In this document: positions 1 to 64,000 of the stretch, one piece after another
Position numbering within the stretch: position 1 is the stretch's first letter
Layout: each line of letters begins with the position of its first letter
Assembly: GCA_030651035.1 (NCBI GenBank)
Contig: JAUSCK010000293.1
Location: 12,973 to 76,972, forward strand
Source of the DNA: Elusimicrobiota bacterium
GTDB lineage: Bacteria; Elusimicrobiota; Elusimicrobia; Elusimicrobiales; UBA9959
Length of the DNA: 64,000 nucleotides
Reading direction: 5' to 3'
Position numbers and translations under genes: made by a program
Notes under the pieces: model-generated
What the model saw: only the letters and a program-made list of their open reading frames with translations
The model's database searches: none
What the model was told of the DNA's origin: nothing

Positions 1-1
1 G

Positions 2-508
2 GTGCGTGCTTCACATGGGTTCGGCGAGCTGGTTGAAAAGGCGCGGGGCGAGATTCTTTCTTATGAGCGGGCGTTGGAATATCTGGTGAATAAACATAAG
101 AAAGCCGCCAGAGGATTAAGGGTCGTTTTGAAAAATAATAAAGTAGCCGGTAATTCTTCCGGAGAAGACGGAATTCACTATATAGGCGGGCGAACACTTT
201 TTCTTCCTGTGGTGAATCGCTTTCAATTGGCGCCTTCCCCCCAGGTAAAGCTGGCCCTCTATGGAGGTTCCGTTATTATGGACTTAGGAATCGGGCGCGG
301 AGGAAATCTGACGGGAGAACTTGATTTTGTTGTTAAAGACGCAGATAAAGCGGTTTTAAAGTTTGACGGGAAAGTGTTTTCACAACGGACTTCCTGCCGG
401 AGGTTTGTGAAAGAAATGTCTATAAAGTCACCATCCGTGGACTTTTGGCGCGCCGGACCAGGCAGGGTTTGCTACACTGGGAATAAAATAGAGGTGGCAC
501 CTGAATAA
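2..508 (+). CDS. hypothetical protein, N-terminus outside window
   Basis: Frame is open from the window edge to a stop at 506-508. The stop abuts the ATG of the next gene (510). No motif recognised. Confidence 0.4.
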   Translation: MRASHGFGELVEKARGEILSYERALEYLVNKHKKAARGLRVVLKNNKVAGNSSGEDGIHYIGGRTLFLPVVNRFQLAPSPQVKLALYGGSVIMDLGIGRGGNLTGELDFVVKDADKAVLKFDGKVFSQRTSCRRFVKEMSIKSPSVDFWRAGPGRVCYTGNKIEVAPE

Positions 509-509
509 T

Positions 510-1958
510 ATGAAAATATATCCTGCCATTCTTTTTACTGCGGTGGCCCTTGCGCGCTGCAATCCCGCACTGTCCGCCAACGGCGGGGATATCGGCGTCT
601 CTGAGGCGGAATCGGTTCTGGCTGTTAATTCCTGCATGGGGAATATATGGCCCGGATATAAAATAGAAAAACCTATTCTAATCTACTTTGAAGACTTGCG
701 CCGCCTTGCGCTTATATCGCCCCTGAACCCGCCTGAAGGCTTCTTTTTATGTTCTTCTAGAGGGAAATTTCCCGTTTACTGCAAGGACGGGGAATTTTCC
801 GACATACGCTCAAATTTTTCCATTTCTTATAAGCTAAACGGCGCTGATGTGACTTTTTACAGGTTGGCCAGCATTCTCAATGTTGATGCAGGGAAAGACC
901 TGCTGTTCCATGAGAATTTCCATGAATTCCAGTGGGGGAAGTTCCGTTCCCCGACAGCGTATTTTACCCCGTACTCTCCGGAGCCGGCAGACGAGGCTTT
1001 TTACAGGCTTGAGAACAAGGCACTTTTGAGCGCTCTTTTGTCGCAGGGCAGGGAAAGGTTAGAAAGGATCTCTGACTTTATAACTATCCGGGAGTATAGG
1101 CGGCGCACTATCAACTCCAAAAACCTTGCACGTGAGAATTTCAAGGAGCGCGTGGAAGGATCGGCTGAATATGTCGGCCGGATGGCGGTTGTGCTGCCTT
1201 GCGTTAAAAACAGGGGGAATAGCCGTGTTTTCCCCTTTATCGCCAGGGACTCTCTGTTCCTCGGCGAAACGTTCAGCAACGGCGAAAATTTTTATTTCAG
1301 CGGCCTGCTCCAGATGGCCATCCTGGACGCTCTGCGTACCCCCTGGAAAAGCCGGCTTGAAGCGGGAGAAACCATATACGGTATATTTAAAGAATATTTC
1401 CCCGGGACGGGACCGAAGCTGTCCGTTTTGAAGAAAAAATACGGTTATGCGGCGGTTCTGGCAAGGGCGACGGAAGCGGGGGAGAATTCCGCGCGAAAAC
1501 GGTCCGGCGCGGAGGGGAAAGCTTTCGACGGACCGGCGGTCATAGTTACCGTCCCCGCCGCGGCGCGCGGTGCCGCCGGGCCGCAATCCCACGGCGAGTT
1601 TCGGGTGCTCGCTGACGGAAGGACTTTTTATTTATCCGCCAGGCTGGAAGTTTCTGAAAAGGGCGGGCTCTACCTGTTCAGCGAAAACCTCCCCATGATC
1701 ATGGGCAGGTCAAAGAAACCGGTAAAAGCTGGAAGGAGCGAGATCTTCCCCAACCGGTACGAGATCTCCGCCGGGGAACTTTCAGAGCTGCATCTCAAGC
1801 TCAACGGCAGGACTTCGCCCCTGCCCGAAAAAGAGATGACTTTTAACGCAATAGAATTGCAAGGCAAAGGCTTCACCTTAAATTCCACCCTGCCGGGCCG
1901 CGCATGGAGGTCCGGCAACAAACTCTCCATTGAATTTGATAACCAAGAAAGCAAATAA
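510..1958 (+). CDS. exported hypothetical protein with HExxH motif (possible Zn-metallopeptidase)
   Basis: 482-aa ORF. The N-terminus MKIYPAILFTAVALARC is signal-peptide-like. It contains HENFHEF (HExxH). Long antisense ORFs here are shadows. Confidence 0.55.
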   Translation: MKIYPAILFTAVALARCNPALSANGGDIGVSEAESVLAVNSCMGNIWPGYKIEKPILIYFEDLRRLALISPLNPPEGFFLCSSRGKFPVYCKDGEFSDIRSNFSISYKLNGADVTFYRLASILNVDAGKDLLFHENFHEFQWGKFRSPTAYFTPYSPEPADEAFYRLENKALLSALLSQGRERLERISDFITIREYRRRTINSKNLARENFKERVEGSAEYVGRMAVVLPCVKNRGNSRVFPFIARDSLFLGETFSNGENFYFSGLLQMAILDALRTPWKSRLEAGETIYGIFKEYFPGTGPKLSVLKKKYGYAAVLARATEAGENSARKRSGAEGKAFDGPAVIVTVPAAARGAAGPQSHGEFRVLADGRTFYLSARLEVSEKGGLYLFSENLPMIMGRSKKPVKAGRSEIFPNRYEISAGELSELHLKLNGRTSPLPEKEMTFNAIELQGKGFTLNSTLPGRAWRSGNKLSIEFDNQESK

Positions 1959-2131
1959 CAGATGCCCCGCCCCTGCACGGCTGCACCCTTTGCGAAATGG
2001 GGCCCAAGTGTGGGTAGGTCTAACGGCACTTCCACAGGCAAGAGTTGTCAGCTAAACTTAGATTGTAGTCCTTGTAATTCGGGGGATTGGCCCCGGAGTA
2101 TCCACGACCGGACCTTAATCCGGTGTATCCA

Positions 2132-2170
2132 GGGAAAGCGCTTATAATCACCGCGCTTTCCCTTTTTTAT
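2132..2170 (+). terminator. intrinsic terminator
   Basis: GGGAAAGCGC (2132-2141) pairs perfectly with GCGCTTTCCC (2153-2162) and is followed by TTTTTTATTT. Confidence 0.65.
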
Positions 2171-2222
2171 TTGCAAGGTCGCCTTGAAAATGGCAGAATA
2201 TCCAGGTTGGGAGGGAAGCACA

Positions 2223-2417
2223 ATGAAAAATATGAAACTTATTGCAGGAATCGCCGGGTTGCTGGCCGCGTTTTTTGGTTTTGCCTTTAAAGGGCAGACT
2301 ACCACCGACTTCCAGGAGAAGCTGAGCAAGATTGTAAAAGTCGATACCGCTGTGTTCCTTGTGGACAATCAGACTATTGGCCAAACCCCCCAGGGCACAA
2401 ACAAGAACGTCGGTTGA
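2223..2417 (+). CDS. small exported/membrane-anchored protein (64 aa)
   Basis: ATG at 2223 is preceded by GGGAGGGA. Hydrophobic N-terminus MKNMKLIAGIAGLLAAFFGFA with a polar T/Q/G-rich tail. Lies 17 nt upstream of the next gene. Confidence 0.45.
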   Translation: MKNMKLIAGIAGLLAAFFGFAFKGQTTTDFQEKLSKIVKVDTAVFLVDNQTIGQTPQGTNKNVG

Positions 2418-2433
2418 ATAACGCCTCTCGGTA

Positions 2434-4023
2434 ATGAGGCTGTTAAACCGTTTTACCGGGCGTTTCGCCACCGTAGTTAAAAGTTTAACTCTGGTGGCGA
2501 TTGCTTTTTTTATCTGGCTATTATTTACCCGGGGAAAAGAACAGATGACCAATCATAATCTAAATGCGGCCTTCATAAAATACCAAGCCGCGTCTTCATA
2601 CGACCCATTAAAGATCCAGTTCTCTCCGGAGTATGTATTCCTGGAAAATATATATAGTTCTCTGCTCGAAACCAGTATCAACGGTGAAATAGTTTCAGGC
2701 CTGGCGGAAAGGTTTGATTGGGTCGGCACGGAGCTTCACTTCAGGATGAGAGAAGGCCTCAAGACTATTGACGGCCATCCAATAACGGCCCGGGATGCGG
2801 AAGCGTCTTTTAAGCGTGTATTGCTGCTTCAAGGCGGCACCCACACGGACCTGGCGGATATGGTGTGCCCCGGGAAACCCTTGAAACACCTGGACGACCC
2901 CTGCGCCGGGATGGAAGTGCGCGATGATGGCGCCACCCTTGTCTTAAAACTCAAAAAGAAAAACGTCGCTTTATTAAAAACCTTCACGTCGCTGGATCTT
3001 GCGGTCATCCCGGTGAACTCGCTCGACCCAAAAACCCTCGCCATAGCCGATTACCGCAACACGTCCGGCCCATACTATGTGGAGCATGACGATCCGGAGG
3101 GAAAGATCAAGCTGGCAGCGAACCCGGCACACTATCACTTCAGCAAACGTATCCCGCAGACCGTGCAGTTGGTCCCCGCAGGAAAAAATGGCATCCGTGA
3201 ATCTTTGGAGCTATTCGATCAGGGGAAGGTCGATCACATAATGTCATGTGATAAAGCTAAGCCCGAGATATTAATGGAGTATGCCAATACTCATAAGCGG
3301 GATGTTGATCTGCATACGACCTCGCCCTTCAATCTTCATATGATCGCTTTTACCAGGAAAGGCGTTTCCAGGTTCAGCGAAGAGGAAAGGGTTAGGATAG
3401 GGTATGGATTAAGGCGGATATATTTGACTCGCGCCCTGCATATCCCCGGCATGGAGGAGGCGCAGCAGATGGTCCCTCCTTTCAGCACGGAAATGCTTAC
3501 GGAAGAGCAACTCTCAAAGATCAATTCTATCAGGAAACAGGCCCAGGACACGGAAGTTATTCTGCAGAAAATACTCGCCTGGAATCTAAGCATCGGCAAC
3601 TTATACGCGGAAGACACCAACGCACTGAAGAAATATTTCCCGAACATGCGGATCGAAATCGGCAAAAGCGTTCCCTCGCTTACGGATTTTAAAAAAACCG
3701 GCATCGAGGAGCCCGACCTGATGTTCGTGACCATAGATATGGGCTTTGAGGAAAGCGTCGGTCGTATGTCTTATACGACCAATGCCGGGCTCTTCTACTC
3801 GCCGGGCATGGATGTAAAGGAGTGGGTCAGCAGGTATATGGCCACCGAAGATAAGAATCAAAGAATCGCCATGGCGCGGAATATTCACTATGAAACGCTG
3901 GCCCATGCTTGTTCTATTCCTATGGTGTGGTCTCCCTATGCGGCCATAGTCAGGAAACCCTGGCGGATGGACTTTTCAAAGATATACCCCAGCAGTTATC
4001 TATGGCGAATACATCGCGATTAA
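2434..4023 (+). CDS. membrane-anchored solute-binding protein, ABC family-5 (peptide/nickel-type) fold
   Basis: 529 aa with an N-terminal TM segment. The segment GEIVSGLAERFDWVGTELHFRMREGLKTIDGHPITARDAEASFKRVL resembles the conserved N-lobe of SBP_bac_5 proteins. Confidence 0.6.
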   Translation: MRLLNRFTGRFATVVKSLTLVAIAFFIWLLFTRGKEQMTNHNLNAAFIKYQAASSYDPLKIQFSPEYVFLENIYSSLLETSINGEIVSGLAERFDWVGTELHFRMREGLKTIDGHPITARDAEASFKRVLLLQGGTHTDLADMVCPGKPLKHLDDPCAGMEVRDDGATLVLKLKKKNVALLKTFTSLDLAVIPVNSLDPKTLAIADYRNTSGPYYVEHDDPEGKIKLAANPAHYHFSKRIPQTVQLVPAGKNGIRESLELFDQGKVDHIMSCDKAKPEILMEYANTHKRDVDLHTTSPFNLHMIAFTRKGVSRFSEEERVRIGYGLRRIYLTRALHIPGMEEAQQMVPPFSTEMLTEEQLSKINSIRKQAQDTEVILQKILAWNLSIGNLYAEDTNALKKYFPNMRIEIGKSVPSLTDFKKTGIEEPDLMFVTIDMGFEESVGRMSYTTNAGLFYSPGMDVKEWVSRYMATEDKNQRIAMARNIHYETLAHACSIPMVWSPYAAIVRKPWRMDFSKIYPSSYLWRIHRD

Positions 4024-4985
4024 TTGATTGGGCACTTTCCAACTCATCAAGGATCTCGCTTAAAGTCACAAAACTGGGCTGGATTTCGGATTGGCTGCCC
4101 GGACATTTTGACTATCAGATCGCAATAACCTGCAAAACCGCAGTCTATCGCGGCCGCGGCATAGATACAGAAGAGCCGATCGCTTTTACCAAAGCCGTCG
4201 CGGAAGCTTTTGAGCGTTTTGCAATGACGGGGTATGAGAACCCGTGGGCGACGGCCGCCTATATTGATTACGCCGGCGCGGCCGACCGTGCTTATTACGA
4301 ACTCGTAGGGATAGACAGGGCACTATGCCACCACTTTTGCAAGGAGCGTTTCAACCGGCTCGATCTGTCTATTCTCCCTGAACAATTCAATCTGAAGCAG
4401 CTGAAAAAAACCCTGGCAAAGAATGATCTTGAAATCCAGCTCTTCGAGTTGCGCCCGGTAATGGATGCGAAGATCTGCACTATGATGGCCTGGCATAAAG
4501 ATCCCCGACACAAGATCCCGGGATTCGTTAACGGCTACGGCTGCGCGCAGACTATAGAAAAAGCGGTCGCCAGCGCCGCGTATGAGTGCTTAAGAACCGC
4601 CGCCGCGGTATATCCCGGCGGTGCAAAGCCGGACCTCCCGCTTGAAGAACTGAAACAACCAGGAAGCGCCTGGTATCATTTCTGGGCGAACCAGACGAAA
4701 GAGTGCAGGGATTATTTTACAGACTATCTTCTGCCGGAGAAGAATTCCATTCTCCCCCTGGCTCCGGAAAGACTATCCCGCAAAGACGTAGTCATCGAGC
4801 AGGTTTCCACGCTGAGCCGTGATTTCCCTGATATACCTCTGGTTATCGCACAGGCAAAATCCGATAGATTCATAAAACCGCAGTTCGGTGCCTCTCGGCT
4901 GGATGCCGCTGCTGTCAAAAGACTGACCGAATTCTGCGGGCATCCTGTGGAATCTGTTGTGACGGTACCGCATTTTTATGGCTGA
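4002..4985 (+). CDS. YcaO-like domain protein (putative)
   Basis: Internal ATG (MANTSRL) overlaps the SBP gene end. Two motifs resemble E. coli YcaO: GRGIDTEEPIAFTKAVAEAFERF versus GKGATKKAALASALGEYFERL, and NGYGCAQTIEKAVASAAYECL versus GMSAGNTRNEARVQGLSEVFERY. Confidence 0.45.
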   Translation: MANTSRLIDWALSNSSRISLKVTKLGWISDWLPGHFDYQIAITCKTAVYRGRGIDTEEPIAFTKAVAEAFERFAMTGYENPWATAAYIDYAGAADRAYYELVGIDRALCHHFCKERFNRLDLSILPEQFNLKQLKKTLAKNDLEIQLFELRPVMDAKICTMMAWHKDPRHKIPGFVNGYGCAQTIEKAVASAAYECLRTAAAVYPGGAKPDLPLEELKQPGSAWYHFWANQTKECRDYFTDYLLPEKNSILPLAPERLSRKDVVIEQVSTLSRDFPDIPLVIAQAKSDRFIKPQFGASRLDAAAVKRLTEFCGHPVESVVTVPHFYG

Positions 4986-6921
4986 GAACAGTTTTACCTC
5001 TGCCGGCCCGCTTTTTCGCAAGCTCTTAATGAAGCTGGTCGTCTTTCATGCCTCCAGCTTCCTGGTCTTCCTGGCCCTAGCCATGTTTATTGTTAATAAT
5101 TCCCGCACTCATCAGGCAAAACAGTTCAGTGATTCTTTCCGCGACCTTCTGGTGTCTGGTGATACCAGTCAGGTTGTAGTGGGAATGTCCAAGCCGGTCC
5201 TTAACGATTTCATCGGCGCGGAATGGCGCCCGGGACGAGGAACTCAGAATTTCTCGATTCCGCTGGACTTCAAGAGGCCCCAGCCGTACTTTTATAAAAC
5301 CATTACGATTTCAGTCTATTACGACGAAGGCATGAAGATAGAAGCGGGGAAAATGTATTTCTACTATCCCCGTGGAGCATTTTTAGGCTGGGCTATAACG
5401 GCTTGGATATCGCTAGTATTACTTTCCATCCCGTTAGGCGTGGCTGAAAAGAATCGACTGGTGAGGGATTATAATCTTCTGATCCAATCGAACATCAATG
5501 AGTCCAAGGCCGTCATGGCCGCCCAGGTTGCACATGATATCCGCTCGCCGCTGGTCGCCCTGGACGCCGCGCTTAAACACGCGGAACAACTCCCCGAAAA
5601 ACAGCGCACCATCGTGCGGCACGCGGTCAACCGCATACGCGATATCGCCAATAACCTTCTTGAAAAGAACCAACAGCAAACGAGGACCGCGACCACCGCA
5701 AATACCGCTGCCGGCGGCCATGTCGCCGGTGAGCCCCCGGCCGTCCACCTGCTCTCAAGCCTTATTGATCCGGTTATTACTGAAAAGCGTCTGCAATATG
5801 AATCAAAGCCCGGCATCAGTATCGATTTCAAATTAACCCGGGAATCCTACGGCTTGTTCGCCAGTCTCCAGCCTGTTGAATTCCGGCGCATGCTCTCCAA
5901 CCTGGTCAATAACGCCGTCGAGGCCTTGGGGGATAAGGGCGCGGTGGACGTGGGTTTAAACTATAAAGATGAAAATATTGTACTGACGGTATCAGACAAT
6001 GGCAAAGGCATACCGCCCGCGATCCTGGCGAAGCTCGGTCAACGGGGTGAAACCCACGGCAAAGCCGGCGGCTCGGGCCTCGGATTGTTCCACGCCCGGA
6101 CCACGGCCGAGAACTGGGGCGGCAGCCTGACGATCACTTCAACGCCCGGCCAGGGAACCGCGGTCACGATAAAACTGCCCAAGGCCGAAGCCCCGGCCGG
6201 CTTCGCACCGGCGCTGGTACTTCCCCCCGGCCGACCGGTTGTGGTGCTGGACGATGACGCCACCATTCACCAGGTCTGGCAGGGCCGGTTCGACTCCGCG
6301 CGGGTTAAGGAACATGATATTGAAATAATCCATTTCAGCGAGCCGGATGAACTGCGCGAATGGGTTAAAGCCGACCCGGTAAAAGCACAAAAAGCCGTCT
6401 GTCTTTTCGACTATGAACTTTTGGGGTTTAAAGAAACCGGGCTGAGCCTGGCCGAAGAGCTCGACCTATGTAGTAAAACAATACTGGTCACCAGCCGCTG
6501 CGGAGAGCCTCGAATAATCGAAGAATGCGCCCGCCTTAACATACGGATGATCCCCAAAGGCCTGGCCGACTTCGTGCCTATCACGATCGGAGCCCCCGCC
6601 GTGCCCGCGCTGGCGGTTTTAATAGACGACGACGCCATGGTTCACATGAATTGGGAGGATGCCGCCGAGCGCGCCGGGGTAGAACTAAAAGCGTTTAAAA
6701 CCCCCGCCAAATTCCTGGCGAACCTCGAAGCCTTCCCCAAAGACACGCCTATCTATATAGATTCCGAACTTGGCGAGGATATAAAAGGCGAGGATATAGC
6801 CGTCGACTTAAAAGATAAAGGTTTTACAAATCTCCGTCTTGCCACCGGCCATCCGCCGGAGAATTTCTCCCACTTGCCCTGGCTGAAAGTGACCGGCAAA
6901 GAATCGCCGTGGCGGACCTGA
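4978..6921 (+). CDS. sensor histidine kinase with two C-terminal receiver-like domains
   Basis: ATG overlaps the upstream stop (tATGGCTGA). TM segments are present. H-box AAQVAHDIRSPL, N-box NLVNNAVEAL, DNGKGIP, GGSGLGLF. Two VVLDDD/VLIDDD-type receiver-like modules follow. Confidence 0.8.
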   Translation: MAENSFTSAGPLFRKLLMKLVVFHASSFLVFLALAMFIVNNSRTHQAKQFSDSFRDLLVSGDTSQVVVGMSKPVLNDFIGAEWRPGRGTQNFSIPLDFKRPQPYFYKTITISVYYDEGMKIEAGKMYFYYPRGAFLGWAITAWISLVLLSIPLGVAEKNRLVRDYNLLIQSNINESKAVMAAQVAHDIRSPLVALDAALKHAEQLPEKQRTIVRHAVNRIRDIANNLLEKNQQQTRTATTANTAAGGHVAGEPPAVHLLSSLIDPVITEKRLQYESKPGISIDFKLTRESYGLFASLQPVEFRRMLSNLVNNAVEALGDKGAVDVGLNYKDENIVLTVSDNGKGIPPAILAKLGQRGETHGKAGGSGLGLFHARTTAENWGGSLTITSTPGQGTAVTIKLPKAEAPAGFAPALVLPPGRPVVVLDDDATIHQVWQGRFDSARVKEHDIEIIHFSEPDELREWVKADPVKAQKAVCLFDYELLGFKETGLSLAEELDLCSKTILVTSRCGEPRIIEECARLNIRMIPKGLADFVPITIGAPAVPALAVLIDDDAMVHMNWEDAAERAGVELKAFKTPAKFLANLEAFPKDTPIYIDSELGEDIKGEDIAVDLKDKGFTNLRLATGHPPENFSHLPWLKVTGKESPWRT

Positions 6922-6934
6922 AGACTGTCCGGGG

Positions 6935-7123
6935 TTAACCGGGCTTCTGCAGTTCCGCTTCCAGCTCCGTCAAAAGCCTCACAACGTCCTGCGCCGTCTC
7001 GCGCATAAGCGCTATCCTTGCGCGTATCTTCTCGTCCGGACATTTATGCATTAATTCCGCGGCTTCTTTCAGGCTGGTGGTCTTGGATTTTATGTTGTGC
7101 CGTAGCTTCCCTATGTCGGGCAT
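6935..7123 (-). CDS. small helical hypothetical protein (62 aa)
   Basis: Starts 3 nt after the stop of the sigma-54 activator gene, suggesting translational coupling. No motif recognised. Confidence 0.35.
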   Translation of the reverse strand: MPDIGKLRHNIKSKTTSLKEAAELMHKCPDEKIRARIALMRETAQDVVRLLTELEAELQKPG

Positions 7124-7125
7124 GG

Positions 7126-8463
7126 TTATTTCCTCCCCGCTTCCCGCGCTTTACCCACCACGGAATACAACAGGCGTTTTGAGATCTTAAGCTGTTTAAG
7201 CGTGGCGGCTTTTTTCCCGTGGTTCTCGTTCATATTGTACCGGATAATTCCGGCCTGCAGGTTTTCTACCACCCCGGCAAGCCCGTGTTCAAGAGCGTGA
7301 TCATATTGCGCCTGTGTGAACACTAGCGGCCCCGGCGCGGCGAACAGGGTAATATGGCACTTTACGGTCTCAAGCGTCACCTGCCCGTCCGTGCCGGCCG
7401 CCACAAGGCCCACAAAACGTTTAAGTTCTCGCGTATTGCCCGGCCAGCCATGCGCCAGCAGGTATTCCTTCGCTTCCGGGTCGAAGGCCAGCCGCTTATT
7501 TTTTTTTGTGAAAGCCTGTATAAGCGGGAAAATATCGCATTTCCTTTGCGCCAGGGGTTTCAGCGTTACCGTCAGGCCGTGCACCCGCTGGAAGAAATCG
7601 AAGCGCAGTTTGTTTTCTGTGAGCAGCTTCTGCACGTCTTCCAAGGTGGCACTGATAACGCGAAAATCGGAATACTCGGGCTTGTCCGCCCCAAGCGGGT
7701 AGAACGACTTTTCTTCAATGGCCTTAAGCAGCTTCATCTGCATCTTCTGGCTCATGGTCCCTATCTCGTCCAGGAAGAGCGTCCCCTTGTCGGCCTGCGC
7801 CAGTTTCCCTTTGCGGTTTTCATGCGCGTCGGTGAACGAGCCTTTTTTATAGCCGAATAATTCCGCTTCCAGCAGCTCTTCGGTATAGGCTGCGCAGTTC
7901 ATGGCCACAAAAGCGCCGTCCCGGCCGGAATGCTTATGCAGCAACTCCGCCAGCGTAGTCTTGCCGGTCCCGGATGGCCCCAACAACAGTATTGGCAGGC
8001 TGGTGGATGCGTGTTTCAGCGCCTCCGCCACCATAGAGCGCGTAGCGGGGTCGTTGGTGATGAATTCTTTGGAGAATACCCCCTCCACCTTTTTGCCGGC
8101 GCCGCCCTGGTGATATCGGGCTATGATTGCGGTAACGTTAGCCCGCTCATTGCCTTTCACATAAAACTCTTTGCAGCCCAGCGCATAAGCCCGGATTATA
8201 GTTTCTTCCGTGTCGCAACTCGACATCACCACGGAGTAAATCCCTTTTGAAACGGCCAGAGGAATAAGTTTCAACCCGGAATAATCATCATTCTCGCCCA
8301 GCATAAGGTCGATAAAACACAGATCGTAGTGCCCGGCTTTAAGTCTACGCTCGGCCGCGGCTTTATCGCCCGCGAAATCCACCGCCTGGCCGGCCAGGTT
8401 GTCGGACATAATATCCCGCGCCAGTTTGTCGTCATCTATAACCAGGATCTTAAGTTTATCCAT
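7126..8463 (-). CDS. sigma-54-dependent response regulator (NtrC-family enhancer-binding protein)
   Basis: Receiver domain (MDKLKILVIDDD). AAA+ Walker A GPSGTGKT. ELFGYKKGSFTDA is a GAFTGA-type loop. Also GTLFLDEIG, WPGNTRELK and a C-terminal Fis-type HTH. Start chosen at the internal ATG 8463. Confidence 0.9.
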   Translation of the reverse strand: MDKLKILVIDDDKLARDIMSDNLAGQAVDFAGDKAAAERRLKAGHYDLCFIDLMLGENDDYSGLKLIPLAVSKGIYSVVMSSCDTEETIIRAYALGCKEFYVKGNERANVTAIIARYHQGGAGKKVEGVFSKEFITNDPATRSMVAEALKHASTSLPILLLGPSGTGKTTLAELLHKHSGRDGAFVAMNCAAYTEELLEAELFGYKKGSFTDAHENRKGKLAQADKGTLFLDEIGTMSQKMQMKLLKAIEEKSFYPLGADKPEYSDFRVISATLEDVQKLLTENKLRFDFFQRVHGLTVTLKPLAQRKCDIFPLIQAFTKKNKRLAFDPEAKEYLLAHGWPGNTRELKRFVGLVAAGTDGQVTLETVKCHITLFAAPGPLVFTQAQYDHALEHGLAGVVENLQAGIIRYNMNENHGKKAATLKQLKISKRLLYSVVGKAREAGRK

Positions 8464-8682
8464 AAAAAGGTACCCCCCGGGCGCCATCAGTTGTTAAAGA
8501 AATTGTAGCAAAATAGCCGGGGAAACCGTTAAATGAGTCCCAAATGGAACCATATTGCTCCAGATAGAACGCTATTGCGGGATACCGAGGCTCCCGTAAA
8601 TCCATCCCTTCACGCCGAACAAATCCAGTCCTCCGGCGACAGGACAAAAGCATAGCCCTATTCTCCACCCCTTTTCCGGTAT

Positions 8683-8698
8683 TGGCACAGAAATTGCT
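8683..8698 (+). promoter_or_regulatory. sigma-54 (-24/-12) promoter candidate
   Basis: TGGCAC-agaaa-TTGCT matches the TGGCAC-N5-TTGCW consensus. It lies ~120 nt upstream of the 8820 start and is divergent from the EBP gene. Confidence 0.6.
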
Positions 8699-8819
8699 CT
8701 GTAGTGGGTGCAAGTAGAACCGGCGGGGGCGAGTTCCACCGGCATTCAAAAAAGAAGAACAATGAAAATAGATGAAAAAGTTAATGATAGGCCCAAAATA
8801 GTCGGGCGAGGCATTAAAT

Positions 8820-10898
8820 ATGACCGTTACTAAACTAAAAATATTGGCGATTGATGATGAAGAAATTAGTCTTAATACCCTAAATTCCACGGTGGCGCAT
8901 TCATTTCCCGCTGCCAGATTTCTACCCGCCGTAAACGGTCTCAAAGGTATAGCCCTGGCGCTGGCCGAGGACCCGGATCTAATCCTGCTCGATATAGTCA
9001 TGCCGGAAATGGACGGGTTCGAAGTATGCCGGCGGCTAAAGGAAGACGTGCGCCTCAGGGATATTCCTATAGTTTTTCTGACCGCGCTCAAACCCGATAA
9101 GGAAATATGCGAAAAAGCGTTCGAAGCGGGTGCTGACGCTTTTATCTTAAAACCCCTGGAGTTATGGGAACTGACCGTCCAGATAAGAGCAATGTTAAAG
9201 ATTAAAGCCGCCAATCTGTTACGGCGGTCCAAGCACGACCAGCTAGAGAGTCTGGTCGCGCGGCGAACCAGCGAACTTGCGGAAGAACTTGCCGCACGGA
9301 AAAAGGCGCTGGAATCATTGAGGGAAAGCGAAGTTTTGTTTAAAGCCGTGTTCACGGAAGCGCCTATGGGCATCTGCCTGGTCGATTCAGTAACAGGACG
9401 GTTCCTGAGCGTTAACCCCATGCTAGCAAGCATCATCGGCCGGCCTATAGAAGAACTCGCCGGGGCAGACTGGATGTCCGTCACGCACCCAGAAGATATA
9501 AAAGTCCAATCCGCTAATCTGGCGGCGTTGAACACCGGGAAGGCGAAAGTGTTCCAGATGGAAAAACGGTGCCTGAAGCCCGACGGGACTGTCGTCTGGG
9601 TAAAAATGACAGTAGCGCCGCTGCCGGCATTCGACATCTCCAATCCGCGCTATCTCGGCATGGTAGAAGATATAAGCGCAAGCCGGGCGGCGGAACAAGA
9701 AAAACTGAAACTTGAGGAACAGTTCCGCCAATCGCAAAAGATGGAGACAGCCGGCAGCCTGGCCGGCGGTATCGCGCACGACTTTAATAACATATTGACG
9801 GCGATCCTGTCTTATAGCGACTTCCTGCTCAGAAATCCGTGCCTGGACGTTCCCGGCCGCGCGGATGTGGAAGAAATTAAAAAAGCGGGGCAGCGCGCGG
9901 CCGCTTTAACGCGCCAACTCCTGATCTTCAGCCGCAGGCAGGTGCTGCAGCCGAAAGTGCTGGACGTAAACCACATCATTCAGGGAGTAAAGACAATGCT
10001 CGGCCGCCTCATCGGAGAAAATATAAAGTTAACGGCGCTCACAAGCAAAGTTCCGCCGCTTATAAAAGCCGACCACGGTTATATGGAGCAGGTGCTGCTG
10101 AATCTTTCGGTCAACGCCCGTGACGCCATGCCCAAAGGAGGCAAGCTTACCCTCGAAGCTTCTATCGTGCGTATGGACGAGGCGCATATCCACCGGCATG
10201 GGACCGTCGAGCCGGGTAACTATATACTGTTATCCGTCAGCGATACGGGAACCGGGATGAGCACGGACACGCAATCCCACATCTTTGAGCCTTTCTTTAC
10301 CACCAAACCGCGCGACAAGGGCACAGGCCTGGGGCTTTCCACGGTCCATGGGATCGTCAAGCAAAGCGGCGGTTCCATAGTTGTGTATAGCGAAGAGGGC
10401 TGCGGCACGGTTTTTAAACTTTATTTCCCGCAGGTTACTGGTAAAGCGATAGCAGCCGAACCCCCGGCGGTCGTTGTTAAGAAGATGCTTACCGGAACCG
10501 GAACCGTGCTGCTGGTGGACGATGACAGCTCGCTCCGGGCTCCCATACGGCGCGCTCTGACGCAGGCCGGTTTCACCGTTCTCGAAGCCTCCAGCGCCGA
10601 GGAAGCCCTGGCTATCTGTAAACGGCATAAAGACATTCAACTTATCTTAACGGACATGGTGCTGCCTAAAATGAACGGCATCGAACTGGCCGGGCGGGTG
10701 GGAACACTCCGCCCGGAAATAAAAGTGCTTTTCATGTCCGGCTACACGGACCACACCGCCCTTGCTCAGGGCATACTGGACCCGGACAAAAACTTTATCC
10801 AGAAACCATTCACACTCGATATGCTTACCCGAAAAACGCGGGAGCTTTGCTCAACATGTTATCCCGTCGAGAAGTCTTTAAAGGCAGCCCGCAAGTAA
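8820..10898 (+). CDS. hybrid sensor kinase (REC-PAS-HisKA-HATPase-REC)
   Basis: N-terminal receiver (ILAIDDEE...LLDIVMPEMDG). PAS-like region. H-box GGIAHDFNNILT. DTGTGM and GTGLGLS. C-terminal receiver (VLLVDDD...LTDMVLPKMNG). Confidence 0.85.
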   Translation: MTVTKLKILAIDDEEISLNTLNSTVAHSFPAARFLPAVNGLKGIALALAEDPDLILLDIVMPEMDGFEVCRRLKEDVRLRDIPIVFLTALKPDKEICEKAFEAGADAFILKPLELWELTVQIRAMLKIKAANLLRRSKHDQLESLVARRTSELAEELAARKKALESLRESEVLFKAVFTEAPMGICLVDSVTGRFLSVNPMLASIIGRPIEELAGADWMSVTHPEDIKVQSANLAALNTGKAKVFQMEKRCLKPDGTVVWVKMTVAPLPAFDISNPRYLGMVEDISASRAAEQEKLKLEEQFRQSQKMETAGSLAGGIAHDFNNILTAILSYSDFLLRNPCLDVPGRADVEEIKKAGQRAAALTRQLLIFSRRQVLQPKVLDVNHIIQGVKTMLGRLIGENIKLTALTSKVPPLIKADHGYMEQVLLNLSVNARDAMPKGGKLTLEASIVRMDEAHIHRHGTVEPGNYILLSVSDTGTGMSTDTQSHIFEPFFTTKPRDKGTGLGLSTVHGIVKQSGGSIVVYSEEGCGTVFKLYFPQVTGKAIAAEPPAVVVKKMLTGTGTVLLVDDDSSLRAPIRRALTQAGFTVLEASSAEEALAICKRHKDIQLILTDMVLPKMNGIELAGRVGTLRPEIKVLFMSGYTDHTALAQGILDPDKNFIQKPFTLDMLTRKTRELCSTCYPVEKSLKAARK

Positions 10899-11018
10899 AA
10901 AACTTCCGGTACCATGTAGCCCTCTCCGGCGCACGCAACGGAAATTTGATGTGCGTCAAAGGTTCTGCGGCCCATAGCCGTATAGACCGCATACCACAGC
11001 TACATGAAGGGCACAATT

Positions 11019-11414
11019 TTAAAGCAGGGACACGTAGATGTCCAGGTCGGACTTGGAGAAGCAGCAGAAAGTGATATCGATTCTGTATTTAGCGCTGTCT
11101 AAAAATTCACGCGCTGCTTTTACCGCTGTTTCGGCGGCCTCCTGCGGCGGGTAGCCGTAAACCCCGGTGCTTATGCACGGGAAGGCTATGGACCTTAAGC
11201 CTCTCTCCCGGGCCAGCTCCAAAGAGTTCCGGTAACAATTCCTTAAAAGTCCGGGCTCGTTCCTTTTCCCGCCGCGCCAGACAGGCCCTACGGTGTGTAT
11301 GACGTATCTGGCCGGCAATTCGTAACCGCCCGTGACCTTGGCCTCACCGGTTTTGCAGCCGCCCAAGCCGCGGCATTCTTCCAGGAGGCCGGGGCCGGCC
11401 GCGCGGTGTATGGC
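11019..11414 (-). pseudogene. 5'-truncated copy of the macro-domain gene (lacks ~34 N-terminal codons)
   Basis: Translates to [26 protein letters not shown]...DLDIYVSLL. Over the 114 residues compared it has 19 differences from the intact gene at 14517-15014. Homology stops near 11415 and no start codon is in context. Confidence 0.75.
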
Positions 11415-11455
11415 ACAGGGGGATGGGGTCAGGTCTTTACTTTGACCTTTAGCGC

Positions 11456-11495
11456 GAAGCCGCCGGGGCAGCCTGGCGGTTTTGTTTTGTAGAAT
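11456..11495 (+). terminator. conserved terminator-like hairpin, copy 1 of 4
   Basis: GAAGCCGCCGGGGCAGCCTGGCGGTTTTGTTTTGTAGAAT: a GC hairpin, a T-run and a TAGAAT (-10-like) box. Confidence 0.5.
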
Positions 11496-11582
11496 CTAGC
11501 GGGGATATTTATGCAACATTTACGTACTACCAAGACCACTAGCAGCTATAAATTGCTGGATGCGGATAAGCTAAGGGAAAAA

Positions 11583-11650
11583 GGGAAAAGGTAGCACGCA
11601 CATTTTTATATTTTTGTTATCTTTACCGTTAAGGCCCGGCTAACTTCCGG
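11583..11650 (+). repeat. direct repeat A (island-internal left copy)
   Basis: GGGAAAAGGTAGCACGCAC...AACTTCCGG. Both ends match 14398-14473 and the centre is AT-rich and variable. It begins with a short hairpin (AAAAGGT/ACATTTT). Confidence 0.6.
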
Positions 11651-11667
11651 TTTGATTGATTCTTAAT

Positions 11668-12219
11668 ATGAAGAGCATTGACTTGAAACCGGCAGTTTTT
11701 ACTCCGGCCGTAATACGCAGGCTTGAAAATCTCGGCCTGGTGCGCGCTTTCAGGCCTACGCCCCGGAGTTTGCGCGTAAGAGCGGGCTCCTGTGTGGTGG
11801 ACAAGGTTTACTCCACGGCCGCCCGGTTCGGAACGCATAAACTGATCTGCGTCGGCAAGAACGAGACGCGGATAGGCCTGACCGCGCATCCCGATAACGA
11901 AGACTTGATTTTAATAAATCCCGGCGGCTATAAATTCAAGCCGCTGTATCTTATTCTCGGGCTTGATAGCCCTAAGAATTTAGCACGTAAAGCCAGACTC
12001 GGCCTCCTGGGCGGGCGCGACCTGCTGGCCCTGCGGCTGCGGTATGATGATCCGAAAACCTGCGCGTTTACGATACTTAGGAACACCCCGCACTGCGAAG
12101 TGACCCTGCCCGGACCAGGGAAAGCCCCGGTTTTTTTCGTCACGGAACCCAGCGATCTTAAAATGGCCGCCGTCATTCTGCCGGGTTGCCGGTTCCGCAT
12201 ACGGGCAGAGGTGAGGTAG
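11668..12219 (+). CDS. hypothetical protein (island ORF A)
   Basis: ORF with ATG at 11668 (MKSIDL...), flanked by hairpin copies 1 and 2. No confident motif; HPDNEDLILINPGG is faintly cupin-like. Confidence 0.5.
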   Translation: MKSIDLKPAVFTPAVIRRLENLGLVRAFRPTPRSLRVRAGSCVVDKVYSTAARFGTHKLICVGKNETRIGLTAHPDNEDLILINPGGYKFKPLYLILGLDSPKNLARKARLGLLGGRDLLALRLRYDDPKTCAFTILRNTPHCEVTLPGPGKAPVFFVTEPSDLKMAAVILPGCRFRIRAEVR

Positions 12220-12254
12220 GGTATAGGTGGAGAAAAGGGGACAGGCTGCTTTTT

Positions 12255-12294
12255 AAAGCCGTCGGGGAAGCCCGGCGGTTTTATTTGCTAGGAT
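12255..12294 (+). terminator. conserved terminator-like hairpin, copy 2 of 4
   Basis: AAAGCCGTCGGGGAAGCCCGGCGGTTTTATTTGCTAGGAT, 36 nt after the stop of ORF A. Confidence 0.5.
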
Positions 12295-12327
12295 ATTTAT
12301 TAATCAATCATCTTAGGGGGAGCACAA

Positions 12328-13014
12328 ATGGAACCAACAGAACTGAAGAAGGTTGGGACTTTCGAGCAGTATAAACTCAATAATTTCAAGGACCTGGACA
12401 ATAAGCTGCTCAGCCGGCTGCACAAGGACTGGCCGGCCGGGGCGACGCACGCGGTATTTACATTCGCCGAACCGATAAAGAACGAGTGGCTGGTGAGCAA
12501 GCCTCTGCTGTCAAAGTATAATGTCGCCATTATCTACTCCGCCCAGCCGTCGCAGATAAAGGTGAAGAAAGTGGCGCTGCCGGAAACCTTAACTTCCGGA
12601 TGTCTGCCTCAGGCTAAAATGATGAGACTTTTCCTTGAAGGCTCCAAGGAGACCGTAAAGAAAATCAAGAAACTCGGGCCTGCGTTCAAAAAGGAGATAC
12701 GCTTGGCGGTCGTACTTATGAAAAAGTCCAGGCATGTGTCCCTTTTCAAGGACGGGAAACCTGTCACCCTTTCCGCTATAGTGAAGCGCAGGAACTATCT
12801 TGGCGAGTACTGCGACTGGATATTGTGGGGCTGGGCCGACAAGGGTCTGTCTATAAGCGAAAGCGTGGCCGAGAACGAGTACTTCTGGGGCCTGTGGAAA
12901 AAGTCCAGGCTGCCGGTAGAATTAAAGACCAGATCGTTCATGCCGGGCAATCAAAAACTCGCCCGCTCGCGCGGTTTTACCCCAAAGTACGTTACCGTAG
13001 CCAAGATGGCCTGA
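12328..13014 (+). CDS. hypothetical protein (island ORF B, lysine-rich)
   Basis: 228-aa ORF. ATG is preceded by AGGGGGAG. A hairpin GTGCCTTgagggtAAGGCAC follows the stop. No motif recognised. Confidence 0.55.
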   Translation: MEPTELKKVGTFEQYKLNNFKDLDNKLLSRLHKDWPAGATHAVFTFAEPIKNEWLVSKPLLSKYNVAIIYSAQPSQIKVKKVALPETLTSGCLPQAKMMRLFLEGSKETVKKIKKLGPAFKKEIRLAVVLMKKSRHVSLFKDGKPVTLSAIVKRRNYLGEYCDWILWGWADKGLSISESVAENEYFWGLWKKSRLPVELKTRSFMPGNQKLARSRGFTPKYVTVAKMA

Positions 13015-13079
13015 CTGGCCGTGCCTTGAGGGTAAGGCACCAGGAGACTTATTTAAATCAGTCTGTTTAATTAAGAACA

Positions 13080-13640
13080 ATGAAAAGTATCTTTGTTTAC
13101 CATATCAGGCAGCCGGGGTTTACGGGGAGTTGTTTGTATCCGCTTAACAGGCTTAAGGAAGTGCATCCGGATCTCCATGCCCGTTACAGCAAAAAATATG
13201 TCGGCCGGGAGTGGATGAACAAGCTGGTGATCCCTCCTTTGAACTGCCTGTGGAACGACGTGCTGCATTTTTCGCTGACGCATCCGGCCATGATATACGG
13301 GATACTTTCCGGGCTGGGCTTCGAGCACCATAAGGCGCCTCGGGAGTGGTTCGAGGTCCCGCTGGAAGATATCAAGGTTGACTCTTCCATCTTGTACCGA
13401 AACGAAGAGTATGACAAGGACAAAGAAGTACGGGACTCCTTTGGCTCGGATTTCGAGCCGGTGAACCCGGCGCGCGTTATGGAGCTTTCCGTTATGCCAG
13501 AGCGCAATTTGAACTATTACAAAAGCTGCCTTGAAAAAAAGATCCCGCCTTTGCTATGGGGTTATGCCCCCCACCTTTTGTACAAAGGAAAGCTGGAAGT
13601 AGGTGCTTATCGTACGCTGGATTGGAAGAATAACACATGA
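13080..13640 (+). CDS. conserved hypothetical protein (island ORF C)
   Basis: 186 aa. The pattern LYPLNRLKEVHPDLH...KKYVGRE...IPPLNCLWNDVLHFSLTHP recalls an uncharacterised family I remember from Firmicutes annotations. Unverified. Confidence 0.5.
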   Translation: MKSIFVYHIRQPGFTGSCLYPLNRLKEVHPDLHARYSKKYVGREWMNKLVIPPLNCLWNDVLHFSLTHPAMIYGILSGLGFEHHKAPREWFEVPLEDIKVDSSILYRNEEYDKDKEVRDSFGSDFEPVNPARVMELSVMPERNLNYYKSCLEKKIPPLLWGYAPHLLYKGKLEVGAYRTLDWKNNT

Positions 13641-14398
13641 AATCCATAAACTTTGATCATAGCTACACGGAAGATCTAGGGCACAGATTTTTCAAGGCCC
13701 TGGGGAGATCCGGCTTTGTTCTATCGGAAAACGAGGTCGAGCATCCGGGAAAGCAATTCTGCCGCTTCATAATGTTCAAGCACGGTTTCGGGCGTGTTTA
13801 CCTGGAATTTGTCCGGGTCGGGAAGGGCGGGGAAAGTGTCGATAAGCCTGGCGTTTCACTGCGGTACACAGGCCCGCTTAAGCAGTATTTCGAGTCCATC
13901 AAGGCCCGGAAGGACATAAAGGCTAAATACATCCATAAGAACTACGCCTGGAAGAAAGACAGCAAGAGCGCTCTTCCCGGCTGGAATTTCCTGACGTTTT
14001 TAAGCCCCAGATTTAAGAACATCTACCTGTGGTTCACCGAATACGAGCCCCATCCCACGAAAAAGCGCGTAACGCCTCCGCCTCACCCGAACACAGCCCA
14101 TACCATTGCCGGTTTAGAACTTCTCGTGAGAGGTCCTGACAGACCGAAACTTAAAAAAGTCTTCGGCAGGAGCCTTAATGGGAAAGAAGTAAGTTTGGGC
14201 GGTATCCGCCTTTTCATCGCGCCAGGCCGGTCAACTAGGATTTCTTCTGTAGTTATAAAATGTAAAAGTCTTAATCGCTTCATGAAACTGGCAAATGTGA
14301 AATCCACGATTCTCTGGCGCGGACAAACCGCGGTTCTTATTAAGAACCCTAATCCTAAAATGTGGAATATTGTGGTTCTAGAGGGAATAGGGAAATAG
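13637..14398 (+). CDS. glyoxalase-like/VOC-fold protein (putative; island ORF D)
   Basis: ATGA overlap with ORF C. YLEFV and HPNTAHTIAGLELLV resemble glyoxalase-like domain signatures. Weak call. Confidence 0.4.
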   Translation: MKSINFDHSYTEDLGHRFFKALGRSGFVLSENEVEHPGKQFCRFIMFKHGFGRVYLEFVRVGKGGESVDKPGVSLRYTGPLKQYFESIKARKDIKAKYIHKNYAWKKDSKSALPGWNFLTFLSPRFKNIYLWFTEYEPHPTKKRVTPPPHPNTAHTIAGLELLVRGPDRPKLKKVFGRSLNGKEVSLGGIRLFIAPGRSTRISSVVIKCKSLNRFMKLANVKSTILWRGQTAVLIKNPNPKMWNIVVLEGIGK

Positions 14399-14473
14399 GG
14401 AAAAGGTCGCACGCACCTTTTAAATGAAATCATAATTGCTTTCCCTTTTTTGTACGGTTCGGACAACTTCCGG
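14398..14473 (+). repeat. direct repeat A' (island-internal right copy)
   Basis: GGGAAAAGGTCGCACGCAC...AACTTCCGG. Contains a hairpin AAAAGGT-cgcacgc-ACCTTTT followed by a short T-run directly after the ORF D stop. Confidence 0.6.
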
Positions 14474-14516
14474 AGATATCTCGATTGCCAAAGACGAAAA
14501 GCAGCTCTAAATTGCC

Positions 14517-15014
14517 TTAGTTTTGCAGCAGGGAGAGGTAGATGTCCAGATCGGACTTGGAGAAGCAGCAGAAAATTATCTCTATTTTGTCTTTAGTGCG
14601 GTCTAAAAATCCGCGCGCGGTTTTTACAGCTATTTCAGCAGCTTCCTGCTGCGGGTAGCCGTAAACCCCGGTGCTTATGCACGGGAAGGCTATGGACCTT
14701 AAGCCTTTCTCCCGGGCCAGCTCCAAAGAGTTCAGGTAGCAATCCCTTAAAAGTTCGGGCTCGTTCCTTTTACCGCCGCGCCAGACAGGCCCCGCGGTGT
14801 GTATGACGTATTTGGCCGGCAAGTCGTAGCCGCCGGTGAGCTTGGCCTCGCCGGTTTTGCAGCCGCCCAGGCCGCGGCATTCTTCAAGGAGGCCGGGACC
14901 GGCCGCGCGGTGTATGGCCCCGTCCACCCCGCCCCCGCCCAGCAGGCTGGTGTTGGCCGCGTTGACGATGGCGTCAACCTCGAGCTTTGTTATATCCCCG
15001 GTTACAGCTTTCAT
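14517..15014 (-). CDS. macro-domain protein (O-acetyl-ADP-ribose deacetylase / ADP-ribose-binding family)
   Basis: Start at internal ATG 15014 ([39 protein letters not shown]...). Typical macro motifs [13 protein letters not shown] and ISTGVYGYP. 4-nt overlap with the upstream gene. Confidence 0.85.
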
Positions 15015-15532
15015 TGCCGTCCCCCGCCCTGCCTGGCCCCGGCCAGGTCTTTTATTATATGCGGCAGCGTGCGGCGCAGGTACTGTATTATTATAGCGCC
15101 CGCCGAGCCGGAAAGGGCGAAAGCGTCGTCCACCGGGCCGGGAATATTTATCGGGAGCATTTCGTAAATGAAGATCAGCCCCGGCAGAATAAGCCATTTT
15201 ATCCCGGTCTGGTAACGTTTGTTTATCACCATGCACGCGCCCAGCAGCAGCCCGGCACCGATAAAGGCCGGCGCCGAGAACAGGCTTGCCCCGAAGCTGA
15301 ACGGCGCCAGGGCCAGCGACCACAGCGCCGCGAATACCGGCGGCAGCGCCGCGTCGAGGTAGCTGTAGGTTTTAACGAAGAAGAGGCTGATGACAGCGGC
15401 GATAAAGAACCCGGTAAAGATCACCGCCCCCGCCAGCAGGCCGAAGCGGAGATCCCTGGCGGCCCAGCCGATAAGGAAGGCCAGGACGGAAAAAGGAAAA
15501 GACGCCGCGCTTATAGCCAGGCTCCGCCACAT
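15011..15532 (-). CDS. integral membrane protein, unknown function
   Basis: Internal ATG 15532 ([14 protein letters not shown]...) with several hydrophobic helices. The longer 300-aa ORF prefix is Arg/Pro-rich and looks non-coding. Confidence 0.55.
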
Positions 15533-15534
15533 GA

Positions 15535-16650
15535 TTAATTCCCTATTTGCGCGAGCAGGCGCATGATGCCGAGCTGCTCGCGGAAATATATCACGGCCCA
15601 GATGGCCAGGCAGAGCAGCACGGCCACAACGAAAGCGGTATCCCCGGCGCGGGCCCGCCCGGGGGGCGGCGGGAGCATCAGGTTCTCGTCCAGCTTGGCC
15701 ACATAGTCGGCGTAGATGTCGCAGGCGGAGATCACGTAGATGGGACGCAGGAACAGCATCACCGCACCGACGGAGACCATTAAAGGCACGCCCACCCAGG
15801 AATAGATCAGGTACATCTGCCCCGACACGGGGGCCTTCCAGTTCACCAGCCCCGGGAAAGCCACAAAGAACAATATGGTTCCGGCGTAGCCGCCTATGCC
15901 CACTATCCAGCATAACGCGGAGTAGCCGGTCCGCAGCAGTATCACGTCCTTGAATTTGCGCCTGACCAGGCCCACGGAGCGCTGGCCGGCGTCAATAAGC
16001 CCGCGCCCGGTGACCAGCCCCGGCAAGATGCCGATGGTAGCCACTTTCCAGGCGTAGTAGACAAGCTCGCTGGCGGCTTTATCGGCGAAGGAGCGGCGGT
16101 CGTTCTTTTTGGGCAGCCGGTCCAGTATGCGCTGCACCGTCCACCAGCCGTCTATCCAGTGGAAGATCCACAGCGGCCAGGTCCTTGGCAGGACCAGTTT
16201 AAGGCATTCCGGTATCGTGGATTCCTTGCCCTGCCTGTTGAGAAAATGCACCGCGCCCATGCAGCCGGAAAGTATGCCCAGCGGGAAGGCCACGATGCCC
16301 ACGCAGAAGAAGGACCAGATAAACAGTATCAGGTCCCCCGCGGTGCCCCCGCGGGAAGTTGAGGAGCGCTCCCAGGCGGCCTCGGGGATCCAGCCTATCA
16401 TCTGCAGCCACAGGTAATAGCCGAGGCCTATGCACGCCCACTGCAGGACAGCGAAGGTGATGAGCTCCTTCTCAAGAAAGATCAGTTTTAAACTGAACTT
16501 CGTGCGCTCCCAGAACCCGGCCAGCCCTTCACCCAGCGACGGGCGGTGATCCCAGCCGATAGTGGTATGGCTCATTTCCTCCCTGACTTCCTTCATCGCG
16601 CCGAGATAATTGTTAAATGCCATCATCTTCCCCTTTGTCCGATAAGGCAA
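15535..16650 (-). CDS. integral membrane protein, unknown function
   Basis: 371-aa ORF with multiple TM helices. Its stop is 3 nt before the next gene start. True start is uncertain (MMAFNNY is possible). Confidence 0.55.
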   Translation of the reverse strand: MPYRTKGKMMAFNNYLGAMKEVREEMSHTTIGWDHRPSLGEGLAGFWERTKFSLKLIFLEKELITFAVLQWACIGLGYYLWLQMIGWIPEAAWERSSTSRGGTAGDLILFIWSFFCVGIVAFPLGILSGCMGAVHFLNRQGKESTIPECLKLVLPRTWPLWIFHWIDGWWTVQRILDRLPKKNDRRSFADKAASELVYYAWKVATIGILPGLVTGRGLIDAGQRSVGLVRRKFKDVILLRTGYSALCWIVGIGGYAGTILFFVAFPGLVNWKAPVSGQMYLIYSWVGVPLMVSVGAVMLFLRPIYVISACDIYADYVAKLDENLMLPPPPGRARAGDTAFVVAVLLCLAIWAVIYFREQLGIMRLLAQIGN

Positions 16651-16800
16651 TAATACAATACTTGCGCAGGCGCCGTATCAGGCTGACAAGCGCTATCCGC
16701 AACTTTGATACAATGATATGTACGGCGGCAGAGGAGCTGCCCGGCGGCGCCCGCCGGAACGCCGCAAAGGCCGGGACGGCCAATACCTGCAGATCTGCTT

Positions 16801-18243
16801 ATGCCTTATCAAAACCTGCGGAAATTCATAGAAACGCTGGAAGGGTCCGGCGAACTGCGCCGCATTAAGGCCGAAACCGACCCGGACCTGGAGATCGCCG
16901 AAATAGCCGACAGGGTTTCAAAGACCGCCGGCCCGGCCCTCCTGTTCGAAAATGTCAAAGGCAGCCGGTACCCGCTGCTGATAAACGCCTTCGGCAGCCG
17001 CAAGCGCATGCAGCTGGCGCTGTCCTGCGGCTCTTTTGAAGAGATCGCGGCCAGGATAGAGGCGAATATTAAAATGCGCCCGCCGGAAGGCCTGGCGGGA
17101 AAAATAAAAATGCTCTTCACGCTGAAAGAGCTGGCCGGCTTCCTGCCGAAAAAAGTAGGCAGCGCACCCTGCCAGGAACAAGTTTACACCGACGGCCCTT
17201 TGCTGGACCGGCTCCCCATCCTTAAATGCTGGCCCGGGGACGGCGGGCCTTTCATCACCCTCCCCGCGGTCATAACAAAAGATCCCGACACCGGCGTCCA
17301 GAACACAGGCATGTACCGCATGCAGAAGTACGACAACAATACCACCGGGATGCATTGGCAGTACAATAAGGACGGCACGCGCCACTTCGACAAGTACAAG
17401 GCCCGCAACCAGCGCATGGAGGTGGCCGTGGCCCTTGGCGGGCCGCCCTCCGTCACTTACGCCGCTTCGGCCCCGCTGCCCCCGGATATCGACGAGCTGC
17501 TCTTCGCCGGCTTCATAGATTCCAAACCGGTGGAGATCGTGAAGGCAAAGACCGTGGACCTGTTCGTTCCCGCCGAGGCCGACTTTATAATCGAAGGCTA
17601 CGTAGACCCGGCTGAAGAGCGGCTTGAAGGGCCCTTCGGCGACCATACCGGCTTTTACTCCGCCGCCGATAAATACCCCGTCTTCCACGTAACCGCCCTG
17701 ACCTCCAGGAACGACGCCGTCTACCCGGCCACCGTCGTAGGGAAGCCACCGATGGAAGACTGCTACATGGCCAAGGCCACGGAAAGGCTGTTCCTGCCGC
17801 TCCTGAAAATGGTGATCCCCGAAGTGGTGGACATCGAGCTCCCCATCGAAGGCGTCTTCCATAACTGCGCCCTTGTTTCGATAGACAAAAAATATCCCGG
17901 CCAGGCTAAAAAAGTGATGAACGCTTTCTGGGGACTGGGTCAGCTGGCCTCCACCAAGTTCATCGCCGTCTTCGACAAGGACATAGACCTGCGCGATCCC
18001 GGCACGGTCCTGTGGAAGCTGCTGAACAACACCGACCCGAAGCGGGACCTGCTGATGTCTGAAGGTCCCCTTGACGCGCTGGACCACAGCGCCCCGCACG
18101 CCAACTTCGGCGGCAAAATGGGCATTGACGCCACCCGCAAGACCAGGGAGGAAGGGATGGGCAGGGACTGGCCTGAAGAGATAGCAATGTCCGCCGAGGT
18201 CAAAGAGAAGGTCGCGCGCCGCTGGAAGGAGTATGGATTTTAG
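16801..18243 (+). CDS. UbiD-family (menaquinone-pathway) decarboxylase
   Basis: 480 aa. N-terminus YQNLRKFIETLEGSGELRRIKAETDPDLEIAEIADR, plus GPFGDHTGFYS and YPATVVGKPPMED, all typical of the UbiD family. Confidence 0.85.
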   Translation: MPYQNLRKFIETLEGSGELRRIKAETDPDLEIAEIADRVSKTAGPALLFENVKGSRYPLLINAFGSRKRMQLALSCGSFEEIAARIEANIKMRPPEGLAGKIKMLFTLKELAGFLPKKVGSAPCQEQVYTDGPLLDRLPILKCWPGDGGPFITLPAVITKDPDTGVQNTGMYRMQKYDNNTTGMHWQYNKDGTRHFDKYKARNQRMEVAVALGGPPSVTYAASAPLPPDIDELLFAGFIDSKPVEIVKAKTVDLFVPAEADFIIEGYVDPAEERLEGPFGDHTGFYSAADKYPVFHVTALTSRNDAVYPATVVGKPPMEDCYMAKATERLFLPLLKMVIPEVVDIELPIEGVFHNCALVSIDKKYPGQAKKVMNAFWGLGQLASTKFIAVFDKDIDLRDPGTVLWKLLNNTDPKRDLLMSEGPLDALDHSAPHANFGGKMGIDATRKTREEGMGRDWPEEIAMSAEVKEKVARRWKEYGF

Positions 18244-19075
18244 GAAACTCCCGGGGCTGCTGATGCCGGAGCAGACGCTGTTCGCGCTGCCTTTCGCCTG
18301 GCTCGGCGTTCTCTTCGCGCGCGGCCACGGCTTCCGCACCTGGCTGCTGGTCACCCTGGCGCTGGCCGCCGCGCGCACGGCAGGCATGGCCTTCAACCGG
18401 GCGATAGACGCCCGCATAGACGCCGCCAACCCGCGCACGAAAGACCGCGCCATCCCCAGGGGCGAAGTGACGAGGCTGGAAGCTTTCGGGCTCGCCGTTA
18501 TCTCCTGCCTGGCGCTTATAGCCGCCTCTTTCTTTCTGAACCCACTGTGCTTCCGCCTCTCTTTTGTCGCCGTGGCGCTCCTTGCGGGCTACTCTTATTT
18601 CAAGCGGTTCTCCGCGTCCTCCCACTTCTGCCTGGGCTTCACCGAGGCCGCCGCCCCGATAGGCGGCTACCTGGCCGTTACGGGGCGGGTGGACTTGCTT
18701 TCCCTGGTGCTGGGAGCCGCCATAATGCTGTGGATAGCGGGCCTTGATATCGTTTACGCCTTGCAGGATAAGGATTTCGACAGGCAGGCCGGGCTGCACT
18801 CAATACCGGCAACCTACGGAGAGAAGCTTGCCCTGACAACCTCGGCGCTCTGCTACGGGGCCTCCTTCAGCGCGCTGCTATCGGCCGGGCTGATGACCGG
18901 CATGGCCTTCCCGTACTGGGCCGCGCTTGTCTGCGTCGCCGGACTTTTTATATACCAGCAGAAAGCCGCCCGCGCCGCCGACATCCTTGCGGCCATGCCG
19001 AAGATCTTCAGGGTCAACATGTACGTCTCCCCCGCCCTGCTCGCGGGCGCCCTTGTCGACAGTTTTTTAAGGTAA
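18233..19075 (+). CDS. UbiA-family aromatic prenyltransferase
   Basis: Polytopic membrane protein with NRAIDARIDAANPRTKDRAIP (NxxxDxxxD) and a second D-rich motif DIVYALQDKDFD. Overlaps the UbiD stop. Confidence 0.85.
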   Translation: MDFRKLPGLLMPEQTLFALPFAWLGVLFARGHGFRTWLLVTLALAAARTAGMAFNRAIDARIDAANPRTKDRAIPRGEVTRLEAFGLAVISCLALIAASFFLNPLCFRLSFVAVALLAGYSYFKRFSASSHFCLGFTEAAAPIGGYLAVTGRVDLLSLVLGAAIMLWIAGLDIVYALQDKDFDRQAGLHSIPATYGEKLALTTSALCYGASFSALLSAGLMTGMAFPYWAALVCVAGLFIYQQKAARAADILAAMPKIFRVNMYVSPALLAGALVDSFLR

Positions 19076-19085
19076 CGGAGAAACT

Positions 19086-19724
19086 ATGATCGCAGTCGCT
19101 ATAACCGGCGCAAGCGGACCGATACTCGGCATCCGGCTGATCGAAGAGCTGCTCAATTCCGGCAAAACCGTTTACGCCGTTGTTTCCGAAGCCGCCTGGA
19201 GCGTGATCGGGCACGAGCTTTCGTATAAGAAGTCCGGCCCCGCCCCGCTGGCCGCGCTCCTCTCAAAGAGAGGGCGGGCCTCCGCGCCGGCTCTGCTGAA
19301 AGAATTCGACCCCCATGATCTGTTTTCGCCCCTGGCCAGCGGCTCCGCGCCCTGCGACGCGCTGGTGGTGGTCCCGTGCTCGATGAAGACGCTCTCCGCG
19401 GCGGCCGGCGGCTACGCGGATTCGCTCATCACCCGGGCCTGCGACGTGGCCCTGAAGGAAAAGAGGAAGCTGATATTTGTCCCGCGCGAGACGCCCCTGA
19501 GCGCGATACACCTTGAGAATATGCTGAAACTCTCGCGCGCCGGCGCCGTAATACTGCCGCCGGTGCTGGGTTTCTACTCCCGCCCGGAGTCCGTCTCGGA
19601 CATGGTGGATTTCGTCACGGGCAAGATCCTGAACATGCTGGGAATAAAGCACCGCCTTTTCAAAGGCTGGGAGGAGCAGACTTCCGGCGCCGCCGCTAAA
19701 ACCGGGAAACGCAGGGCCGCCTGA
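19086..19724 (+). CDS. ubiX: UbiX-type flavin prenyltransferase
   Basis: MIAVAITGASG..., VVPCSMKTLSAAAGGYADSLITRACDVALKEKRKLIFVPRETPL is the typical UbiX/Pad1 core. Confidence 0.85.
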   Translation: MIAVAITGASGPILGIRLIEELLNSGKTVYAVVSEAAWSVIGHELSYKKSGPAPLAALLSKRGRASAPALLKEFDPHDLFSPLASGSAPCDALVVVPCSMKTLSAAAGGYADSLITRACDVALKEKRKLIFVPRETPLSAIHLENMLKLSRAGAVILPPVLGFYSRPESVSDMVDFVTGKILNMLGIKHRLFKGWEEQTSGAAAKTGKRRAA

Positions 19725-19746
19725 CCGCCGGCCCTTTCCGCAACAG

Positions 19747-20847
19747 ATGAAAAAACTGCCGGACACCATAAGCGACAGCGCGCTGCGCCCGATCGCGAAG
19801 AAAGTTTACGAGGGCATCCCCGTCAGCGCGGCCGACGCCCGCCGCCTGCTCGCCACGAACAGCATCCTCGACCTGGGCAGGATCAGCTCCCACGTCCGCC
19901 GGAAACTGCACGGCGGCGCCGCCTATTACGGCGTCAGCATGAACCTGAACTTCACCAATATCTGCGCCCTGCGCTGCCCGCTCTGCGCCTTTTCCCGCGA
20001 CGCGGGACAGGAAGGCGCGTACCTGCTTGCGCCCGGCGAGATCGAGCGGCGCGTGAAGACCGCCGCCGCCGCGGGCGTGGACGAGGTGCACATAGTCGGC
20101 GGGCTCAACCCGGAGCTGAAGCTGTGCTACTTCGAAGATATGCTGCGGCGGATAAAGAAGATAAAGCCGGGCATCTTCATAACGGCTTTCACCGCGGTGG
20201 AAATAGAGTATTTCTCCCGCAGCGAGGGAACCTCCGTAGAAGAGACCCTTAAGAGGCTGATGGCCGCCGGCCTCGGCGCGATGCCGGGCGGCGGCGCGGA
20301 AATATTCTCGCCGCGCGTGAGGAAAGTCATCGCCCCGCTGAAGATCTCCGGCAACCGCTGGCTTGAAATAATGAGGACCGCCCATTCGGCCGGCCTGAAG
20401 ACTAACGCCACGATGCTCTACAACCACCTGGAAACGGACGCCGACATCGTCGACCATCTCAGCAGGATCAGGGACCTGCAGGAGGAAACGCGCGGCTTCA
20501 AGGCTTTCGTGCCGCTGCCTTTCCACGGCGAGAATACCGGGATAGCCGCCCGGCGCGCGAGCACCACCGGCTATGACGATATCCGCATTTACGCCGCAAG
20601 CAGGATATTCCTGCATAATGTGCCCCATATAAAGGCCCTTTGGATGTACCTGGGCGAGAAAATGGCGCAGGTGCTGCTCCGCTTCGGCGTGGACGATTTT
20701 TCCGGCACCTACTCGGGGGAAAAAGTGGTGCACGCGGCCGGCGCCTCCACCGCCGACCACGGGAGCGAGGCCTTCCTGAGAAGGTTAATACTGAACGCCG
20801 GGCTGAAGCCGGTGCGAACCACGGCGGATTACGGAGCGTTCAAATGA
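19747..20847 (+). CDS. mqnE: radical-SAM aminofutalosine synthase (MqnE-type)
   Basis: CxxxCxxC cluster NFTNICALRCPLCAF and HIVGGLNP, a CofH/MqnE-like layout. The MqnE versus MqnC assignment is by motif memory only. Confidence 0.65.
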   Translation: MKKLPDTISDSALRPIAKKVYEGIPVSAADARRLLATNSILDLGRISSHVRRKLHGGAAYYGVSMNLNFTNICALRCPLCAFSRDAGQEGAYLLAPGEIERRVKTAAAAGVDEVHIVGGLNPELKLCYFEDMLRRIKKIKPGIFITAFTAVEIEYFSRSEGTSVEETLKRLMAAGLGAMPGGGAEIFSPRVRKVIAPLKISGNRWLEIMRTAHSAGLKTNATMLYNHLETDADIVDHLSRIRDLQEETRGFKAFVPLPFHGENTGIAARRASTTGYDDIRIYAASRIFLHNVPHIKALWMYLGEKMAQVLLRFGVDDFSGTYSGEKVVHAAGASTADHGSEAFLRRLILNAGLKPVRTTADYGAFK

Positions 20848-21653
20848 GGCTGGGCCGCATAGACTACCTGAACTGCTACCCCTTTTATTACCACATGCTG
20901 GAAAAGGCGCCGCTTAAAGGCGTAACCATCTGCCCGGCGCTGCCCTCGGAACTCAACCGGATGATGGCGGAGAAAAGCCTGGACATGAGCCCCGTCTCCG
21001 CCGCGGCCTACGCCGACCTGGGCCAGGACACCCTGCTGCTGCCGGATTTCTGCATAAGCTCCACGGGGCTGGTAAGATCGGTGATCCTGGCCAGCAGGTT
21101 CCCGATAGAGGGCCTGAACGGAAGAACCCTGGGCCTGACTTCGGCTTCCCGGACTTCGGTAATTCTGCTTAAGATACTCCTGAAGAAGTTTTACGGCTGC
21201 GAGCCTGTCTATATGGCGGCCGGGACCCGGCCCGGCCTTAAGGATTTTGACGCGGCCCTTCTGATAGGCGACGACGCGATGACCGGGGAAGTGGATGCGG
21301 CGCCGTACAGGTACGACCTGGGCGAACTGTGGCTGAAAAAAACTGGCCTCCCGGCGGTTTTCGCCGTTTTTGCCGTCGCCAAAGCGGCGGCAGCGGACGA
21401 CCCGGCCGGGGTCAGAGCCGTAGTAAACTCCTACAGGGCCTCCCTGCGCTGCCTCGCCGATGAAAGGCCGGAGCTGGCGGCCAAAGCCGCCCTTGAATAC
21501 CCGGGCGTGACCTGCGACATCAACGCCTACCTGGATACCCTGCGCTATGAATTCACGGACTGCCGCAGGGACGCTTTGAAATATTATTTCTCAGCCGCCT
21601 CGGAACTTGGCCTGCTGAAGGAAGTCAAAGCGCTGGAATTCATGAACTTATGA
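20844..21653 (+). CDS. mqnA: chorismate dehydratase (MqnA-type)
   Basis: Internal ATG overlaps the upstream TGA (ATGA). MRLGRIDYLNCYPFYY is the typical MqnA N-terminus. Confidence 0.7.
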   Translation: MRLGRIDYLNCYPFYYHMLEKAPLKGVTICPALPSELNRMMAEKSLDMSPVSAAAYADLGQDTLLLPDFCISSTGLVRSVILASRFPIEGLNGRTLGLTSASRTSVILLKILLKKFYGCEPVYMAAGTRPGLKDFDAALLIGDDAMTGEVDAAPYRYDLGELWLKKTGLPAVFAVFAVAKAAAADDPAGVRAVVNSYRASLRCLADERPELAAKAALEYPGVTCDINAYLDTLRYEFTDCRRDALKYYFSAASELGLLKEVKALEFMNL

Positions 21654-22732
21654 CCGCCAAAGAAAGACTCAGGAAAAAGATCTTCGCCGGCAAGCGCATT
21701 TCCCCCGGCGAGGCGGAGAGCCTTTTCACCTGGGACATCCTGGAACTGGGAGAAGCGGCCGACCTGAGGCGCAGGCTGCTGCACCCGGCGAACACGGTCG
21801 GCTTCATCCTCGACCGCATAATCAATTTCACCAATATCTGCGAGGCGGCCTGCGATTTCTGCGCTTTCCACGCCAGGGCCGCGCTTAAGCCATATGTGCT
21901 TTCCCGGCCGGAAATAATAGCCAAGATCGAGGAGCTTGCCTCGAAGGGGGGAACCCAGGTGATGCTGCAGGGAGGGCTGCACCCCGGGTACAGGCTCGCC
22001 GACTATACCGGCATGGTAAGAGAAATAAAGAGCCGCTTTCCCGGCATCCGCCTCCATTCATTCTCGCCCAGCGAGCTGGCGCACATTGCGGCCAAAAGCT
22101 CGCTTACGCTGGACAGGGTCGTTACCGAGCTGCAGGACGCCGGGCTGGATTCCGTCCCCGGCGCGGCCGACCTGCTCGTGGACCGGATACGCTCGAAGGT
22201 CAGCCCGAGAAAGATAGGGACGGCTATGTGGGTGGAAGTGATGCGTTCCCTGCACCGCCACGGCATGCGCTCCTCCGCGACCATGACCTACGGGCTGGGT
22301 GAAACCGCCGGCGAAAGAATAGAACACCTTGCCGTTGTGCGCGGAGTGCAGGATGAAACCGGGATATTCAGGGCTTTCATTCCCTGGTCTTTCTCTCCGA
22401 AGCACACCAGGCTGGAGAGCACCGTCCCCGCGACGGGCCTGGACTACCTGAAGATAGTCGCCGTCTCCCGTATTTTCCTGGACAACATCCGCTACATTCA
22501 GGCGGGCTGGCTGACCGAGGGCCTCAAACTGGCCCAGCTGGCGCTTGCGATGGGCGCCAACGACATGGGGGGGGTCCTGATGGAGGAAAAAGTGGTGCGG
22601 GCGACGGGCGCCGGGGCCAAAGCGGGGATGGCGGAGTTCATCGACCTGATAAAGAACGCCGGGAAAACTCCTGTGCTGCGGGATTCCGACTATAAGATCC
22701 TGGACCGGCGTCCCGCCAGGAGGCTTAAGTGA
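21650..22732 (+). CDS. mqnC: radical-SAM cyclic dehypoxanthinyl futalosine synthase (MqnC-type)
   Basis: NFTNICEAACDFCAF cluster, GGTQVMLQGGLHP, and ATGA overlap with mqnA. Confidence 0.65.
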   Translation: MTAKERLRKKIFAGKRISPGEAESLFTWDILELGEAADLRRRLLHPANTVGFILDRIINFTNICEAACDFCAFHARAALKPYVLSRPEIIAKIEELASKGGTQVMLQGGLHPGYRLADYTGMVREIKSRFPGIRLHSFSPSELAHIAAKSSLTLDRVVTELQDAGLDSVPGAADLLVDRIRSKVSPRKIGTAMWVEVMRSLHRHGMRSSATMTYGLGETAGERIEHLAVVRGVQDETGIFRAFIPWSFSPKHTRLESTVPATGLDYLKIVAVSRIFLDNIRYIQAGWLTEGLKLAQLALAMGANDMGGVLMEEKVVRATGAGAKAGMAEFIDLIKNAGKTPVLRDSDYKILDRRPARRLK

Positions 22733-23523
22733 CCGCCCTGTCCCTCGCTTTCTCCCCCTGCCCCAACGACACTTTTATTTTTCACGCCCTGCTGCATAAG
22801 CTCGTCGGCAAGGGAGATTTTTCTTTTTCGGCCCATATCGATGATATCGAAGCCCTGAACACGGCCGCTTTCGCGCGGCGCTTCCAGGTCACCAAGCTTT
22901 CCGCGGGGGCCTACCTGCGCCTGAGGGAGTATTATGAGCTGCTCGATTCGGGCGCGGCCATGGGCTTCGGCTGCGGCCCGCTGGTGGTCGCGGCAAAAGG
23001 CCGCTCTTTGTCGCCCGGGTCGCGGATAGCGGTGCCGGGAGCCAACACTACGGCCCTGCTGCTGCTGAAAAGCTGGTACCCGGAGCTGCAGAACCTCGCC
23101 GAGGAACGCTTTGACCGGATATTGCCCGGCATAAAGTCCGGCAAGTACGACGCCGGGCTCGTGATCCATGAAGGCAGGTTCATCTACCGGGACTACGGCT
23201 GCGTTAAGGTCGCGGACCTGGGCGACTGGTGGGAGAAGGAGACCGGCTGCCCGATACCTCTCGGCTGCCTCGCTATCAGGAAGGACCCGGATACCCTCGT
23301 CCACAAAGAAAAGATAGAGCGCCTGATCGCGGATTCTGTCCTGTACGCGCGCGCCCACGCGGCCGAGTCCAGGAACTATATCCGCAGCCACGCCCCGGGG
23401 GCAAGCGATGAAATAATTGACGCGCACATAAAGCTTTATGTGAACGATTATTCGGTTTCCATGGGCGAGACCGGGAAAAAAGCTTTCAAAGTGCTGGAGG
23501 ACAGATGCAAAGAAAACCTGTGA
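22729..23523 (+). CDS. mqnD: 1,4-dihydroxy-6-naphthoate synthase (MqnD-type)
   Basis: LSLAFSPCPNDTFIFHALLHKLV is the characteristic MqnD N-terminus. Confidence 0.75.
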   Translation: MTALSLAFSPCPNDTFIFHALLHKLVGKGDFSFSAHIDDIEALNTAAFARRFQVTKLSAGAYLRLREYYELLDSGAAMGFGCGPLVVAAKGRSLSPGSRIAVPGANTTALLLLKSWYPELQNLAEERFDRILPGIKSGKYDAGLVIHEGRFIYRDYGCVKVADLGDWWEKETGCPIPLGCLAIRKDPDTLVHKEKIERLIADSVLYARAHAAESRNYIRSHAPGASDEIIDAHIKLYVNDYSVSMGETGKKAFKVLEDRCKENL

Positions 23524-24122
23524 TCTGCCTGGTAATGGCCACGCTGCTGGAGGCGAAGCCGTTCCTCAAAGGGCTTTCCCTGAAAAGAACTTCCTCGAAG
23601 CCTTTCCCGGTATACGGGGCGGGAAATCTCGTCATGATCATTTCCGGCATAGGAAAAGCCAATGCGGCCATGGCAACGGCCTTCGCCTGCCTGGAATTCG
23701 GCCCCAGGCTCCTTGTTAACCTGGGGGCCGCCGGCGCCACGGACACAGCTCTCCCGCCCGGGGCGAACCTCCACGTAAGCCTTGCGGTGGAATATGACAG
23801 GCCCGGGCTCAGGTCCGGGGCGCCCCATGAGCATACTCCCGATATTTTCAGGGGCTTTCCCCTGGCCGCCATAGCGACCCTGGACCGGCCCACCCTGGAA
23901 GCGGCCGGGAGGCGCAGGCTGGCAAAGAGAACACAGCTTGTGGATATGGAAAGCGCGGCCTTCATACAGGCCTGCAGGCGGTTCGGCAGGAAGGGCTACC
24001 TTTTCAAATTCGTGACCGATACGCCCGCGCATACCCGCGGGAGCGAGATAGTGGCCAATATAAAAAAATACCGGGACCGCTTTTTCGATTTTTTCATCCA
24101 TTCCGTCATGCCCCGCCTTTAA
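23505..24122 (+). CDS. mqnB: futalosine hydrolase / nucleosidase (MqnB-type)
   Basis: PNP/MTAN-fold motifs (ISGIGKANAA, VDMESAAF). Last gene of the mqn cluster. Confidence 0.7.
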   Translation: MQRKPVICLVMATLLEAKPFLKGLSLKRTSSKPFPVYGAGNLVMIISGIGKANAAMATAFACLEFGPRLLVNLGAAGATDTALPPGANLHVSLAVEYDRPGLRSGAPHEHTPDIFRGFPLAAIATLDRPTLEAAGRRRLAKRTQLVDMESAAFIQACRRFGRKGYLFKFVTDTPAHTRGSEIVANIKKYRDRFFDFFIHSVMPRL

Positions 24123-24475
24123 CCTGCGCGCCCGGCAACCCTCTGTCCCGGATAGTCCTCAAGGCTATGCCAGTGCCGTATCAAGGGCTATGCCCAGCAG
24201 ACGGCCAACAACCTGCAGGAATTCGAGCACTGGCTGAAATACCCGACCGATTCGCGGTTCCCCCGCCCCAGCCCGGTGAAATTAACCGCTTCCTTTGTCA
24301 AACCACTACCGGGACACCGGCCCAGCTTCATTTTCAAATACCCATCCCATTGTTTATATATTTGATAGAATTCCACCATGAACCGCAATTCCTTGGCGGC
24401 CTGGATTATAGCGCCAGGGTCAACTCCACGAGGGTTTTTTACCGCGGGGGCTGCGGGAAAAGGAAGAGGTAACAG

Positions 24476-24640
24476 ATGCTCAGGTGTTCATTGATCCTGG
24501 TAATCGGCTTGGGAGCAGTTTTCTGCCTACTCAAGCGGGATCCGGATGCGGGATTTTTTCTCTTTGGTTCATCGCTGCCGCTTGTATTTGCCGGGCTCGT
24601 TCTTCAGGCCTTTAGGAAAAGGAGGTGCCCGGAGCTATGA
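24476..24640 (+). CDS. small membrane protein (54 aa)
   Basis: ATG preceded by AGGAAGAGG. Two hydrophobic segments. The stop overlaps the next ATG (ATGA). Below the ORF-track size cutoff. Confidence 0.4.
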   Translation: MLRCSLILVIGLGAVFCLLKRDPDAGFFLFGSSLPLVFAGLVLQAFRKRRCPEL

Positions 24641-25911
24641 GGGGTAATGACCCGCTTCTGCTGAAGAAGAATCTTGCCGCGGTCAAAGCCGGGGAGTGGG
24701 GCTTTGCCGAAGCCGCGGCGATCATTGCTTTCTACAACGACGCGAAGGACTTCGCGGGCCTGCGCGGCTTCAGCCGGTCTTTGCTTGCGCGAGAGGATCT
24801 CCAGAAGCTTGACGGGCATGAAGACTTCGTCGCGTACATGGGGATAGTTGCGGATAGTTATTTAAGCGACACGGCTGCGCTTCTCTCCGATGGCGAGAGC
24901 TTTTTGAAAAAGTACCCGGCGAGCGACATGTTCGAGGCGGTAAAATTGCTGATGGAAGGCGCGATCACGCCGGCGCGCCTGCCGGGGGTCGCCGTTTCCC
25001 CGCCCGTGGCCGCTGGCCCCGGGCCTTGCGGACAGCCGCATGTGACCGAGAGGCTTCTAAGCCGGGCGGAGGCCTTCGCGCGCCGCGCCCATGGCGCACA
25101 GCGCTACGGCGCCTACCCCTACGCCAAGCATCTGGAGGACACCGTCAGGATCCTGGGCAGGTTCCTCAACCAGGACACGGCGTTGTTCTGCGCGGCCTGG
25201 CTGCACGATTGTATCGAGGATACGCAGACCGGCGCGGATGCGCTCCGCGCCGAGTTCGGCGAGAGGATCGCCGGGCTTGTCCTCGCTGTGACGCGGCGCG
25301 CGACAGCCCTGGGGAAAGAAGAGCTTGGCGAGTATTATGCCAGGATCAAGGCGACCCCCGGCGCCGTCACGCTGAAGCTCGCCGACCGCATCGCCAATGT
25401 CGAGGCCTGCCTCAACGGGACGAACGCCGGCCAGCTTCTGAAATACCGGCAGCTGCACCCGCGGTTTTGCACGGCACTCCAGGGCTCCGGGAACGAGGCG
25501 CTCTGGGAGCACCTCCTGCTGGTTATCCGGCGCGATTCGCCGCTCTTCCTGAGGCAGGAGAGCTTTGCCTGTGTCGTCTGCGGGACTACGGCGGCTACCG
25601 TGACCCTGGTGCCGGCCGGCTCCCCCATGCTTGGCTCCATAGTGTCGCCGGGATTCCTGATCGAAGGCTTCATGGGCAGCGCGCTCAGCGGAGGCTTGAA
25701 GTCTGTTGATGCGGCCTTGGCCGCCCTCAAGGGGCGCGATCTCGAGGCCCTTCGAAAGATCTGCTGGGAGGCCGGCTGCTTCGAGTGTCATGTGTGCCGG
25801 CGCGTCTACTGCCTGCGCCACTGGAACACCAGGGTCGAGTTCGATGATGGCTTTTACGACTGCACCCGCGGCACTTGCCCCGACGGCCACACCCAGCTTC
25901 TGGATGATTGA
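24637..25911 (+). CDS. RelA/SpoT-type HD-domain protein with Cys-rich C-terminal domain
   Basis: AHGAQRYGAYPYAKHLEDTV...AAWLHDCIEDT is an HD hydrolase signature. The C-terminus carries CVVCG, CFECHVCRRVYCLRHW and CTRGTCPDGH. Confidence 0.65.
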   Translation: MRGNDPLLLKKNLAAVKAGEWGFAEAAAIIAFYNDAKDFAGLRGFSRSLLAREDLQKLDGHEDFVAYMGIVADSYLSDTAALLSDGESFLKKYPASDMFEAVKLLMEGAITPARLPGVAVSPPVAAGPGPCGQPHVTERLLSRAEAFARRAHGAQRYGAYPYAKHLEDTVRILGRFLNQDTALFCAAWLHDCIEDTQTGADALRAEFGERIAGLVLAVTRRATALGKEELGEYYARIKATPGAVTLKLADRIANVEACLNGTNAGQLLKYRQLHPRFCTALQGSGNEALWEHLLLVIRRDSPLFLRQESFACVVCGTTAATVTLVPAGSPMLGSIVSPGFLIEGFMGSALSGGLKSVDAALAALKGRDLEALRKICWEAGCFECHVCRRVYCLRHWNTRVEFDDGFYDCTRGTCPDGHTQLLDD

Positions 25912-25962
25912 AAGGAACTTCAACCGTATATAGCGGAGAATCCCGCGAAAAGCTAAAAAAAT

Positions 25963-26829
25963 ATGCACTGGAACCAGATCATGCGGAGCACAGTTATGAG
26001 CGGATTAAGGCTTTATAAAGTTGACCAGGGTGTGCTGCATATACTGATCGGAATATTCTTGCTTGGGACGGTCTGCGGATCTGGATATGCTGCGGACATT
26101 CACGTTCAAAAGAAGTTGCCCGGTAAAAGATCTGTGGAACTCCAGTCCTCTCTAGGCGTGGGCATTAGTAAAGGCAATAAAACGATGGTGTTAATTTCCT
26201 CAGGCGATTTTCAAATGGGTTCTGGCGGTGACCGGCATAAGGTTTACCTTGATGCTTACCACATCTACAGGCACGAGGTAACGTTGGACAAGTATCGGGA
26301 CTTTTCCAAAACCGCCGGCCGTAAAATGCCAGGGCAGGAGAAATGGAGCACTGACCGGCACCCTGTAGTTAATGTGGATTGGGACGATGCCGCCGCCTAC
26401 TGCAAATGGGCCGGCGGTCGTCTGCCCACTGAGGCGGAGTGGGAGAAAGCCGCGCGCGGCGGAACCAATACGGCGTACAGTTTTGGAGATGATACAAGCA
26501 AACTTGGCGAATACGCCTGGTACAATACTAATTCCAACAGCAAAGCGCACCCGGTAGGCCAGAAGAAGCCGAACCAATACGGCCTGTATGATATGCACGG
26601 CAATGTCTGGGAGTGGGTGTCTGACTGGTACGATGAGAATTATTATGCCAGAAGCCCCGGGAAGAATCCTGAAGGGCCGGCCTCCGGGACCCTCCGGGGG
26701 ATCCGTGGCGGGTCGTGGTACTACGACAGCTACAACCTGCGCGCGGCTAATCATGACAAGAACACCCCGGGCAACCGGCTTAATAACCTCGGCTTCCGTT
26801 GTGTGGTCCCCGCCCAGGACTCAAAATAA
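25963..26829 (+). CDS. formylglycine-generating-enzyme-family (SUMF1/FGE-sulfatase domain) protein, exported
   Basis: Signal anchor. RHPVVNVDWDDAAAYCKWAGGRLPTEAEWEKAARGG, YGLYDMHGNVWEWVSDWY, RGGSWY. Confidence 0.8.
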   Translation: MHWNQIMRSTVMSGLRLYKVDQGVLHILIGIFLLGTVCGSGYAADIHVQKKLPGKRSVELQSSLGVGISKGNKTMVLISSGDFQMGSGGDRHKVYLDAYHIYRHEVTLDKYRDFSKTAGRKMPGQEKWSTDRHPVVNVDWDDAAAYCKWAGGRLPTEAEWEKAARGGTNTAYSFGDDTSKLGEYAWYNTNSNSKAHPVGQKKPNQYGLYDMHGNVWEWVSDWYDENYYARSPGKNPEGPASGTLRGIRGGSWYYDSYNLRAANHDKNTPGNRLNNLGFRCVVPAQDSK

Positions 26830-27418
26830 TTACGGGGGTGAACTCCCGGCCTTCCCGCCACAAATCAGGCCATTTAAAGGTTTCAGCCACAGAGCGGGAC
26901 ACCCCCTCCAGGTGGGGGGGCTTCCTGGAAGATACGGCCGTCGGCAAAGTGGTTCTGGAAGCGGACAAACGCTTTAAAACTATAACCAGCGGCCTTGACC
27001 TAAACACTTATAAAGACATCCGGCCCGCTACCCGGGAACATGTCCCCGATTTCCTGACCGTCAGCGAAAGAGCGCTCCTTTCGGCCGGTCATAATACGGA
27101 CTGGGTAAAGACCAGGTTCTGGTTCTATCCTGATTCCATTGAAGTCCAGACCGATAAGACCAAACATTTTGCCAGGATAATAAACCCTCACTTTTTAGCT
27201 TATGCCGAGCGCAGCAGGGACGACTTTGCCTCTTCCGATGAGTTCGAGAAAAATAAAAAGCTCTGCTGCTGCCCGCGATAAGGAAGAACATCGACGACCT
27301 GAACAGCAGCTTCGACTATTATGCGGGCGCTTTTTCCGAATACGTGGAACTGGTAACCGTCGGACGGCTGATGGACAATGCCAACTGGACCCGCGGGTTG
27401 ATTACGAAGCTCTGCTAG
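26799..27418 (+). pseudogene. frameshifted gene remnant, unknown family
   Basis: Protein-like sequence ...DFASSDEFEKNKK ends at 27281. It resumes in another frame as ...IRKNIDDLNSSFDYYAGAFSEYVELVTVGRLMDNANW up to TAG 27416-27418. The junction lies at the run aaaaataaaaag. No convincing start codon. Confidence 0.4.
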
Positions 27419-27924
27419 TGCCGCCTAAAGAGCTATGCTTATCAGGCGGCCGAAGCCATAGAGCCCGCCCCGGCCGACGATTAACCCAAACGCTCCCCCT
27501 ACTCCCATCACGCCCGGCGATAACCGGGCGCAAAGGGCTTTTTTTAAATTGAAAGAAATACGCCGATTTTTTTGTATTATCACGAAATAGCAGGAAAGGG
27601 AGCTTTTCCTGAAAAATTTTTAAGCAGCGGAAAGAGGGCCGGCGGCCGGGAGAGGTGTTCGAGATAGCGCTGGATGAAATGTCGCCGCAAAAAGCGGAGG
27701 ACTTCGCCGTCCACCACCTGCCCACCACCAATATGCTGGCCGAGCTTCAGAAGGACTGCGGCGTAAAAGTGTTGATAATAGCGGTGCAGGTCCTGACGCT
27801 GCCGTCCGAATTGTCCTGCGTCCTGTCGGAGCCCATGGCCAAAGCCGTCCTCGAAGCGGCGTAAATGGTCACAAAAGAACTCAAAGCGGAGCTGTAAAGG
27901 TCATCCCCGGACCGCGGCTGCCGC

Positions 27925-28300
27925 GCACAAAGCGAGAGCCCCCGATGAACGGGGGCTCTTCACCTGGCACACGGGCCAGTAACCGCATTGGGGAGCCGGG
28001 GAGCCGACAGGCACTGAACGCGCCCGAAGGGCCGGAACACCCGCCCGGGGGCCGCCAAACGCGGGCCGAACCGGGGACCCCGGGGAACCGCCCCGCCAGA
28101 AGCGGGCCACGGACCGGAGAACCGCGCCGAAACCACCGCACCGAGACCAACTCGACCGCACACCGCACACCGCGCAGACCGGGCCCGACCGCACCAACCA
28201 AACCGCACCGCACACACCGCGCACACGACCGCCGCACACCGCAACCGCGGGGCCCGCGACCACACCGACCGGCGCAACCACTTGAAGAGAGCGAGACTAC
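27925..28300 (-). ncRNA. candidate orphan non-coding transcript, nearly adenine-free (G/U/C-only)
   Basis: Bounded by a consensus promoter (28335-28307) and a 10-bp GC hairpin (27934-27960) followed by GCUUUGUG. The + strand 28016-28281 has a single T (28152). GGUGUGCGG-type motifs are repeated. Confidence 0.5.
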
Positions 28301-28306
28301 ATTTCG

Positions 28307-28335
28307 AGTATAACAGAGGAAACTTGACTTGTCAA
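28307..28335 (-). promoter_or_regulatory. sigma-70 promoter, near-consensus
   Basis: Minus strand reads TTGACA (28335-28330), a 17-nt spacer, then TATACT (28312-28307). A likely start G lies near 28300. Confidence 0.7.
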
Positions 28336-28445
28336 GGCCTACGGGCAAAATAGCCCGGAAAAGATTTTTTCACGTCGGGGACTTTAAGCATGGGCCCTCG
28401 GCCGAAAAAGAAAAAAGTGCAGGCCGGCAATACCGTAAAAGCTGA

Positions 28446-29375
28446 TCAATGCTTAGCGAGGGCGGCTTTATATACCGACCACAGCCTGGCGGCGGTGTGG
28501 GTGGGCTGGCCGTAGGGGCTGCCGGGCAGGGACGCCCAGATATTATTCAGCTTGCCGAGGGCGGATGCAAAATTTTTATAATCGGAGGACCTGAGCACAA
28601 CATTGTAGGCGCCGGCGCGGCGAAAAATTTCTACCGCGGCTTTATCCTGGCTGGGCGGCGTGAAGTCGGCAAGGCCGAGATCCGGGGCCAGGCCGTCCCA
28701 GGTCCTGGAGAGGAACTGGTAGCGCCCGGCCGCGTCGGAACAGAGTTTGCCGGCGCATTTGCGCTTGCGCGGGTGGTCGGCATAGCTTTCGAAGGTGGCG
28801 TGGGTGAAAATATAGTTATAGGCATCGGTGGTTCCCTCGGCGTAGGCGAGGGTGTCCAGGAAAGCCCTTACGTTCCTGGGCAGTTCCCAGGCGCCGCCGG
28901 CCGAGCTGGAGGAAACGTACATCATGTAAATATAACCGCGGGTAAATTGGCAGCCGGGCAGGGGCGCCGCGAGGTCCACTATCATATGCTCGCCCTTAAA
29001 ACCGGGCTTAGCCGAAGCTTTGTAAAGCGTTTGCGGGGCGAGGGCGCATTTGCCGCTTCCCTCGCTCAGCGTCCCGTCATCGGCTTCGGAGAGCCTGAGG
29101 AAAGCCGCGTCCTTCCCTATATAAACGAAGTGCTCTTCCGTACCTTTATTCTCGCCGGGCCATTCGAAGCCGGGCTCATTATTGTTCGGGGGCAGGTATT
29201 GCTCTGCTTCCGTCAGCCCGTCGGCGCGGACCAGCTGTACGGCAGGGAGCGGCGAGGAAACCGTATTATCCGCGCCGTTGGCGCGCAGGAGTTCGTCAAA
29301 AGCCTGGGCCGAAGCGCAGAGGGGCGCGGCCAGGGTAATGAAAGCTGTAAGGGCGGCCGCGAATGTCTTCCTCAT
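28446..29375 (-). CDS. exported lambda-lysozyme-like (GH104-type) muramidase/transglycosylase domain protein
   Basis: Start at internal ATG 29375 (MRKTFAAALTAFITLAAPLCASAQA signal peptide). C-terminal FLDTLAYAEGT...ADHPRK...SDAAGRYQFLSRTWD resembles the phage-lambda R-type lysozyme core. Confidence 0.65.
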   Translation of the reverse strand: MRKTFAAALTAFITLAAPLCASAQAFDELLRANGADNTVSSPLPAVQLVRADGLTEAEQYLPPNNNEPGFEWPGENKGTEEHFVYIGKDAAFLRLSEADDGTLSEGSGKCALAPQTLYKASAKPGFKGEHMIVDLAAPLPGCQFTRGYIYMMYVSSSSAGGAWELPRNVRAFLDTLAYAEGTTDAYNYIFTHATFESYADHPRKRKCAGKLCSDAAGRYQFLSRTWDGLAPDLGLADFTPPSQDKAAVEIFRRAGAYNVVLRSSDYKNFASALGKLNNIWASLPGSPYGQPTHTAARLWSVYKAALAKH

Positions 29376-29463
29376 ATTTATATTATTGCAGGAGGAAGCG
29401 GCGGGGTGAAGGGCCATGCGGCCCTGGCGGGGATAGGCCTTTAGGGCAGGACGCGGACAGAGG

Positions 29464-30297
29464 CTATTTGTCCTTGAACAGCTTCGCGGCCTTAGCGTTG
29501 GAGGTAACTATCCCGGTGATCATGGCCGAGCTGAAGCCGTGGTGCTCCATTTCATTGAGGCCTTCTATGGTGCAGCCGCGCGGGGTGGTGACCTTGTCTA
29601 TCTCGCTTTCCGGGTGGCCCTCCCGGCCCAGGAGCAGCGAGGCCGCGCCCCGGGCGGTCTGCGCGGCCATCACAAGAGCTTCCTCGGAATGAAAACCTAT
29701 CTGGGTCCCGCCCTGCGAGGCGGCGCGTATCGCGCGCAGGAAAAAAGCTATGCCGCAGCCGGTCAGCGCGGTGGCGGAAAGCATCAATTCCTCTCTTATG
29801 ACCAGGGTTTTCCCCAGCGCGTCAAAAATATCCTTCGCTTTGGCCAGCGCGTCGCGGCTCACCGGGGCGGCGCAGAGGCAGGTCATGGCCTCGCGTATCG
29901 AGATGGCGGTATTGGTCATGGCCCTGACCAGGCTGACCTTCTTTTTCATCCAGCCGGAGATCTGCGCCATGGTAACGCCGGAAACAATGGAAATTACTAT
30001 ATGCCGCCCGTTCAGCGCGGGGCGGATATCTTTCACCGCGGCCTCCGCTTCCTGCGGCCCCACGGCGAGCAGGATTATGCCGGCGCTTTTTACGGCGGCG
30101 CGGTTATCGGACATTACTGTAAATTTTTCAGCGCGAAAAGCCTCAAGTAATTCCGGGCGGCGGCGGGTGAGGATGATCTCCTCCGGCCGAAAGTGCCCGG
30201 AAGCGGCCAGGCCCCTGGCGATGGCCGCGCCGATATTCCCGGCCCCGATGATGGCTATTTTTCCGCCGCCGGTCTTCAAGGTTTTATTCTGTTTCAT
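29464..30297 (-). CDS. proC: pyrroline-5-carboxylate reductase
   Basis: KIAIIGAGNIGAAIARGL Rossmann motif, RAMTNTA, and VTTPRGCTIEGLNEMEHHGF typical ProC C-terminus. Confidence 0.9.
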   Translation of the reverse strand: MKQNKTLKTGGGKIAIIGAGNIGAAIARGLAASGHFRPEEIILTRRRPELLEAFRAEKFTVMSDNRAAVKSAGIILLAVGPQEAEAAVKDIRPALNGRHIVISIVSGVTMAQISGWMKKKVSLVRAMTNTAISIREAMTCLCAAPVSRDALAKAKDIFDALGKTLVIREELMLSATALTGCGIAFFLRAIRAASQGGTQIGFHSEEALVMAAQTARGAASLLLGREGHPESEIDKVTTPRGCTIEGLNEMEHHGFSSAMITGIVTSNAKAAKLFKDK

Positions 30298-30390
30298 ATT
30301 TTTTATCCCCAGTGGAAAGGGGTCGGAAAGGGGTCAGGTCTTGAAATTTGCAATTTGTTCCGGCCGCCGGGGATACTGTGGGCTGGTGCT

Positions 30391-30427
30391 AAAAAACCAG
30401 GCCCGTATTGTGGTCGGCCTGGCTTTT
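30391..30427. terminator. bidirectional intrinsic terminator
   Basis: AAAAAACCAGGCCcgtattgtggtcGGCCTGGCTTTT: a 7-bp GC stem flanked by an A-run and a T-run. Confidence 0.6.
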
Positions 30428-30467
30428 CAGGGTGTGGATCGGTCAATCCGCCCGGCGGTTTCCGGAC

Positions 30468-30755
30468 TTATTCCTTCTTAGCACCCTGCTTCTCAAACTC
30501 GAACTTCTCCTGCTCGAGCTTCAGCTTTGCTTTTTCCAGCTCCAGTTTCTCCCGCTCCAGCTTCAGGGCCTCGCTGTCCGTGGCGGCCGCAACCGGCTCC
30601 TGCAGAAGATTATTCCCTAAATCCTGCGCCGCTCCCGGCTCCGCCGTATTTACCGGCATAACGTTATCGTTAAATTCCTGTGGAACTATCACCTGCACCG
30701 CATTCTGCGCCGGCGCGGCCGCAGCGGCCGCCGAATTGCCGAAGTACCAGCGCAT
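30468..30755 (-). CDS. Ala/Pro-rich protein with C-terminal coiled-coil (or C-terminal part of the upstream gene)
   Basis: MRWYFGN...EKLELEKAKLKLEQEKFEFEK. ATG lies 8 nt after the upstream stop. The frame stays open upstream through an A7 run. Confidence 0.4.
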   Translation of the reverse strand: MRWYFGNSAAAAAAPAQNAVQVIVPQEFNDNVMPVNTAEPGAAQDLGNNLLQEPVAAATDSEALKLEREKLELEKAKLKLEQEKFEFEKQGAKKE

Positions 30756-30763
30756 AGCGACAT

Positions 30764-31315
30764 TTACCCGCCGGCCTGCGCGTGCGGGATCATTTTTTTC
30801 TGCGTAAATGTGGCCTTTTCCTGGTAGTCCGTGCCGTTAGTGTTATTGACCCTATACTCGCTGATCGACGTAACAAAATCCCCGCCACCGCCAAGAAAGA
30901 AGGAGGCCCCGCCGCCCTCCGTGCCTAATTTAAGATACAGATCAACAGGGACATAGGTTGTTTTGGTATCAAGTTCCGTGTTTTTATATCCGCTGGCGTA
31001 TGTCAGACGATGTTGCGAAAAAACTACCGGCATCACCCCGTAACCCGCCGAAAGTCCCAGACGAACCAGTGAATTGCCTTCCATAAAAAAGCCGGCGGAA
31101 CCCCCAACGTTATTTTCCTCCACGCCGTCCGTATACCCTCCGACACTGTTACCGGTGCGCGCGGACCATTTTATTAAAGTGGCTCTGGTAGTCAGCAGAT
31201 CTTTCCCCTCCATTTTATAGGACGAGGCGTTAAAGTCGGTCCCCCAGCGGGCGTGAGATAACGGCGCTATAAATAGCAATCCCAGCGCCGCATAAACAGT
31301 TGTTTTATTTTTCAT
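30764..31315 (-). CDS. exported beta-rich protein, outer-membrane-protein-like
   Basis: Signal peptide MKNKTTVYAALGLLFIAPLSHA followed by alternating Gly/aromatic beta-strand-like segments. Confidence 0.5.
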   Translation of the reverse strand: MKNKTTVYAALGLLFIAPLSHARWGTDFNASSYKMEGKDLLTTRATLIKWSARTGNSVGGYTDGVEENNVGGSAGFFMEGNSLVRLGLSAGYGVMPVVFSQHRLTYASGYKNTELDTKTTYVPVDLYLKLGTEGGGASFFLGGGGDFVTSISEYRVNNTNGTDYQEKATFTQKKMIPHAQAGG

Positions 31316-31564
31316 TTTCCCCTCTAGTTTAAACTTTAAGCCTGCCCCTGTATATTGCGCCTTGCTTCCATTAGCTACGCATTACCGGACTGGAGGCCGG
31401 AATTAATAAACGAAAATCAATTATAGCATCTTTATGTGTTTTAGCATTTCCTGGCGTTGGCCCCGCCGCGAAACGCGGCTTCCCACCTGGAAACAGGAGA
31501 CAGACACGAATGGTGCGCCTGTTCGGCTGCATGCGGGCTTTCAGCTCGCATCGGGCAGGTTCCC

Positions 31565-32398
31565 TCACTTAACTCCTAAACGCTCCCTGATAAATCGTGC
31601 GCGTTTAAGATAGTCCTGGGATAAGGGGAGCTCCCCTTTTTTGGCATACAGGCGGCCAAGGCCTTCCAGCCCCTTTGCCAGGCCCGGCGAATATTCCACC
31701 AGGCGGTCTTCCTCAACGGACTCGGTAAAGCCGGCGATAGCGTCGTCAGTTCTTCCTTCGCGCTCCGCCAGGCTGCCCAGATTCTGCAGGCATGCCGCGG
31801 CCAGCCGGTGCTGCTTCTGGCTCCTGGCTGAAGCCAGGGCCTCTTCAAAATATTTCCGGGCCCGCGCGTGCTCCCCCATATCAAGCGCCAGGAGGCCCAT
31901 ATTGTTGATAACTATCGCGCGGCCGTTTTTATCGCCAGCTTCCCGCGCCAGCTCCAGCGCCTTCTTAAACCCGGCCGCGGCAGCTTCATGCCTGCCCTGC
32001 AGGCGGAGAACATTGCCTGAATTGTTAAGGTTTATGGCCAGCCCCTTTTTGTTTTTAATTTCAGCGTTGAGCTGGCCGGCCTTTAAAAACTTTTCTTCAG
32101 CGGGGGGAAGCTCTCCCGCTTCCACGTACAGCTGCCCGAGATTATTCAGGCTCTCAGCCATGCCCGCCCTGTCGTCTATCTCCATCGCCTGGGCCAGCGC
32201 CCTGTCATAAAACCTGGACGCGTCCGCGTAATCGCCGCGGAAATACGAGTCGTTGCCGCGCAGGTTGAGATTTTTTGCCGCATTGTGGCGGTCGTTGACG
32301 ACATAGGAGCGGGACGAACAGGCCGCGAGCAGAAGCGGGAACAGGAACAAGGCTTTCCGTGCGCCTCCGGGCCGGCTTTTTTTCGGTTTAATTGTCAT
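31565..32398 (-). CDS. TPR-repeat lipoprotein
   Basis: Lipobox LLLAACSS. Repeated 34-residue A/L/G/Y-pattern TPR units. Confidence 0.7.
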   Translation of the reverse strand: MTIKPKKSRPGGARKALFLFPLLLAACSSRSYVVNDRHNAAKNLNLRGNDSYFRGDYADASRFYDRALAQAMEIDDRAGMAESLNNLGQLYVEAGELPPAEEKFLKAGQLNAEIKNKKGLAINLNNSGNVLRLQGRHEAAAAGFKKALELAREAGDKNGRAIVINNMGLLALDMGEHARARKYFEEALASARSQKQHRLAAACLQNLGSLAEREGRTDDAIAGFTESVEEDRLVEYSPGLAKGLEGLGRLYAKKGELPLSQDYLKRARFIRERLGVK

Positions 32399-32412
32399 TC
32401 TGAGCGGCCCGG

Positions 32413-33282
32413 TCAGGGAGTCCTCCCCTCGGAACCAAGAGCGGCGTCTTCCTTCATTCTGTTCTCAATATTGCCCCTGATGAAAAAATTCTTTTGAAGC
32501 GAGCGGATCACCTTCTCCGATTCCTCCAGGTCCGTCCTGGCCGCTGAAATCGACGCCTTGAGCTCAGGCGTGGAATTTTCCATGCCCGCAAGGACAGCAT
32601 CTAAATGAGCCGACGCGGAACTCAGCTTGTCATAAAGTTCGCGCTTTTGCATCAGCAGCCCGACAGTTCCCTGCTCCGAGTCGAGCGCGTCGGATAATTT
32701 CCTGGTGGCCGTATTGAGATTGGTGAGGGCCTGCATAAGGTCGCCCTGCGGGTTTTGCAGGTTTTTCGTGGTCGCGTTGAGGCTGGCGAGCGTCTGCATG
32801 AGGTTCCCGCGGGGGTCTTGCAGATCCCTGATAAGCCGCGTAGTAGTATCTATAAGAGGTTTAAAGTCTGTTTTTCCCTCGTCCACCGACGGAATGACGT
32901 CGTCCTTGGCCAGGGGCACGGCGCTGTCCGGGCCGGGGATTATCTCCAGGCTGTTCGAGCCGATCAGCGGCTGCACGAGCGAGATGCTGGCGCCTGAATT
33001 AATTCTGCCGGCGTAATGGCGGAATACCCTGATCCCCACTTTAACTCTGTTGTCCGGCCCCAGGTCGACGGAATAAACATGGCCGGCGTCCAGGCCTTTA
33101 ATGGTAACGCCTGTCCCCACCCGCAGCCCCTTCCCCTCTTCAAGATACGTCACGTACTGGTTATACGCCTGCAGCCATTTCTGGCCGCGCGCCACGATCA
33201 CAAGCAGGATGATCACTATCACGCAGGAGAGAAGGAAAAATCCTCCGACTAGCTTCTGTCTGTGTTTGAATTTAAAATGCAT
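32413..33282 (-). CDS. MCE/MlaD-family substrate-binding protein
   Basis: Start at internal ATG 33282 (MHFKFKHRQKLVGGFFLL... TM anchor). GLRVGTGVTIKGLDAGHVYSV is a typical MCE core. Confidence 0.75.
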   Translation of the reverse strand: MHFKFKHRQKLVGGFFLLSCVIVIILLVIVARGQKWLQAYNQYVTYLEEGKGLRVGTGVTIKGLDAGHVYSVDLGPDNRVKVGIRVFRHYAGRINSGASISLVQPLIGSNSLEIIPGPDSAVPLAKDDVIPSVDEGKTDFKPLIDTTTRLIRDLQDPRGNLMQTLASLNATTKNLQNPQGDLMQALTNLNTATRKLSDALDSEQGTVGLLMQKRELYDKLSSASAHLDAVLAGMENSTPELKASISAARTDLEESEKVIRSLQKNFFIRGNIENRMKEDAALGSEGRTP

Positions 33283-33319
33283 AGTCGCTGATAGTATTAT
33301 GGCCGAAAACTCCGGGCTT

Positions 33320-34042
33320 TTACAAGTCCCGGCCGCCGGGCAGGCCGGCAAGTGTCCCCGCGCCTTTCAACGGGCCCAGGTAGCCGATCTTCCCGCCATC
33401 CAGCGTCAGCACCCTGTCGGCGGACCTGAACAGCAGCCCCCTGCTCTGCGTGGTCAGGAGCTGGCCGACGCCTTTTTTCTTCTGCTCCTGTATCTCGTCC
33501 CCGAGCAGACTGATGAACGCGTCGTCAGCGTCCTGCGTGGGGCTGTCCCAGAAAAGAAAGTCGCGCCCCAGCAGCGCCGTCCTGATGAAAGAGACCTTCT
33601 GCCGCACGCCCGACGACAGCGCGGCCGGGAGCGATTTGCCCGCCGCCCCGAGGTTCAGCCGCCCGAGCCAGGCGTTGATCGAGCTTTCTATCTCGCTTTC
33701 CGCCAGGTCCCCGTAATAGCGGAGCGGCAGCGCGAGGTTGTCGAACACGTTCATGTTAGCGACCAGCGCGGCCTCCTGGAACGAGAAGCCCATCCTGTGC
33801 CTGAGCTCCAGCTGCCCGCCGGCGGAAAGCTCCCAGAAATTCTTCCCGTCCACCAGCAGGCTGCCTCCGGTCGGCGGTAAAAGTCCCGCGCAAAGCTTCA
33901 GCAGAGTGGTCTTGCCCGCGCCGACCGGCGCGACGACCGCCAGGACCTCTCCCGGGCTCACTGAAAACGAGGCCGACCGCACTATATCTTCGCCGCCTTC
34001 ATAGGCGAAGGATAAGTCTTTTAGCTCTATTTTTACGGCCAT
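33320..34042 (-). CDS. ABC transporter ATP-binding protein (MlaF-like)
   Basis: Walker A PVGAGKTTLLK, signature-like LSSGVRQKVS, and a Walker B region. Confidence 0.8.
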   Translation of the reverse strand: MAVKIELKDLSFAYEGGEDIVRSASFSVSPGEVLAVVAPVGAGKTTLLKLCAGLLPPTGGSLLVDGKNFWELSAGGQLELRHRMGFSFQEAALVANMNVFDNLALPLRYYGDLAESEIESSINAWLGRLNLGAAGKSLPAALSSGVRQKVSFIRTALLGRDFLFWDSPTQDADDAFISLLGDEIQEQKKKGVGQLLTTQSRGLLFRSADRVLTLDGGKIGYLGPLKGAGTLAGLPGGRDL

Positions 34043-34045
34043 ATT

Positions 34046-34858
34046 TTAAATATAGAAAAACGCCGTTATGATTATGTTGACGGCGAAACAGGCGTATATC
34101 GACCAGACCACCGCCCGCGTGGCCACCTGCGGGATCTCCGTAAAGGAAAATTTTACGGAGAAGCCCTGGTAGCAGCAGATGACCGCCACTATTATCCCGA
34201 AGAAAAAGCACTTGAGGCCGCTGACGGCTACGTCCCAGAAGCCGAGGGCGCGGCTGAGGTCGTCCAGGAACATCATGAAAGGGTATTGTATGATGAACCT
34301 CGACACCAGATAGCCCCCGAACAGGGCCACTATGGTGAAAAAGAACGAGAGGCAGAATACGGCTACCGACATCCCCACTATCCTGGGGAATACCACGTAG
34401 CGGACAGGGTTTATGCCCATCATTTCAAGCGCCTGTATCTCGTGGTTGACCATCATGTAGCCGATCTCTGTAGAGATCGCGGTGCCGGACCTGCCTATTA
34501 TTATGAACGCGGTAATAATGGGCCCCAGCTCCCTTACTACCACGACGACCAGGATCCTGCCTATCATGGGATCTCCGCCAAGGTCCGGCACTAAAGAAAA
34601 AGTTTCGATGATGGTCGCCGCGCCTAAAAGCAGCGCGATAACGCCCACTATCGTCATGGCCTCAACGCCCGTAAAAAGTATCTGGTTCATCGCCACGTCG
34701 AAAACCATTCTCTTTCCGGGGCGGCGCTTGTCGAGGCCCGCCCTCAGGGACTCCAGAAAGAGGGTGCTCATATCAAGCAAATGAGAGAGGTACCGGCCGG
34801 CCGCGGCGCCGGTCCGTTCTAAAATATTCGTCGACGTAGATATAGCTGCTTGCAGCAT
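34046..34858 (-). CDS. ABC transporter permease (MlaE-like)
   Basis: 270-aa polytopic protein. MNQILFTGVEAMTIVGVIALLLGA and RELGPIITAFIIIGRSGTAISTEIG are typical of the MlaE/Ttg2B family. Confidence 0.8.
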   Translation of the reverse strand: MLQAAISTSTNILERTGAAAGRYLSHLLDMSTLFLESLRAGLDKRRPGKRMVFDVAMNQILFTGVEAMTIVGVIALLLGAATIIETFSLVPDLGGDPMIGRILVVVVVRELGPIITAFIIIGRSGTAISTEIGYMMVNHEIQALEMMGINPVRYVVFPRIVGMSVAVFCLSFFFTIVALFGGYLVSRFIIQYPFMMFLDDLSRALGFWDVAVSGLKCFFFGIIVAVICCYQGFSVKFSFTEIPQVATRAVVWSIYACFAVNIIITAFFYI

Positions 34859-34893
34859 TATAGTAGCCCGGCCCCGCCTCTGCCGGGGTCAGT

Positions 34894-37800
34894 TCATGTT
34901 TTTTCCGCGGCGCCTCCCGCGCCGCTCAGCTCCATAGCTTTTTGCTTCAGGGCTTTCAGGTCCAGTTTGCCGGTGCCGAGGATCGGGAAAGCATCTATCC
35001 GGTAATAGCTGTCGGCCGCCGGCTTCCAGAGGTTCGGCAGGGTGCTCGCGGCCAGGAGCGCGTGCATAGCGGCGGCCTCGCCGGCTTCCGGCGTATGCAG
35101 GACTACGAGGCGCTCGCCCCTGCGCTCGTCCGGCACCCCCGTTACGGCGACCACCGGCTCTATCTTGCCGAGCCCGCGCTGCAGCGCTTCCTCCACGGCC
35201 AGGTGCGGAACCATCTCTCCCCCGATCTTGCTGAACCGGGACAGCCGGTCCGTGATGCACACGAAGCCGTCCTCGTCTATGCGGGCGACGTCGCCCGTCC
35301 TGTACCAGCCGTCCTTGAGCGCCTCGGCGGTGAGGCCGGGCTGTCCGAGATAGCCGGTCATAACGTTGGGGCCTTTCACCAGCAGCAGGCCCTCCTGCCC
35401 GGCGGGCAGGTAAGCGCCGGTGTCGAGGTCCACCACCTTCATGGCCACGCCCGGCAGCGGCAGCCCCACGCTGCCCTCCTTCCAGCCCGTCTGGAATTCG
35501 TCGGGGTCCCGGCCGGCGTGCGGCACGGAGAGCGCGGCCACCGGAGCCAGCTCCGTAGCGCCGTAGCCCTCCAGCGGCCTGACGCCGAACTTTTTCTCGA
35601 ACAGGTCGGCCAGCTTCGGCTTCATCTTCTCCGCGCCCACAATCACGTAGCGGAGCGCCGCGAAATCCTCTTTTTTAGCCCTGTGCATGTAAAGCATCAG
35701 CAGCGTGGGCGTGGCGAAAAGCATCGTGGACCTGTTCTCGCGCGCGAGCCCGGCCACCGCCGCGGCCTCCAGCGGGTTCATGTGGTAGGAGACCGGCACG
35801 CCGCCCAGCAGCGGGTACCAGAGCGAAGCCGTGTAGCCCAGCGAATGGAACAGCGGCAGGGCCGAGCAGATATTGTCGCCGTCGCCGAGGTCGAACACGA
35901 TGCGCAGGGATTCGATGTTGGACTGGATGTTGTGGTGGCTCAGCTCCACGCCTTTAGGGGCGCCGGTAGAGCCGGAGGAAAAGATCACCGTGGCCGTGTC
36001 GTCGGCCTTAAAACCCCTTTCGCGGAGCAGCGCGCCCGCCGGGGCGAACTTAGCCGTAAGCGCCGCTGCAAGCTTGCGCCCCCCGCTTATTCCCGCGGTC
36101 AGGTCCTCCAAATACACGGCCGCGTTCTCAGGGAGGCTCAGGGCGCTCATCTTTTCCATGAAGGCCCGGGAGGTGATTATCGTGCGTATCCGGCACTGCT
36201 CGATGGCTGAGGCGAAAGCTTCCTTTGAAACCGTGTAGTTGAGGTTCACCGGCACTTTCCCCGACATCGTGACGGAGATGTTGGCCAGCGCCCCGCCGGC
36301 CGAGGCGGGCAGGAGGATGCCTATCATATCCTGTCCCCGCGTCTTCTCCTTCAGGGCCGAACCGAGCAGCAGCGCCGCGGTAAGGGCCCTGCCGTAGGTC
36401 AGCTTTTTCCCCGTCGTATCGCTCATTATGTCCAGGCCCCAGTTGCCGCGCGCGGTCTCTACGAAGCTGCGGCCGAGGCTGCCGCGCTCCGATTTCCGCC
36501 CGTTGAAATAATCGCAGGAGAGCTCCATCACGGCCAGCCGCACCTCGCCGGCACCGGAGGAAGCGGGCAGCGGCTTGCCGAACAGCACCGACACCGGGTA
36601 GCGGAAAGTGCCGGCCAGTTTCTTCACGAACTTGCCGTGGTAATAACTGGTGAAAGTGCCCCAGGCCCCGCCGATATAGACCGGGATGATGGGGTAATTG
36701 GTGTTTTTGACTATCTTGGTGAAGCCTTTGCGGAATTCCCTCAGCATCCCCGTGCGGGTAAGCGCGCCCTCGGCGAAGATGCAGACCAGGAATCCGTCAT
36801 CCATGGCCTGGCGCGCGGCCTGCAGGGAAGCGATGATCTTCTTGGGAGGATCTTTCATGTTTATGGGAATGCAGCCCATCAACTTGAACAGCGGCGTGAA
36901 GAAAGCCCAGCCCTCGTAGATATCGCTGGTCATTATGAACCGGAGCCTGCGCTGCTGGGTGGCCACCAGGAGCAGGGCGTCGATATAGGAGATATGATTG
37001 CAGACCAGCAAAGCCGGCCCCTCCAGCGGGACGTTCTCTATGTCTTTAACTTTAATATTGTAGACCAGCCGGGTTATGACGAGGGTAATGAACCGCAGGA
37101 GGAAATCGGGCAGGACCTTGAACGATACTATCGTCAGGGCGAGCGTAAGCAGGCCCATCATCACGAAGCCCTGGCCTGCGCTGAACCCCAGCACCGTATT
37201 GAGGAAAACAAGCCCCGAAGCTATGAGGACGCCCACCCAGCCCAGAAAATTAGAGGCGGCCAATATCTCGCCGCGCTGCGCCAGCGGCGCGCGGAACTGC
37301 ACAAAACTGTCGACGGGGACGATGAAGAGCCCGGCGCCCATGCCGGCCAGGAAGATCATGGGGCAGACCAGCCAGATGCTGGCGGGCAGGAAATTCAGGC
37401 TGACCGAGGCTATGGTCAATAATAGCGCGCCCAGCGGAATGATGCCGAATTCTATGTCCCGCCCGGAAAGCTTGCCGGCCGCCATGGCGCCGAAGCCTAT
37501 CCCCACGGCCGCCACGAAGAACAGGTAGCCGCTAGTCTCCTGGCTCAGGCCGAGATGGGCGATGCCGTAAGGGATCATATTGAGCTGCAGGTACGCGCCC
37601 AGCATGGTGAAATAGGCCGAGGAAAGCACCGCCTGCAGCAGATACTTGTCCCCCTTGATGGAGCCCAGCGTCCGCCAGATATCGCTGACGAAGAACACCG
37701 ACATTTTCTTGCCGGCATCCGCCGGCGGAGTGCTCTTTATCATGAACGCCGAAAGCACGCCCGCGGCGGCGATCAGCACGCAGAACACCTGCGCCGCCAC

Positions 37801-38331
37801 GTAATTGGACCCGGTCCGCTGGGCTACGAACGGGGCCAGCGCCGTGCCCACGATGATGGCAATGTAGGTGAACATCACCAGCAGGCTGTTGGAACGGGAA
37901 AGCTCGTCCCGCTCCACCAGTTCCGGCACTATACCGTATTTCGAGGGGCTGAACACCGCGCTGTGGGTGGCCATCAGGAAAAGGACCAAATACAGCCCCA
38001 GCTCGCTTTTCAGCATAAAAGCCGCGACGCCGCACAGCATTACCGCCAGCTCCGCGAATTTACAGACTACGATTATCGTTCTTTTGGAATACTTATCGGC
38101 CAGCGCCCCGGCCGCGGCGGAGAAGAGCAGGAAAGGCAGCACGAAGAAAGCGCTGCCCGTGGCCACTATCCGGTTGGTCTGCCCCGCGCCCAATATCCCT
38201 ATCAGGAAAAAGATCACGAAAAGCTTGAACATGTTGTCGTTAAGCGCACCCAGGAACTGCGTGGCGTTGAACCAGCTGAAGGAGCGGTCTTGTATCTTTT
38301 CTTCGGTCATAAAATATCCCCTTAGCTTCAA
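34894..38331 (-). CDS. tripartite fusion: MFS lysophospholipid-transporter-like + PlsC-type acyltransferase + AMP-forming acyl-ACP/CoA synthetase (LplT/Aas-like)
   Basis: 1145 aa. N-terminal ~12-TM MFS. Acyltransferase motif LLVCNHISYIDA...FAEGALTRTG. AMP-binding motifs IFSSGSTGAPKGV, YGATE and GWYRTGD. Confidence 0.8.
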   Translation of the reverse strand: MKLRGYFMTEEKIQDRSFSWFNATQFLGALNDNMFKLFVIFFLIGILGAGQTNRIVATGSAFFVLPFLLFSAAAGALADKYSKRTIIVVCKFAELAVMLCGVAAFMLKSELGLYLVLFLMATHSAVFSPSKYGIVPELVERDELSRSNSLLVMFTYIAIIVGTALAPFVAQRTGSNYVAAQVFCVLIAAAGVLSAFMIKSTPPADAGKKMSVFFVSDIWRTLGSIKGDKYLLQAVLSSAYFTMLGAYLQLNMIPYGIAHLGLSQETSGYLFFVAAVGIGFGAMAAGKLSGRDIEFGIIPLGALLLTIASVSLNFLPASIWLVCPMIFLAGMGAGLFIVPVDSFVQFRAPLAQRGEILAASNFLGWVGVLIASGLVFLNTVLGFSAGQGFVMMGLLTLALTIVSFKVLPDFLLRFITLVITRLVYNIKVKDIENVPLEGPALLVCNHISYIDALLLVATQQRRLRFIMTSDIYEGWAFFTPLFKLMGCIPINMKDPPKKIIASLQAARQAMDDGFLVCIFAEGALTRTGMLREFRKGFTKIVKNTNYPIIPVYIGGAWGTFTSYYHGKFVKKLAGTFRYPVSVLFGKPLPASSGAGEVRLAVMELSCDYFNGRKSERGSLGRSFVETARGNWGLDIMSDTTGKKLTYGRALTAALLLGSALKEKTRGQDMIGILLPASAGGALANISVTMSGKVPVNLNYTVSKEAFASAIEQCRIRTIITSRAFMEKMSALSLPENAAVYLEDLTAGISGGRKLAAALTAKFAPAGALLRERGFKADDTATVIFSSGSTGAPKGVELSHHNIQSNIESLRIVFDLGDGDNICSALPLFHSLGYTASLWYPLLGGVPVSYHMNPLEAAAVAGLARENRSTMLFATPTLLMLYMHRAKKEDFAALRYVIVGAEKMKPKLADLFEKKFGVRPLEGYGATELAPVAALSVPHAGRDPDEFQTGWKEGSVGLPLPGVAMKVVDLDTGAYLPAGQEGLLLVKGPNVMTGYLGQPGLTAEALKDGWYRTGDVARIDEDGFVCITDRLSRFSKIGGEMVPHLAVEEALQRGLGKIEPVVAVTGVPDERRGERLVVLHTPEAGEAAAMHALLAASTLPNLWKPAADSYYRIDAFPILGTGKLDLKALKQKAMELSGAGGAAEKT

Positions 38332-38352
38332 CTTAAAACTTGGCCGGGCGCC

Positions 38353-39426
38353 TTACCGCCCGATGAATTCCCCGGAGCGTCTGAAAATTTCCGCCGGGGT
38401 CCCCAGTTCCTGCTTAAGGAGTACGTCCCTGTCCCAGACGTTCCCCGCCCTCAGCACCGAGAGGAGCCGCCAGGGCTTAAGCGTAAGGCCGTAATACCAC
38501 GGCGAGACGAGCAGCGTATTGATAAGGGGAAAGTCGGAACCGTAAAGCAGCCGGCCAGAGAACTCCGGGCGCGTAAGCGCTTCCTTTAAATACCCGAATT
38601 TATTTATCTGCGTCAGCGACGAGATGTCGGAATAGAGGTTCGGATATTTCAGCATCAGCCGAACCAGCCGGTCCGTGCTCCGCTCGCCGCCGTACTTTCC
38701 CGTAGACGCGATATGCGCAGCTATTACTGTGACTCCCAGGCTTAACGGCAGGTTCAGCCTGTCAGGGTCGCATAATTCATCGCGCGTCCCGGGAAAAGAG
38801 CGCTCCTGCCCGGCATGGGTGAGCAGCGGCAGGCGGAGTTCCACGAGCTTTCTGTAAAACGGGGTGAGTTTCTTGTCCGAAGGATCTATATCCATGATGG
38901 AAGGGAGCCATTTCACCAGGACGGCCCCGTGCTTTTTCGCCCAGGCGAGCCGCTCAAGCGCGTCCTTGCGGTAAGGGTTCACGGAGGCGCCGAAAAGCAA
39001 GTTAGCGTGGCGGGCGGCCGCCGCGGCTACGAATTCGTTGGGCACGAAGAGCTCGGTCCGCGAGGCGTCAAGCTCCCCTTTGCCGTCGACCACCCCGTCC
39101 ATGGCCAGCAGCACGACCTTGCTTACAAAACGGCTTTTGCCCGCCGTTTCGGAAATTCGGTCGGCCATCAGCATGTCGCCTTTTTCCGAAAGCTCTGCTT
39201 CGGAAACGCCGAAGCTCCGCAGATAGGTCCCGAAGCGCCAGTTCCCTCGCAGTTTCGCGGAAACGAAGCACCCGCTCCCCCCGGCCCCTATGCCCGCCAC
39301 ATGGCAGTGCATATCCGTAATGCCGGGAGAAATTGCCTCAACAGGGCGGTACGGCCGGGCAAACAGAAGAATATAGCCCGCAATAAGGAGAAACCCCGTC
39401 CCAGAAACAATTATCGCTTTTCGCAT
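38353..39426 (-). CDS. amidohydrolase-superfamily metal-dependent hydrolase, membrane-anchored/exported
   Basis: N-terminal TM segment. DMHCHVAG metal-binding motif, later HAGQE and a GSDFP-type Asp motif. Confidence 0.6.
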   Translation of the reverse strand: MRKAIIVSGTGFLLIAGYILLFARPYRPVEAISPGITDMHCHVAGIGAGGSGCFVSAKLRGNWRFGTYLRSFGVSEAELSEKGDMLMADRISETAGKSRFVSKVVLLAMDGVVDGKGELDASRTELFVPNEFVAAAAARHANLLFGASVNPYRKDALERLAWAKKHGAVLVKWLPSIMDIDPSDKKLTPFYRKLVELRLPLLTHAGQERSFPGTRDELCDPDRLNLPLSLGVTVIAAHIASTGKYGGERSTDRLVRLMLKYPNLYSDISSLTQINKFGYLKEALTRPEFSGRLLYGSDFPLINTLLVSPWYYGLTLKPWRLLSVLRAGNVWDRDVLLKQELGTPAEIFRRSGEFIGR

Positions 39427-39640
39427 GTTAATTAACCGGTAAGTCAGCTATATTTATCAACCTGTATACCATGATATTATAATTTATCTTCAGGAAAATA
39501 AATCGGATATATAATAGCAAACGTGAACGGGATCAGGTGAAATTTAGCATTTTCAAATCAATCGATAAGTTGGTCAGGGCAAATTGCTAAAAATAAAGAC
39601 CTGGCCCTGGTTCGTTCCGTTCTGGGCTTATAGCAGGGGG

Positions 39641-39823
39641 TTACTTCAGGATTTCATCTTTGTAATAAGTTACAGAAGAAACCTTCACTACTAATTCGGC
39701 GGAGGCCTGCCGCCTCATCGCTTTTTCACTGGCGGCCGCGCTGCCGGCAGGCAGGGCGGCGAAGCCGCGGCCTGCAAAGATGAAAAAGCCCAGCGCCGCC
39801 GAATATAATATTTTATTTTGCAC
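39641..39823 (-). CDS. small exported hypothetical protein (60 aa)
   Basis: Signal-like N-terminus MQNKILYSAALGFFIFAGRGFAA. No other support. Confidence 0.3.
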   Translation of the reverse strand: MQNKILYSAALGFFIFAGRGFAALPAGSAAASEKAMRRQASAELVVKVSSVTYYKDEILK

Positions 39824-39875
39824 AACCTCGGACCCTTCCCTATTTTAGTCCCCTATTTTGCTAAATCGTGCCGCA

Positions 39876-39920
39876 TTAAAAAAGAAGGCGGCCGGGGAGG
39901 GTTTGCTCCGCCGGCCGCCG
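39876..39920 (-). terminator. intrinsic terminator downstream of gyrA
   Basis: Minus strand reads GGCGGCCGG...CCGGCCGCC followed by TTCTTTTTT. Confidence 0.6.
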
Positions 39921-39936
39921 TTCTTCTGCCGCGCTT

Positions 39937-42450
<2,514 letters not shown>

Positions 42451-42475
42451 TATTCAACTCCTTAAAAATTACTCA

Positions 42476-42555
42476 CATGGATGGAGAGGATAAACAGGAT
42501 AAGAACTAAAAGTCGACATCCTGTCCATCCTGTGTATCCATGTTAAATCCTCTCC
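42476..42555. repeat. nested imperfect inverted repeat in the gyrB-gyrA spacer
   Basis: Three pairs: CATGGAT/ATCCATG (42476-42482 / 42536-42542), GGAGAGGAT/ATCCTCTCC (42483-42491 / 42547-42555) and CAGGAT/ATCCTG (42495-42500 / 42518-42523). Confidence 0.45.
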
Positions 42556-42559
42556 GCGG

Positions 42560-45028
<2,469 letters not shown>

Positions 45029-45076
45029 CTAACTCCTGTAAGTAATCTTAAAATTTGAATAAAAAAACTTCCTAAA

Positions 45077-45165
45077 TTCACCGCTGAGCCGCAGAGGTCG
45101 CGGAGAACCGCATTTTTAAATCTTCTTCTCTCTTAACTCCGCGACCTCTGCGCCTCAGCGGTGAA
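45077..45165. repeat. palindromic REP/MITE-like element, copy 1
   Basis: Arms TTCACCGCTGAGCCGCAGAGGTCGCGGAGAAC and CTCCGCGACCTCTGCGCCTCAGCGGTGAA around an AT-rich loop. A near-identical element lies at 51211-51293. Confidence 0.7.
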
Positions 45166-45173
45166 CTCTTCTC

Positions 45174-45479
45174 TTAAATGCTGTTCGCAGTCTTTATGGC
45201 TTTTATCCACGGCCGCTTGAAATACTTGTTAAGTCCTTTCACCAGCACCGAGCTGCGCAGGGCAAGCTCGCTGGCGGCGGTTGCGGAGGAAGGTTTAACG
45301 AGTATAACGCCCTTATCCACGCCCAACAGCACGCAGTGTTCGCCCAGGCGGCCCATCTCTTTCTTCCAGACCGCTTCCAGAAGGGCCAGGCGGTCCAGGT
45401 CGGATCCTCCCATCAACTTCCAGGAAGAGCAGACCTCGTTCGCCTTGGTCCAGTTGGCTTTCTTCCGTTCAAGGAACAT
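45174..45479 (-). CDS. DUF721-family small protein (family that includes DciA-type helicase-loading factors)
   Basis: 101 aa in the classic position between dnaN and gyrB. The pattern W..IVG..LA.HT.P......G.L.V.V.SS.WA.EL is approximated by WKKEMGRLGEHCVLLGVDKGVILVKPSSATAASEL. Confidence 0.6.
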   Translation of the reverse strand: MFLERKKANWTKANEVCSSWKLMGGSDLDRLALLEAVWKKEMGRLGEHCVLLGVDKGVILVKPSSATAASELALRSSVLVKGLNKYFKRPWIKAIKTANSI

Positions 45480-45480
45480 C

Positions 45481-46602
45481 TTACTGTGTGCGCAGCGGCA
45501 TAACTATATAGATCAGGTCCTCGCGGCCCTTTACCCTGAGCAGCGCGGGCGTGGCCGGGGAGGTGAACTCGGCGGTTATGTCGCTGTCGCCGGCCGCCCG
45601 GAGGATGTCCAGCACGAACTTGGGGTTAAAGCTTATCTGGAACTCCTTGCCCTTGTAGTCTATTTCCAGCTCGTCCTCGAAATCCATGCTCTGGGAGGCG
45701 GAATTGACCACCAGCGCGTCCGTCTTGAAAGTGTACTTCACTGAGCCGGAGCGCTCGTTGGAACAGATGGCGGCGCGCTTGGTCACGGCCATAAGTTTTT
45801 CCGCGTTGATAACTATCTCTATCTCGTGGCTCTTGGGGATGATCTGCTCGAAGGCGGGGAAGTTCCCCTCCACCAGGCGGGAGATGAACACCGTCTTGCC
45901 TATCTTGAAGCCTATCTGGTTGGAGGACAGCCCCACGGTGACCTCGTCGGCGTCCTTTACGCCGCCTCCCTTCAGGTAGCGGGCCAGCTCGCCGAGTATT
46001 TTGGAGGGCACTATGACCTTGAACTCCTTCTTCGTCTTTATTTTTTTTGTGGAGGTTATCGCCAGGCGGCGGCCGTCGGTGGCCACCAGCGAGAAGATAT
46101 CTTTTTCATATTTCCAGAGCAGGCCGTTCAGGAAGTGCCTGTCGTCCTCGGAGGAGGCTGAGAAGATGGTGCTGTTTATCATCTCGGCTAAAAGCTTGGC
46201 GGGCACCTTGAAGGAATTGCTTTCGTCCAGGTCGGGTATGACCGGGTAGTCGTTCTTGGGCGTGCCTCCCAGCTTAAAGCGGGATTTGCCGCTTAAGATG
46301 GAGATGCGGTTATTTTCGTCCACCGCGATATTAACATCGGAGTCCTCTCCGAGGTTCTGCAGTATCTCCATGAATTTTTTAATGGGGACGGTTATGCTGC
46401 CCTCCCCTTTTATCTCCAGGGGGATATGGTGCTTTATGGCCATTTCAAGATCGGTGAAAACGACCTTGACCCCCTTGTCCTCGGTCTCCATCAGGAAGTT
46501 CTGTAATATCGGTATGGTCCCGGTTTTTGAAGAGACGCCGGCCTGTATCGTCTGCATTCCCTTTATCAGGGCTTCCCTGTTACTGTTTATTTTCATCATC
46601 AT
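45481..46602 (-). CDS. dnaN: DNA polymerase III beta sliding clamp
   Basis: 373 aa with three-domain clamp length and position after dnaA. Motifs ILQNFLMETEDKGVKVVFTDLEM and ATDGRRLA. Confidence 0.95.
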   Translation of the reverse strand: MMMKINSNREALIKGMQTIQAGVSSKTGTIPILQNFLMETEDKGVKVVFTDLEMAIKHHIPLEIKGEGSITVPIKKFMEILQNLGEDSDVNIAVDENNRISILSGKSRFKLGGTPKNDYPVIPDLDESNSFKVPAKLLAEMINSTIFSASSEDDRHFLNGLLWKYEKDIFSLVATDGRRLAITSTKKIKTKKEFKVIVPSKILGELARYLKGGGVKDADEVTVGLSSNQIGFKIGKTVFISRLVEGNFPAFEQIIPKSHEIEIVINAEKLMAVTKRAAICSNERSGSVKYTFKTDALVVNSASQSMDFEDELEIDYKGKEFQISFNPKFVLDILRAAGDSDITAEFTSPATPALLRVKGREDLIYIVMPLRTQ

Positions 46603-46610
46603 AGTCCTCT

Positions 46611-46669
46611 ATAAGACAGGCTGTTGATAGCGTCAAAAAGTTAGGCACATAGGAGAAAGTTATCAACAG
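46611..46669. promoter_or_regulatory. DnaA-box-like sites in the dnaA-dnaN spacer
   Basis: CTGTTGATA (46611-46619) is inverted relative to TTATCAACA (46650-46658), followed by TTATCCGAT (46661-46669). These are 1-2 mismatches from TTATCCACA. Confidence 0.4.
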
Positions 46670-46719
46670 CTTATCCGATTTTGCTGACAGTCCTGACAAA
46701 AACCCGCTCCGCAAACACC

Positions 46720-48072
46720 CTACCCCTGGTTATTAACAGTCTTTATCTTTGAAATTATCTGGTTCAGAGTCTCGTTAAAATAGGGGTCGGACTGTACCAG
46801 GTGGCTGATCTTGTCTTTGGCATAGATCACCGTAGCGTGGTCGCGGTCGAAGGCCTCACCTATGTCGGTCTGGGTCATGTCCGTAAGGGTGCAGGCCAGG
46901 TACATAGCCACCTGCCGCGGGAAGGCGATATTTTCGGTGCGCTTCTTGGAATTAAAATCTTTAAGCTCTACGGCGTACTTATCCGACACCACGCGCTTTA
47001 TCAGTTCAACCTCTACCTTCTTGTTCTCGGAATCCTGGTCGCTGATATGGTCCTTTATTATTTCCCGCACGGCGTCTATGGACGGCTGCTGGCCCATTTT
47101 GGCGGCGAAATTCCCCACGTTTATAAGGCTGCCTTCCAGCTCCCTGATGCTTTTTTTTACATTTTCTGCGATGAATGTTATAACGTCGTCAGGGATCGCG
47201 TACTTGTGCTGGTCCCGCTTCTGGCGCAGTATGGCCACGCGGGTCTCGAAATCTGGGATCTTTATGTCGGCCACCACTCCGGAAAGGAAGCGCGAGATGA
47301 GGCGCTGCCCCAGGGCGAGCTCCCGCGGCGGCCGGTCGGAGGTGACGACGATCTGCTTCTTGGACTCGAAGAGCGAGTTGAAGGTGTAGAAGAATTCCTC
47401 TTCGCTGCGCTCCTTGTTGACCAGGAACTGAATGTCGTCCAGCAGCAGGCAGTCGAGTTTGCGGTACTTGCTGCGGAACTGCTCCGTGGCGCCGCCGCGC
47501 ACGGAGTCGATGTATTCGTTCACGAAATTTTCGCTGGCGGTGTAGAGGATGCGCGCGGAGGAGTTGTTCTTGAAGATGCCGTGGGCGATGGCGTGCAGCA
47601 GGTGGGTCTTGCCCAGGCCCGGTGCGCTGTAGATGAAGAAGGGGTTGGTCTGGCCCGGAGTCTTAGCCACTCCCTCCGCCGAGGCGAAGGCGAAGCGGTT
47701 GGACGTGCCCATGATGAAGCTCTCAAAGGTGTAATTGGGGTTGAAGGAATAATAATTAGCGGGCAGAGCGAGCGACGCCGGGGTGGCCTTGGACTGCGGC
47801 ACCGGCTCAGTCTGGGCCAGCGACATGGAATAATTAATTTTAAGGGTTTTCCCGGTGAACCGGGTCAGCAGAGAGATTATTTTCTCCTCGTAACGCTGTT
47901 TTACCGTGTTATAAATTATCTCATTGGGAACTTCAAGTTTAAATGTGTCATCCTCTATGACTAGCGGCTTTATCTGGCTCAACCAAAGGTCTAATGCCTC
48001 GGAACCGATGTCGGTTTCAAGATTTTTGATCACTTCCTGCCAGATTTCTTTGATATCTGTTAAGTTATCCAC
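46720..48072 (-). CDS. dnaA: chromosomal replication initiator DnaA
   Basis: 450 aa with a GTG start. Walker A GLGKTHLLHAI, DDIQFL, and C-terminal DNA-binding helix RQVAMYL...DHATVIYA. Confidence 0.97.
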   Translation of the reverse strand: MDNLTDIKEIWQEVIKNLETDIGSEALDLWLSQIKPLVIEDDTFKLEVPNEIIYNTVKQRYEEKIISLLTRFTGKTLKINYSMSLAQTEPVPQSKATPASLALPANYYSFNPNYTFESFIMGTSNRFAFASAEGVAKTPGQTNPFFIYSAPGLGKTHLLHAIAHGIFKNNSSARILYTASENFVNEYIDSVRGGATEQFRSKYRKLDCLLLDDIQFLVNKERSEEEFFYTFNSLFESKKQIVVTSDRPPRELALGQRLISRFLSGVVADIKIPDFETRVAILRQKRDQHKYAIPDDVITFIAENVKKSIRELEGSLINVGNFAAKMGQQPSIDAVREIIKDHISDQDSENKKVEVELIKRVVSDKYAVELKDFNSKKRTENIAFPRQVAMYLACTLTDMTQTDIGEAFDRDHATVIYAKDKISHLVQSDPYFNETLNQIISKIKTVNNQG

Positions 48073-48400
48073 AAGTTATCCACAACTGTTAGTAAGATTT
48101 TTGGTTAGCTGAGAAACGCTTGTTTTATATATGTTTTCTGTGTTAGTAACTATTTTTCAGTCTCAACAAATATCGGTTTTGGGCTGGAAAAGGGTGCAGT
48201 TTCTGCACATACGCTGTATAAAACCTATACTCGGAAAACGGCCGGAAAAACCGATAAAAAAGGCCAAAAGGGCGCGTAGAACGGCTTTTTTATCAGGATA
48301 TCTATATAGTATATATTTACAAGGGCAGAGTCAACAACAAAAAAGCCCCAACAAAAAAGCCCCATAAATTGGAGCTTTTTTGTTCAGCCGGCAGCTTTCT
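48065..48400. other. candidate oriC / dnaA promoter region
   Basis: Two perfect TTATCCACA boxes at 48065-48073 (overlapping the dnaA GTG) and 48076-48084. They are followed by the most AT-rich non-coding stretch nearby (e.g. atctatatagtatatatttac). Confidence 0.6.
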
Positions 48401-48401
48401 T

Positions 48402-49847
48402 TTACCCTCGTACGCCGATCTTGACTTTGCGGAAGCGCGCCGGGCTCGAGCCGTGGCACATCATGGCCGTCTGCCCGGGCTGGCCCTTGCCGCAGTTGGC
48501 CACGCCCCACAGGCGCCACTCGCTGTGGTCCGCTATTGCGTCGCAGGAGCCCCAGAACTCGGGCGTAATGCCCTGGTAGGTGGGGTTCTTGACCAGCTTC
48601 GTTCTCTTGCCGTTCTTTATAAGCCAGCCTATCTCGCAGCCGAACTGGAAATTCAGGCGCTTCTGGTCTATGCTCCAGGACATATTATTTTCCATCATTA
48701 TCCCGTCGCGGACTTCGCCCACGAGCTGCTCCAGCGCGGTATTGCCCGGCATGAGGCTCAGGTTGCAGATGCGCGTTATCGGGATATTGGAGTAGCCGTC
48801 GGCGCGGCAGGAGCCCCACGAGCGCTCCCTGCCTATTTTGCCGCAGAATTCGCGGTTGGTCATATAGCCTGTAAGGACGCCGTCTTTGATTATGTGCCAG
48901 CGCTGCGCCCTCACCGCGTCGTCGTCGTAGCCCGCGGTGGCGAGCCCGCCGGGCAGGGTGGCGTCGGCCACGAGGTTCACTATAGGCGAGCCGTAGCGGA
49001 ACTTGCCCAGCTTCTCGGTGGTGGCGAAGCTGGAGCCGGCGTAGGATTCTTCGTAGCCGAGCACGCGGTCCAGCTCGGAGGCGTGGCCGACCGATTCGTG
49101 TATCTGCAGGGCCAGCTGGTTGCCGGAGATTATCAAATCCTTTACCCCGGCGGGGCAGAGGGGCGCGGACAGGAGGGCGACGGCCTCGTCGCGGACGCGC
49201 TCGGCGTGGTCCTGCATGTTCATGGCCTCTATCACTTCCCAGCCGCCGGCGAGGGTCTGGCCGCCGTGGGTACAGGGGTAGGCGCGGGTCTGCACGTCGC
49301 CTTTCTCGACGGCGGTGGCGGAGAAGCTGGCGCCGGAGGACAGCTGCACCTGTTCTATGCGGGAGCCGTCGGTGGTCATGTGCCACTGGCGCTCGCGTAT
49401 AAAGCGCATTTCCGAGGCGGTGGCGCGGATCTTTTTATTCTTGCGCAGGACGGCGTCTATTTTGAACAGCAGGGCCAGTTTTGTCTCCACGGGCACGGCG
49501 AAGGGGTCCTTGAGGAACGGCGTCTGCCAGAAGTCGGTGTAGGCGGGCTCGTGGGCGAGGCGGACGCGGCCGGCCATCAGTAGGCGGCTGGCTTTGGCGA
49601 TGGCGATGGCTTTGAGGGTGGTGTCGGCTATGGCGCGCCCGGTCATCTGGCTGCCGGAGGCGAAGCCCCAGGCGCCTTTATAGAGGACGCGGATGCCGTA
49701 GCCGAGGGTGATCTGGTCGGTGAGGCCGTTGAGCTCTCCGTTCTTTACTCCGAGGTTCTGGCGGCGCTCTTCGATTATGCGGATGTCGCCGAAGTCGGCC
49801 TTGTATTTGTGCGCCACTTCGATAGCTTTGGATGCAAGTTTGAACAT
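48402..49847 (-). CDS. tldD: TldD-family metalloprotease
   Basis: 481 aa with the HESVGHASELD (HExxxH) motif and TldD-like N-terminus. Confidence 0.9.
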   Translation of the reverse strand: MFKLASKAIEVAHKYKADFGDIRIIEERRQNLGVKNGELNGLTDQITLGYGIRVLYKGAWGFASGSQMTGRAIADTTLKAIAIAKASRLLMAGRVRLAHEPAYTDFWQTPFLKDPFAVPVETKLALLFKIDAVLRKNKKIRATASEMRFIRERQWHMTTDGSRIEQVQLSSGASFSATAVEKGDVQTRAYPCTHGGQTLAGGWEVIEAMNMQDHAERVRDEAVALLSAPLCPAGVKDLIISGNQLALQIHESVGHASELDRVLGYEESYAGSSFATTEKLGKFRYGSPIVNLVADATLPGGLATAGYDDDAVRAQRWHIIKDGVLTGYMTNREFCGKIGRERSWGSCRADGYSNIPITRICNLSLMPGNTALEQLVGEVRDGIMMENNMSWSIDQKRLNFQFGCEIGWLIKNGKRTKLVKNPTYQGITPEFWGSCDAIADHSEWRLWGVANCGKGQPGQTAMMCHGSSPARFRKVKIGVRG

Positions 49848-49857
49848 TGTGGTTCTC

Positions 49858-51186
49858 CTAAAACTTCGTCGACGAAGAGAAGTTGAAATTCTTCAGGCGG
49901 AAGGACGGGCAGGCCATGGGGCCCCAGGCCTGGACCGGGGTGGTCTCGCCCGAGACGGCCTCGACGTTGCTGAAGGCTTCCGCCGCGCTCTGCGTGAAGC
50001 GCATGTTCTTTATGGGGAAGGTTATTTTGCCGTTCTCTATCATGAAGGTTCCGTTGCGCGTCATGCCGGTCATCTCTACCGTCTGGGGCTTAAGCAGGTT
50101 GGTGTAGTGGAACTGCGTGACAAGGATGCCGCGCTCAGTGCCCTTTATAAGGTCTTCCAGGCTGCCCTGGCCGGGTTTTACGGCCAGGTTGAGGGGGAAG
50201 GGCCCCATGTAGCTGGGCTGCGGCAGGGCGTGGCCGGTGGAGGCCGTCTTGGCGGCTTTGGCGGTTTTCCTGTCATGGACCACGGATTTCAGCACGCCGT
50301 TCTCCACGAGCGTGACTTTTGTGCGGGGCTGGCCTTCGTAGTCGAAGGGCATGCCGGGGGAGGCGCCGTCTAGGGCGTTATCTTCCATGGAAAGCAGGGA
50401 GCTGAGCGTTTTTTTGCCCAGCTTCCCGCAGACGAAACTGCGGCCCTCGTTATATATCTGTCCGCCGAAACCGTACACCGCCAGGTAGGTGAGCAGGTCC
50501 GCCGAGGCCTGCGGCTCAAGGACCACGGTGTACCTGCCGGGCTTGATTTCCTTCGGGGAGCGCCCGCGGGCGGCTTTGGCGCGCGCGGTCTCGTTCAGGC
50601 GCGCGAAGGGGATCTCGTTCACGTCGTAGGCGGGGTATTCGGCCCAGCCGAAGCCGTCCTTGTCGCGCACGGTCACGCTGTGGATGGCGTAGGTCTCGCG
50701 GTGCCTGGCGAAGACCCCCAGGTTGTTGGCTATCACCAGCTCCGACGAACCGTTCTCGAAAGTGCCGCAGGAGATCTGCCCGGACTTCCTGCAGGCCTTC
50801 GCCAGCTCGGCCGCTTTCCCGGCGCGGTAAACGGGGTCCAGCTCCGCGGTTTCGCGGAAGTAAAGGTTCTTCCCCGCCGGTATGGGGCGGGGTTTGGCCA
50901 GCGGCAGCAGGGCGGGATCTTTTTTCTGTTTTTTAAGTATCTCAAGGCCGGAGGAGACGGCGCGCCCGAGAGAGGCGTCGTCGGCCTGGTTGAAGTTTAT
51001 CTTCGCCATGCGGCCGCTGTCCAGCAGGCGCACCGAGAAGTTCACCGAGGACGAGGCCACGTTCTGCGAGATGACGTTGTCGGCGAAGCGGGTGAGGGCG
51101 CCGTTCCTGAGCTCGGCCATCACCTCGCACTGGGCCCTGCCGGCCAGGCGGAATATTTTTTCACAGACGGTTTCAATTTTTTTCAT
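49858..51186 (-). CDS. pmbA: PmbA/TldE-family protein (TldD partner)
   Basis: 442 aa, TldD/PmbA fold length, adjacent to tldD and lacking the HExxxH motif. Confidence 0.8.
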   Translation of the reverse strand: MKKIETVCEKIFRLAGRAQCEVMAELRNGALTRFADNVISQNVASSSVNFSVRLLDSGRMAKINFNQADDASLGRAVSSGLEILKKQKKDPALLPLAKPRPIPAGKNLYFRETAELDPVYRAGKAAELAKACRKSGQISCGTFENGSSELVIANNLGVFARHRETYAIHSVTVRDKDGFGWAEYPAYDVNEIPFARLNETARAKAARGRSPKEIKPGRYTVVLEPQASADLLTYLAVYGFGGQIYNEGRSFVCGKLGKKTLSSLLSMEDNALDGASPGMPFDYEGQPRTKVTLVENGVLKSVVHDRKTAKAAKTASTGHALPQPSYMGPFPLNLAVKPGQGSLEDLIKGTERGILVTQFHYTNLLKPQTVEMTGMTRNGTFMIENGKITFPIKNMRFTQSAAEAFSNVEAVSGETTPVQAWGPMACPSFRLKNFNFSSSTKF

Positions 51187-51210
51187 AAATTGGAAAACTG
51201 CATTTGTATG

Positions 51211-51293
51211 TTCACCGCAGAGGCGCGGAGGTCGCGGAGAACAGAAAAATAAAAAATATTCTTCCTCTGCGACCTCTGCGCCTCCGCGGTGAA
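51211..51293. repeat. palindromic REP/MITE-like element, copy 2
   Basis: Arms TTCACCGCAGAGGCGCGGAGGTCGCGGAGAAC and CTCTGCGACCTCTGCGCCTCCGCGGTGAA around an AT-rich loop. Matches 45077-45165. Confidence 0.7.
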
Positions 51294-51316
51294 ATCAGTT
51301 TGTTTTGAACTTCTTC

Positions 51317-52048
51317 TTACAACAGCGGTTTTTCGGGGGGGGGCTGCACCTGGGCTTCCTGGCCGTAGGTGTGGCGCTTGTGGTGCTTTTTATTTTCCGG
51401 CTGCGCGTGGTGCTGGAAAAGCGGCGTCAGGGTTTCCTTCGCCTCCATCCATTTCAGCAGGGTGTCCTCGCCGGTTATGGAGTAGGTTTCAGGGGTGCTG
51501 AAAACCGCCAGCTTGTTTTTCTTCGCCCGGTCCGCCAGGCCCTCGGCGCTTTTCCCGTGAGAGAAACCCGGGGTCTCCAGGAGCTTCAGGTTCTGCTGAG
51601 TGAGGCCCAGCAGGTAGAAGGAGCCGTCCTGGTTGGCGCCTATGGCGACAGCCCTGTCTCCAAGGGCGTCGAAAGCCAGGGAAATCCAGTCGCTTTTGAG
51701 ATCCGGGGAAAGGTGGCTGATCAGCACCGCTTTTTTCGCGCCGGTGAAAAAGGCCAGGCGGAAAGCGTCCTGCAGCCGGGCCTCGCCGGCGTTGTTCTTT
51801 ACCTCCAGGAAGCCGGGGTCCTCCGGGTCAAGCCAGGTCAGGTCGGGGTGGCGGGTCGTCTTCTGGTAGGAGAGGAGAAGTATGGCGTCGCCAAAGCCCT
51901 TGGCAAGCTTATAAGCGGCAGAAAGCAGGTCGCCGTTCACGTGAGCGGCCCTTTCCGGGCCGAAAGCCGTTTTAAGCGCCTGGTTTATCCTGTCCGCTTC
52001 CGGTGGATCCACAAGGAGTATTATGCAGTTGTCGCGGTTTTGTGACAT
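51317..52048 (-). CDS. DUF2064-like (nucleotide-diphospho-sugar-transferase fold) protein
   Basis: 243 aa. CIILLVDPP... and IGANQDGSFYLLGL resemble the DUF2064 signature (G.a.DGGYyLiGl). Confidence 0.45.
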   Translation of the reverse strand: MSQNRDNCIILLVDPPEADRINQALKTAFGPERAAHVNGDLLSAAYKLAKGFGDAILLLSYQKTTRHPDLTWLDPEDPGFLEVKNNAGEARLQDAFRLAFFTGAKKAVLISHLSPDLKSDWISLAFDALGDRAVAIGANQDGSFYLLGLTQQNLKLLETPGFSHGKSAEGLADRAKKNKLAVFSTPETYSITGEDTLLKWMEAKETLTPLFQHHAQPENKKHHKRHTYGQEAQVQPPPEKPLL

Positions 52049-52131
52049 ATATTAAGGGCTGAACAGAACAATAAAATATATTATACTAAATGAGGGCCCC
52101 TTTTAGCCCGGAGCCCTGAGATTATTCTTCC

Positions 52132-53286
52132 ATGCCAGATGAAAAAAGACCTGTAATAATTTACGGCGGGAGTTTCGACCCCCCCCACCGCGGGCACACG
52201 GCGCTGGCCGCGGCGGCCCTGCGCCAGCTTAATCCCGCCGTGCTTTATTTCGTGCCCGGTTTCCACACGCCTTTCAAGGATCTGCGGCCCGCCGCCTTTT
52301 CCGGCCGCGCCGCGATGCTTAAGGCCGCGCTGGCCGAAGCCGGGCTGGCCGGCAGGAAGGAAATTAAAATAAGCTCCTTCGAGGCGGACCAGAAGCGCGT
52401 GGTCTACACTTATGAAACGGTCGCTCATTTCCGGCGGCTGCATCCCGGCGCCCCCGTTTATTTTCTTATGGGCTCCGATTGCCTGGCCGGGTTCAAGGGC
52501 TGGCGGCGCCCCGGCTTTATCCTTAAAAACACGCGGCTGCTGGCGGGCCTGCGGCCCGGGTGCGCCATGCATAGAAGATCCGGCGTCCCTTTTACCGCGC
52601 TGGCCGGGCGTTTCCCCAGGGCCGACTCTACCCGGATCAGGGCGGAGCTGTTCCTGGGCGGCAGGCCGGCGCAGCTGCACCGGGCCGTGCTGGACCTGAT
52701 AGCGGCAAGATCCCTTTACCTGGCGCGCGAGCGGGCGCTGCTCAGGAAACTTCTTTCGCCGGCGCGCTTCGCCCATTCCCTGCACACCGCGGAGCTGGCC
52801 CTCAGGCTGGCGGGGGCGGCGGGCGTGCCGCAGCAGAAGGCCGCGCTTGCCGCCCTGCTGCACGACTGCGCCCGCGACCTTCCCGCGGCGGAGCTGCGCC
52901 GCTGCTGCCTGAAGCGGGCCCCGCGGACCGCCCTGCCGGAGCTGACGCTGAAAGAGGCGCCCGTGCTGGCGCACGCCTGGGCCGGCGCGGCCCTGGCCAG
53001 GGAAAAGTTCGGAGTGAAAGACGCGGAAATACTGGAAGCGATAGAACAGCACGCTACCGGGGCCCCGGGCATGGGACCGCTGGCCCGGCTTATTTATGTC
53101 AGCGACCTGGCCAACCAGGGGCGCGCTTTCCGCGAGGCGAAGCTGGTGAGGGCGCTGGCTTTTAAGGATTTTGAGGCGGCATTCAGGGCGGCCAATTATA
53201 TTAAGCTTGTCTATGCGTTTTCCGGCGGCGGCTGGGTGCACCCGCTGAGCGTTTCGCTATGGAACAGTCTTCAGAAAAAAAGATGA
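52132..53286 (+). CDS. nadD: fusion of nicotinate-nucleotide adenylyltransferase (NadD) and YqeK-type HD phosphohydrolase
   Basis: N-terminus IYGGSFDPPHRGHTALA ((H/T)xGH motif). C-terminal half RFAHSLHTAELALRLA...LLHDCARD (HD domain). Confidence 0.8.
   Translation: MPDEKRPVIIYGGSFDPPHRGHTALAAAALRQLNPAVLYFVPGFHTPFKDLRPAAFSGRAAMLKAALAEAGLAGRKEIKISSFEADQKRVVYTYETVAHFRRLHPGAPVYFLMGSDCLAGFKGWRRPGFILKNTRLLAGLRPGCAMHRRSGVPFTALAGRFPRADSTRIRAELFLGGRPAQLHRAVLDLIAARSLYLARERALLRKLLSPARFAHSLHTAELALRLAGAAGVPQQKAALAALLHDCARDLPAAELRRCCLKRAPRTALPELTLKEAPVLAHAWAGAALAREKFGVKDAEILEAIEQHATGAPGMGPLARLIYVSDLANQGRAFREAKLVRALAFKDFEAAFRAANYIKLVYAFSGGGWVHPLSVSLWNSLQKKR
53143..53280 (+). repeat. 138-bp direct repeat, copy A (functional 3' end of nadD-yqeK)
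   Basis: Aligns without indels to 54627-54764 with 12 mismatches by manual alignment. Confidence 0.8.
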
Positions 53287-53298
53287 TCTGCGGCCGCG

Positions 53299-54417
53299 TC
53301 AAAGCCCCGCCGGCAGCGTAAAACTTATGGTGGTGCCGCCCCCGGGTCCGCTCTCGGCCCAGATCTTTCCTCCGTGAGATTCCACCGCGAGCTTGCAGAA
53401 CGCGAGGCCCAGCCCCTTACCGAAACTATACACAGAGGCGTCTTTTGACGCTTCCTGTTTAAAGAACTTGTCGAAGACCTTTTTCAGGTGCTCGGGGGCT
53501 ATTCCCCTGCCGGTATCGGACACCGAGAAAACGTAGCGGCCTTCTTTTTTAGAGCGCTTCGCGCGTACCGTGATGGCTCCGCCGTCAGGGGTGAATTTGA
53601 GGCTGTTCCCCAGCAGGTTGAGCAGGACCCTGCGTATAAGCCTGTGGTCGGCGTTAAGAGACGGTATCCTCGCGGGGATTTTTTTCTTCAGGGAGATGCC
53701 GCGCTTCTCCATGTCAATTTCCATCTGCTTCACGCAGAAGCCTACAAGCTCTCCGACCCCGCCCGGTGTTTTAACCAGCTGCAGGCTGCTCTGCTCGATA
53801 AGCGTGATGTCCATAAGGTCGTTTATCATATCCAGCTCGAGGTCGCAGGACCTCATTGCCTTTTGCGCAAAATCCTGTTGCCGGGCGCTGAGCTTTCCAT
53901 GCGCGCCCCTGCTCATTATGTCCAACCAGCCCCTGGCCGAGGCCAGGGGGTTTTTCAGGTCGTGGACTATCAGTTGGGTCAGGTTGTCCTTCAGCTCGCC
54001 CAGCTTTTTCAGCTCCTCGTTCTTTTGCTTCAGCTCTTTGTGAAGCTGCGCTACCCTGATATGGGCGCGTATCCTCGCCAGCAGCTCCAGCGCTTTGCAT
54101 GGCTTGGTGAGGAAATCGTCGGCGCCGCAATCCAGGCCGCACACTTTATCCTCAAGATCTTTAAGAGCGCTGAGCATGATCACCGGGATATCCCGGGTTT
54201 CCCCGCTTTTTTTCAATTCCTGGCAGACTTCGAACCCGTCCATGCCGGGCATCATCACATCGAGAAGTATCACATCCGGCTTTTCGCCGGCGATCCGCTC
54301 CAGGGCCTCTTTCCCGCTGTAGCAGACATACACATTGTAGCCGCCCCCCTCCAGGATCAGCTGCAAAGTCCTGGTCACTTCAAGCGTGTCGTCGATGATC
54401 AATATATTTTCAGCCAT
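53299..54417 (-). CDS. response-regulator/histidine-kinase hybrid (REC-HisKA-HATPase)
   Basis: Start at internal ATG 54417 (MAENILIIDD...LLDVMMPGMDG). H-box LIVHDLKNPL, DTGRGI, GLGLAFCK. Confidence 0.85.
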   Translation of the reverse strand: MAENILIIDDTLEVTRTLQLILEGGGYNVYVCYSGKEALERIAGEKPDVILLDVMMPGMDGFEVCQELKKSGETRDIPVIMLSALKDLEDKVCGLDCGADDFLTKPCKALELLARIRAHIRVAQLHKELKQKNEELKKLGELKDNLTQLIVHDLKNPLASARGWLDIMSRGAHGKLSARQQDFAQKAMRSCDLELDMINDLMDITLIEQSSLQLVKTPGGVGELVGFCVKQMEIDMEKRGISLKKKIPARIPSLNADHRLIRRVLLNLLGNSLKFTPDGGAITVRAKRSKKEGRYVFSVSDTGRGIAPEHLKKVFDKFFKQEASKDASVYSFGKGLGLAFCKLAVESHGGKIWAESGPGGGTTISFTLPAGL

Positions 54418-54626
54418 AGATCTGTAGGTAACATAAGACCTGCTATCGTTAGTTCGTTCCTTAGTTTCTATCTTTCCGTTGCTTAAAAAATTTCCAAAAA
54501 ACGCTCCCTTCCCTTTTGTTTTAATATAATACAAAAAGCCGGGCGTTTTTCTGTAATTTTGAAAAGCTCCCCCTGCCCGGCTGTTGCCGGGCGGGAGAAT
54601 TGCGGCGGGCGGTTATTCTGGCTGGG

Positions 54627-54764
54627 TTGGTGAGAGCGCCGGCTTTTAAGGATTTTGAAGCGGCATTCAGGGCGGCTAATTATGTTAAACTTGTCTATGC
54701 GTTTCCCGGCGGGGGCCGGGTGCGCCCGCTGAGCGTTTCACTATGGAACAGTCTTCAGAAAAAA
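54627..54764 (+). repeat. 138-bp direct repeat, copy B (orphan nadD-yqeK 3' end; contains start of next gene)
   Basis: Still translates as LVRAPAFKDFEAAFRAANYVKLVYAFPGGGRVRPLSVSLWNSLQKK-stop. The ATG of the 54743 gene lies inside it. Confidence 0.8.
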
Positions 54765-55585
54765 TAGGAAGAGCGCTGCTGGCCGCCGGGCTTGCGCTGG
54801 CGCTGGCGGCGGCCGCCTGGCAGTACTTTTCGCCCGCGTCGCGCGAGCTCATGTCCGGCCGCGACGTAAGCCTGGCGCTGCTGGGCGAGCGCTCTTCCGC
54901 GCTGCTGGTCTACCACCCGTTTTCAAGCACCGTGAACGCTTTCACGATGGCCCACCCCAGGGCCAAGCCCGGGGTCTCCGGCTGGCACAGGGCCGTGGAC
55001 CTGGCGAAGGCCGCCGGCGGCACCGCCGCCGGGGAAAACGTTTTCTACATAGCCCTCTCCTCGGCCCCGGACCTGGACGCGCTGTGGGGCACGCTTAACA
55101 ACTGGCGGGCCGAACCGAAGCGCCTGCTGTCCGCGGTTTTCTGGGTTTCCGGCCTGAGGGACGGCGGGGCTACCAATATATCGGCGTTCGACCTGTTCTC
55201 CCTTTTCGGCGAGTTTTCAAAGCTGGGCTCGTCCAATTTTATACTTACCGAGATCTCGCGCAGGGCCCAGGCCGCCGAGATCGCCGACGCGGAAGGGCCG
55301 GCCTCGGCGCCGCGGGTGGAAGTTTACAACGCCTCGGGCAGGAAGGGCCTGGCCGCCAGGGCGGCGAAACGCCTGAGGGCGCTGGGCTTTGACGTGATAA
55401 CCGAGGCGTCGTACCCCACGCTTGAAAAACATACCGCGATAATCGGCTTTTCCAGCGACACCGCGGCGGCGCTGAAGCTGCGCGGCTCACTGGGGCTTAC
55501 GGAGCTTAAAATAAACGTGCGGTCTTCGCAGAAGAGCGTGGCGGGCGCCGCCGTGATACTGGGGCAGGATTTTAAAAGCGAATAA
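54743..55585 (+). CDS. membrane-anchored LytR_C-domain protein
   Basis: N-terminal TM segment. C-terminal VEVYNASGRKGLAARAAKRLRALGFDV...TAIIGFS is a typical LytR/CpsA/Psr C-terminal domain pattern. Confidence 0.6.
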   Translation: MEQSSEKIGRALLAAGLALALAAAAWQYFSPASRELMSGRDVSLALLGERSSALLVYHPFSSTVNAFTMAHPRAKPGVSGWHRAVDLAKAAGGTAAGENVFYIALSSAPDLDALWGTLNNWRAEPKRLLSAVFWVSGLRDGGATNISAFDLFSLFGEFSKLGSSNFILTEISRRAQAAEIADAEGPASAPRVEVYNASGRKGLAARAAKRLRALGFDVITEASYPTLEKHTAIIGFSSDTAAALKLRGSLGLTELKINVRSSQKSVAGAAVILGQDFKSE

Positions 55586-55681
55586 GACGAATTAATAAAG
55601 CGAATTGCGCGGATTAAAGTAGAATTATTCATCTTATTCGGAGTTTGCAGTTATTCGGGTCATTCGCAATCGGAGGCAAAT

Positions 55682-56752
55682 ATGGACATGGTGACTATCC
55701 TGAAGACGGCGGTGCAGGCGGGGTCGAGCGACATACACATCTGCGTGAACAAGCCGCCCATGATGCGCCTCAACGGAGAGGTGATCCCGGTGGCCGAGGG
55801 GCTGCCCCCGCTGACGGGCGACCAGACAAAATCGCTTATCTACTCCACGCTTTACGACGAGCAGCGCGCGAAATTCGAGAAGGACTGGGAGCTGGACTGC
55901 TCCTTCGCCGTCACCGGCGTGTCCCGCTTCCGCCTGAACGTGCTGGTGGCCCGCAACGGCGTGGAGGCCGTGATGCGCGTCATCCCCTCCAAGATCCCCA
56001 CGCCGGAAGAGCTGGGCCTGCCGCCCGCCGTAGTGATGTTCTCCACCCTGCCCAAGGGGCTGGTGCTGGTGACCGGGCCTACGGGCTCGGGGAAGTCCAC
56101 CACGCTGGCCGCCCTGATAAACCAGATTAACCAGAAGCGCAAGGGGCATATTCTGACCGTGGAAGACCCCATAGAATTCACCTATGAGCCCAACGCCTGC
56201 GTGGTGCGCCAGCGCGAGATTGGCCAGCACACCCGCTCGTTCGGCACCGCGCTGCGCGCCGCGCTGCGCGAAGACCCCAACGTGATACTGGTGGGCGAAA
56301 TGCGGGACCTGGAAACGATACAGCTGACGATAACGGCGGCCGAAACGGGCCACCTGACTTTCGCCACGCTCCACACGCAGGATGCGCCCTCCACGGTGGA
56401 CCGCATCATCGACGTTTTTCCGACGCACCAGCAGACGCAGGTGCGCGTTCAGCTGGCCGCCTCGCTGCAGGGCGTGGTTTCCCAGATACTGCTGGCCCGC
56501 AAGGACGGCCATGGCCGCGTGGCCGCGCGCGAGATCATGGTCATGACCCCGGCCATCTCCAACCTGATACGCGAAGGCAAGACCCACATGATCTACAGCG
56601 CCATAGAGACCGGCGCCAAGTACGGCATGATGCCCATGGACAGGGCCATGTCGATGCTCGTGAAGCAGAACGTTGTGTCTTACGAGGTGGCGGCCGCCAA
56701 GGCCCACGACCAGGAACTCTTCAAGAAGATGTGCAGCGCGAGCGGCGTATAA
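55682..56752 (+). CDS. pilT: type IV pilus retraction ATPase PilT
   Basis: 356 aa. SDIHI, GLVLVTGPTGSGKSTTLAALI, ILVGEMRDLETI, TGHLTFATLHT. Confidence 0.9.
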   Translation: MDMVTILKTAVQAGSSDIHICVNKPPMMRLNGEVIPVAEGLPPLTGDQTKSLIYSTLYDEQRAKFEKDWELDCSFAVTGVSRFRLNVLVARNGVEAVMRVIPSKIPTPEELGLPPAVVMFSTLPKGLVLVTGPTGSGKSTTLAALINQINQKRKGHILTVEDPIEFTYEPNACVVRQREIGQHTRSFGTALRAALREDPNVILVGEMRDLETIQLTITAAETGHLTFATLHTQDAPSTVDRIIDVFPTHQQTQVRVQLAASLQGVVSQILLARKDGHGRVAAREIMVMTPAISNLIREGKTHMIYSAIETGAKYGMMPMDRAMSMLVKQNVVSYEVAAAKAHDQELFKKMCSASGV

Positions 56753-56766
56753 GGGAGGAACGTGTA

Positions 56767-57654
56767 ATGTCTGAAATAGAAAAGCTCAAGCAGATACCGC
56801 TCTTTCGCAATTTCACCGGCGCCATGCTGGAGGAATTCTCGGGCTGCTTCAAGCATACGACCTACAATAGCGGCGACGTGATCTTCAAGGAAAGAACCAC
56901 CGGCGACGCCCTTTACATAATAGTGTCCGGCGAGGTGGTCATTGAGAAGGCCATGGACACGGAAGGCAATAATTTTAAAACGCTGGCTATCCTTGCCGGC
57001 GGGGATTTCTTCGGCGAGATGGCCGTTATCGAGGGGGTCGCGCGCTTTGCGCAGGCACGCGCCTCCGCCGACAGCGTGGTTTACGAAGTGGAGCGCCGGC
57101 AGTTCTTCTCATTTTCAAAAGACCACCCGGTGACGGGCATAAGCCTCTTCGGCGAGATACTGCGGACCGTTTCCCGCCGCCTGCAGCATACCTCCAGCGA
57201 GCTTACCATGCTCTTCGACCTGAGCCGCCTGCTGCTGGCCCAGCATAAGTCGCCGGCGGAGTTCTTCTCCGCCGTGATCGACGAGATGCGCATTTACCTT
57301 GAAGGCGCCTGGAACGTGAAGGCCTACGGCTACAACATGTACAACGAGGAATACGAGGAGGTTTACTCGCGCGACTCATTTACAAGGGAAGGAGAGCCCC
57401 GCGCCCTGCCCGCCAGGCCGGAAGGGGGCTGGCAGGACGACAATTCCTACACGATGACCTGCGCCGTCAAAGGGAGGCCGCTGGCCTGCGCGGTGTTCGA
57501 GCGCTCCGACAAGCTCTCGCCGGTGGAGAAAAATAACCTCGCCACCATATTTAATACAATATCATCCATCGCGGGCTCCGCGATGGTAAACATAGAGCAC
57601 CAGGCGGAAGCCGCGATGCTTGAAAAACTGAGGAATAGAAAGAACACTATATGA
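56767..57654 (+). CDS. cyclic-nucleotide-binding-domain protein with uncharacterised C-terminal domain
   Basis: Internal ATG (MSEIEKLKQIPLF). cNMP-binding pattern GDVIFKERTTGDALYIIVSGEV...FGEMAVIEG..R.A.A.A. Confidence 0.7.
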   Translation: MSEIEKLKQIPLFRNFTGAMLEEFSGCFKHTTYNSGDVIFKERTTGDALYIIVSGEVVIEKAMDTEGNNFKTLAILAGGDFFGEMAVIEGVARFAQARASADSVVYEVERRQFFSFSKDHPVTGISLFGEILRTVSRRLQHTSSELTMLFDLSRLLLAQHKSPAEFFSAVIDEMRIYLEGAWNVKAYGYNMYNEEYEEVYSRDSFTREGEPRALPARPEGGWQDDNSYTMTCAVKGRPLACAVFERSDKLSPVEKNNLATIFNTISSIAGSAMVNIEHQAEAAMLEKLRNRKNTI

Positions 57655-58349
57655 CGACATCAAAAAGCAGCTTTAAGAAAATAGCGTTTGCCGCGGCCCG
57701 CGCCGGGGATTCTAAGAAGGCGCATCCCGTCACCATCTACGACCTGGCCGGCAAGTCGCCGCTGGCTGACTACGCCGTGCTGATGGTGGTGGAATCTTCG
57801 CCGCAGCTGGACGCCGTCGAGGAAGAGGTGCAGGTGCGGCTGAAGCAGGAAGGGATCTACTGCCTGCACAGGGACGGGATGCAATCCAAGAACTGGAAGG
57901 TGCTGGACTACGGCGGGGTGCTGGTGCATGTCTACGACGGCAAGGCCGCCGAGTTTTACGCTATAGACAAGGTCTATGCTGATTTCAGGACGGTGGAATG
58001 GGAAGAGAAGCCGGAGCCGAAACCCGCCGCTCCCGCTGTAAAAACAGCCCCCGCTAGAGAGGCCGCCGCGAAGAAGCCCGCCGTTAAGAAAGCCGCGGCT
58101 AAGAAACCGGCCGCTAAGAAAGCGCCGCTCAAGAAAACCGCGGTTAAGAAACCCGCCGCGAAGAAACCGGCCGCCAAGAAAGTGCCGCTCAGGAAAACCG
58201 CCAAAAAGAGCGTCGCCCCCAAGAAGGCGGCGAAGAAAGCGCCCGTTAAAAAAGCAAAACCCGCGAAAAAGACAGCTAAAAAAAACTCTAAAAAGAAATG
58301 GCCGTCTGATGGGCATAGCCCTTTGAAACGGCACCTGCGCAAGCAATGA
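57651..58349 (+). CDS. rsfS: ribosomal silencing factor RsfS fused to Lys/Ala/Pro-rich histone-H1-like tail
   Basis: N-terminal ~115 aa iojap-like (ADYAVLMVVESSPQLDAV...NWKVLDYGGVLVHVY). C-terminal ~110 aa of AAKKPA/KKAP repeats. Confidence 0.75.
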   Translation: MTTSKSSFKKIAFAAARAGDSKKAHPVTIYDLAGKSPLADYAVLMVVESSPQLDAVEEEVQVRLKQEGIYCLHRDGMQSKNWKVLDYGGVLVHVYDGKAAEFYAIDKVYADFRTVEWEEKPEPKPAAPAVKTAPAREAAAKKPAVKKAAAKKPAAKKAPLKKTAVKKPAAKKPAAKKVPLRKTAKKSVAPKKAAKKAPVKKAKPAKKTAKKNSKKKWPSDGHSPLKRHLRKQ

Positions 58350-59953
58350 AGCTCTCAATCCTTGAAGCCGGCCTGAAAAGCCGCGCGGCGGCGGCCTTTG
58401 CACTGGAAGAGGGGGCGATGGCCGGGTTCCACCTGGCCGCGCCACCCCCGCACATAAGCGCCGATGTCTCCATCGCCTGGCCGATCGCCGGCGCGAAGCT
58501 GCTTAAGAGGCCGCCGCTTAAAATAGCCGAAGAGCTCAAGGCTGTCTTAGGCGCGGAATTCGACGCGCAGTCAGTGCCGCCGGGCTTCGTGAATCTGAAA
58601 TTCGGCGACGCCTTCCTTTTCGAGGCTTTAAGGGACCTGGGAAAACCGGATTGTTTTACCCTGCCGGAATTCAAAGGCGAAAAGATAAACCTGGAGTTCG
58701 TATCGGCCAACCCGACAGGGCCGATGCACCTGGCCAGCGGCCGCGGGGCCACGCTGGGCGACAGCCTGGCCCGCATCTTCAGGGCGCTGGGCGCAGAAGT
58801 CTCCACCGAATTTTATGTTAACGACGCCGGCAAGCAGGTGGAACTGCTCGGGCAGTCCCTTAAAGCCAGGTTCAAAAAGGCTGAGCCGCCCGAGAACGGC
58901 TACCAGGGCGCCTACCTTAAGGACATGGGGGAAGCCCTGCCCGGTGAAGCCTCCGGCTGGACCGACCTCCAGTTCTCGGAACACGCCGTCACCGAAATGC
59001 TGAAGCTGCACCGCGCGGACATGAAAGCTTTTGGCGTGAACTTCGACCGCTGGTTCCTGGAGTCCGAGCTGCACGCCGCCGGCGCGCCGGCCCAGGCGCT
59101 GGCCGTCATTAAAGAGCGCGGCATGGCTTACGAGAAGGACAACGCCGTCTGGTTCGGCACCGCCTCCGAGCTAGAGTCGGATGATAAAGACCGAGTCCTT
59201 GTGAAGGCCGACGGCCGCAATACCTATTTCCTGAACGACATCGCTTACCACCTCAACAAATTCTCCCGCGGCTTCACGCGCCTTATAGATATCTGGGGCC
59301 CCGACCACCACGGCTATGTGCCGCGCATGGAAGCCGCCGTCGGCGCGCTGGCCGGAAGCCAGGGTAAATTCAAAGTGCTCATCCACCAGCAGGTGGCGCT
59401 GAAGCGCGGCGAAGAGACGGTGAAGATGTCCAAGCGGGCCGGAGATTTTATTTCCCTCAAGGAGCTGGTGGACGAAGTGGGCGCGGACGCCTGCCGGTTC
59501 TTCTTTGCCGCCCGCGGCCCGCATACCCACCTCACTTTCGACGTGGATCTGGCGAAGAAGAAGTCCAACGATAACCCGGTTTATTATGTTCAGTACGTGC
59601 ACGCGCGCATAAGCTCCATCTTCGCGAACGCGGCCGCCAAGGGCGTGGACCCGGCGGCGGGTTTTGACGAGGCCAGGATCCTGATCAACGCCGAGGAGCG
59701 CGCGCTGATGCTGAAGCTGCTGTGGCTGGAGAAGACCCTGGCCGACTGCGCGCGGGATTTCTCCCCCCACCACCTGACCACCTACCTGACGGAGCTGTCG
59801 GCGTGTTTTCACTCTTTCTACGACAAGTGCAAGGTGCTCGACCCGGAGCACAAAGAGACCTCGGCCTACAGGCTTTTCCTGCTGGAGCATGTGCGGGGCA
59901 TTATCGCCAAAGGCCTCGGCCTGCTGGGCGTGTCGGCGCCGGAACGGATGTGA
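58346..59953 (+). CDS. argS: arginyl-tRNA synthetase
   Basis: VSANPTGPMHLASGRGATLGD (HIGH-type region), DHHGY, KMSKRAG (KMSK), and a DALR-like C-terminus. ATGA overlap with rsfS. Confidence 0.9.
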   Translation: MKLSILEAGLKSRAAAAFALEEGAMAGFHLAAPPPHISADVSIAWPIAGAKLLKRPPLKIAEELKAVLGAEFDAQSVPPGFVNLKFGDAFLFEALRDLGKPDCFTLPEFKGEKINLEFVSANPTGPMHLASGRGATLGDSLARIFRALGAEVSTEFYVNDAGKQVELLGQSLKARFKKAEPPENGYQGAYLKDMGEALPGEASGWTDLQFSEHAVTEMLKLHRADMKAFGVNFDRWFLESELHAAGAPAQALAVIKERGMAYEKDNAVWFGTASELESDDKDRVLVKADGRNTYFLNDIAYHLNKFSRGFTRLIDIWGPDHHGYVPRMEAAVGALAGSQGKFKVLIHQQVALKRGEETVKMSKRAGDFISLKELVDEVGADACRFFFAARGPHTHLTFDVDLAKKKSNDNPVYYVQYVHARISSIFANAAAKGVDPAAGFDEARILINAEERALMLKLLWLEKTLADCARDFSPHHLTTYLTELSACFHSFYDKCKVLDPEHKETSAYRLFLLEHVRGIIAKGLGLLGVSAPERM

Positions 59954-60214
59954 TGCCGGAGCCGCGGTAAAAACAAGTTCTCTTGCCGCAATTCCCCCCT
60001 GTCTTTCATTTTATCCGTAACACAAGAAGCCCTGGAAATGTTAAAAGCTTTCGATCCAAAATAAATAAACGCCCGGGCCGTCTCCATATTCGCGGTCATC
60101 GGCATACGCCACGCTCGGAACGAATATGCCGTGTTTTTGCATAACCTGCTTATGCTGGGATGGATCTTCGGGGGCGGGGGACACTGGCTGGAAAAGCGGC
60201 TTGCGCGGAGGGCT

Positions 60215-60261
60215 GAAGAGCCGCCGCCGCCGGCAGGGCCGGCGGTTTTGTTTGGTAGAAT
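60215..60261 (+). terminator. conserved terminator-like hairpin, copy 3 of 4
   Basis: GAAGAGCCGCCGCCGCCGGCAGGGCCGGCGGTTTTGTTTGGTAGAAT: hairpin, T-run and a TAGAAT box, 56 nt upstream of the next ATG. Confidence 0.5.
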
Positions 60262-60316
60262 ATCGGGAAGGGTTCCGGGTACCTTTTGGGATAATAAAGT
60301 TCAGGAGAAATTATTT

Positions 60317-60826
60317 ATGGGTAATAAAAGCGCGGTTATTTCGGTAGTTGCGGTCCTGCTCGCCGCCTGCTTCTGGGCGGGTATGGTTTACCGGGAGCGT
60401 TCTCCCTCGCAGGCCGACGAGTTGACGCAGGTGCTGGTGGCCAGGGCTGACCTGCCGGCAAAGAGCGTCCTGAGCGAGGACCTGGTCGAGACAATGCAGA
60501 TACCGCGGCGGTACATGCAGCAGGACGCCTATGAGGTGCGGAGCATGTCCGATATGAAACTGGTGAACAACCTGGTCGCGGCGGTAAGGATCCCGAAGGG
60601 GAACCAGCTCACTCAATCGTGCCTTATCGCCGGGAGCACGAAGGCGGTTGACCCCGCGATCCCGCCCGCGCAGCAGCATTATCTCGAAGGAGTTAAATAT
60701 TTTCAGAACGCCAATTATGAGAAGGCGCGCGAGGAATGGAAGAAAGCTAATAAAATGGACCCGTCCAACGCCGATGCGGCCGCGGGCCTTAAGCGGATAG
60801 ATCAGATACTCTCCGGAGGCAAATAG
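60317..60826 (+). CDS. membrane-anchored SAF-domain (CpaB-like) protein with C-terminal TPR-like helix pair
   Basis: Internal ATG preceded by AGGAGA. TM anchor. VLVARADLPAKSVLSEDLV is SAF-like. YFQNANYEKAREEWKKANKMDPSN is TPR-like. Confidence 0.4.
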   Translation: MGNKSAVISVVAVLLAACFWAGMVYRERSPSQADELTQVLVARADLPAKSVLSEDLVETMQIPRRYMQQDAYEVRSMSDMKLVNNLVAAVRIPKGNQLTQSCLIAGSTKAVDPAIPPAQQHYLEGVKYFQNANYEKAREEWKKANKMDPSNADAAAGLKRIDQILSGGK

Positions 60827-60853
60827 CCGGCAGGCCGCCGGGTTTCCGGCGCT

Positions 60854-60887
60854 GAAGCCGCCGGGGAAGCCCGGCGGTTTTGTTTTT
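60854..60887 (+). terminator. conserved terminator-like hairpin, copy 4 of 4
   Basis: GAAGCCGCCGGGGAAGCCCGGCGGTTTTGTTTTTGCC, 28 nt after the stop at 60826. Confidence 0.6.
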
Positions 60888-61094
60888 GCCGCATACTCGA
60901 AGACGAGGTATGGGCTTGCAGGTATAGCGTGAACCCGGCCGTGATCCTCAGTATGGCGGCGTCAAAGTCGGTTTTGGACGCGCCGCTCCCTTGTCCCGGC
61001 AAGACCTAAAGGGACTTTTTACCGCCCCGTCCACCTTTTTTGTAAAATATGGGTTGGTTGTCTGACGGGCGATACGCTTCCGGAGATCGAACGC

Positions 61095-62132
61095 ATGGCT
61101 GAACTTATCATCGATAAAAACTACAGGTCTAAACTATCCCTTCGGGAAACCGAAAGGGCCATCAAGTTCATCAAGGACAGCTTCCAGATAAATCTTTCCG
61201 TGGCGCTGCGCCTGCAGCGGGTTTCAGCCCCGCTGTTCGTAAGGGGCGGCTCCGGCATCAACGACGACCTGAACGGCAGCGAGAGGAAAGTTTCTTTTCC
61301 CATCAAGCACGATAATTCGCGGGCCGAGGTGGTCTTTTCCCTCGCCAAGTGGAAGCGCATGGTGCTGGCCGACTATAAGTTCCGCACCGGGGAAGGCCTC
61401 TACACCGACATGAATGCCATCCGGCCCGACGAGGATTCCCTGGATAACATCCATTCGGTCTACGTGGACCAATGGGACTGGGAGAGGATAATCACAAAGA
61501 AACAGCGGAGCCTGGCTTTTCTGAGGGCGACGGTCAGGAAAATCTACAGGGCCATGAAGGGGACGGAGCGCGCCGTCCACGCCAAATACCCGGATATACG
61601 CCCCGCGCTTCCCCCCGCCATAACCTTTATCCATTCCGAAGACCTGGCTGAAATGTACCCGGGGCTGGATCCCCGCGAACGGGAACGCAGGGCCGCCGAA
61701 AAACACGGCGCCGTCTTCATAATAGGCATAGGCGGGTCGCTTCACGGCGGAAAACCCCACGACGGCAGGGCGCCGGATTACGACGACTGGACGACGCCCA
61801 CCGGCGGGGGCAGGAAGGGCCTCAACGGAGACATTTTTGTCTGGTACCAGCCTTTGAAGATAGCCCTTGAGATCAGTTCCATGGGGATACGGGTGGACCG
61901 CGGGGCGCTGCTGAAGCAGCTGAAAGAAAAGAACGCGCTCGGCAGGAAGGACCTCTTCTGGCATAAAAGACTCCTGAATAAACAGCTGCCCCTGACCATC
62001 GGCGGCGGCATAGGCCAGTCCAGGCTCTGCATGCTTTTCCTGAAAAAGCTCCACATCGGGGAAGTCCACGCCAGCGTCTGGCCGGACGACATGCGCGCAA
62101 AATGCTCAAAGGCAGGGATCAAGCTTCTGTAG
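61095..62132 (+). CDS. asnA: aspartate-ammonia ligase (asparagine synthetase A)
   Basis: Strong collinear similarity to E. coli AsnA: HSLAKWKR-like SLAKWKRM, LRPDEDSLDNIHSVYVDQWDWERI, RAPDYDDW, LNGDI, SSMGIRVD, TIGGGIGQSRL. Confidence 0.92.
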   Translation: MAELIIDKNYRSKLSLRETERAIKFIKDSFQINLSVALRLQRVSAPLFVRGGSGINDDLNGSERKVSFPIKHDNSRAEVVFSLAKWKRMVLADYKFRTGEGLYTDMNAIRPDEDSLDNIHSVYVDQWDWERIITKKQRSLAFLRATVRKIYRAMKGTERAVHAKYPDIRPALPPAITFIHSEDLAEMYPGLDPRERERRAAEKHGAVFIIGIGGSLHGGKPHDGRAPDYDDWTTPTGGGRKGLNGDIFVWYQPLKIALEISSMGIRVDRGALLKQLKEKNALGRKDLFWHKRLLNKQLPLTIGGGIGQSRLCMLFLKKLHIGEVHASVWPDDMRAKCSKAGIKLL

Positions 62133-62154
62133 GGCCGGGCCGGCGCTTAATTTT

Positions 62155-63354
62155 ATGAACAACTTCATCATGCTTTCCCCCCAGTATCCTCCGCGACTGC
62201 GCTTTTTCGCCAACAGGCTCAAGGCCCGGGGTTTTAATGTGCTGGGCATCGGCGACGCCGACTGGGGGAACCTTGACGAGGCGCTCCGGGCCGACCTTTC
62301 AGAATATTGCCGGGCCGATCTCTCCTGCTACTCCGGCAACGAAGAGCTTGTTTGCGATAAGTATTCCTCCATACTCTCAGCGGTGCGGCACCTGGCCGAT
62401 AAGCACGGCCCGGCCTCCTGCCTGGAATCTTTTAACGAGTGGTGGCTGCCGCTGGACGCGGCGCTCAGGCAGGACCTCGGCATTCCCGGCCTTAAGCCCG
62501 CCGACCTCCCGCGACTGATAAGGAAGTCAGTTATGAAGGAACGGTTCCGGCAGGCGGGGGTTGCCGTGGTCGAGGGCGAGATCGTAACCGGTCTCAGCGC
62601 CCTGCTGGATTTTTTTGAGCGCTCCGGCCGGGATATCGTGGCCAAGCCGGACCGCGGCGTGGGGGCATCCGATACCCGCCGCATAAGGAGCAGGGAAGAG
62701 GCGGAGCGCTTTTTCAACGGCCGCAACCCGGCTTTCCCGTATTACATCGAAAAATTCATTTGCGGCCCCGGCAGGGAGCTGTATTCCTTTGACGGTTTCA
62801 CCGACGCCGCCGGGGAACCGGTCTTCTTTACCTGCCACCATTACATCGACGGCATCCTTGAGGTGGTGGAGGGCAACCCGCTCAGCTACCATAACCTGCG
62901 CCGCGACGAAATACCGGCGGACCTGAAAGCGGCCGGGCTGGCCGCGCTGAGGGCTTTTGACCTGAAGAAGAATTTTTTCCACATAGAGTTCTTCAGGCTG
63001 AACGGCGCCTGCTTCGGCCTGGAAATAAACGCCCGCCCCCCCGGCGTGCTGACCGTAGACATGATCAATCACTCTAAGGGCGTAGACTGCTGGGATCTTT
63101 ACGCGAGGATGTGCGCCGGCGAAAAGCTGGATGTCAGGCTGCCGCGCGACCTGGTCTGCTGCTACGCGGCCCGGGTTTTTGACCGACCCTACCTGCTCTC
63201 CCACGAAGACCTGCTGTCCCGCTACGGCGGGGAAATAGTGTTCCATATGCCTATGGACAGCAAAGTAATGGGGGACTACGCCTACCTGGTGCTGACTGAA
63301 ACCCAGGAGCGGAGGCAGGAGATCCTAGAGCGGATATCCGCGCTGCGGGGCTGA
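62155..63354 (+). CDS. ATP-grasp-fold carboxylate-amine ligase, specificity unknown
   Basis: 399 aa. Central KSVMKERFRQAGVAVVEG...IVAKPDRGVGASD and FHIEFF...GLEINARPPG match the ATP-grasp layout. Confidence 0.6.
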   Translation: MNNFIMLSPQYPPRLRFFANRLKARGFNVLGIGDADWGNLDEALRADLSEYCRADLSCYSGNEELVCDKYSSILSAVRHLADKHGPASCLESFNEWWLPLDAALRQDLGIPGLKPADLPRLIRKSVMKERFRQAGVAVVEGEIVTGLSALLDFFERSGRDIVAKPDRGVGASDTRRIRSREEAERFFNGRNPAFPYYIEKFICGPGRELYSFDGFTDAAGEPVFFTCHHYIDGILEVVEGNPLSYHNLRRDEIPADLKAAGLAALRAFDLKKNFFHIEFFRLNGACFGLEINARPPGVLTVDMINHSKGVDCWDLYARMCAGEKLDVRLPRDLVCCYAARVFDRPYLLSHEDLLSRYGGEIVFHMPMDSKVMGDYAYLVLTETQERRQEILERISALRG

Positions 63355-63403
63355 CGGCGGAGTTAAGCGGCGCGGTTTTGGCAGCGGCCTGATAGTTATA
63401 AAT

Positions 63404-63886
63404 TCAATGCTGGAGTCTTAGGGCGACCAGGAAGAGGTAGTCGGAGAGGCGGTTGAGGTAGACGGCGGGGCCTTTGGCTTTAATTTCCCAGGCGAGGATC
63501 TCGCAGACCCGGGTTTTGGCCCGGGCCAGGTGCGCCAGCGCTTCCGTTTCGTTCGCGCCGGGCAGTATAAACTTCTTCGGCGGCTTTATCTCTTCCGCGC
63601 GCGCGTTTATTATCGTTTCCAGCGCGGCGGTCTCGTCTTTAAGCGTCCCTTTCATGCCCGCTATCATGCCGCCGGCGCGGATAAGCGCGGCCTGCGCCGC
63701 TGAAATTTCATCCTTTGTTTTTCTGTCCTTTATCCCGGTTTTAAGCAGGCCCAGCAGCGCGGAGAGGTCGTCGGCCAGGGCGTTGAGTTTCACGCGGCAA
63801 TGGGTTTTGGGCACGCGCCTGCCGCCGAAGAGGTCGGTGAACCCGAGGTCTCCGGAGCCCATTTTCGGCTTAAAATCTTTCGGCAT
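63404..63886 (-). CDS. PduO-type ATP:cob(I)alamin adenosyltransferase
   Basis: GSGDLGFTDLFGGRRVPKTHCRVKLNALADDLSALLG matches the GDxGxTxLxxGxRVxK...DELxxxxG N-terminal signature. True start may be the internal ATG. Confidence 0.7.
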   Translation of the reverse strand: MPKDFKPKMGSGDLGFTDLFGGRRVPKTHCRVKLNALADDLSALLGLLKTGIKDRKTKDEISAAQAALIRAGGMIAGMKGTLKDETAALETIINARAEEIKPPKKFILPGANETEALAHLARAKTRVCEILAWEIKAKGPAVYLNRLSDYLFLVALRLQH

Positions 63887-63887
63887 A

Positions 63888-64000
63888 TCAGAGCTTGAAT
63901 TCGGCGACTTTCTTTAGGACGAAAGCGCATATTTCCGGCGGCAGCTCACCTGAGGCCGCGGCCAGCTTTTTCCCTATAGGCCCGGAGTCGAACAGCCCGT
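63888..64000 (-). CDS. hypothetical protein, only the C-terminal 37 codons in window
   Basis: Frame is open to the window edge and ends ...ICAFVLKKVAEFKL-TGA. The stop lies 1 nt upstream of the next ATG (63886). No motif. Confidence 0.3.
   Translation of the reverse strand, partial: GLFDSGPIGKKLAAASGELPPEICAFVLKKVAEFKL

Follow-up and report, generated by a model that had tools for sequence, protein, structure and literature searches.

Within the window, a 64,000-nt stretch of a metagenome-assembled contig from an uncultured Elusimicrobiota bacterium, four accessory ORFs are bracketed by a complete macro-domain gene and a same-orientation 3' fragment of a second copy. On balance, our analysis favors reading this locus as a recombination scar, formed by DNA of a related strain at a strain-variable spot downstream of the conserved macro gene, and not as a self-moving element. 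The proposed event is reconstructed from this one contig.

Architecture of the macro locus

The intact gene, macroR (14517..15014, minus strand, 165 aa), encodes a macro-domain (ADP-ribose hydrolase) protein (PF01661, E 2e-50; 232 bits for NF001664, O-acetyl-ADP-ribose deacetylase, whose cut-off is 200) and is translationally coupled to the upstream membrane-protein gene. The truncated copy, macroL (11015..11414, minus strand), lacks the first 32 codons and its own start codon, and its reading frame is open from codon 33 to the stop. The two form a direct repeat of ~400 nt (11015-11414 / 14514-14920) with 356 of 396 aligned positions identical (89.9%). Alignment and profile matches thus bear out the pair of same-orientation copies described in the sequence-only reading; its count of 19 protein differences also stands, over 131 aligned residues instead of 114. 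Between the copies lie ORF1 (11668-12219, 183 aa), ORF2 (12328-13014, 228 aa), ORF3 (13080-13640, 186 aa) and ORF4 (13637-14398, 253 aa), all open on the plus strand as claimed. A terminator-like module (12255-12294) is found 3' of ORF1. The interval 11415-14513 has a GC content of 0.501, in the lowest 0.4% among all 3.1-kb windows (mean 0.575, sd 0.033), which agrees with the GC drop reported for the four genes. The 8.7 kb left of the island is likewise low in GC (0.52).

Groundwater relatives with 88-92% nucleotide identity (L089-L094) carry a single macro gene in the order mem2-mem1-(ABC-12TM)-macro-sigma54 activator and lack the island, which provides the island-free configuration anticipated earlier. 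These relatives also lack the histidine kinase (8820-10898) at the corresponding position, indicating that the variable stretch is a mosaic of about 5.8 kb; the region differing from the relatives, about 8702-14513 with the kinase included, is thus larger than the island first described. The REC-PAS-HisKA-HATPase-REC hybrid kinase module (8820..10990, plus strand) is 83% identical in nucleotides to L096/L097 over a stretch that opens precisely at the start codon and closes 92 nt beyond the stop. In L096/L097, L098/L099 and L188, its orthologs lie in an HTH-kinase-REC-REC setting that is conserved. A further break point falls at 15015..15036, where the relatives have two extra genes separating the 170-aa gene from macro, one for an ABC ATPase and one for a 505-aa membrane protein. 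Neither a donor-type genome (mem1-macro-DUF4097 remnant-cargo) nor a recipient-type genome (macro-kinase) was found.

The window contains only two long direct repeats, the macro pair and a 137-nt repeat (53144-53280 / 54628-54764, 92% identity) around a minus-strand REC-kinase (53299-54534). This second locus (53144..54764) has a cytidylyltransferase/HD gene and a LytR_C gene as its neighbors, and the earlier claim that a kinase insertion there has the same architecture is borne out. Seven of the 12 differences between its repeat copies are synonymous. The stop codon of the displaced copy is still where homology places it, and the copy overlaps the beginning of LytR_C as expected of a native gene pair; this retained overlap identifies the displaced fragment as the resident allele. 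By analogy, macroL would be the resident copy and the 3' end of macroR the incoming one.

Borders of the island

The left border is marked by a REP-A composite (11418..11495, plus strand), consisting of GGGGGAT, a GGGGTCAGGTCTTTACTTTGACCT hairpin and a GC-rich terminator-like hairpin, which begins 3 nt from the macroL break. Copies of the REP-A motif are spread over 88 metagenome contigs and are frequently arranged as inverted pairs, and in L114 and L154 the motif borders Y1_Tnp (IS200-like) genes of 288-291 aa; conservation upstream of the motif stops after about 7 nt. Further inside, repeat A (11574..11650, plus strand) comprises a degenerate REP-B hairpin (11586-11606) and a weakly similar tail ending in AACTTCCGG, and the left part of repeat A' (14389..14454, plus strand) comprises the REP-B hairpin AAAAGGT-CGCACGC-ACCTTTT (14401-14421) and a spacer. 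The A/A' repeats are real and non-random: the 19-mer GGGAAAAGGTMGCACGCAC has exactly 2 copies in 64 kb against 0.03 expected, and AACTTCCGG has 4 copies against 0.77 expected.

We rejected the left halves of A and A' as island-specific recombination sites, as they match a REP-type hairpin; the REP-B-related AAAAAGGTAGCAGGTACCTTTTT flanks a 210-aa Y1_Tnp (IS200-like) gene in L169. The right half of A' was likewise rejected as repeat-site sequence. It is a remnant of a DUF4097 gene (14455..14512, plus strand), namely the last 19 codons (…VRTTSGDISIAKDEKQL-stop), convergent on macroR and, across 58 nt, 84% identical to the end of the DUF4097 gene that comes next after macro in L095. At the other macro copy, a 17-nt remnant (10999..11015) makes up the joint where macroL meets the kinase module and is identical to a site within the 364-aa gene of the L095-type neighborhood (E 4e-5, relatives' contigs). 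Both macro ends therefore bear remnants of the L095 post-macro gene set, 58 nt from DUF4097 after macroR and, after macroL, 17 nt from the gene that follows it in L095, which points to repeated replacement at the spot downstream of macro.

These borders bear on the alternative that the island is an integrative element of the e14/phage 21 type, which brought a surrogate macro 3' end and either lost its integrase or is mobilized in trans, for which a candidate would be a REP-associated Y1 (IS200-like) transposase with the border REP hairpins as its substrate. The layout is identical to icd/e14/icdC, and the architecture occurs at two loci within 64 kb. In addition, REP-A lies 3 nt from the break and REP-B-type hairpins bracket the four ORFs in direct orientation, as the ends of IS200/IS605 elements are oriented. 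The position of a REP element right at the break counts against the scar reading, since it could reflect an enzyme-mediated (Y1 transposase) event instead of a random illegitimate joint. However, no integrase, transposase, phage or plasmid gene was found in 8.4-15.2 kb or ~10 kb either side, in agreement with the earlier statement that no recombinase is recognizable; a Y1 transposase is absent from the whole 64-kb window, and the region showed no similarity to phages or plasmids. The right end would moreover fall within the macro coding sequence, where there is no hairpin, and the junctions of the second locus carry neither REP type. Direct orientation of REP-B is expected without mobility, because all REP-B copies in L169 point the same way as the surrounding genes. 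The first 20 nt are identical in both macro repeat copies, which speaks for this alternative, but the same 20 nt encode the most conserved motif of the macro protein and are identical in all relatives. Furthermore, homologs of the cargo occur elsewhere without bounding macro fragments. We therefore consider this alternative unlikely, and the discrete integrative element proposed earlier is not supported, given the missing recombinase, the larger mosaic region, and the REP hairpins and gene remnants at the borders.

The two macro copies resemble alleles

Our comparison with the relatives reveals that macroR is 90.8% identical in nucleotides to the single macro gene of L089-L092, with its stop codon shifted by two codons relative to their gene, and that macroL is 89.9% identical to the gene of L089. 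Pairwise, macroR, macroL and the relatives' gene are 89.4-89.9% identical, and the relatives are 91-95% identical among themselves. This mutual equidistance describes a star tree and not a young in-genome copy. The private changes of macroL comprise 8 synonymous and 9 non-synonymous ones (dN/dS 0.36, P = 0.03 against neutrality, from small counts) and look like those under purifying selection; the branch lengths of macroL and macroR are 17 and 19 changes (P = 0.02 against a long-standing pseudogene, again from small counts). Equidistance and the selected-looking changes of macroL together argue that the copies are alleles from two lineages and not the products of an old local duplication.

A further alternative is an assembly chimera stringing together two co-existing strain haplotypes of the locus, and we regard it as quite improbable. 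The window is a MAG contig with two such cases, the divergence of the macro copies equals inter-strain divergence, and an independent assembly (Logan contig L001) ends inside a 56-nt stretch common to both copies and at 11950. However, a strain switch at a shared k-mer would produce one hybrid gene, not a full gene and a fragment, and the junction of macro nucleotide 97 with REP-A has no shared sequence able to mislead a de Bruijn graph. The Logan contig, which covers 11950-14680 only and has the macroL/REP-A junction outside it, reproduces the ORF4-macroR junction.

It is very unlikely that the macro 3' region was duplicated locally in tandem long ago, with cargo inserted later and a dead copy diverging slowly. 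Adjacency, shared orientation and 10% divergence of the copies speak for it, but a dead copy is difficult to reconcile with purifying-selection-like changes, the lack of any frameshift or stop, and the lack of rate acceleration. The single macro copy of the relatives stands at the same 10% distance, and the remnants downstream of the two copies differ.

Under the favored reading of a recombination scar, the donor would be a chromosomal segment of a relative about 10% diverged. The incoming segment would have comprised the donor macro gene (or no less than its final 400 nt), the DUF4097 remnant, and the four accessory genes with their REP elements; the hybrid kinase, the sigma-54 activator gene and what is left of the 364-aa gene would have formed the resident neighborhood. 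Homologous recombination within macro or upstream of it would have closed one side, and an illegitimate joint between the REP-element boundary and position 97 of the resident macro gene the other. Homology-facilitated illegitimate recombination is a candidate pathway, and single-crossover integration of a circularized fragment bearing the macro 3' segment would be an equivalent route; both the direction of transfer and the pathway are what we infer. The outcome would be one complete macro gene, the incoming cargo, and a promoterless resident 3' fragment displaced downstream. The second locus (53.1-54.8 kb) would have arisen by the same process, which perhaps also shaped the A/A' pair at an earlier time.

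Cargo genes

Profile searches gave zero family assignments for ORF1-ORF4 in Pfam, NCBIfam, PADLOC or PHROGs, and no homolog of ORF1 was found. ORF2 belongs to a small uncharacterized family (23 representatives at E <= 1e-3), whose members in L104, L109 and L168 are 56-60% identical to it, and L003 encodes a distant homolog. ORF3 has 72 homologs, the named ones mostly from Elusimicrobiota. Its AF2 model is confident (pLDDT 91), and the predicted fold is closest, by a weak match, to ADP-ribosyltransferases: the top PDB matches in Foldseek are DarT, OspC3, PltA and CopC (best E 0.055, TM 0.43), and no sequence-level link to these enzymes was found. ORF4 has homologs 62-64% identical in L104 and L158 and is possibly glyoxalase/VOC-like; its single-sequence AF2 model (pLDDT 35) is unusable. 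The VOC-like label given earlier comes down to a sub-threshold Glyoxalase_3 match (E 0.012) of the L158 homolog (64% identical). The ORF2, ORF3 and ORF4 families occur together, in varying order and with REP-A, in chromosomal accessory clusters of other contigs (L104, L168, L003); as ordinary chromosomal accessory genes, they fit a piece of chromosome and not a dedicated element.

It is highly improbable that ORF3, an ADP-ribosyltransferase-fold enzyme in this proposal, pairs with the macro hydrolase as a DarTG-like writer/eraser whose coupling explains the intact macro gene: the exclusively ADP-ribosyltransferase PDB matches of a confident model and the intact macro gene ~0.9 kb from ORF3 are set against the weakness of these matches, the lack of a sequence link and of an evident conserved catalytic Glu, a negative PADLOC result, convergent rather than operonic genes, a macro gene conserved in relatives without ORF3, and a macro gene near 0 of 11 homolog loci.

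Comparison with known systems

The REP elements here agree with the published definitions of REP/REPIN and RAYTs (PMC3116915, PMC3337134), being short extragenic palindromes, single or in inverted doublets, that flank a single-copy Y1 (IS200-like) transposase gene. At the macro locus they mark the junction and intergenic spacers. REPs are not known to carry multi-gene cargo.

Campbell-type single crossover of a circular molecule that carries a partial homologous segment likewise leaves its insert between two directly repeated copies of that segment. Such crossovers gave duplications of 109-950 bp in E. coli conjugation experiments with laboratory plasmid constructs (PMC3240628), sizes that match the 137 and 400 nt here.

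[quoted passage not shown] The 3' ends there code for polymorphic toxin domains on which diversifying selection acts, and immunity genes stay with the displaced pieces. By comparison, the macro gene encodes a housekeeping-type hydrolase, and its displaced piece shares 90% identity with the new one and has no evident use.

The layout matches that of e14/phage 21 in E. coli icd (icd-prophage-icdC), where the target gene is complete with a 3' end from incoming DNA, and a slightly different resident 3' fragment lies in the same orientation at the far junction (PMC13626634). However, the prophage e14 brings its own site-specific recombination system and att sites and is excised upon SOS induction, whereas the macro locus has no integrase, excisionase or phage gene, its insert is ordinary accessory chromosome, and its borders are REP elements and gene remnants. 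The earlier interpretation is thus supported for the intact gene, the displaced 3' fragment and the island-free relatives and unsupported for a discrete mobile element, so that the macro locus resembles e14/icd in layout only.

Two macro-domain gene copies bracket an AT-richer four-gene island

The intact macro-domain gene (macroR, 14517–15014, minus strand) encodes a complete 165-aa protein that matches PF01661 with 170 bits and NF001664 with 232 bits, above the curated cut-off of 200, and is thus predicted to be a full-length member of the YmdB-type O-acetyl-ADP-ribose deacetylase family. The second copy (macroL, 11015–11414, minus strand) lacks a start codon and reads in frame from codon 33 to the stop; it scores 167 bits against NF001664, under the cut-off of 200, and model positions 1–35 are missing. 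Aligned, the copies agree at 356 of 396 nt positions (89.9%), and at the amino-acid level 19 of 131 residues differ; the 20 nt that open both are identical, equally so in the single genes of all relatives. The insert is bracketed by an intact target gene and a displaced 3' fragment in the same orientation. The segment between them (11415–14513) has a GC content of 0.501, in the bottom 0.4% of windows of that length (3.1 kb) across the 64 kb, and carries four plus-strand ORFs, ORF1 (11668–12219), ORF2 (12328–13014), ORF3 (13080–13640) and ORF4 (13637–14398), confirming the AT-richer island described in the sequence-only reading. The direct repeats A (11583–11650) and A' (14398–14473) of that reading also exist, as the 19-mer that they have in common is present at exactly two places in the window, where 0.03 would be expected.

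The families of ORF2, ORF3 and ORF4 recur in chromosomal accessory clusters

The profile search that had been proposed for the four ORFs returned no family in Pfam, NCBIfam, PADLOC or PHROGs. ORF1 has no detectable relatives, and ORF2 has a small family, with 23 cluster representatives. ORF3 gave 72 matches, whose named members are mostly Elusimicrobiota MAGs. Its model from a 54-sequence alignment (pLDDT 91, pTM 0.88) has as best PDB matches exclusively ADP-ribosyltransferases (DarT, the best of them, OspC3, PltA, CopC and pertussis-like toxins); these matches are weak (best E 0.055, TM 0.43), and suggest a predicted ADP-ribosyltransferase-like fold. No link to ADP-ribosyltransferases was found at the sequence level, and a profile of the ORF3 family had no match among PDB sequences. 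Residues Y7, H8, P21, L22, Y40, R43, W58, D60, P69 and H165 are invariant in the ORF3 family; no Pfam family covers it, and a homologue carries the annotation 'group-specific protein' in one source. The proposal that ORF4 is VOC-like gained limited support, from a near full-length but sub-threshold Glyoxalase_3 match of a homologue (E 0.012); the single-sequence AF2 model of ORF4 was unusable.

The families of ORF2, ORF3 and ORF4 recur together, in varying order and with the hairpin motif REP-A (see below), in chromosomal accessory clusters of three metagenome contigs (L104, L168 and L003), where the neighbours include acetyltransferase-like, beta-lactamase-like and kinase-like genes. Because of this recurrence, the insert looks like a piece of a relative's chromosome. 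As a working guess from these neighbours, the cargo may be a putative set of small-molecule-modifying accessory enzymes.

Related contigs carry a single macro gene at a strain-variable spot

In a collection of 5.8 billion proteins, the nearest macro proteins are 86–88% identical and come from groundwater metagenome contigs. Contigs L089–L094 match the window on both sides at 88–92% nt identity, with the gene order 363-aa and 170-aa membrane-protein genes (mem2-mem1; window 16636–15036), ABC ATPase, 505-aa membrane protein, one macro gene and a sigma-54 activator gene, the last two spaced by 175–470 bp. The window counterpart of the activator gene runs from 8576 or 8701 down to 7427. The genes for the ABC ATPase and the 505-aa 12-TM protein, which lie between the 170-aa gene and macro in L089–L094, are absent at window 15015–15036; at this position macro is start/stop-overlapped with the 170-aa gene. 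Thus the empty site sought among relatives was found in part: L089–L094 have a single macro gene and no island, but the site is not clean, as the hybrid histidine kinase gene (8820–10898, plus strand) is also absent and two extra genes lie upstream. The extra DNA of the window relative to L089–L094 runs from ~8702 to 14513, kinase included. mem2-mem1 is 91–92% identical to the relatives up to 15036, and the cargo has no counterpart in them.

Relatives have kinase orthologues of 81–83% identity, placed within a conserved HTH-kinase-REC-REC locus (L096/L097, L098/L099 and L188), with homology spanning exactly from the start codon to 92 nt beyond the stop. Since homology starts exactly at the start codon, the upstream region is now a different one, shared divergently with the sigma-54 activator gene. 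The kinase module (8820–10990) appears to have been moved or copied out of the HTH-kinase-REC-REC context. In a further relative, L095, macro is followed by another neighbourhood, a convergent DUF4097 gene and two further genes. Given these differing neighbourhoods (L089–L094, L095 and the window), the region downstream of macro is, judged from the aligned contigs, a strain-variable spot.

The right flank (16801–24122, GC ~0.61) resembles a core futalosine-type menaquinone operon, with UbiD-like, UbiA, flavoprotein, two radical-SAM MqnC/E-like, two VitK2_biosynth and nucleoside phosphorylase genes, and this side of the locus appears to be stable chromosome backbone. A genome-collection scan anchored on the UbiD-like gene, a poor anchor, gave no syntenic relative (best match 81% aa, no common neighbours). 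Exact look-ups of macroR and of the kinase returned no record, and donor-type sequence was not found in any collection searched.

The two macro copies behave as alleles of different lineages

Over the common 396 nt, macroR and macroL are 89.9% identical, macroR and L089 89.4%, and macroL and L089 89.9%, while L089, L093 and L095 share 91–95% among themselves. The two copies and the relatives' gene are mutually equidistant, forming a star tree; of the sites at which the copies differ, L089 has the macroR base in 17 and the macroL base in 19. The changes private to macroL comprise 8 synonymous and 9 non-synonymous ones with conservative replacements (dN/dS 0.36, against 0.43 for macroR), a split with P = 0.03 under a neutral expectation of ~1:3. 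The macroL branch holds 17 changes and the macroR branch 19, small but agreeing counts (P = 0.02 if macroL had been a pseudogene since the split). macroL belonged to a working gene for most of its divergence, and the copies are therefore alleles of two lineages, brought together recently. Blocks of common sites marking a crossover within the 400-nt repeat were looked for and none were found.

A second locus shows the same architecture

Besides the macro pair, the window holds just one long direct repeat (53144–53280 and 54628–54764; 137 nt, 92%), and this encloses a minus-strand REC-HisKA-HATPase kinase gene with a GC content of 0.54 versus 0.65 in its neighbours, a cytidylyltransferase/HD gene and a LytR_C gene, which bears out the earlier remark that 53.1–54.8 kb is built alike. 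The copies differ at 12 positions, 7 synonymous and 5 non-synonymous in the frame of the upstream gene. Because the displaced copy keeps its stop at the homologous place and the LytR_C start codon within it, as in the native overlapping gene pair, its sequence clearly points to the displaced fragment being the resident allele, while the 3' end of the intact gene and the kinase would be incoming. By analogy, macroL would be the resident remnant, and macroR, or at least its 3' 400 nt, would have come with the cargo.

Remnants of the L095 arrangement and REP-like hairpins lie at the junctions

Directly after the macroR stop, 14455–14512 matches the 3'-terminal 58 nt of the L095 DUF4097 gene at 84% identity and still reads …VRTTSGDISIAKDEKQL to a stop in frame; this remnant is the right half of A'. 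Directly after the macroL stop, the 17 nt at 10999–11015 recur unchanged within the gene that comes next in L095, and occupy the otherwise unexplained joint to the kinase module. At the truncated end of macroL, macro homology ends at 11414, and GGGGGAT-GGGGTCAGGTCTTTACTTTGACCT starts 3 nt on, followed by a GC-rich terminator-like hairpin.

The motif at this break (REP-A, 11418–11495) was found in 88 contigs of a metagenome collection, singly after stop codons, as inverted doublets 0–70 nt apart, and as inverted pairs ~925 nt apart that enclose genes of 288–291 aa with an IS200-like Y1 transposase domain. This arrangement and its Y1 genes show the properties by which REP/REPIN elements and RAYT (REP-associated tyrosine transposase) genes are defined (PMC3116915, PMC3337134). 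The family reads GGGGTCAGGTCTTTACTTT(T)GACCT, often preceded by GGGGAAT, at window 11418–11495, at 4279 and 10637 of L003, and in L100–L187; Y1_Tnp + HTH genes (288–291 aa) flanked by REP-A lie at 543–1409 of L114 and 6293–7168 of L154. REP-A often comes fused with a GC-rich, terminator-like hairpin that is conserved (consensus AGCCGCCGGGGAAGCCCGGCGGTTTT); this hairpin follows unrelated genes at 11457–11490, 12255–12294 and 60853–60885 and is also present in many metagenome contigs with or without REP-A. A degenerate intergenic sequence at 30318–30350 (GGGGTCGGAAAGGGGTCAGGTCTTGAAATTTG) is the sole other REP-A-like copy seen in the window. The literature searched contained no link between REPs and Elusimicrobia.

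The left halves of A and A' contain a second hairpin, AAAAGGT-N7-ACCTTTT (REP-B), a relative of which, AAAAAGGTAGCAGGTACCTTTTT, lies next to a 210-aa Y1 transposase gene and also between co-directional genes in contig L169. Since the hairpin recurs in these two settings, A and A' are not island-specific recombination sites. Their candidacy as att-like sites was accordingly rejected, the left half being the REP-type hairpin of another contig and the right half of A' the DUF4097 remnant. In L169, hairpins of the type AAAAAGGTA-GCAGG-TACCTTTTT occur at 3891, 4551 and 8712, and the Y1_Tnp gene (3927–4559) has its REP-B flanks in direct orientation. The window counterparts at 11586–11606 (degenerate stem) and 14401–14421 bracket ORF1–ORF4, and the L169 copies between ordinary co-directional genes obey the same orientation rule. 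Within the A/A' similarity, the 33-nt hairpin part alone is statistically solid. A and A' may have arisen by duplication of a single earlier junction (REP hairpin and DUF4097 remnant, ~80 nt) and have since diverged; they would then record a third such scar, older than the other two. The kinase 3' end (AAAGGCAGCCCGCAAG…AACTTCCGG) was rejected as a third copy of A, its sequence being native to the kinase locus in relatives. An integron gene cassette was also ruled out: there is no integrase, and the left halves of A and A' match the REP-type hairpin by a Y1 gene, not attC.

DISCUSSION

Inter-strain recombination that left a displaced gene end next to a conserved gene is the most economical account of this locus, and one that we favour somewhat over all others taken together. 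The incoming segment would have taken the place of the resident DNA between the end of the 170-aa gene and macro position 96 inclusive, which would simply explain why the ABC ATPase and 12-TM genes are absent from the window. It could have entered by homologous exchange on the conserved side with one illegitimate joint (homology-facilitated illegitimate recombination), the route put forward for T6SS and Rhs loci with displaced 3' ends (PMC5361080). Alternatively, a circularised fragment with the macro 3' segment could have integrated by one crossover, which in E. coli gave duplications of 109–950 bp (PMC3240628). Either pathway would yield exactly the observed layout. The features of 3'-end displacement are present: a conserved anchor (mem2-mem1), heterologous cargo beyond it, and retained fragments (macroL and that of the second locus). 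The copies also behave as alleles of different lineages under purifying selection, by the star tree, the dN/dS values of both macro copies and the 7 synonymous and 5 non-synonymous differences at the second locus. Plain recombination leaves one feature to coincidence, the REP element sitting exactly at the break, and we flag this as the best lead to a more specific mechanism.

A genuine mobile element mobilised in trans, perhaps by a RAYT at work on the REP boundary, would also account for an intact target gene with a displaced 3' fragment and for the REP at the break, but it is unlikely: no integrase or excisionase was found in the ORFs searched, and tblastn with both RAYT types detected no Y1 transposase in the window (nothing below E = 1), Y1_Tnp genes being found in other contigs only. 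No integrase, transposase or phage family was found in any ORF of 0.5–26 kb, 8.4–15.2 kb included (Pfam, NCBIfam, PHROGs, PADLOC), and Rfam gave nothing at E ≤ 1 over 8.4–15.2 kb. The island had no blastn match in phage and plasmid collections, and viral-contig scans with ORF1 and ORF4 found none.

An assembly chimera is rather improbable. A Logan contig of run SRR13727527 (L001) is 100% identical to the window over 11950–14680, and NCBI holds the same proteins as the window's on a 77-kb MAG contig. The main caveat is that the whole account rests on one metagenome-assembled contig, and the independent assembly (11950–14680) does not reach the macroL/REP-A junction. L001 has its left end at 11950, mid-ORF1, without a visible repeat, which could reflect low coverage or strain heterogeneity leftward.

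Old in-place duplication of macro is disfavoured and has little probability: the changes of macroL look selected, and its branch is not longer than that of macroR. The sequence-only reading had named, as the pattern of an ancient local duplication, relatives sharing the duplicated arrangement; the relatives are instead single-copy. We give equally little weight to integrase-free cassette addition at 3' ends of conserved genes in this lineage, in which incoming DNA would bring a replacement 3' end and a RAYT in trans would make the far joint at a REP boundary, so that two to three events in 64 kb would stem from one dedicated mechanism, not from occasional illegitimate recombination. Finally, a DarTG-like functional coupling, with the predicted transferase-fold gene ORF3 beside a macro hydrolase, is very improbable, as ORF3 and macroR converge, relatives lacking ORF3 still conserve the macro gene, no macro gene lies near any of 11 homologue loci, PADLOC gave no match, and ORF3 has no Pfam match and a weak fold match.

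Together, the island-free comparison and the allele-level evidence make this locus a route of accessory gene gain without an element-encoded recombinase in uncultured Elusimicrobiota, the displaced gene end being a datable scar left after related-strain DNA was spliced beside a conserved gene. On the account favoured here, it adds a case to a known kind of scar that, to our knowledge, has not previously been described in the phylum Elusimicrobiota. Because such scars mimic the footprints of integrative elements, telling the two apart matters for mobile-element annotation in metagenome-assembled genomes. Two by-products may be of more lasting use: the two REP families and their Y1 transposase genes, and the uncharacterised family of ORF3, whose annotated members come mostly from Elusimicrobiota and which is predicted, with a confident model, to have an ADP-ribosyltransferase-like fold.

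With respect to known systems, the architecture parallels that of icd/e14 (PMC13626634), as the sequence-only reading had proposed; the layout and the island-free relatives agree with this parallel, whereas the integrase/excisionase machinery that defines this family, next to an attachment site, is absent here. By comparison, the likeness to loci formed by homology-facilitated illegitimate recombination lies in an anchor on one side, foreign DNA beyond it, and a resident end kept past the joint.

Follow-up and report, generated by a model that had tools for sequence, protein, structure and literature searches.

The locus and its relatives

The window, by which we mean the whole 64,000-nucleotide stretch of Elusimicrobiota DNA analysed here, holds on its minus strand an almost adenine-free tract that lies between the gene for an exported muramidase and a 69-aa ORF (27655-27864), the C-terminal fragment of a HycI-type hydrogenase maturation protease. 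An earlier note, made from the letters of the window, had described the neighbours as a lysozyme-like gene and decayed gene fragments, and the GH104 annotation of the former and the HycI-type remnant among the latter bear this out. Our analysis strongly supports a predicted RNA gene of ~372 nt, running from ~28300 to ~27929 on the minus strand (Table 1).

Table 1. Features of the predicted RNA gene and of its conserved upstream neighbour
Feature	Position	Strand	Basis and conservation
GH104-family exported muramidase gene, upstream conserved neighbour	28446-29417	-	source annotation: GH104 glycoside hydrolase
UP-like A/T-rich tract with conserved motif CGACGTRAAAAA	28340-28380	-	recurs in most homologs
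-35 TTGACA (28335-28330) within near-palindrome TTGACAAGTCAA	28324-28335	-	12-mer invariant in 18/18 homologs
Extended -10 TGTTATACT	28307-28315	-	TG present; CTG(T/C)TATA(C/G)T kept in all homologs
Predicted start ~28300 (G) and CU-rich 5' leader GUAGUCUCGCUCUCUUCAAGU	28280-28300	-	start inferred from distance to -10
A-free core of the RNA (one A, 28152)	28016-28281	-	base count; homologous cores 0.4-8.5% A
P1 5' strand GGUUGCGCCGG	28269-28279	-	invariant in 14/18 members
Hypervariable G/U-rich YGGU array, with two GGGCCC boxes (28250-28255, 28181-28186) pairing mutually	28131-28268	-	motif counts and consensus fold
P1 3' strand UCGGCGCGGUU	28120-28130	-	consensus fold and alignment
3' domain: short GC-rich hairpins, pyrimidine-rich loops, includes GGCCCUUCGG	27980-28119	-	alignment A3, conserved
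Penultimate hairpin CUGGC-loop-GCCAG	27964-27979	-	in most members; loops vary
Intrinsic terminator GUGAAGAGCCCCCG-loop-CGGGGGCUCUCGCUUU	27929-27963	-	both arms invariant in 17 members, loop variable; L035 slightly different

The promoter consists of TTGACA (28335-28330), a 17-nt spacer and TATACT (28312-28307); it agrees with the consensus at 11 of 12 positions and adds a TG extended -10, and its earlier description as a near-perfect sigma-70 promoter is therefore sound. One pattern, TTGACAAGTCAA...TGnTATAsT with an A/T tract upstream, is common to 18 distinct homologs that we found among Elusimicrobiota genome and metagenome contigs; the family is found only in one clade of Elusimicrobiota, and members such as L021, L023, L027 and L036 escaped our one pattern scan. 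The 12-mer TTGACAAGTCAA is present in exactly one copy per locus, always at the RNA gene, and its invariant AGTCAA half, which sits in the spacer, suggests a candidate operator. In most homologs CCGACGT(G/A)AAAAA and then an A/T tract lie 10-45 nt upstream of the -35; in L003 the upstream motif is AAAAATATTTT, at about -59 to -46, which fits the distal UP-element consensus. At the other end of the gene, the hairpin at 27934-27960 reads AGAGCCCCCG-UUCAU-CGGGGGCUCU on the RNA strand, followed by CGCUUUGUG; first reported as a 10-bp GC hairpin, it has a stem of ~15 pairs by alignment. Promoter, leader, the P1 helix, GGGCCC boxes, 3' domain, a nearly invariant terminator and the order of these domains are common to the 18 homologs. 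Since relatives conserve both its sigma-70-type promoter and its intrinsic terminator, the RNA gene appears to be an independent sRNA-type unit, in line with the minus-strand transcription unit first proposed.

Every RNA locus long enough to hold it has a co-oriented GH104 homolog directly upstream, L035 excepted, where the RNA gene is found ~1 kb upstream of GH104. The downstream gene differs by locus (HycI fragment, TldD, DUF6159, TPR, flavodoxin), and neither a recombination cassette nor a conserved downstream gene was found at related loci. The RNA gene is origin-proximal and co-oriented with dnaA-gyrB-gyrA. Between species, its 3' 200 nt are 68-79% identical, as compared with 64-76% for the adjacent GH104 coding sequence, which suggests that it is under purifying selection. 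Overall, we believe that the locus is very probably a conserved non-coding RNA gene.

At Rfam 15 gathering thresholds the only match in the whole window is a 2dG-II riboswitch at 2067-2137. Permissive Rfam scans of the element itself, in the window and in the compositionally more ordinary L036 and L035, returned chance-level matches only, with E >= 0.02 and far under gathering scores, in agreement with the earlier statement that no described RNA family is known to have this composition; the putative RNA founds a family absent from Rfam. The element has no blastn match in plasmid and phage records, and pattern scans of viral contigs gave nothing or a chance match in coding DNA; the short-pattern matches L020 and L008 (one viral, one from a metagenome) are chance matches in coding DNA. 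A literature search on adenine-free RNAs and on Elusimicrobia ncRNAs found nothing relevant, and we know of no previous description of a family of RNAs lacking one of the four bases.

Base composition and coding potential

On the plus strand, the 266 nt from 28016 to 28281 comprise 124 C, 77 G, 64 A and one T, at 28152, so that the core of the minus-strand RNA contains a single A; our recount and the original one agree. In the 64-kb window the next-longest run with at most one T is 63 nt (overlaps with the same tract aside), as against 266 nt here, and for the other bases the longest comparable run is only 67 nt. The probability of at most one T in 266 positions is 1e-26 at the T frequency of the window and 1.5e-14 with T at 12.5%, and after correction for all windows and bases the chance of such depletion is 4e-9. 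The A-poor composition of the tract is no compositional accident. The non-template strand of the window RNA is 46% G, with positive GC skew. Among the 18 homologs, core A content is 0.4-4% in 17 and 8.5% in the most divergent, with flanks at ~20%; no relative has the core of ordinary composition that would have counted against the original reading, and A-depletion across the family is graded, not absolute.

One way to exclude a single base is a templating constraint, and the RNA could in principle be a template or decoy for an enzyme encoded elsewhere, as the earlier note had it, and more precisely for a polymerase (an RT, a primase-polymerase, or an RNA polymerase acting on RNA), its complement being free of T/U and its array suitably repetitive. 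We consider this highly improbable, given that the depletion is graded (0.4-8.5%), that the gene sits in the syntenic core genome rather than in a defence island, and that no RT or polymerase gene is adjacent in ~18 loci. The adjacent RT gene of retrons, DRTs and DGRs is likewise missing from the window and from 14 related loci: no RT domain was detected in the neighbours or large ORFs of the window, or among the called genes of those 14 loci. PADLOC found no defence systems, its sole matches being to a generic TPR-repeat protein. The earlier observation that no RT or Cas partner is adjacent holds for the window and, as regards RT genes, extends to related loci.

The same composition leaves no stop codon in any of the six frames inside 28016-28281, as had been noted and as the translations confirm; stops appear only at or beyond the edges of the tract (TGA at 28015, TGA at 28283, and a UAG in the leader). 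The four mutually overlapping ORFs noted before were recovered, three of them on the minus strand (155, 126 and 105 aa) and one on the plus strand (122 aa), and they invite the idea of a low-complexity protein gene, either the Pro/Arg-rich 122-aa plus-strand ORF or a Gly/Val/Cys/Arg-rich one on the minus strand. Such a composition, however, makes open frames of 105-155 aa in four registers unavoidable. Of the pairwise indels only 20% have a length divisible by 3, and those of 1-2 nt dominate; the 122-aa ORF shows no codon-periodic conservation, and its ATG sits in the variable terminator loop and is not conserved; most homologs have no ATG on either strand, and the family keeps no ORF start in common. 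Third positions lack T too, in accordance with its reported avoidance at all codon positions. The ORFs of the element have no match in Pfam, a concatenated six-frame translation has no relatives among 5.8 billion proteins, and in L001 no gene is called over the element. Nor is there conservation of AUGUAG, a start-stop mini-ORF near the 5' end (L012, L017 and L019 have GAGCAG). The protein-coding reading is effectively refuted, and the indel pattern, together with compensatory changes in helices, upholds the original argument for selection at the level of nucleic acid rather than protein. A family that is absent from Rfam and has no protein relatives also illustrates that composition scans can find what homology pipelines miss.

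Anatomy of the predicted RNA

Across the family the predicted RNA is 339-420 nt long and is arranged, from 5' to 3', as a CU-rich leader of ~20 nt, an 11-bp helix (P1) around the YGGU array, GC hairpins and the terminator. The leader has the family consensus UGUAGUCCUG(A/C)UCU(C)UUUAAG, holds most of the 5' adenines of the RNA and, in the consensus fold, is unpaired with the 3' end, there being no 5'-3' closing stem. Pairing of its CUCUUC with the GAAGAG of the terminator 5' arm is available in the window and, as judged by eye, is not kept across members.

Two readings take this leader as their point of departure. In the first, the RNA is a base-pairing regulatory sRNA in which the leader, UCCUGAUCUCUUU, or C-rich loops act as a seed against purine-rich ribosome-binding sites, the A-free body serving stability. 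The leader is conserved, lies outside P1, is among the few parts of ordinary composition and is probably single-stranded; UCUCUU-type sequence could pair with AGGAGG through wobble pairs, and the loops are rich in C and U. Nonetheless, seed-type sRNAs are not typically as long as 340-420 nt or equipped with so large a conserved structured domain, and several seed positions in the leader vary (for example GCUCUCUAUAU versus GAUCUUUUAAU), which leaves this reading unlikely. In the second, which we regard as quite unlikely, the RNA is aimed at the transcription machinery, either through a boxA leader that loads Nus factors (for rRNA-type antitermination and co-transcriptional chaperoning, given a degenerate folding landscape, or as a decoy) or through 6S/Ms1-like binding of RNA polymerase. 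Leaders such as UGCUCUUUUCAAG (L016) and UGAUCUUUAUAG (L035) resemble the rrn boxA UGCUCUUUA and GYTCTTTAANA, GU-rich sequence follows the leader, and UP-like and consensus promoter elements occur as in rRNA promoters. By eye, 8-9 specified positions match (for example GCUCUUUUCAA in L016 and UCUCUUUAAGU in L023), the consensus being a gammaproteobacterial one that may not be that of the host. Against this, most members have A at the second position and carry extra C or U insertions, and the published contacts of NusA depend on RNA with A: AUU for the E. coli/lambda spacer, AUA for boxC of M. tuberculosis. Against the 6S variant stand the lack of a closing stem and of any Rfam match to 6S.

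P1 can form 11 pairs between its 5' strand and a 3' strand ~100-180 nt downstream, and in L036 it has a pairing probability of 0.94-0.98. The penultimate hairpin stem is CCGGC/GCCGG in L034 and UGGCC/GGCCG in L007. Covariation was tested on 58 pairs of alignment A3, namely those of the 3' domain (27980-28119), the penultimate hairpin and the terminator hairpin: 97.7% of cells are paired, compensatory change is seen at six pairs (28 cells), and covariation scores 0.128, as against 0.079 for shuffles (0 of 500 reach 0.128) and 0.05-0.076 with slid partners. Maintenance of the 3' structure by compensatory substitutions thus has modest support, modest because most pairs never vary and because one alignment served both to derive the structure and to test it. 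Folded as a single sequence, the window RNA does no better than shuffles (z = +0.64 and -0.70 for the two strands), and P1 is absent from the predicted ensembles of A-free members, for which thermodynamic prediction carries no information, since any G is free to pair with any pyrimidine; L036, on the other hand, folds at z = -2.7, with P1 and P2 predicted. Conservation, limited covariation and a single member are thus what supports the structural model. Within the 3' domain core, unpaired positions are 74% pyrimidine and 3.0% A, paired positions are 1.3% A, and the paired A's are mostly opposite U.

The array is hypervariable, with a length of 91-173 nt that differs even between near-identical strains and with repeat units of 5-14 nt. 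In pooled arrays GCGGU occurs 123 times against 14.6 expected from composition and CGGU 177 times against 31; the commonest GG-to-GG spacing is 5 nt, with a period of 5-6 nt. Pairing of the two GGGCCC boxes appears in the consensus fold and also in the folds of L036 and L033, and in the minimum-energy fold of L036 the repeats pair largely among themselves instead of lying exposed. Pairing of UGGU with the tRNA 3'-ACCA is unsupported, since CGGU is the commoner unit. Promoter, leader, 3' domain and terminator are all kept in L035, which has almost no YGGU array and 4.1% A, and the array of L034 is short; the array therefore cannot be what the RNA is chiefly for, and neutral slippage could account for the way it varies.

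Might the whole composition then be a mutational by-product, in which slippage of A-less repeats and transcription-associated, strand-biased mutation remove A with no selection against it? The A level does differ between lineages, and because near-identical strains differ in the array by indels of unit size, its A-poverty is partly self-propagating. Yet the non-repetitive 3' domain is also A-poor (1.3% paired, 3.0% unpaired), L035 remains at 4.1% A without an array, cytosine, the base most prone to deamination on the exposed strand, is not depleted (29-37%), and within one and the same transcript the leader and the 3' end, unlike the core, have normal A content. We therefore judge a purely neutral origin very unlikely.

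The array also bears on the proposal, made in the earlier note, of a cis-acting DNA or R-loop/G-quadruplex element that acts locally, as at Neisseria pilE. A strong promoter, a non-template strand of 46% G and many GG doublets would suit such an element. Six members were free of any G3+ quadruplex motif, however, G4Hunter maxima (1.04-1.40) are at or below those of dinucleotide shuffles (1.41-1.76), GGG is held to 0.3 of expectation in the pooled arrays (70 against 232), and the G runs of the 3' domain pair with C runs in helices. The conserved terminator and the 3' domain with its compensatory changes indicate, moreover, that it is the RNA product and not the act of transcription that is selected. 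Two-tetrad structures are possible; the proposal as made finds no backing in these data, and we give it very little credence. A companion proposal, of a G-quadruplex-forming RNA or protein sponge, fares better in one half: the canonical quadruplex falls with the missing G3+ motif in the six members, and the sponge is plausible.

Interpretation and comparison with known systems

Our preferred explanation, offered tentatively, is that the gene encodes an abundant, stable RNA that would act in trans through protein binding; that this RNA is translationally inert and multivalent we propose with low confidence. The perfect -35, extended -10 and upstream A/T tract count as strong-promoter features in its favour. 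In this model, the conserved 3' domain and terminator would form a specific binding or stability module, and the YGGU array an accessory multivalent platform that follows the sponge or scaffold logic of CsrB/RsmZ with another motif. As to why A is avoided, we propose that in an RNA of 40-46% G any unpaired A would create Shine-Dalgarno-like (GGAG), GGA, ARN or A/U-rich sites, which serve ribosomes, CsrA-type and Hfq-type proteins and RNase E-type nucleases. Without A, a very abundant RNA would then escape translation, persist for long and bind specifically its own partner. The argument draws on general knowledge of A-dependent RNA recognition.

It is conceivable, though somewhat doubtful, that adenine exclusion is itself the selected trait and that the family represents a natural, essentially three-letter (G/C/U) structured RNA. 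Without A, such an RNA could be invisible to the ribosome, to Hfq/CsrA-type proteins and to A/U-directed RNases and toxins; alternatively, the benefit might lie in a pairing landscape made deliberately degenerate by G-C and G-U pairs, whose slippery, multivalent helices could self-associate by way of two GC-only palindromes, GGGCCC and CCCGGG. Structured RNAs usually have A-rich loops and depend on unpaired A to build GNRA loops, to make A-minor contacts and to be recognised by proteins; here is a conserved, probably highly expressed RNA of ~370 nt with 0.4-4% A across species (17 of 18) and with pyrimidine at 74% of loop positions. Were the depletion adaptive, it would show how an abundant RNA escapes translation, decay and global RNA-binding proteins, and would offer a natural test case for three-letter RNA folding. 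If exclusion as such is selected, this would be the first RNA family defined by a missing nucleotide, and a new design principle for abundant bacterial RNAs. Regardless of the mechanism, the RNA is a candidate major regulatory RNA for Elusimicrobiota, for which, to our knowledge, almost no RNA biology has been characterised.

Several known systems share part of this anatomy. The promoter of the Neisseria pilE G4 sRNA also reads through a G-rich non-template strand; here, in contrast, there is no G3+ motif and no adjacent antigenic-variation locus, and the RNA product is conserved and structured. Type III toxin-antitoxin systems have tandem repeats of ~36 nt directly upstream of an endoribonuclease toxin, whereas the repeats here are 5-14 nt and the downstream gene is variable. 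GcvB likewise has G/U-rich single-stranded sequence able to pair with C/A-rich targets, but is ~200 nt long with a short G/U seed and normal A elsewhere, as compared with ~270 nt of largely structured, A-free RNA. An rRNA operon leader offers a consensus promoter with an A/T tract, a boxA-like leader followed by GU-rich sequence and an origin-proximal, co-oriented position; unlike such an operon, the present transcript ends at a terminator after ~370 nt without rRNA, and its boxA match is imperfect.

With 6S/Ms1 RNAs the family shares a stand-alone gene, a size near that of Ms1 and an expected high abundance. The 6S RNA (RF00013), however, is ~180 nt long with a closing stem and a large central bubble, whereas family members are 339-420 nt long and have no Rfam 6S match (E <= 10), no closing stem and no identified central bubble of the open-promoter type; nor do 6S and Ms1 have any counterpart to the repeat array or the A-depletion. 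The (G/U)AG repeats bound by TRAP in the trp leader are also short G-containing triplets with a period of ~5 nt, which suits wrapping around an oligomeric protein, but the triplet here is GGU, without A, and there is no attenuator context or downstream regulated gene.

The CsrB/RsmZ/CrcZ sponges differ in motif, theirs being GGA or an A-rich CA motif and that of the window RNA YGGU, with a core devoid of GGA, the motif that CsrB/RsmZ carry in multiple copies, typically in hairpin loops, to bind CsrA/RsmA; they differ also in that half of the window RNA is a non-repetitive, conserved structured domain, retained by L035 almost without an array. In common with these sponges, the gene is chromosomal, bounded by promoter and terminator and a few hundred nucleotides long, with a strong promoter and conserved upstream sequence, and it carries many copies of a short motif whose number varies among relatives, as the 91-173 nt of the array attest.

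Composition and boundaries of the RNA gene

By base count, the plus-strand tract at 28016-28281 holds 124 C, 77 G, 64 A and a single T at 28152, just as the earlier note had read it, and no other base has a comparable run in the 64-kb window. Once runs overlapping the RNA tract are left out, the next longest run of one T or none measures 63 nt. At the T frequency of the window, a 266-nt stretch would hold one T or none with a probability of about 1e-26; the value is 1.5e-14 if the local T frequency is 12.5%, and 4e-9 once corrected for all positions and bases. Local GC reaches 0.75 and AT skew 0.92. The four overlapping ORFs and the absence of stops in all six frames, also pointed out earlier, are genuine, and base composition alone produces them.

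A protein-coding gene is effectively ruled out. Of the pairwise gap runs 20% are multiples of three, with 1- and 2-nt indels commonest; most members (homologs of the RNA gene) have no ATG on either strand, and that of the 122-aa ORF in the window falls in the variable terminator loop. A Pfam search of the tract ORFs gave no match, and a concatenated six-frame query against 5.8 billion proteins turned up no relatives. The earlier argument against a Pro/Arg-rich protein thus stands.

The signals proposed to bound the transcription unit are present as well: the minus-strand sigma-70 promoter matches at 11 of 12 positions, carries a TG extended -10 and has an A/T-rich tract upstream, and a GC-rich hairpin followed by CGCUUUGUG lies about 370 nt downstream. 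No plus-strand promoter of comparable quality pointing into the tract was found, and a plus-strand transcript would have the GC hairpin at its start rather than its end; we therefore take the minus strand as transcribed, into an RNA of G, U and C. The string GGGCCTTGACAAGTCAA...CTGYTATAsT is common to all members, and 17 members keep the terminator arms GUGAAGAGCCCCCG and CGGGGGCUCUCGCUUU unchanged around a variable loop. The -35 hexamer sits in a near-palindrome, TTGACAAGTCAA (TTGAC-AA-GTCAA; 28324-28335), which is invariant in all homolog loci and, as a 12-mer, occurs exactly once per locus, always at the RNA gene. It might serve as an operator, which its invariant AGTCAA half suggests, or as a bidirectional -35. 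In most members CGACGTRAAAAA and an A/T tract stand, by the UP-element consensus, at the distal UP element position.

In sequence the leader is similar to boxA, which in rrn reads UGCUCUUUA and has the consensus GYTCTTTAANA (PMC2724277, PMC5725501); the leaders set beside it, from the relatives L016 (UGCUCUUUUCAAG) and L035 (UGAUCUUUAUAG), match imperfectly, and the consensus is gammaproteobacterial and may not be that of this clade. GU-rich sequence follows the leader. Taken with the UP-like tract, these features may be rRNA-like expression signals, a lead rather than a proof, and an RNA that targets Nus factors or RNA polymerase is one rival to the mechanism favored below.

Relatives and genomic setting

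A Pfam search with the gene upstream of the RNA promoter gave no match; its close homologs, which come from Elusimicrobiota MAGs, are named glycoside hydrolase family 104 (GH104) muramidase by source annotation. Loci fetched around such homologs provided the first relatives: L002, L003 and L004 each have an A-depleted tract directly downstream of GH104, and in the latter two it includes runs of 201-290 nt with one A. A metagenome scan with a 23-nt pattern, taken from a block that the first four sequences have in common, returned 13 loci (12 true homologs and one chance match in coding DNA). Six further members, from contigs with additional GH104 homologs, differ within the pattern or were otherwise missed; the family is therefore bigger than this single scan, which under-samples it, indicated. 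With a divergent copy found by nhmmer in L035, there are 18 distinct full-length members and three fragments, all from MAGs or metagenomes, and searches of plasmids, phages and viral contigs gave no match to the RNA gene. Over the 3' 200 nt, identity to the window is 68-79% in species where the GH104 coding sequence reaches 64-76%; this "intergenic" DNA is thus no less conserved than a protein gene.

The GH104 gene and its terminator directly precede the RNA promoter in every RNA locus reaching upstream, including seven found by the RNA pattern alone, with the exception of L035, whose RNA gene is found some 1 kb upstream of GH104. Four other loci (L005, L006, L029, L031) carry GH104 at 57-62% identity with the RNA absent nearby. 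The order gyrA-marC-GH104-RNA recurs in other genomes, and the gene downstream varies (HycI fragment, TldD, DUF6159, TPR, flavodoxin). Inherited synteny may account for the linkage of GH104 with the RNA, and no functional connection between the two is evident. The cumulative GC-skew minimum of the window lies near 38-44 kb; the window thus probably takes in the region of the chromosomal replication origin, and the RNA gene, co-oriented with dnaA, gyrB and gyrA, appears origin-proximal. The earlier observation that no reverse transcriptase, Cas or integrase gene is adjacent holds in the window and in related loci, as it does for defence genes; a template RNA, proposed at the same time, is another rival.

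In three metagenome contigs, L013, L015 and L017, the RNA terminator is followed directly by long perfect inverted repeats (GGGGACAGGCTACTTTATT...AATAAAGTAGCCTGTCCCC, for example). The first two begin within the 3' domain of the RNA gene and L017 at its promoter; it is another contig, L014, that begins within the repeat array.

Features of the RNA gene, its window and related loci (window coordinates unless a locus is named)
Feature	Position	Strand	Remarks
RNA gene	~28300 to ~27929 (predicted)	-	~370 nt
-35 TTGACA	28335-28330	-	17-nt spacer to -10
-10 TATACT	28312-28307	-	
Leader	5' end		~20 nt; consensus UGUAGUCCUG(A/C)UCU(C)UUUAAG
P1			GGUUGCGCCGG with (C/U)CGGCGCGGUU 100-180 nt downstream; 11 possible pairs; closes first domain
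GGGCCC boxes	within P1-closed domain		two; predicted to pair with each other
YGGU array	between and around GGGCCC boxes		G/U-rich, 91-173 nt
3' domain			series of short GC hairpins
3' end			CUGGC/GCCAG hairpin, then terminator
GH104 gene	28446-29417	-	upstream of RNA gene
gyrA	39937-42450	-	
gyrB	42560-45022	-	
AT-rich gap	45023-45480		between gyrB and next ORF
dnaA	46720-48072	-	
69-aa ORF	27655-27864	+	matches C-terminal half only of HycI/hydrogenase maturation protease profiles (Pfam 60-123 of 130); preceding ~800 nt without supported ORF
Region of 69-aa ORF	26830-27864	+	looks like a decayed hydrogenase-maturation gene adjoining the RNA terminator
2'-dG-II purine riboswitch aptamer	2067-2137	+	RF03165, 84.7 bits, E = 1e-20; ~300 nt upstream of ORF 2434-4023 with family-5 solute-binding-protein domain
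Second-longest T-poor run	38097-38159	+	57 nt without T, 63 nt with one; near 5' end of minus-strand gene for 1145-aa MFS-acyltransferase-AMP-ligase fusion
428-aa ORF	24625-25911	+	N-terminal region, RelA/SpoT-type HD hydrolase domain, Cys-rich C-terminus
A-free run	24968-25031		64 nt, in 428-aa ORF; longest in window outside RNA gene
Mixed sequence, L012	543-947		leader and array (5' half) of L019 type; 3' half and downstream flank identical to L003; either recombination between RNA alleles or assembly chimera
Divergent RNA gene copy, L035	1117-1536	+	beside HTH and response-regulator genes; YGGU array nearly gone, extra 3'-domain hairpins, core A 4.1%
Inverted repeats, L013	200-260	sense	downstream of RNA terminator
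Inverted repeats, L017	~415-480	sense	downstream of RNA terminator
Inverted repeats, L015	~135-226	sense	downstream of RNA terminator

Architecture and folding

Pooled over 17 members, the array holds 123 GCGGU (14.6 expected) and 177 CGGU (31 expected), GGG is depleted (70 against 232 expected), and the commonest GG-to-GG distance is 5 nt. Unit-sized array indels separate members with near-identical 3' halves (for example L003/L004/L018 and L007/L011), and several contigs break within the array.

The 3' domain hairpins, the penultimate hairpin and the terminator make up a 58-pair consensus in which 97.7% of cells are paired and six pairs (28 cells) are changed on both sides, as in the U-A to C-G replacement between GGUCUGC-loop-GCAGGGC and GGCCCGC-loop-GCGGGGC. 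The covariation score is 0.128; column shuffles give 0.079, none of 500 attaining the observed value, and slid partners 0.05-0.076. The covariation counts include inherited changes, many of the 18 members being closely related. L036, the member of most ordinary composition, folds 2.7 standard deviations better than shuffles, and its ensemble contains P1, the helix enclosing the array domain, at a probability of 0.94-0.98 together with the helix between the two boxes. Predicted folding of A-free members is no better than that of shuffles, and their predicted ensembles are without P1, likely because, in an RNA of three letters, any pyrimidine is a possible partner for each G, which makes the computed landscape highly degenerate. 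The basis of the structure model is thus conservation, limited covariation and L036, and the model is provisional, most so in the array, whose alignment is unreliable.

As a rival explanation, a G-quadruplex or R-loop element, which the earlier note had drawn from a strong promoter with a G-rich non-template strand, fares poorly. In six members a search for G3+ four-tract motifs gave none, G4Hunter maxima (1.04-1.40) do not exceed the values for dinucleotide shuffles (1.41-1.76), and the array avoids GGG, all of which speaks against a canonical quadruplex. Two-tetrad or pUG-like folds are conceivable; (GU)n runs occur in L016 and L027 and are not general to the family. The invariant terminator and the compensatory changes in the 3' domain do not sit easily with a purely cis-acting R-loop element.

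Adenine depletion and a possible role

The depletion read from the window extends to its relatives and is a trait of the whole family, but graded: between the GCGCCG of P1 and a point 75 nt before the 3' end, A makes up 0.4-2.4% of this core in 13 members, 3.7-4.1% in L002, L034 and L035, and 8.5% in L036, whose GH104 diverges furthest, against 16-23% in flanking DNA. The core is otherwise 40-46% G, 28-37% C and 22-26% U. A neutral compositional by-product is also a rival explanation. Overall, we believe that this is very probably a conserved, independently bounded ncRNA gene under purifying selection, with a base composition for which no precedent is known and belonging to no catalogued family.

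The RNA would probably be abundant and would most likely act by binding one or more proteins, the conserved 3' domain forming the core module, to which the YGGU array would add an accessory multivalent platform. In so G-rich an RNA, unpaired A's would create Shine-Dalgarno-like, GGA, ARN or A/U-rich sites of the kind that serve ribosomes, global RNA-binding proteins and RNases, and A may be excluded because of this. We put forward this mechanism tentatively, as an account that could easily prove wrong, and a seed-type base-pairing sRNA is a further rival to it. The RNA's few A's lie mainly in the leader and the last ~70 nt, and those in pairs are mostly opposite U. Paired positions of the 3' domain are 48% G, 44% C, 6% U and 1.3% A, and unpaired positions are 38% C, 36% U and 23% G. 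Loops of structured RNAs are usually A-rich; in this family the reverse holds, with A at 3% of unpaired positions.
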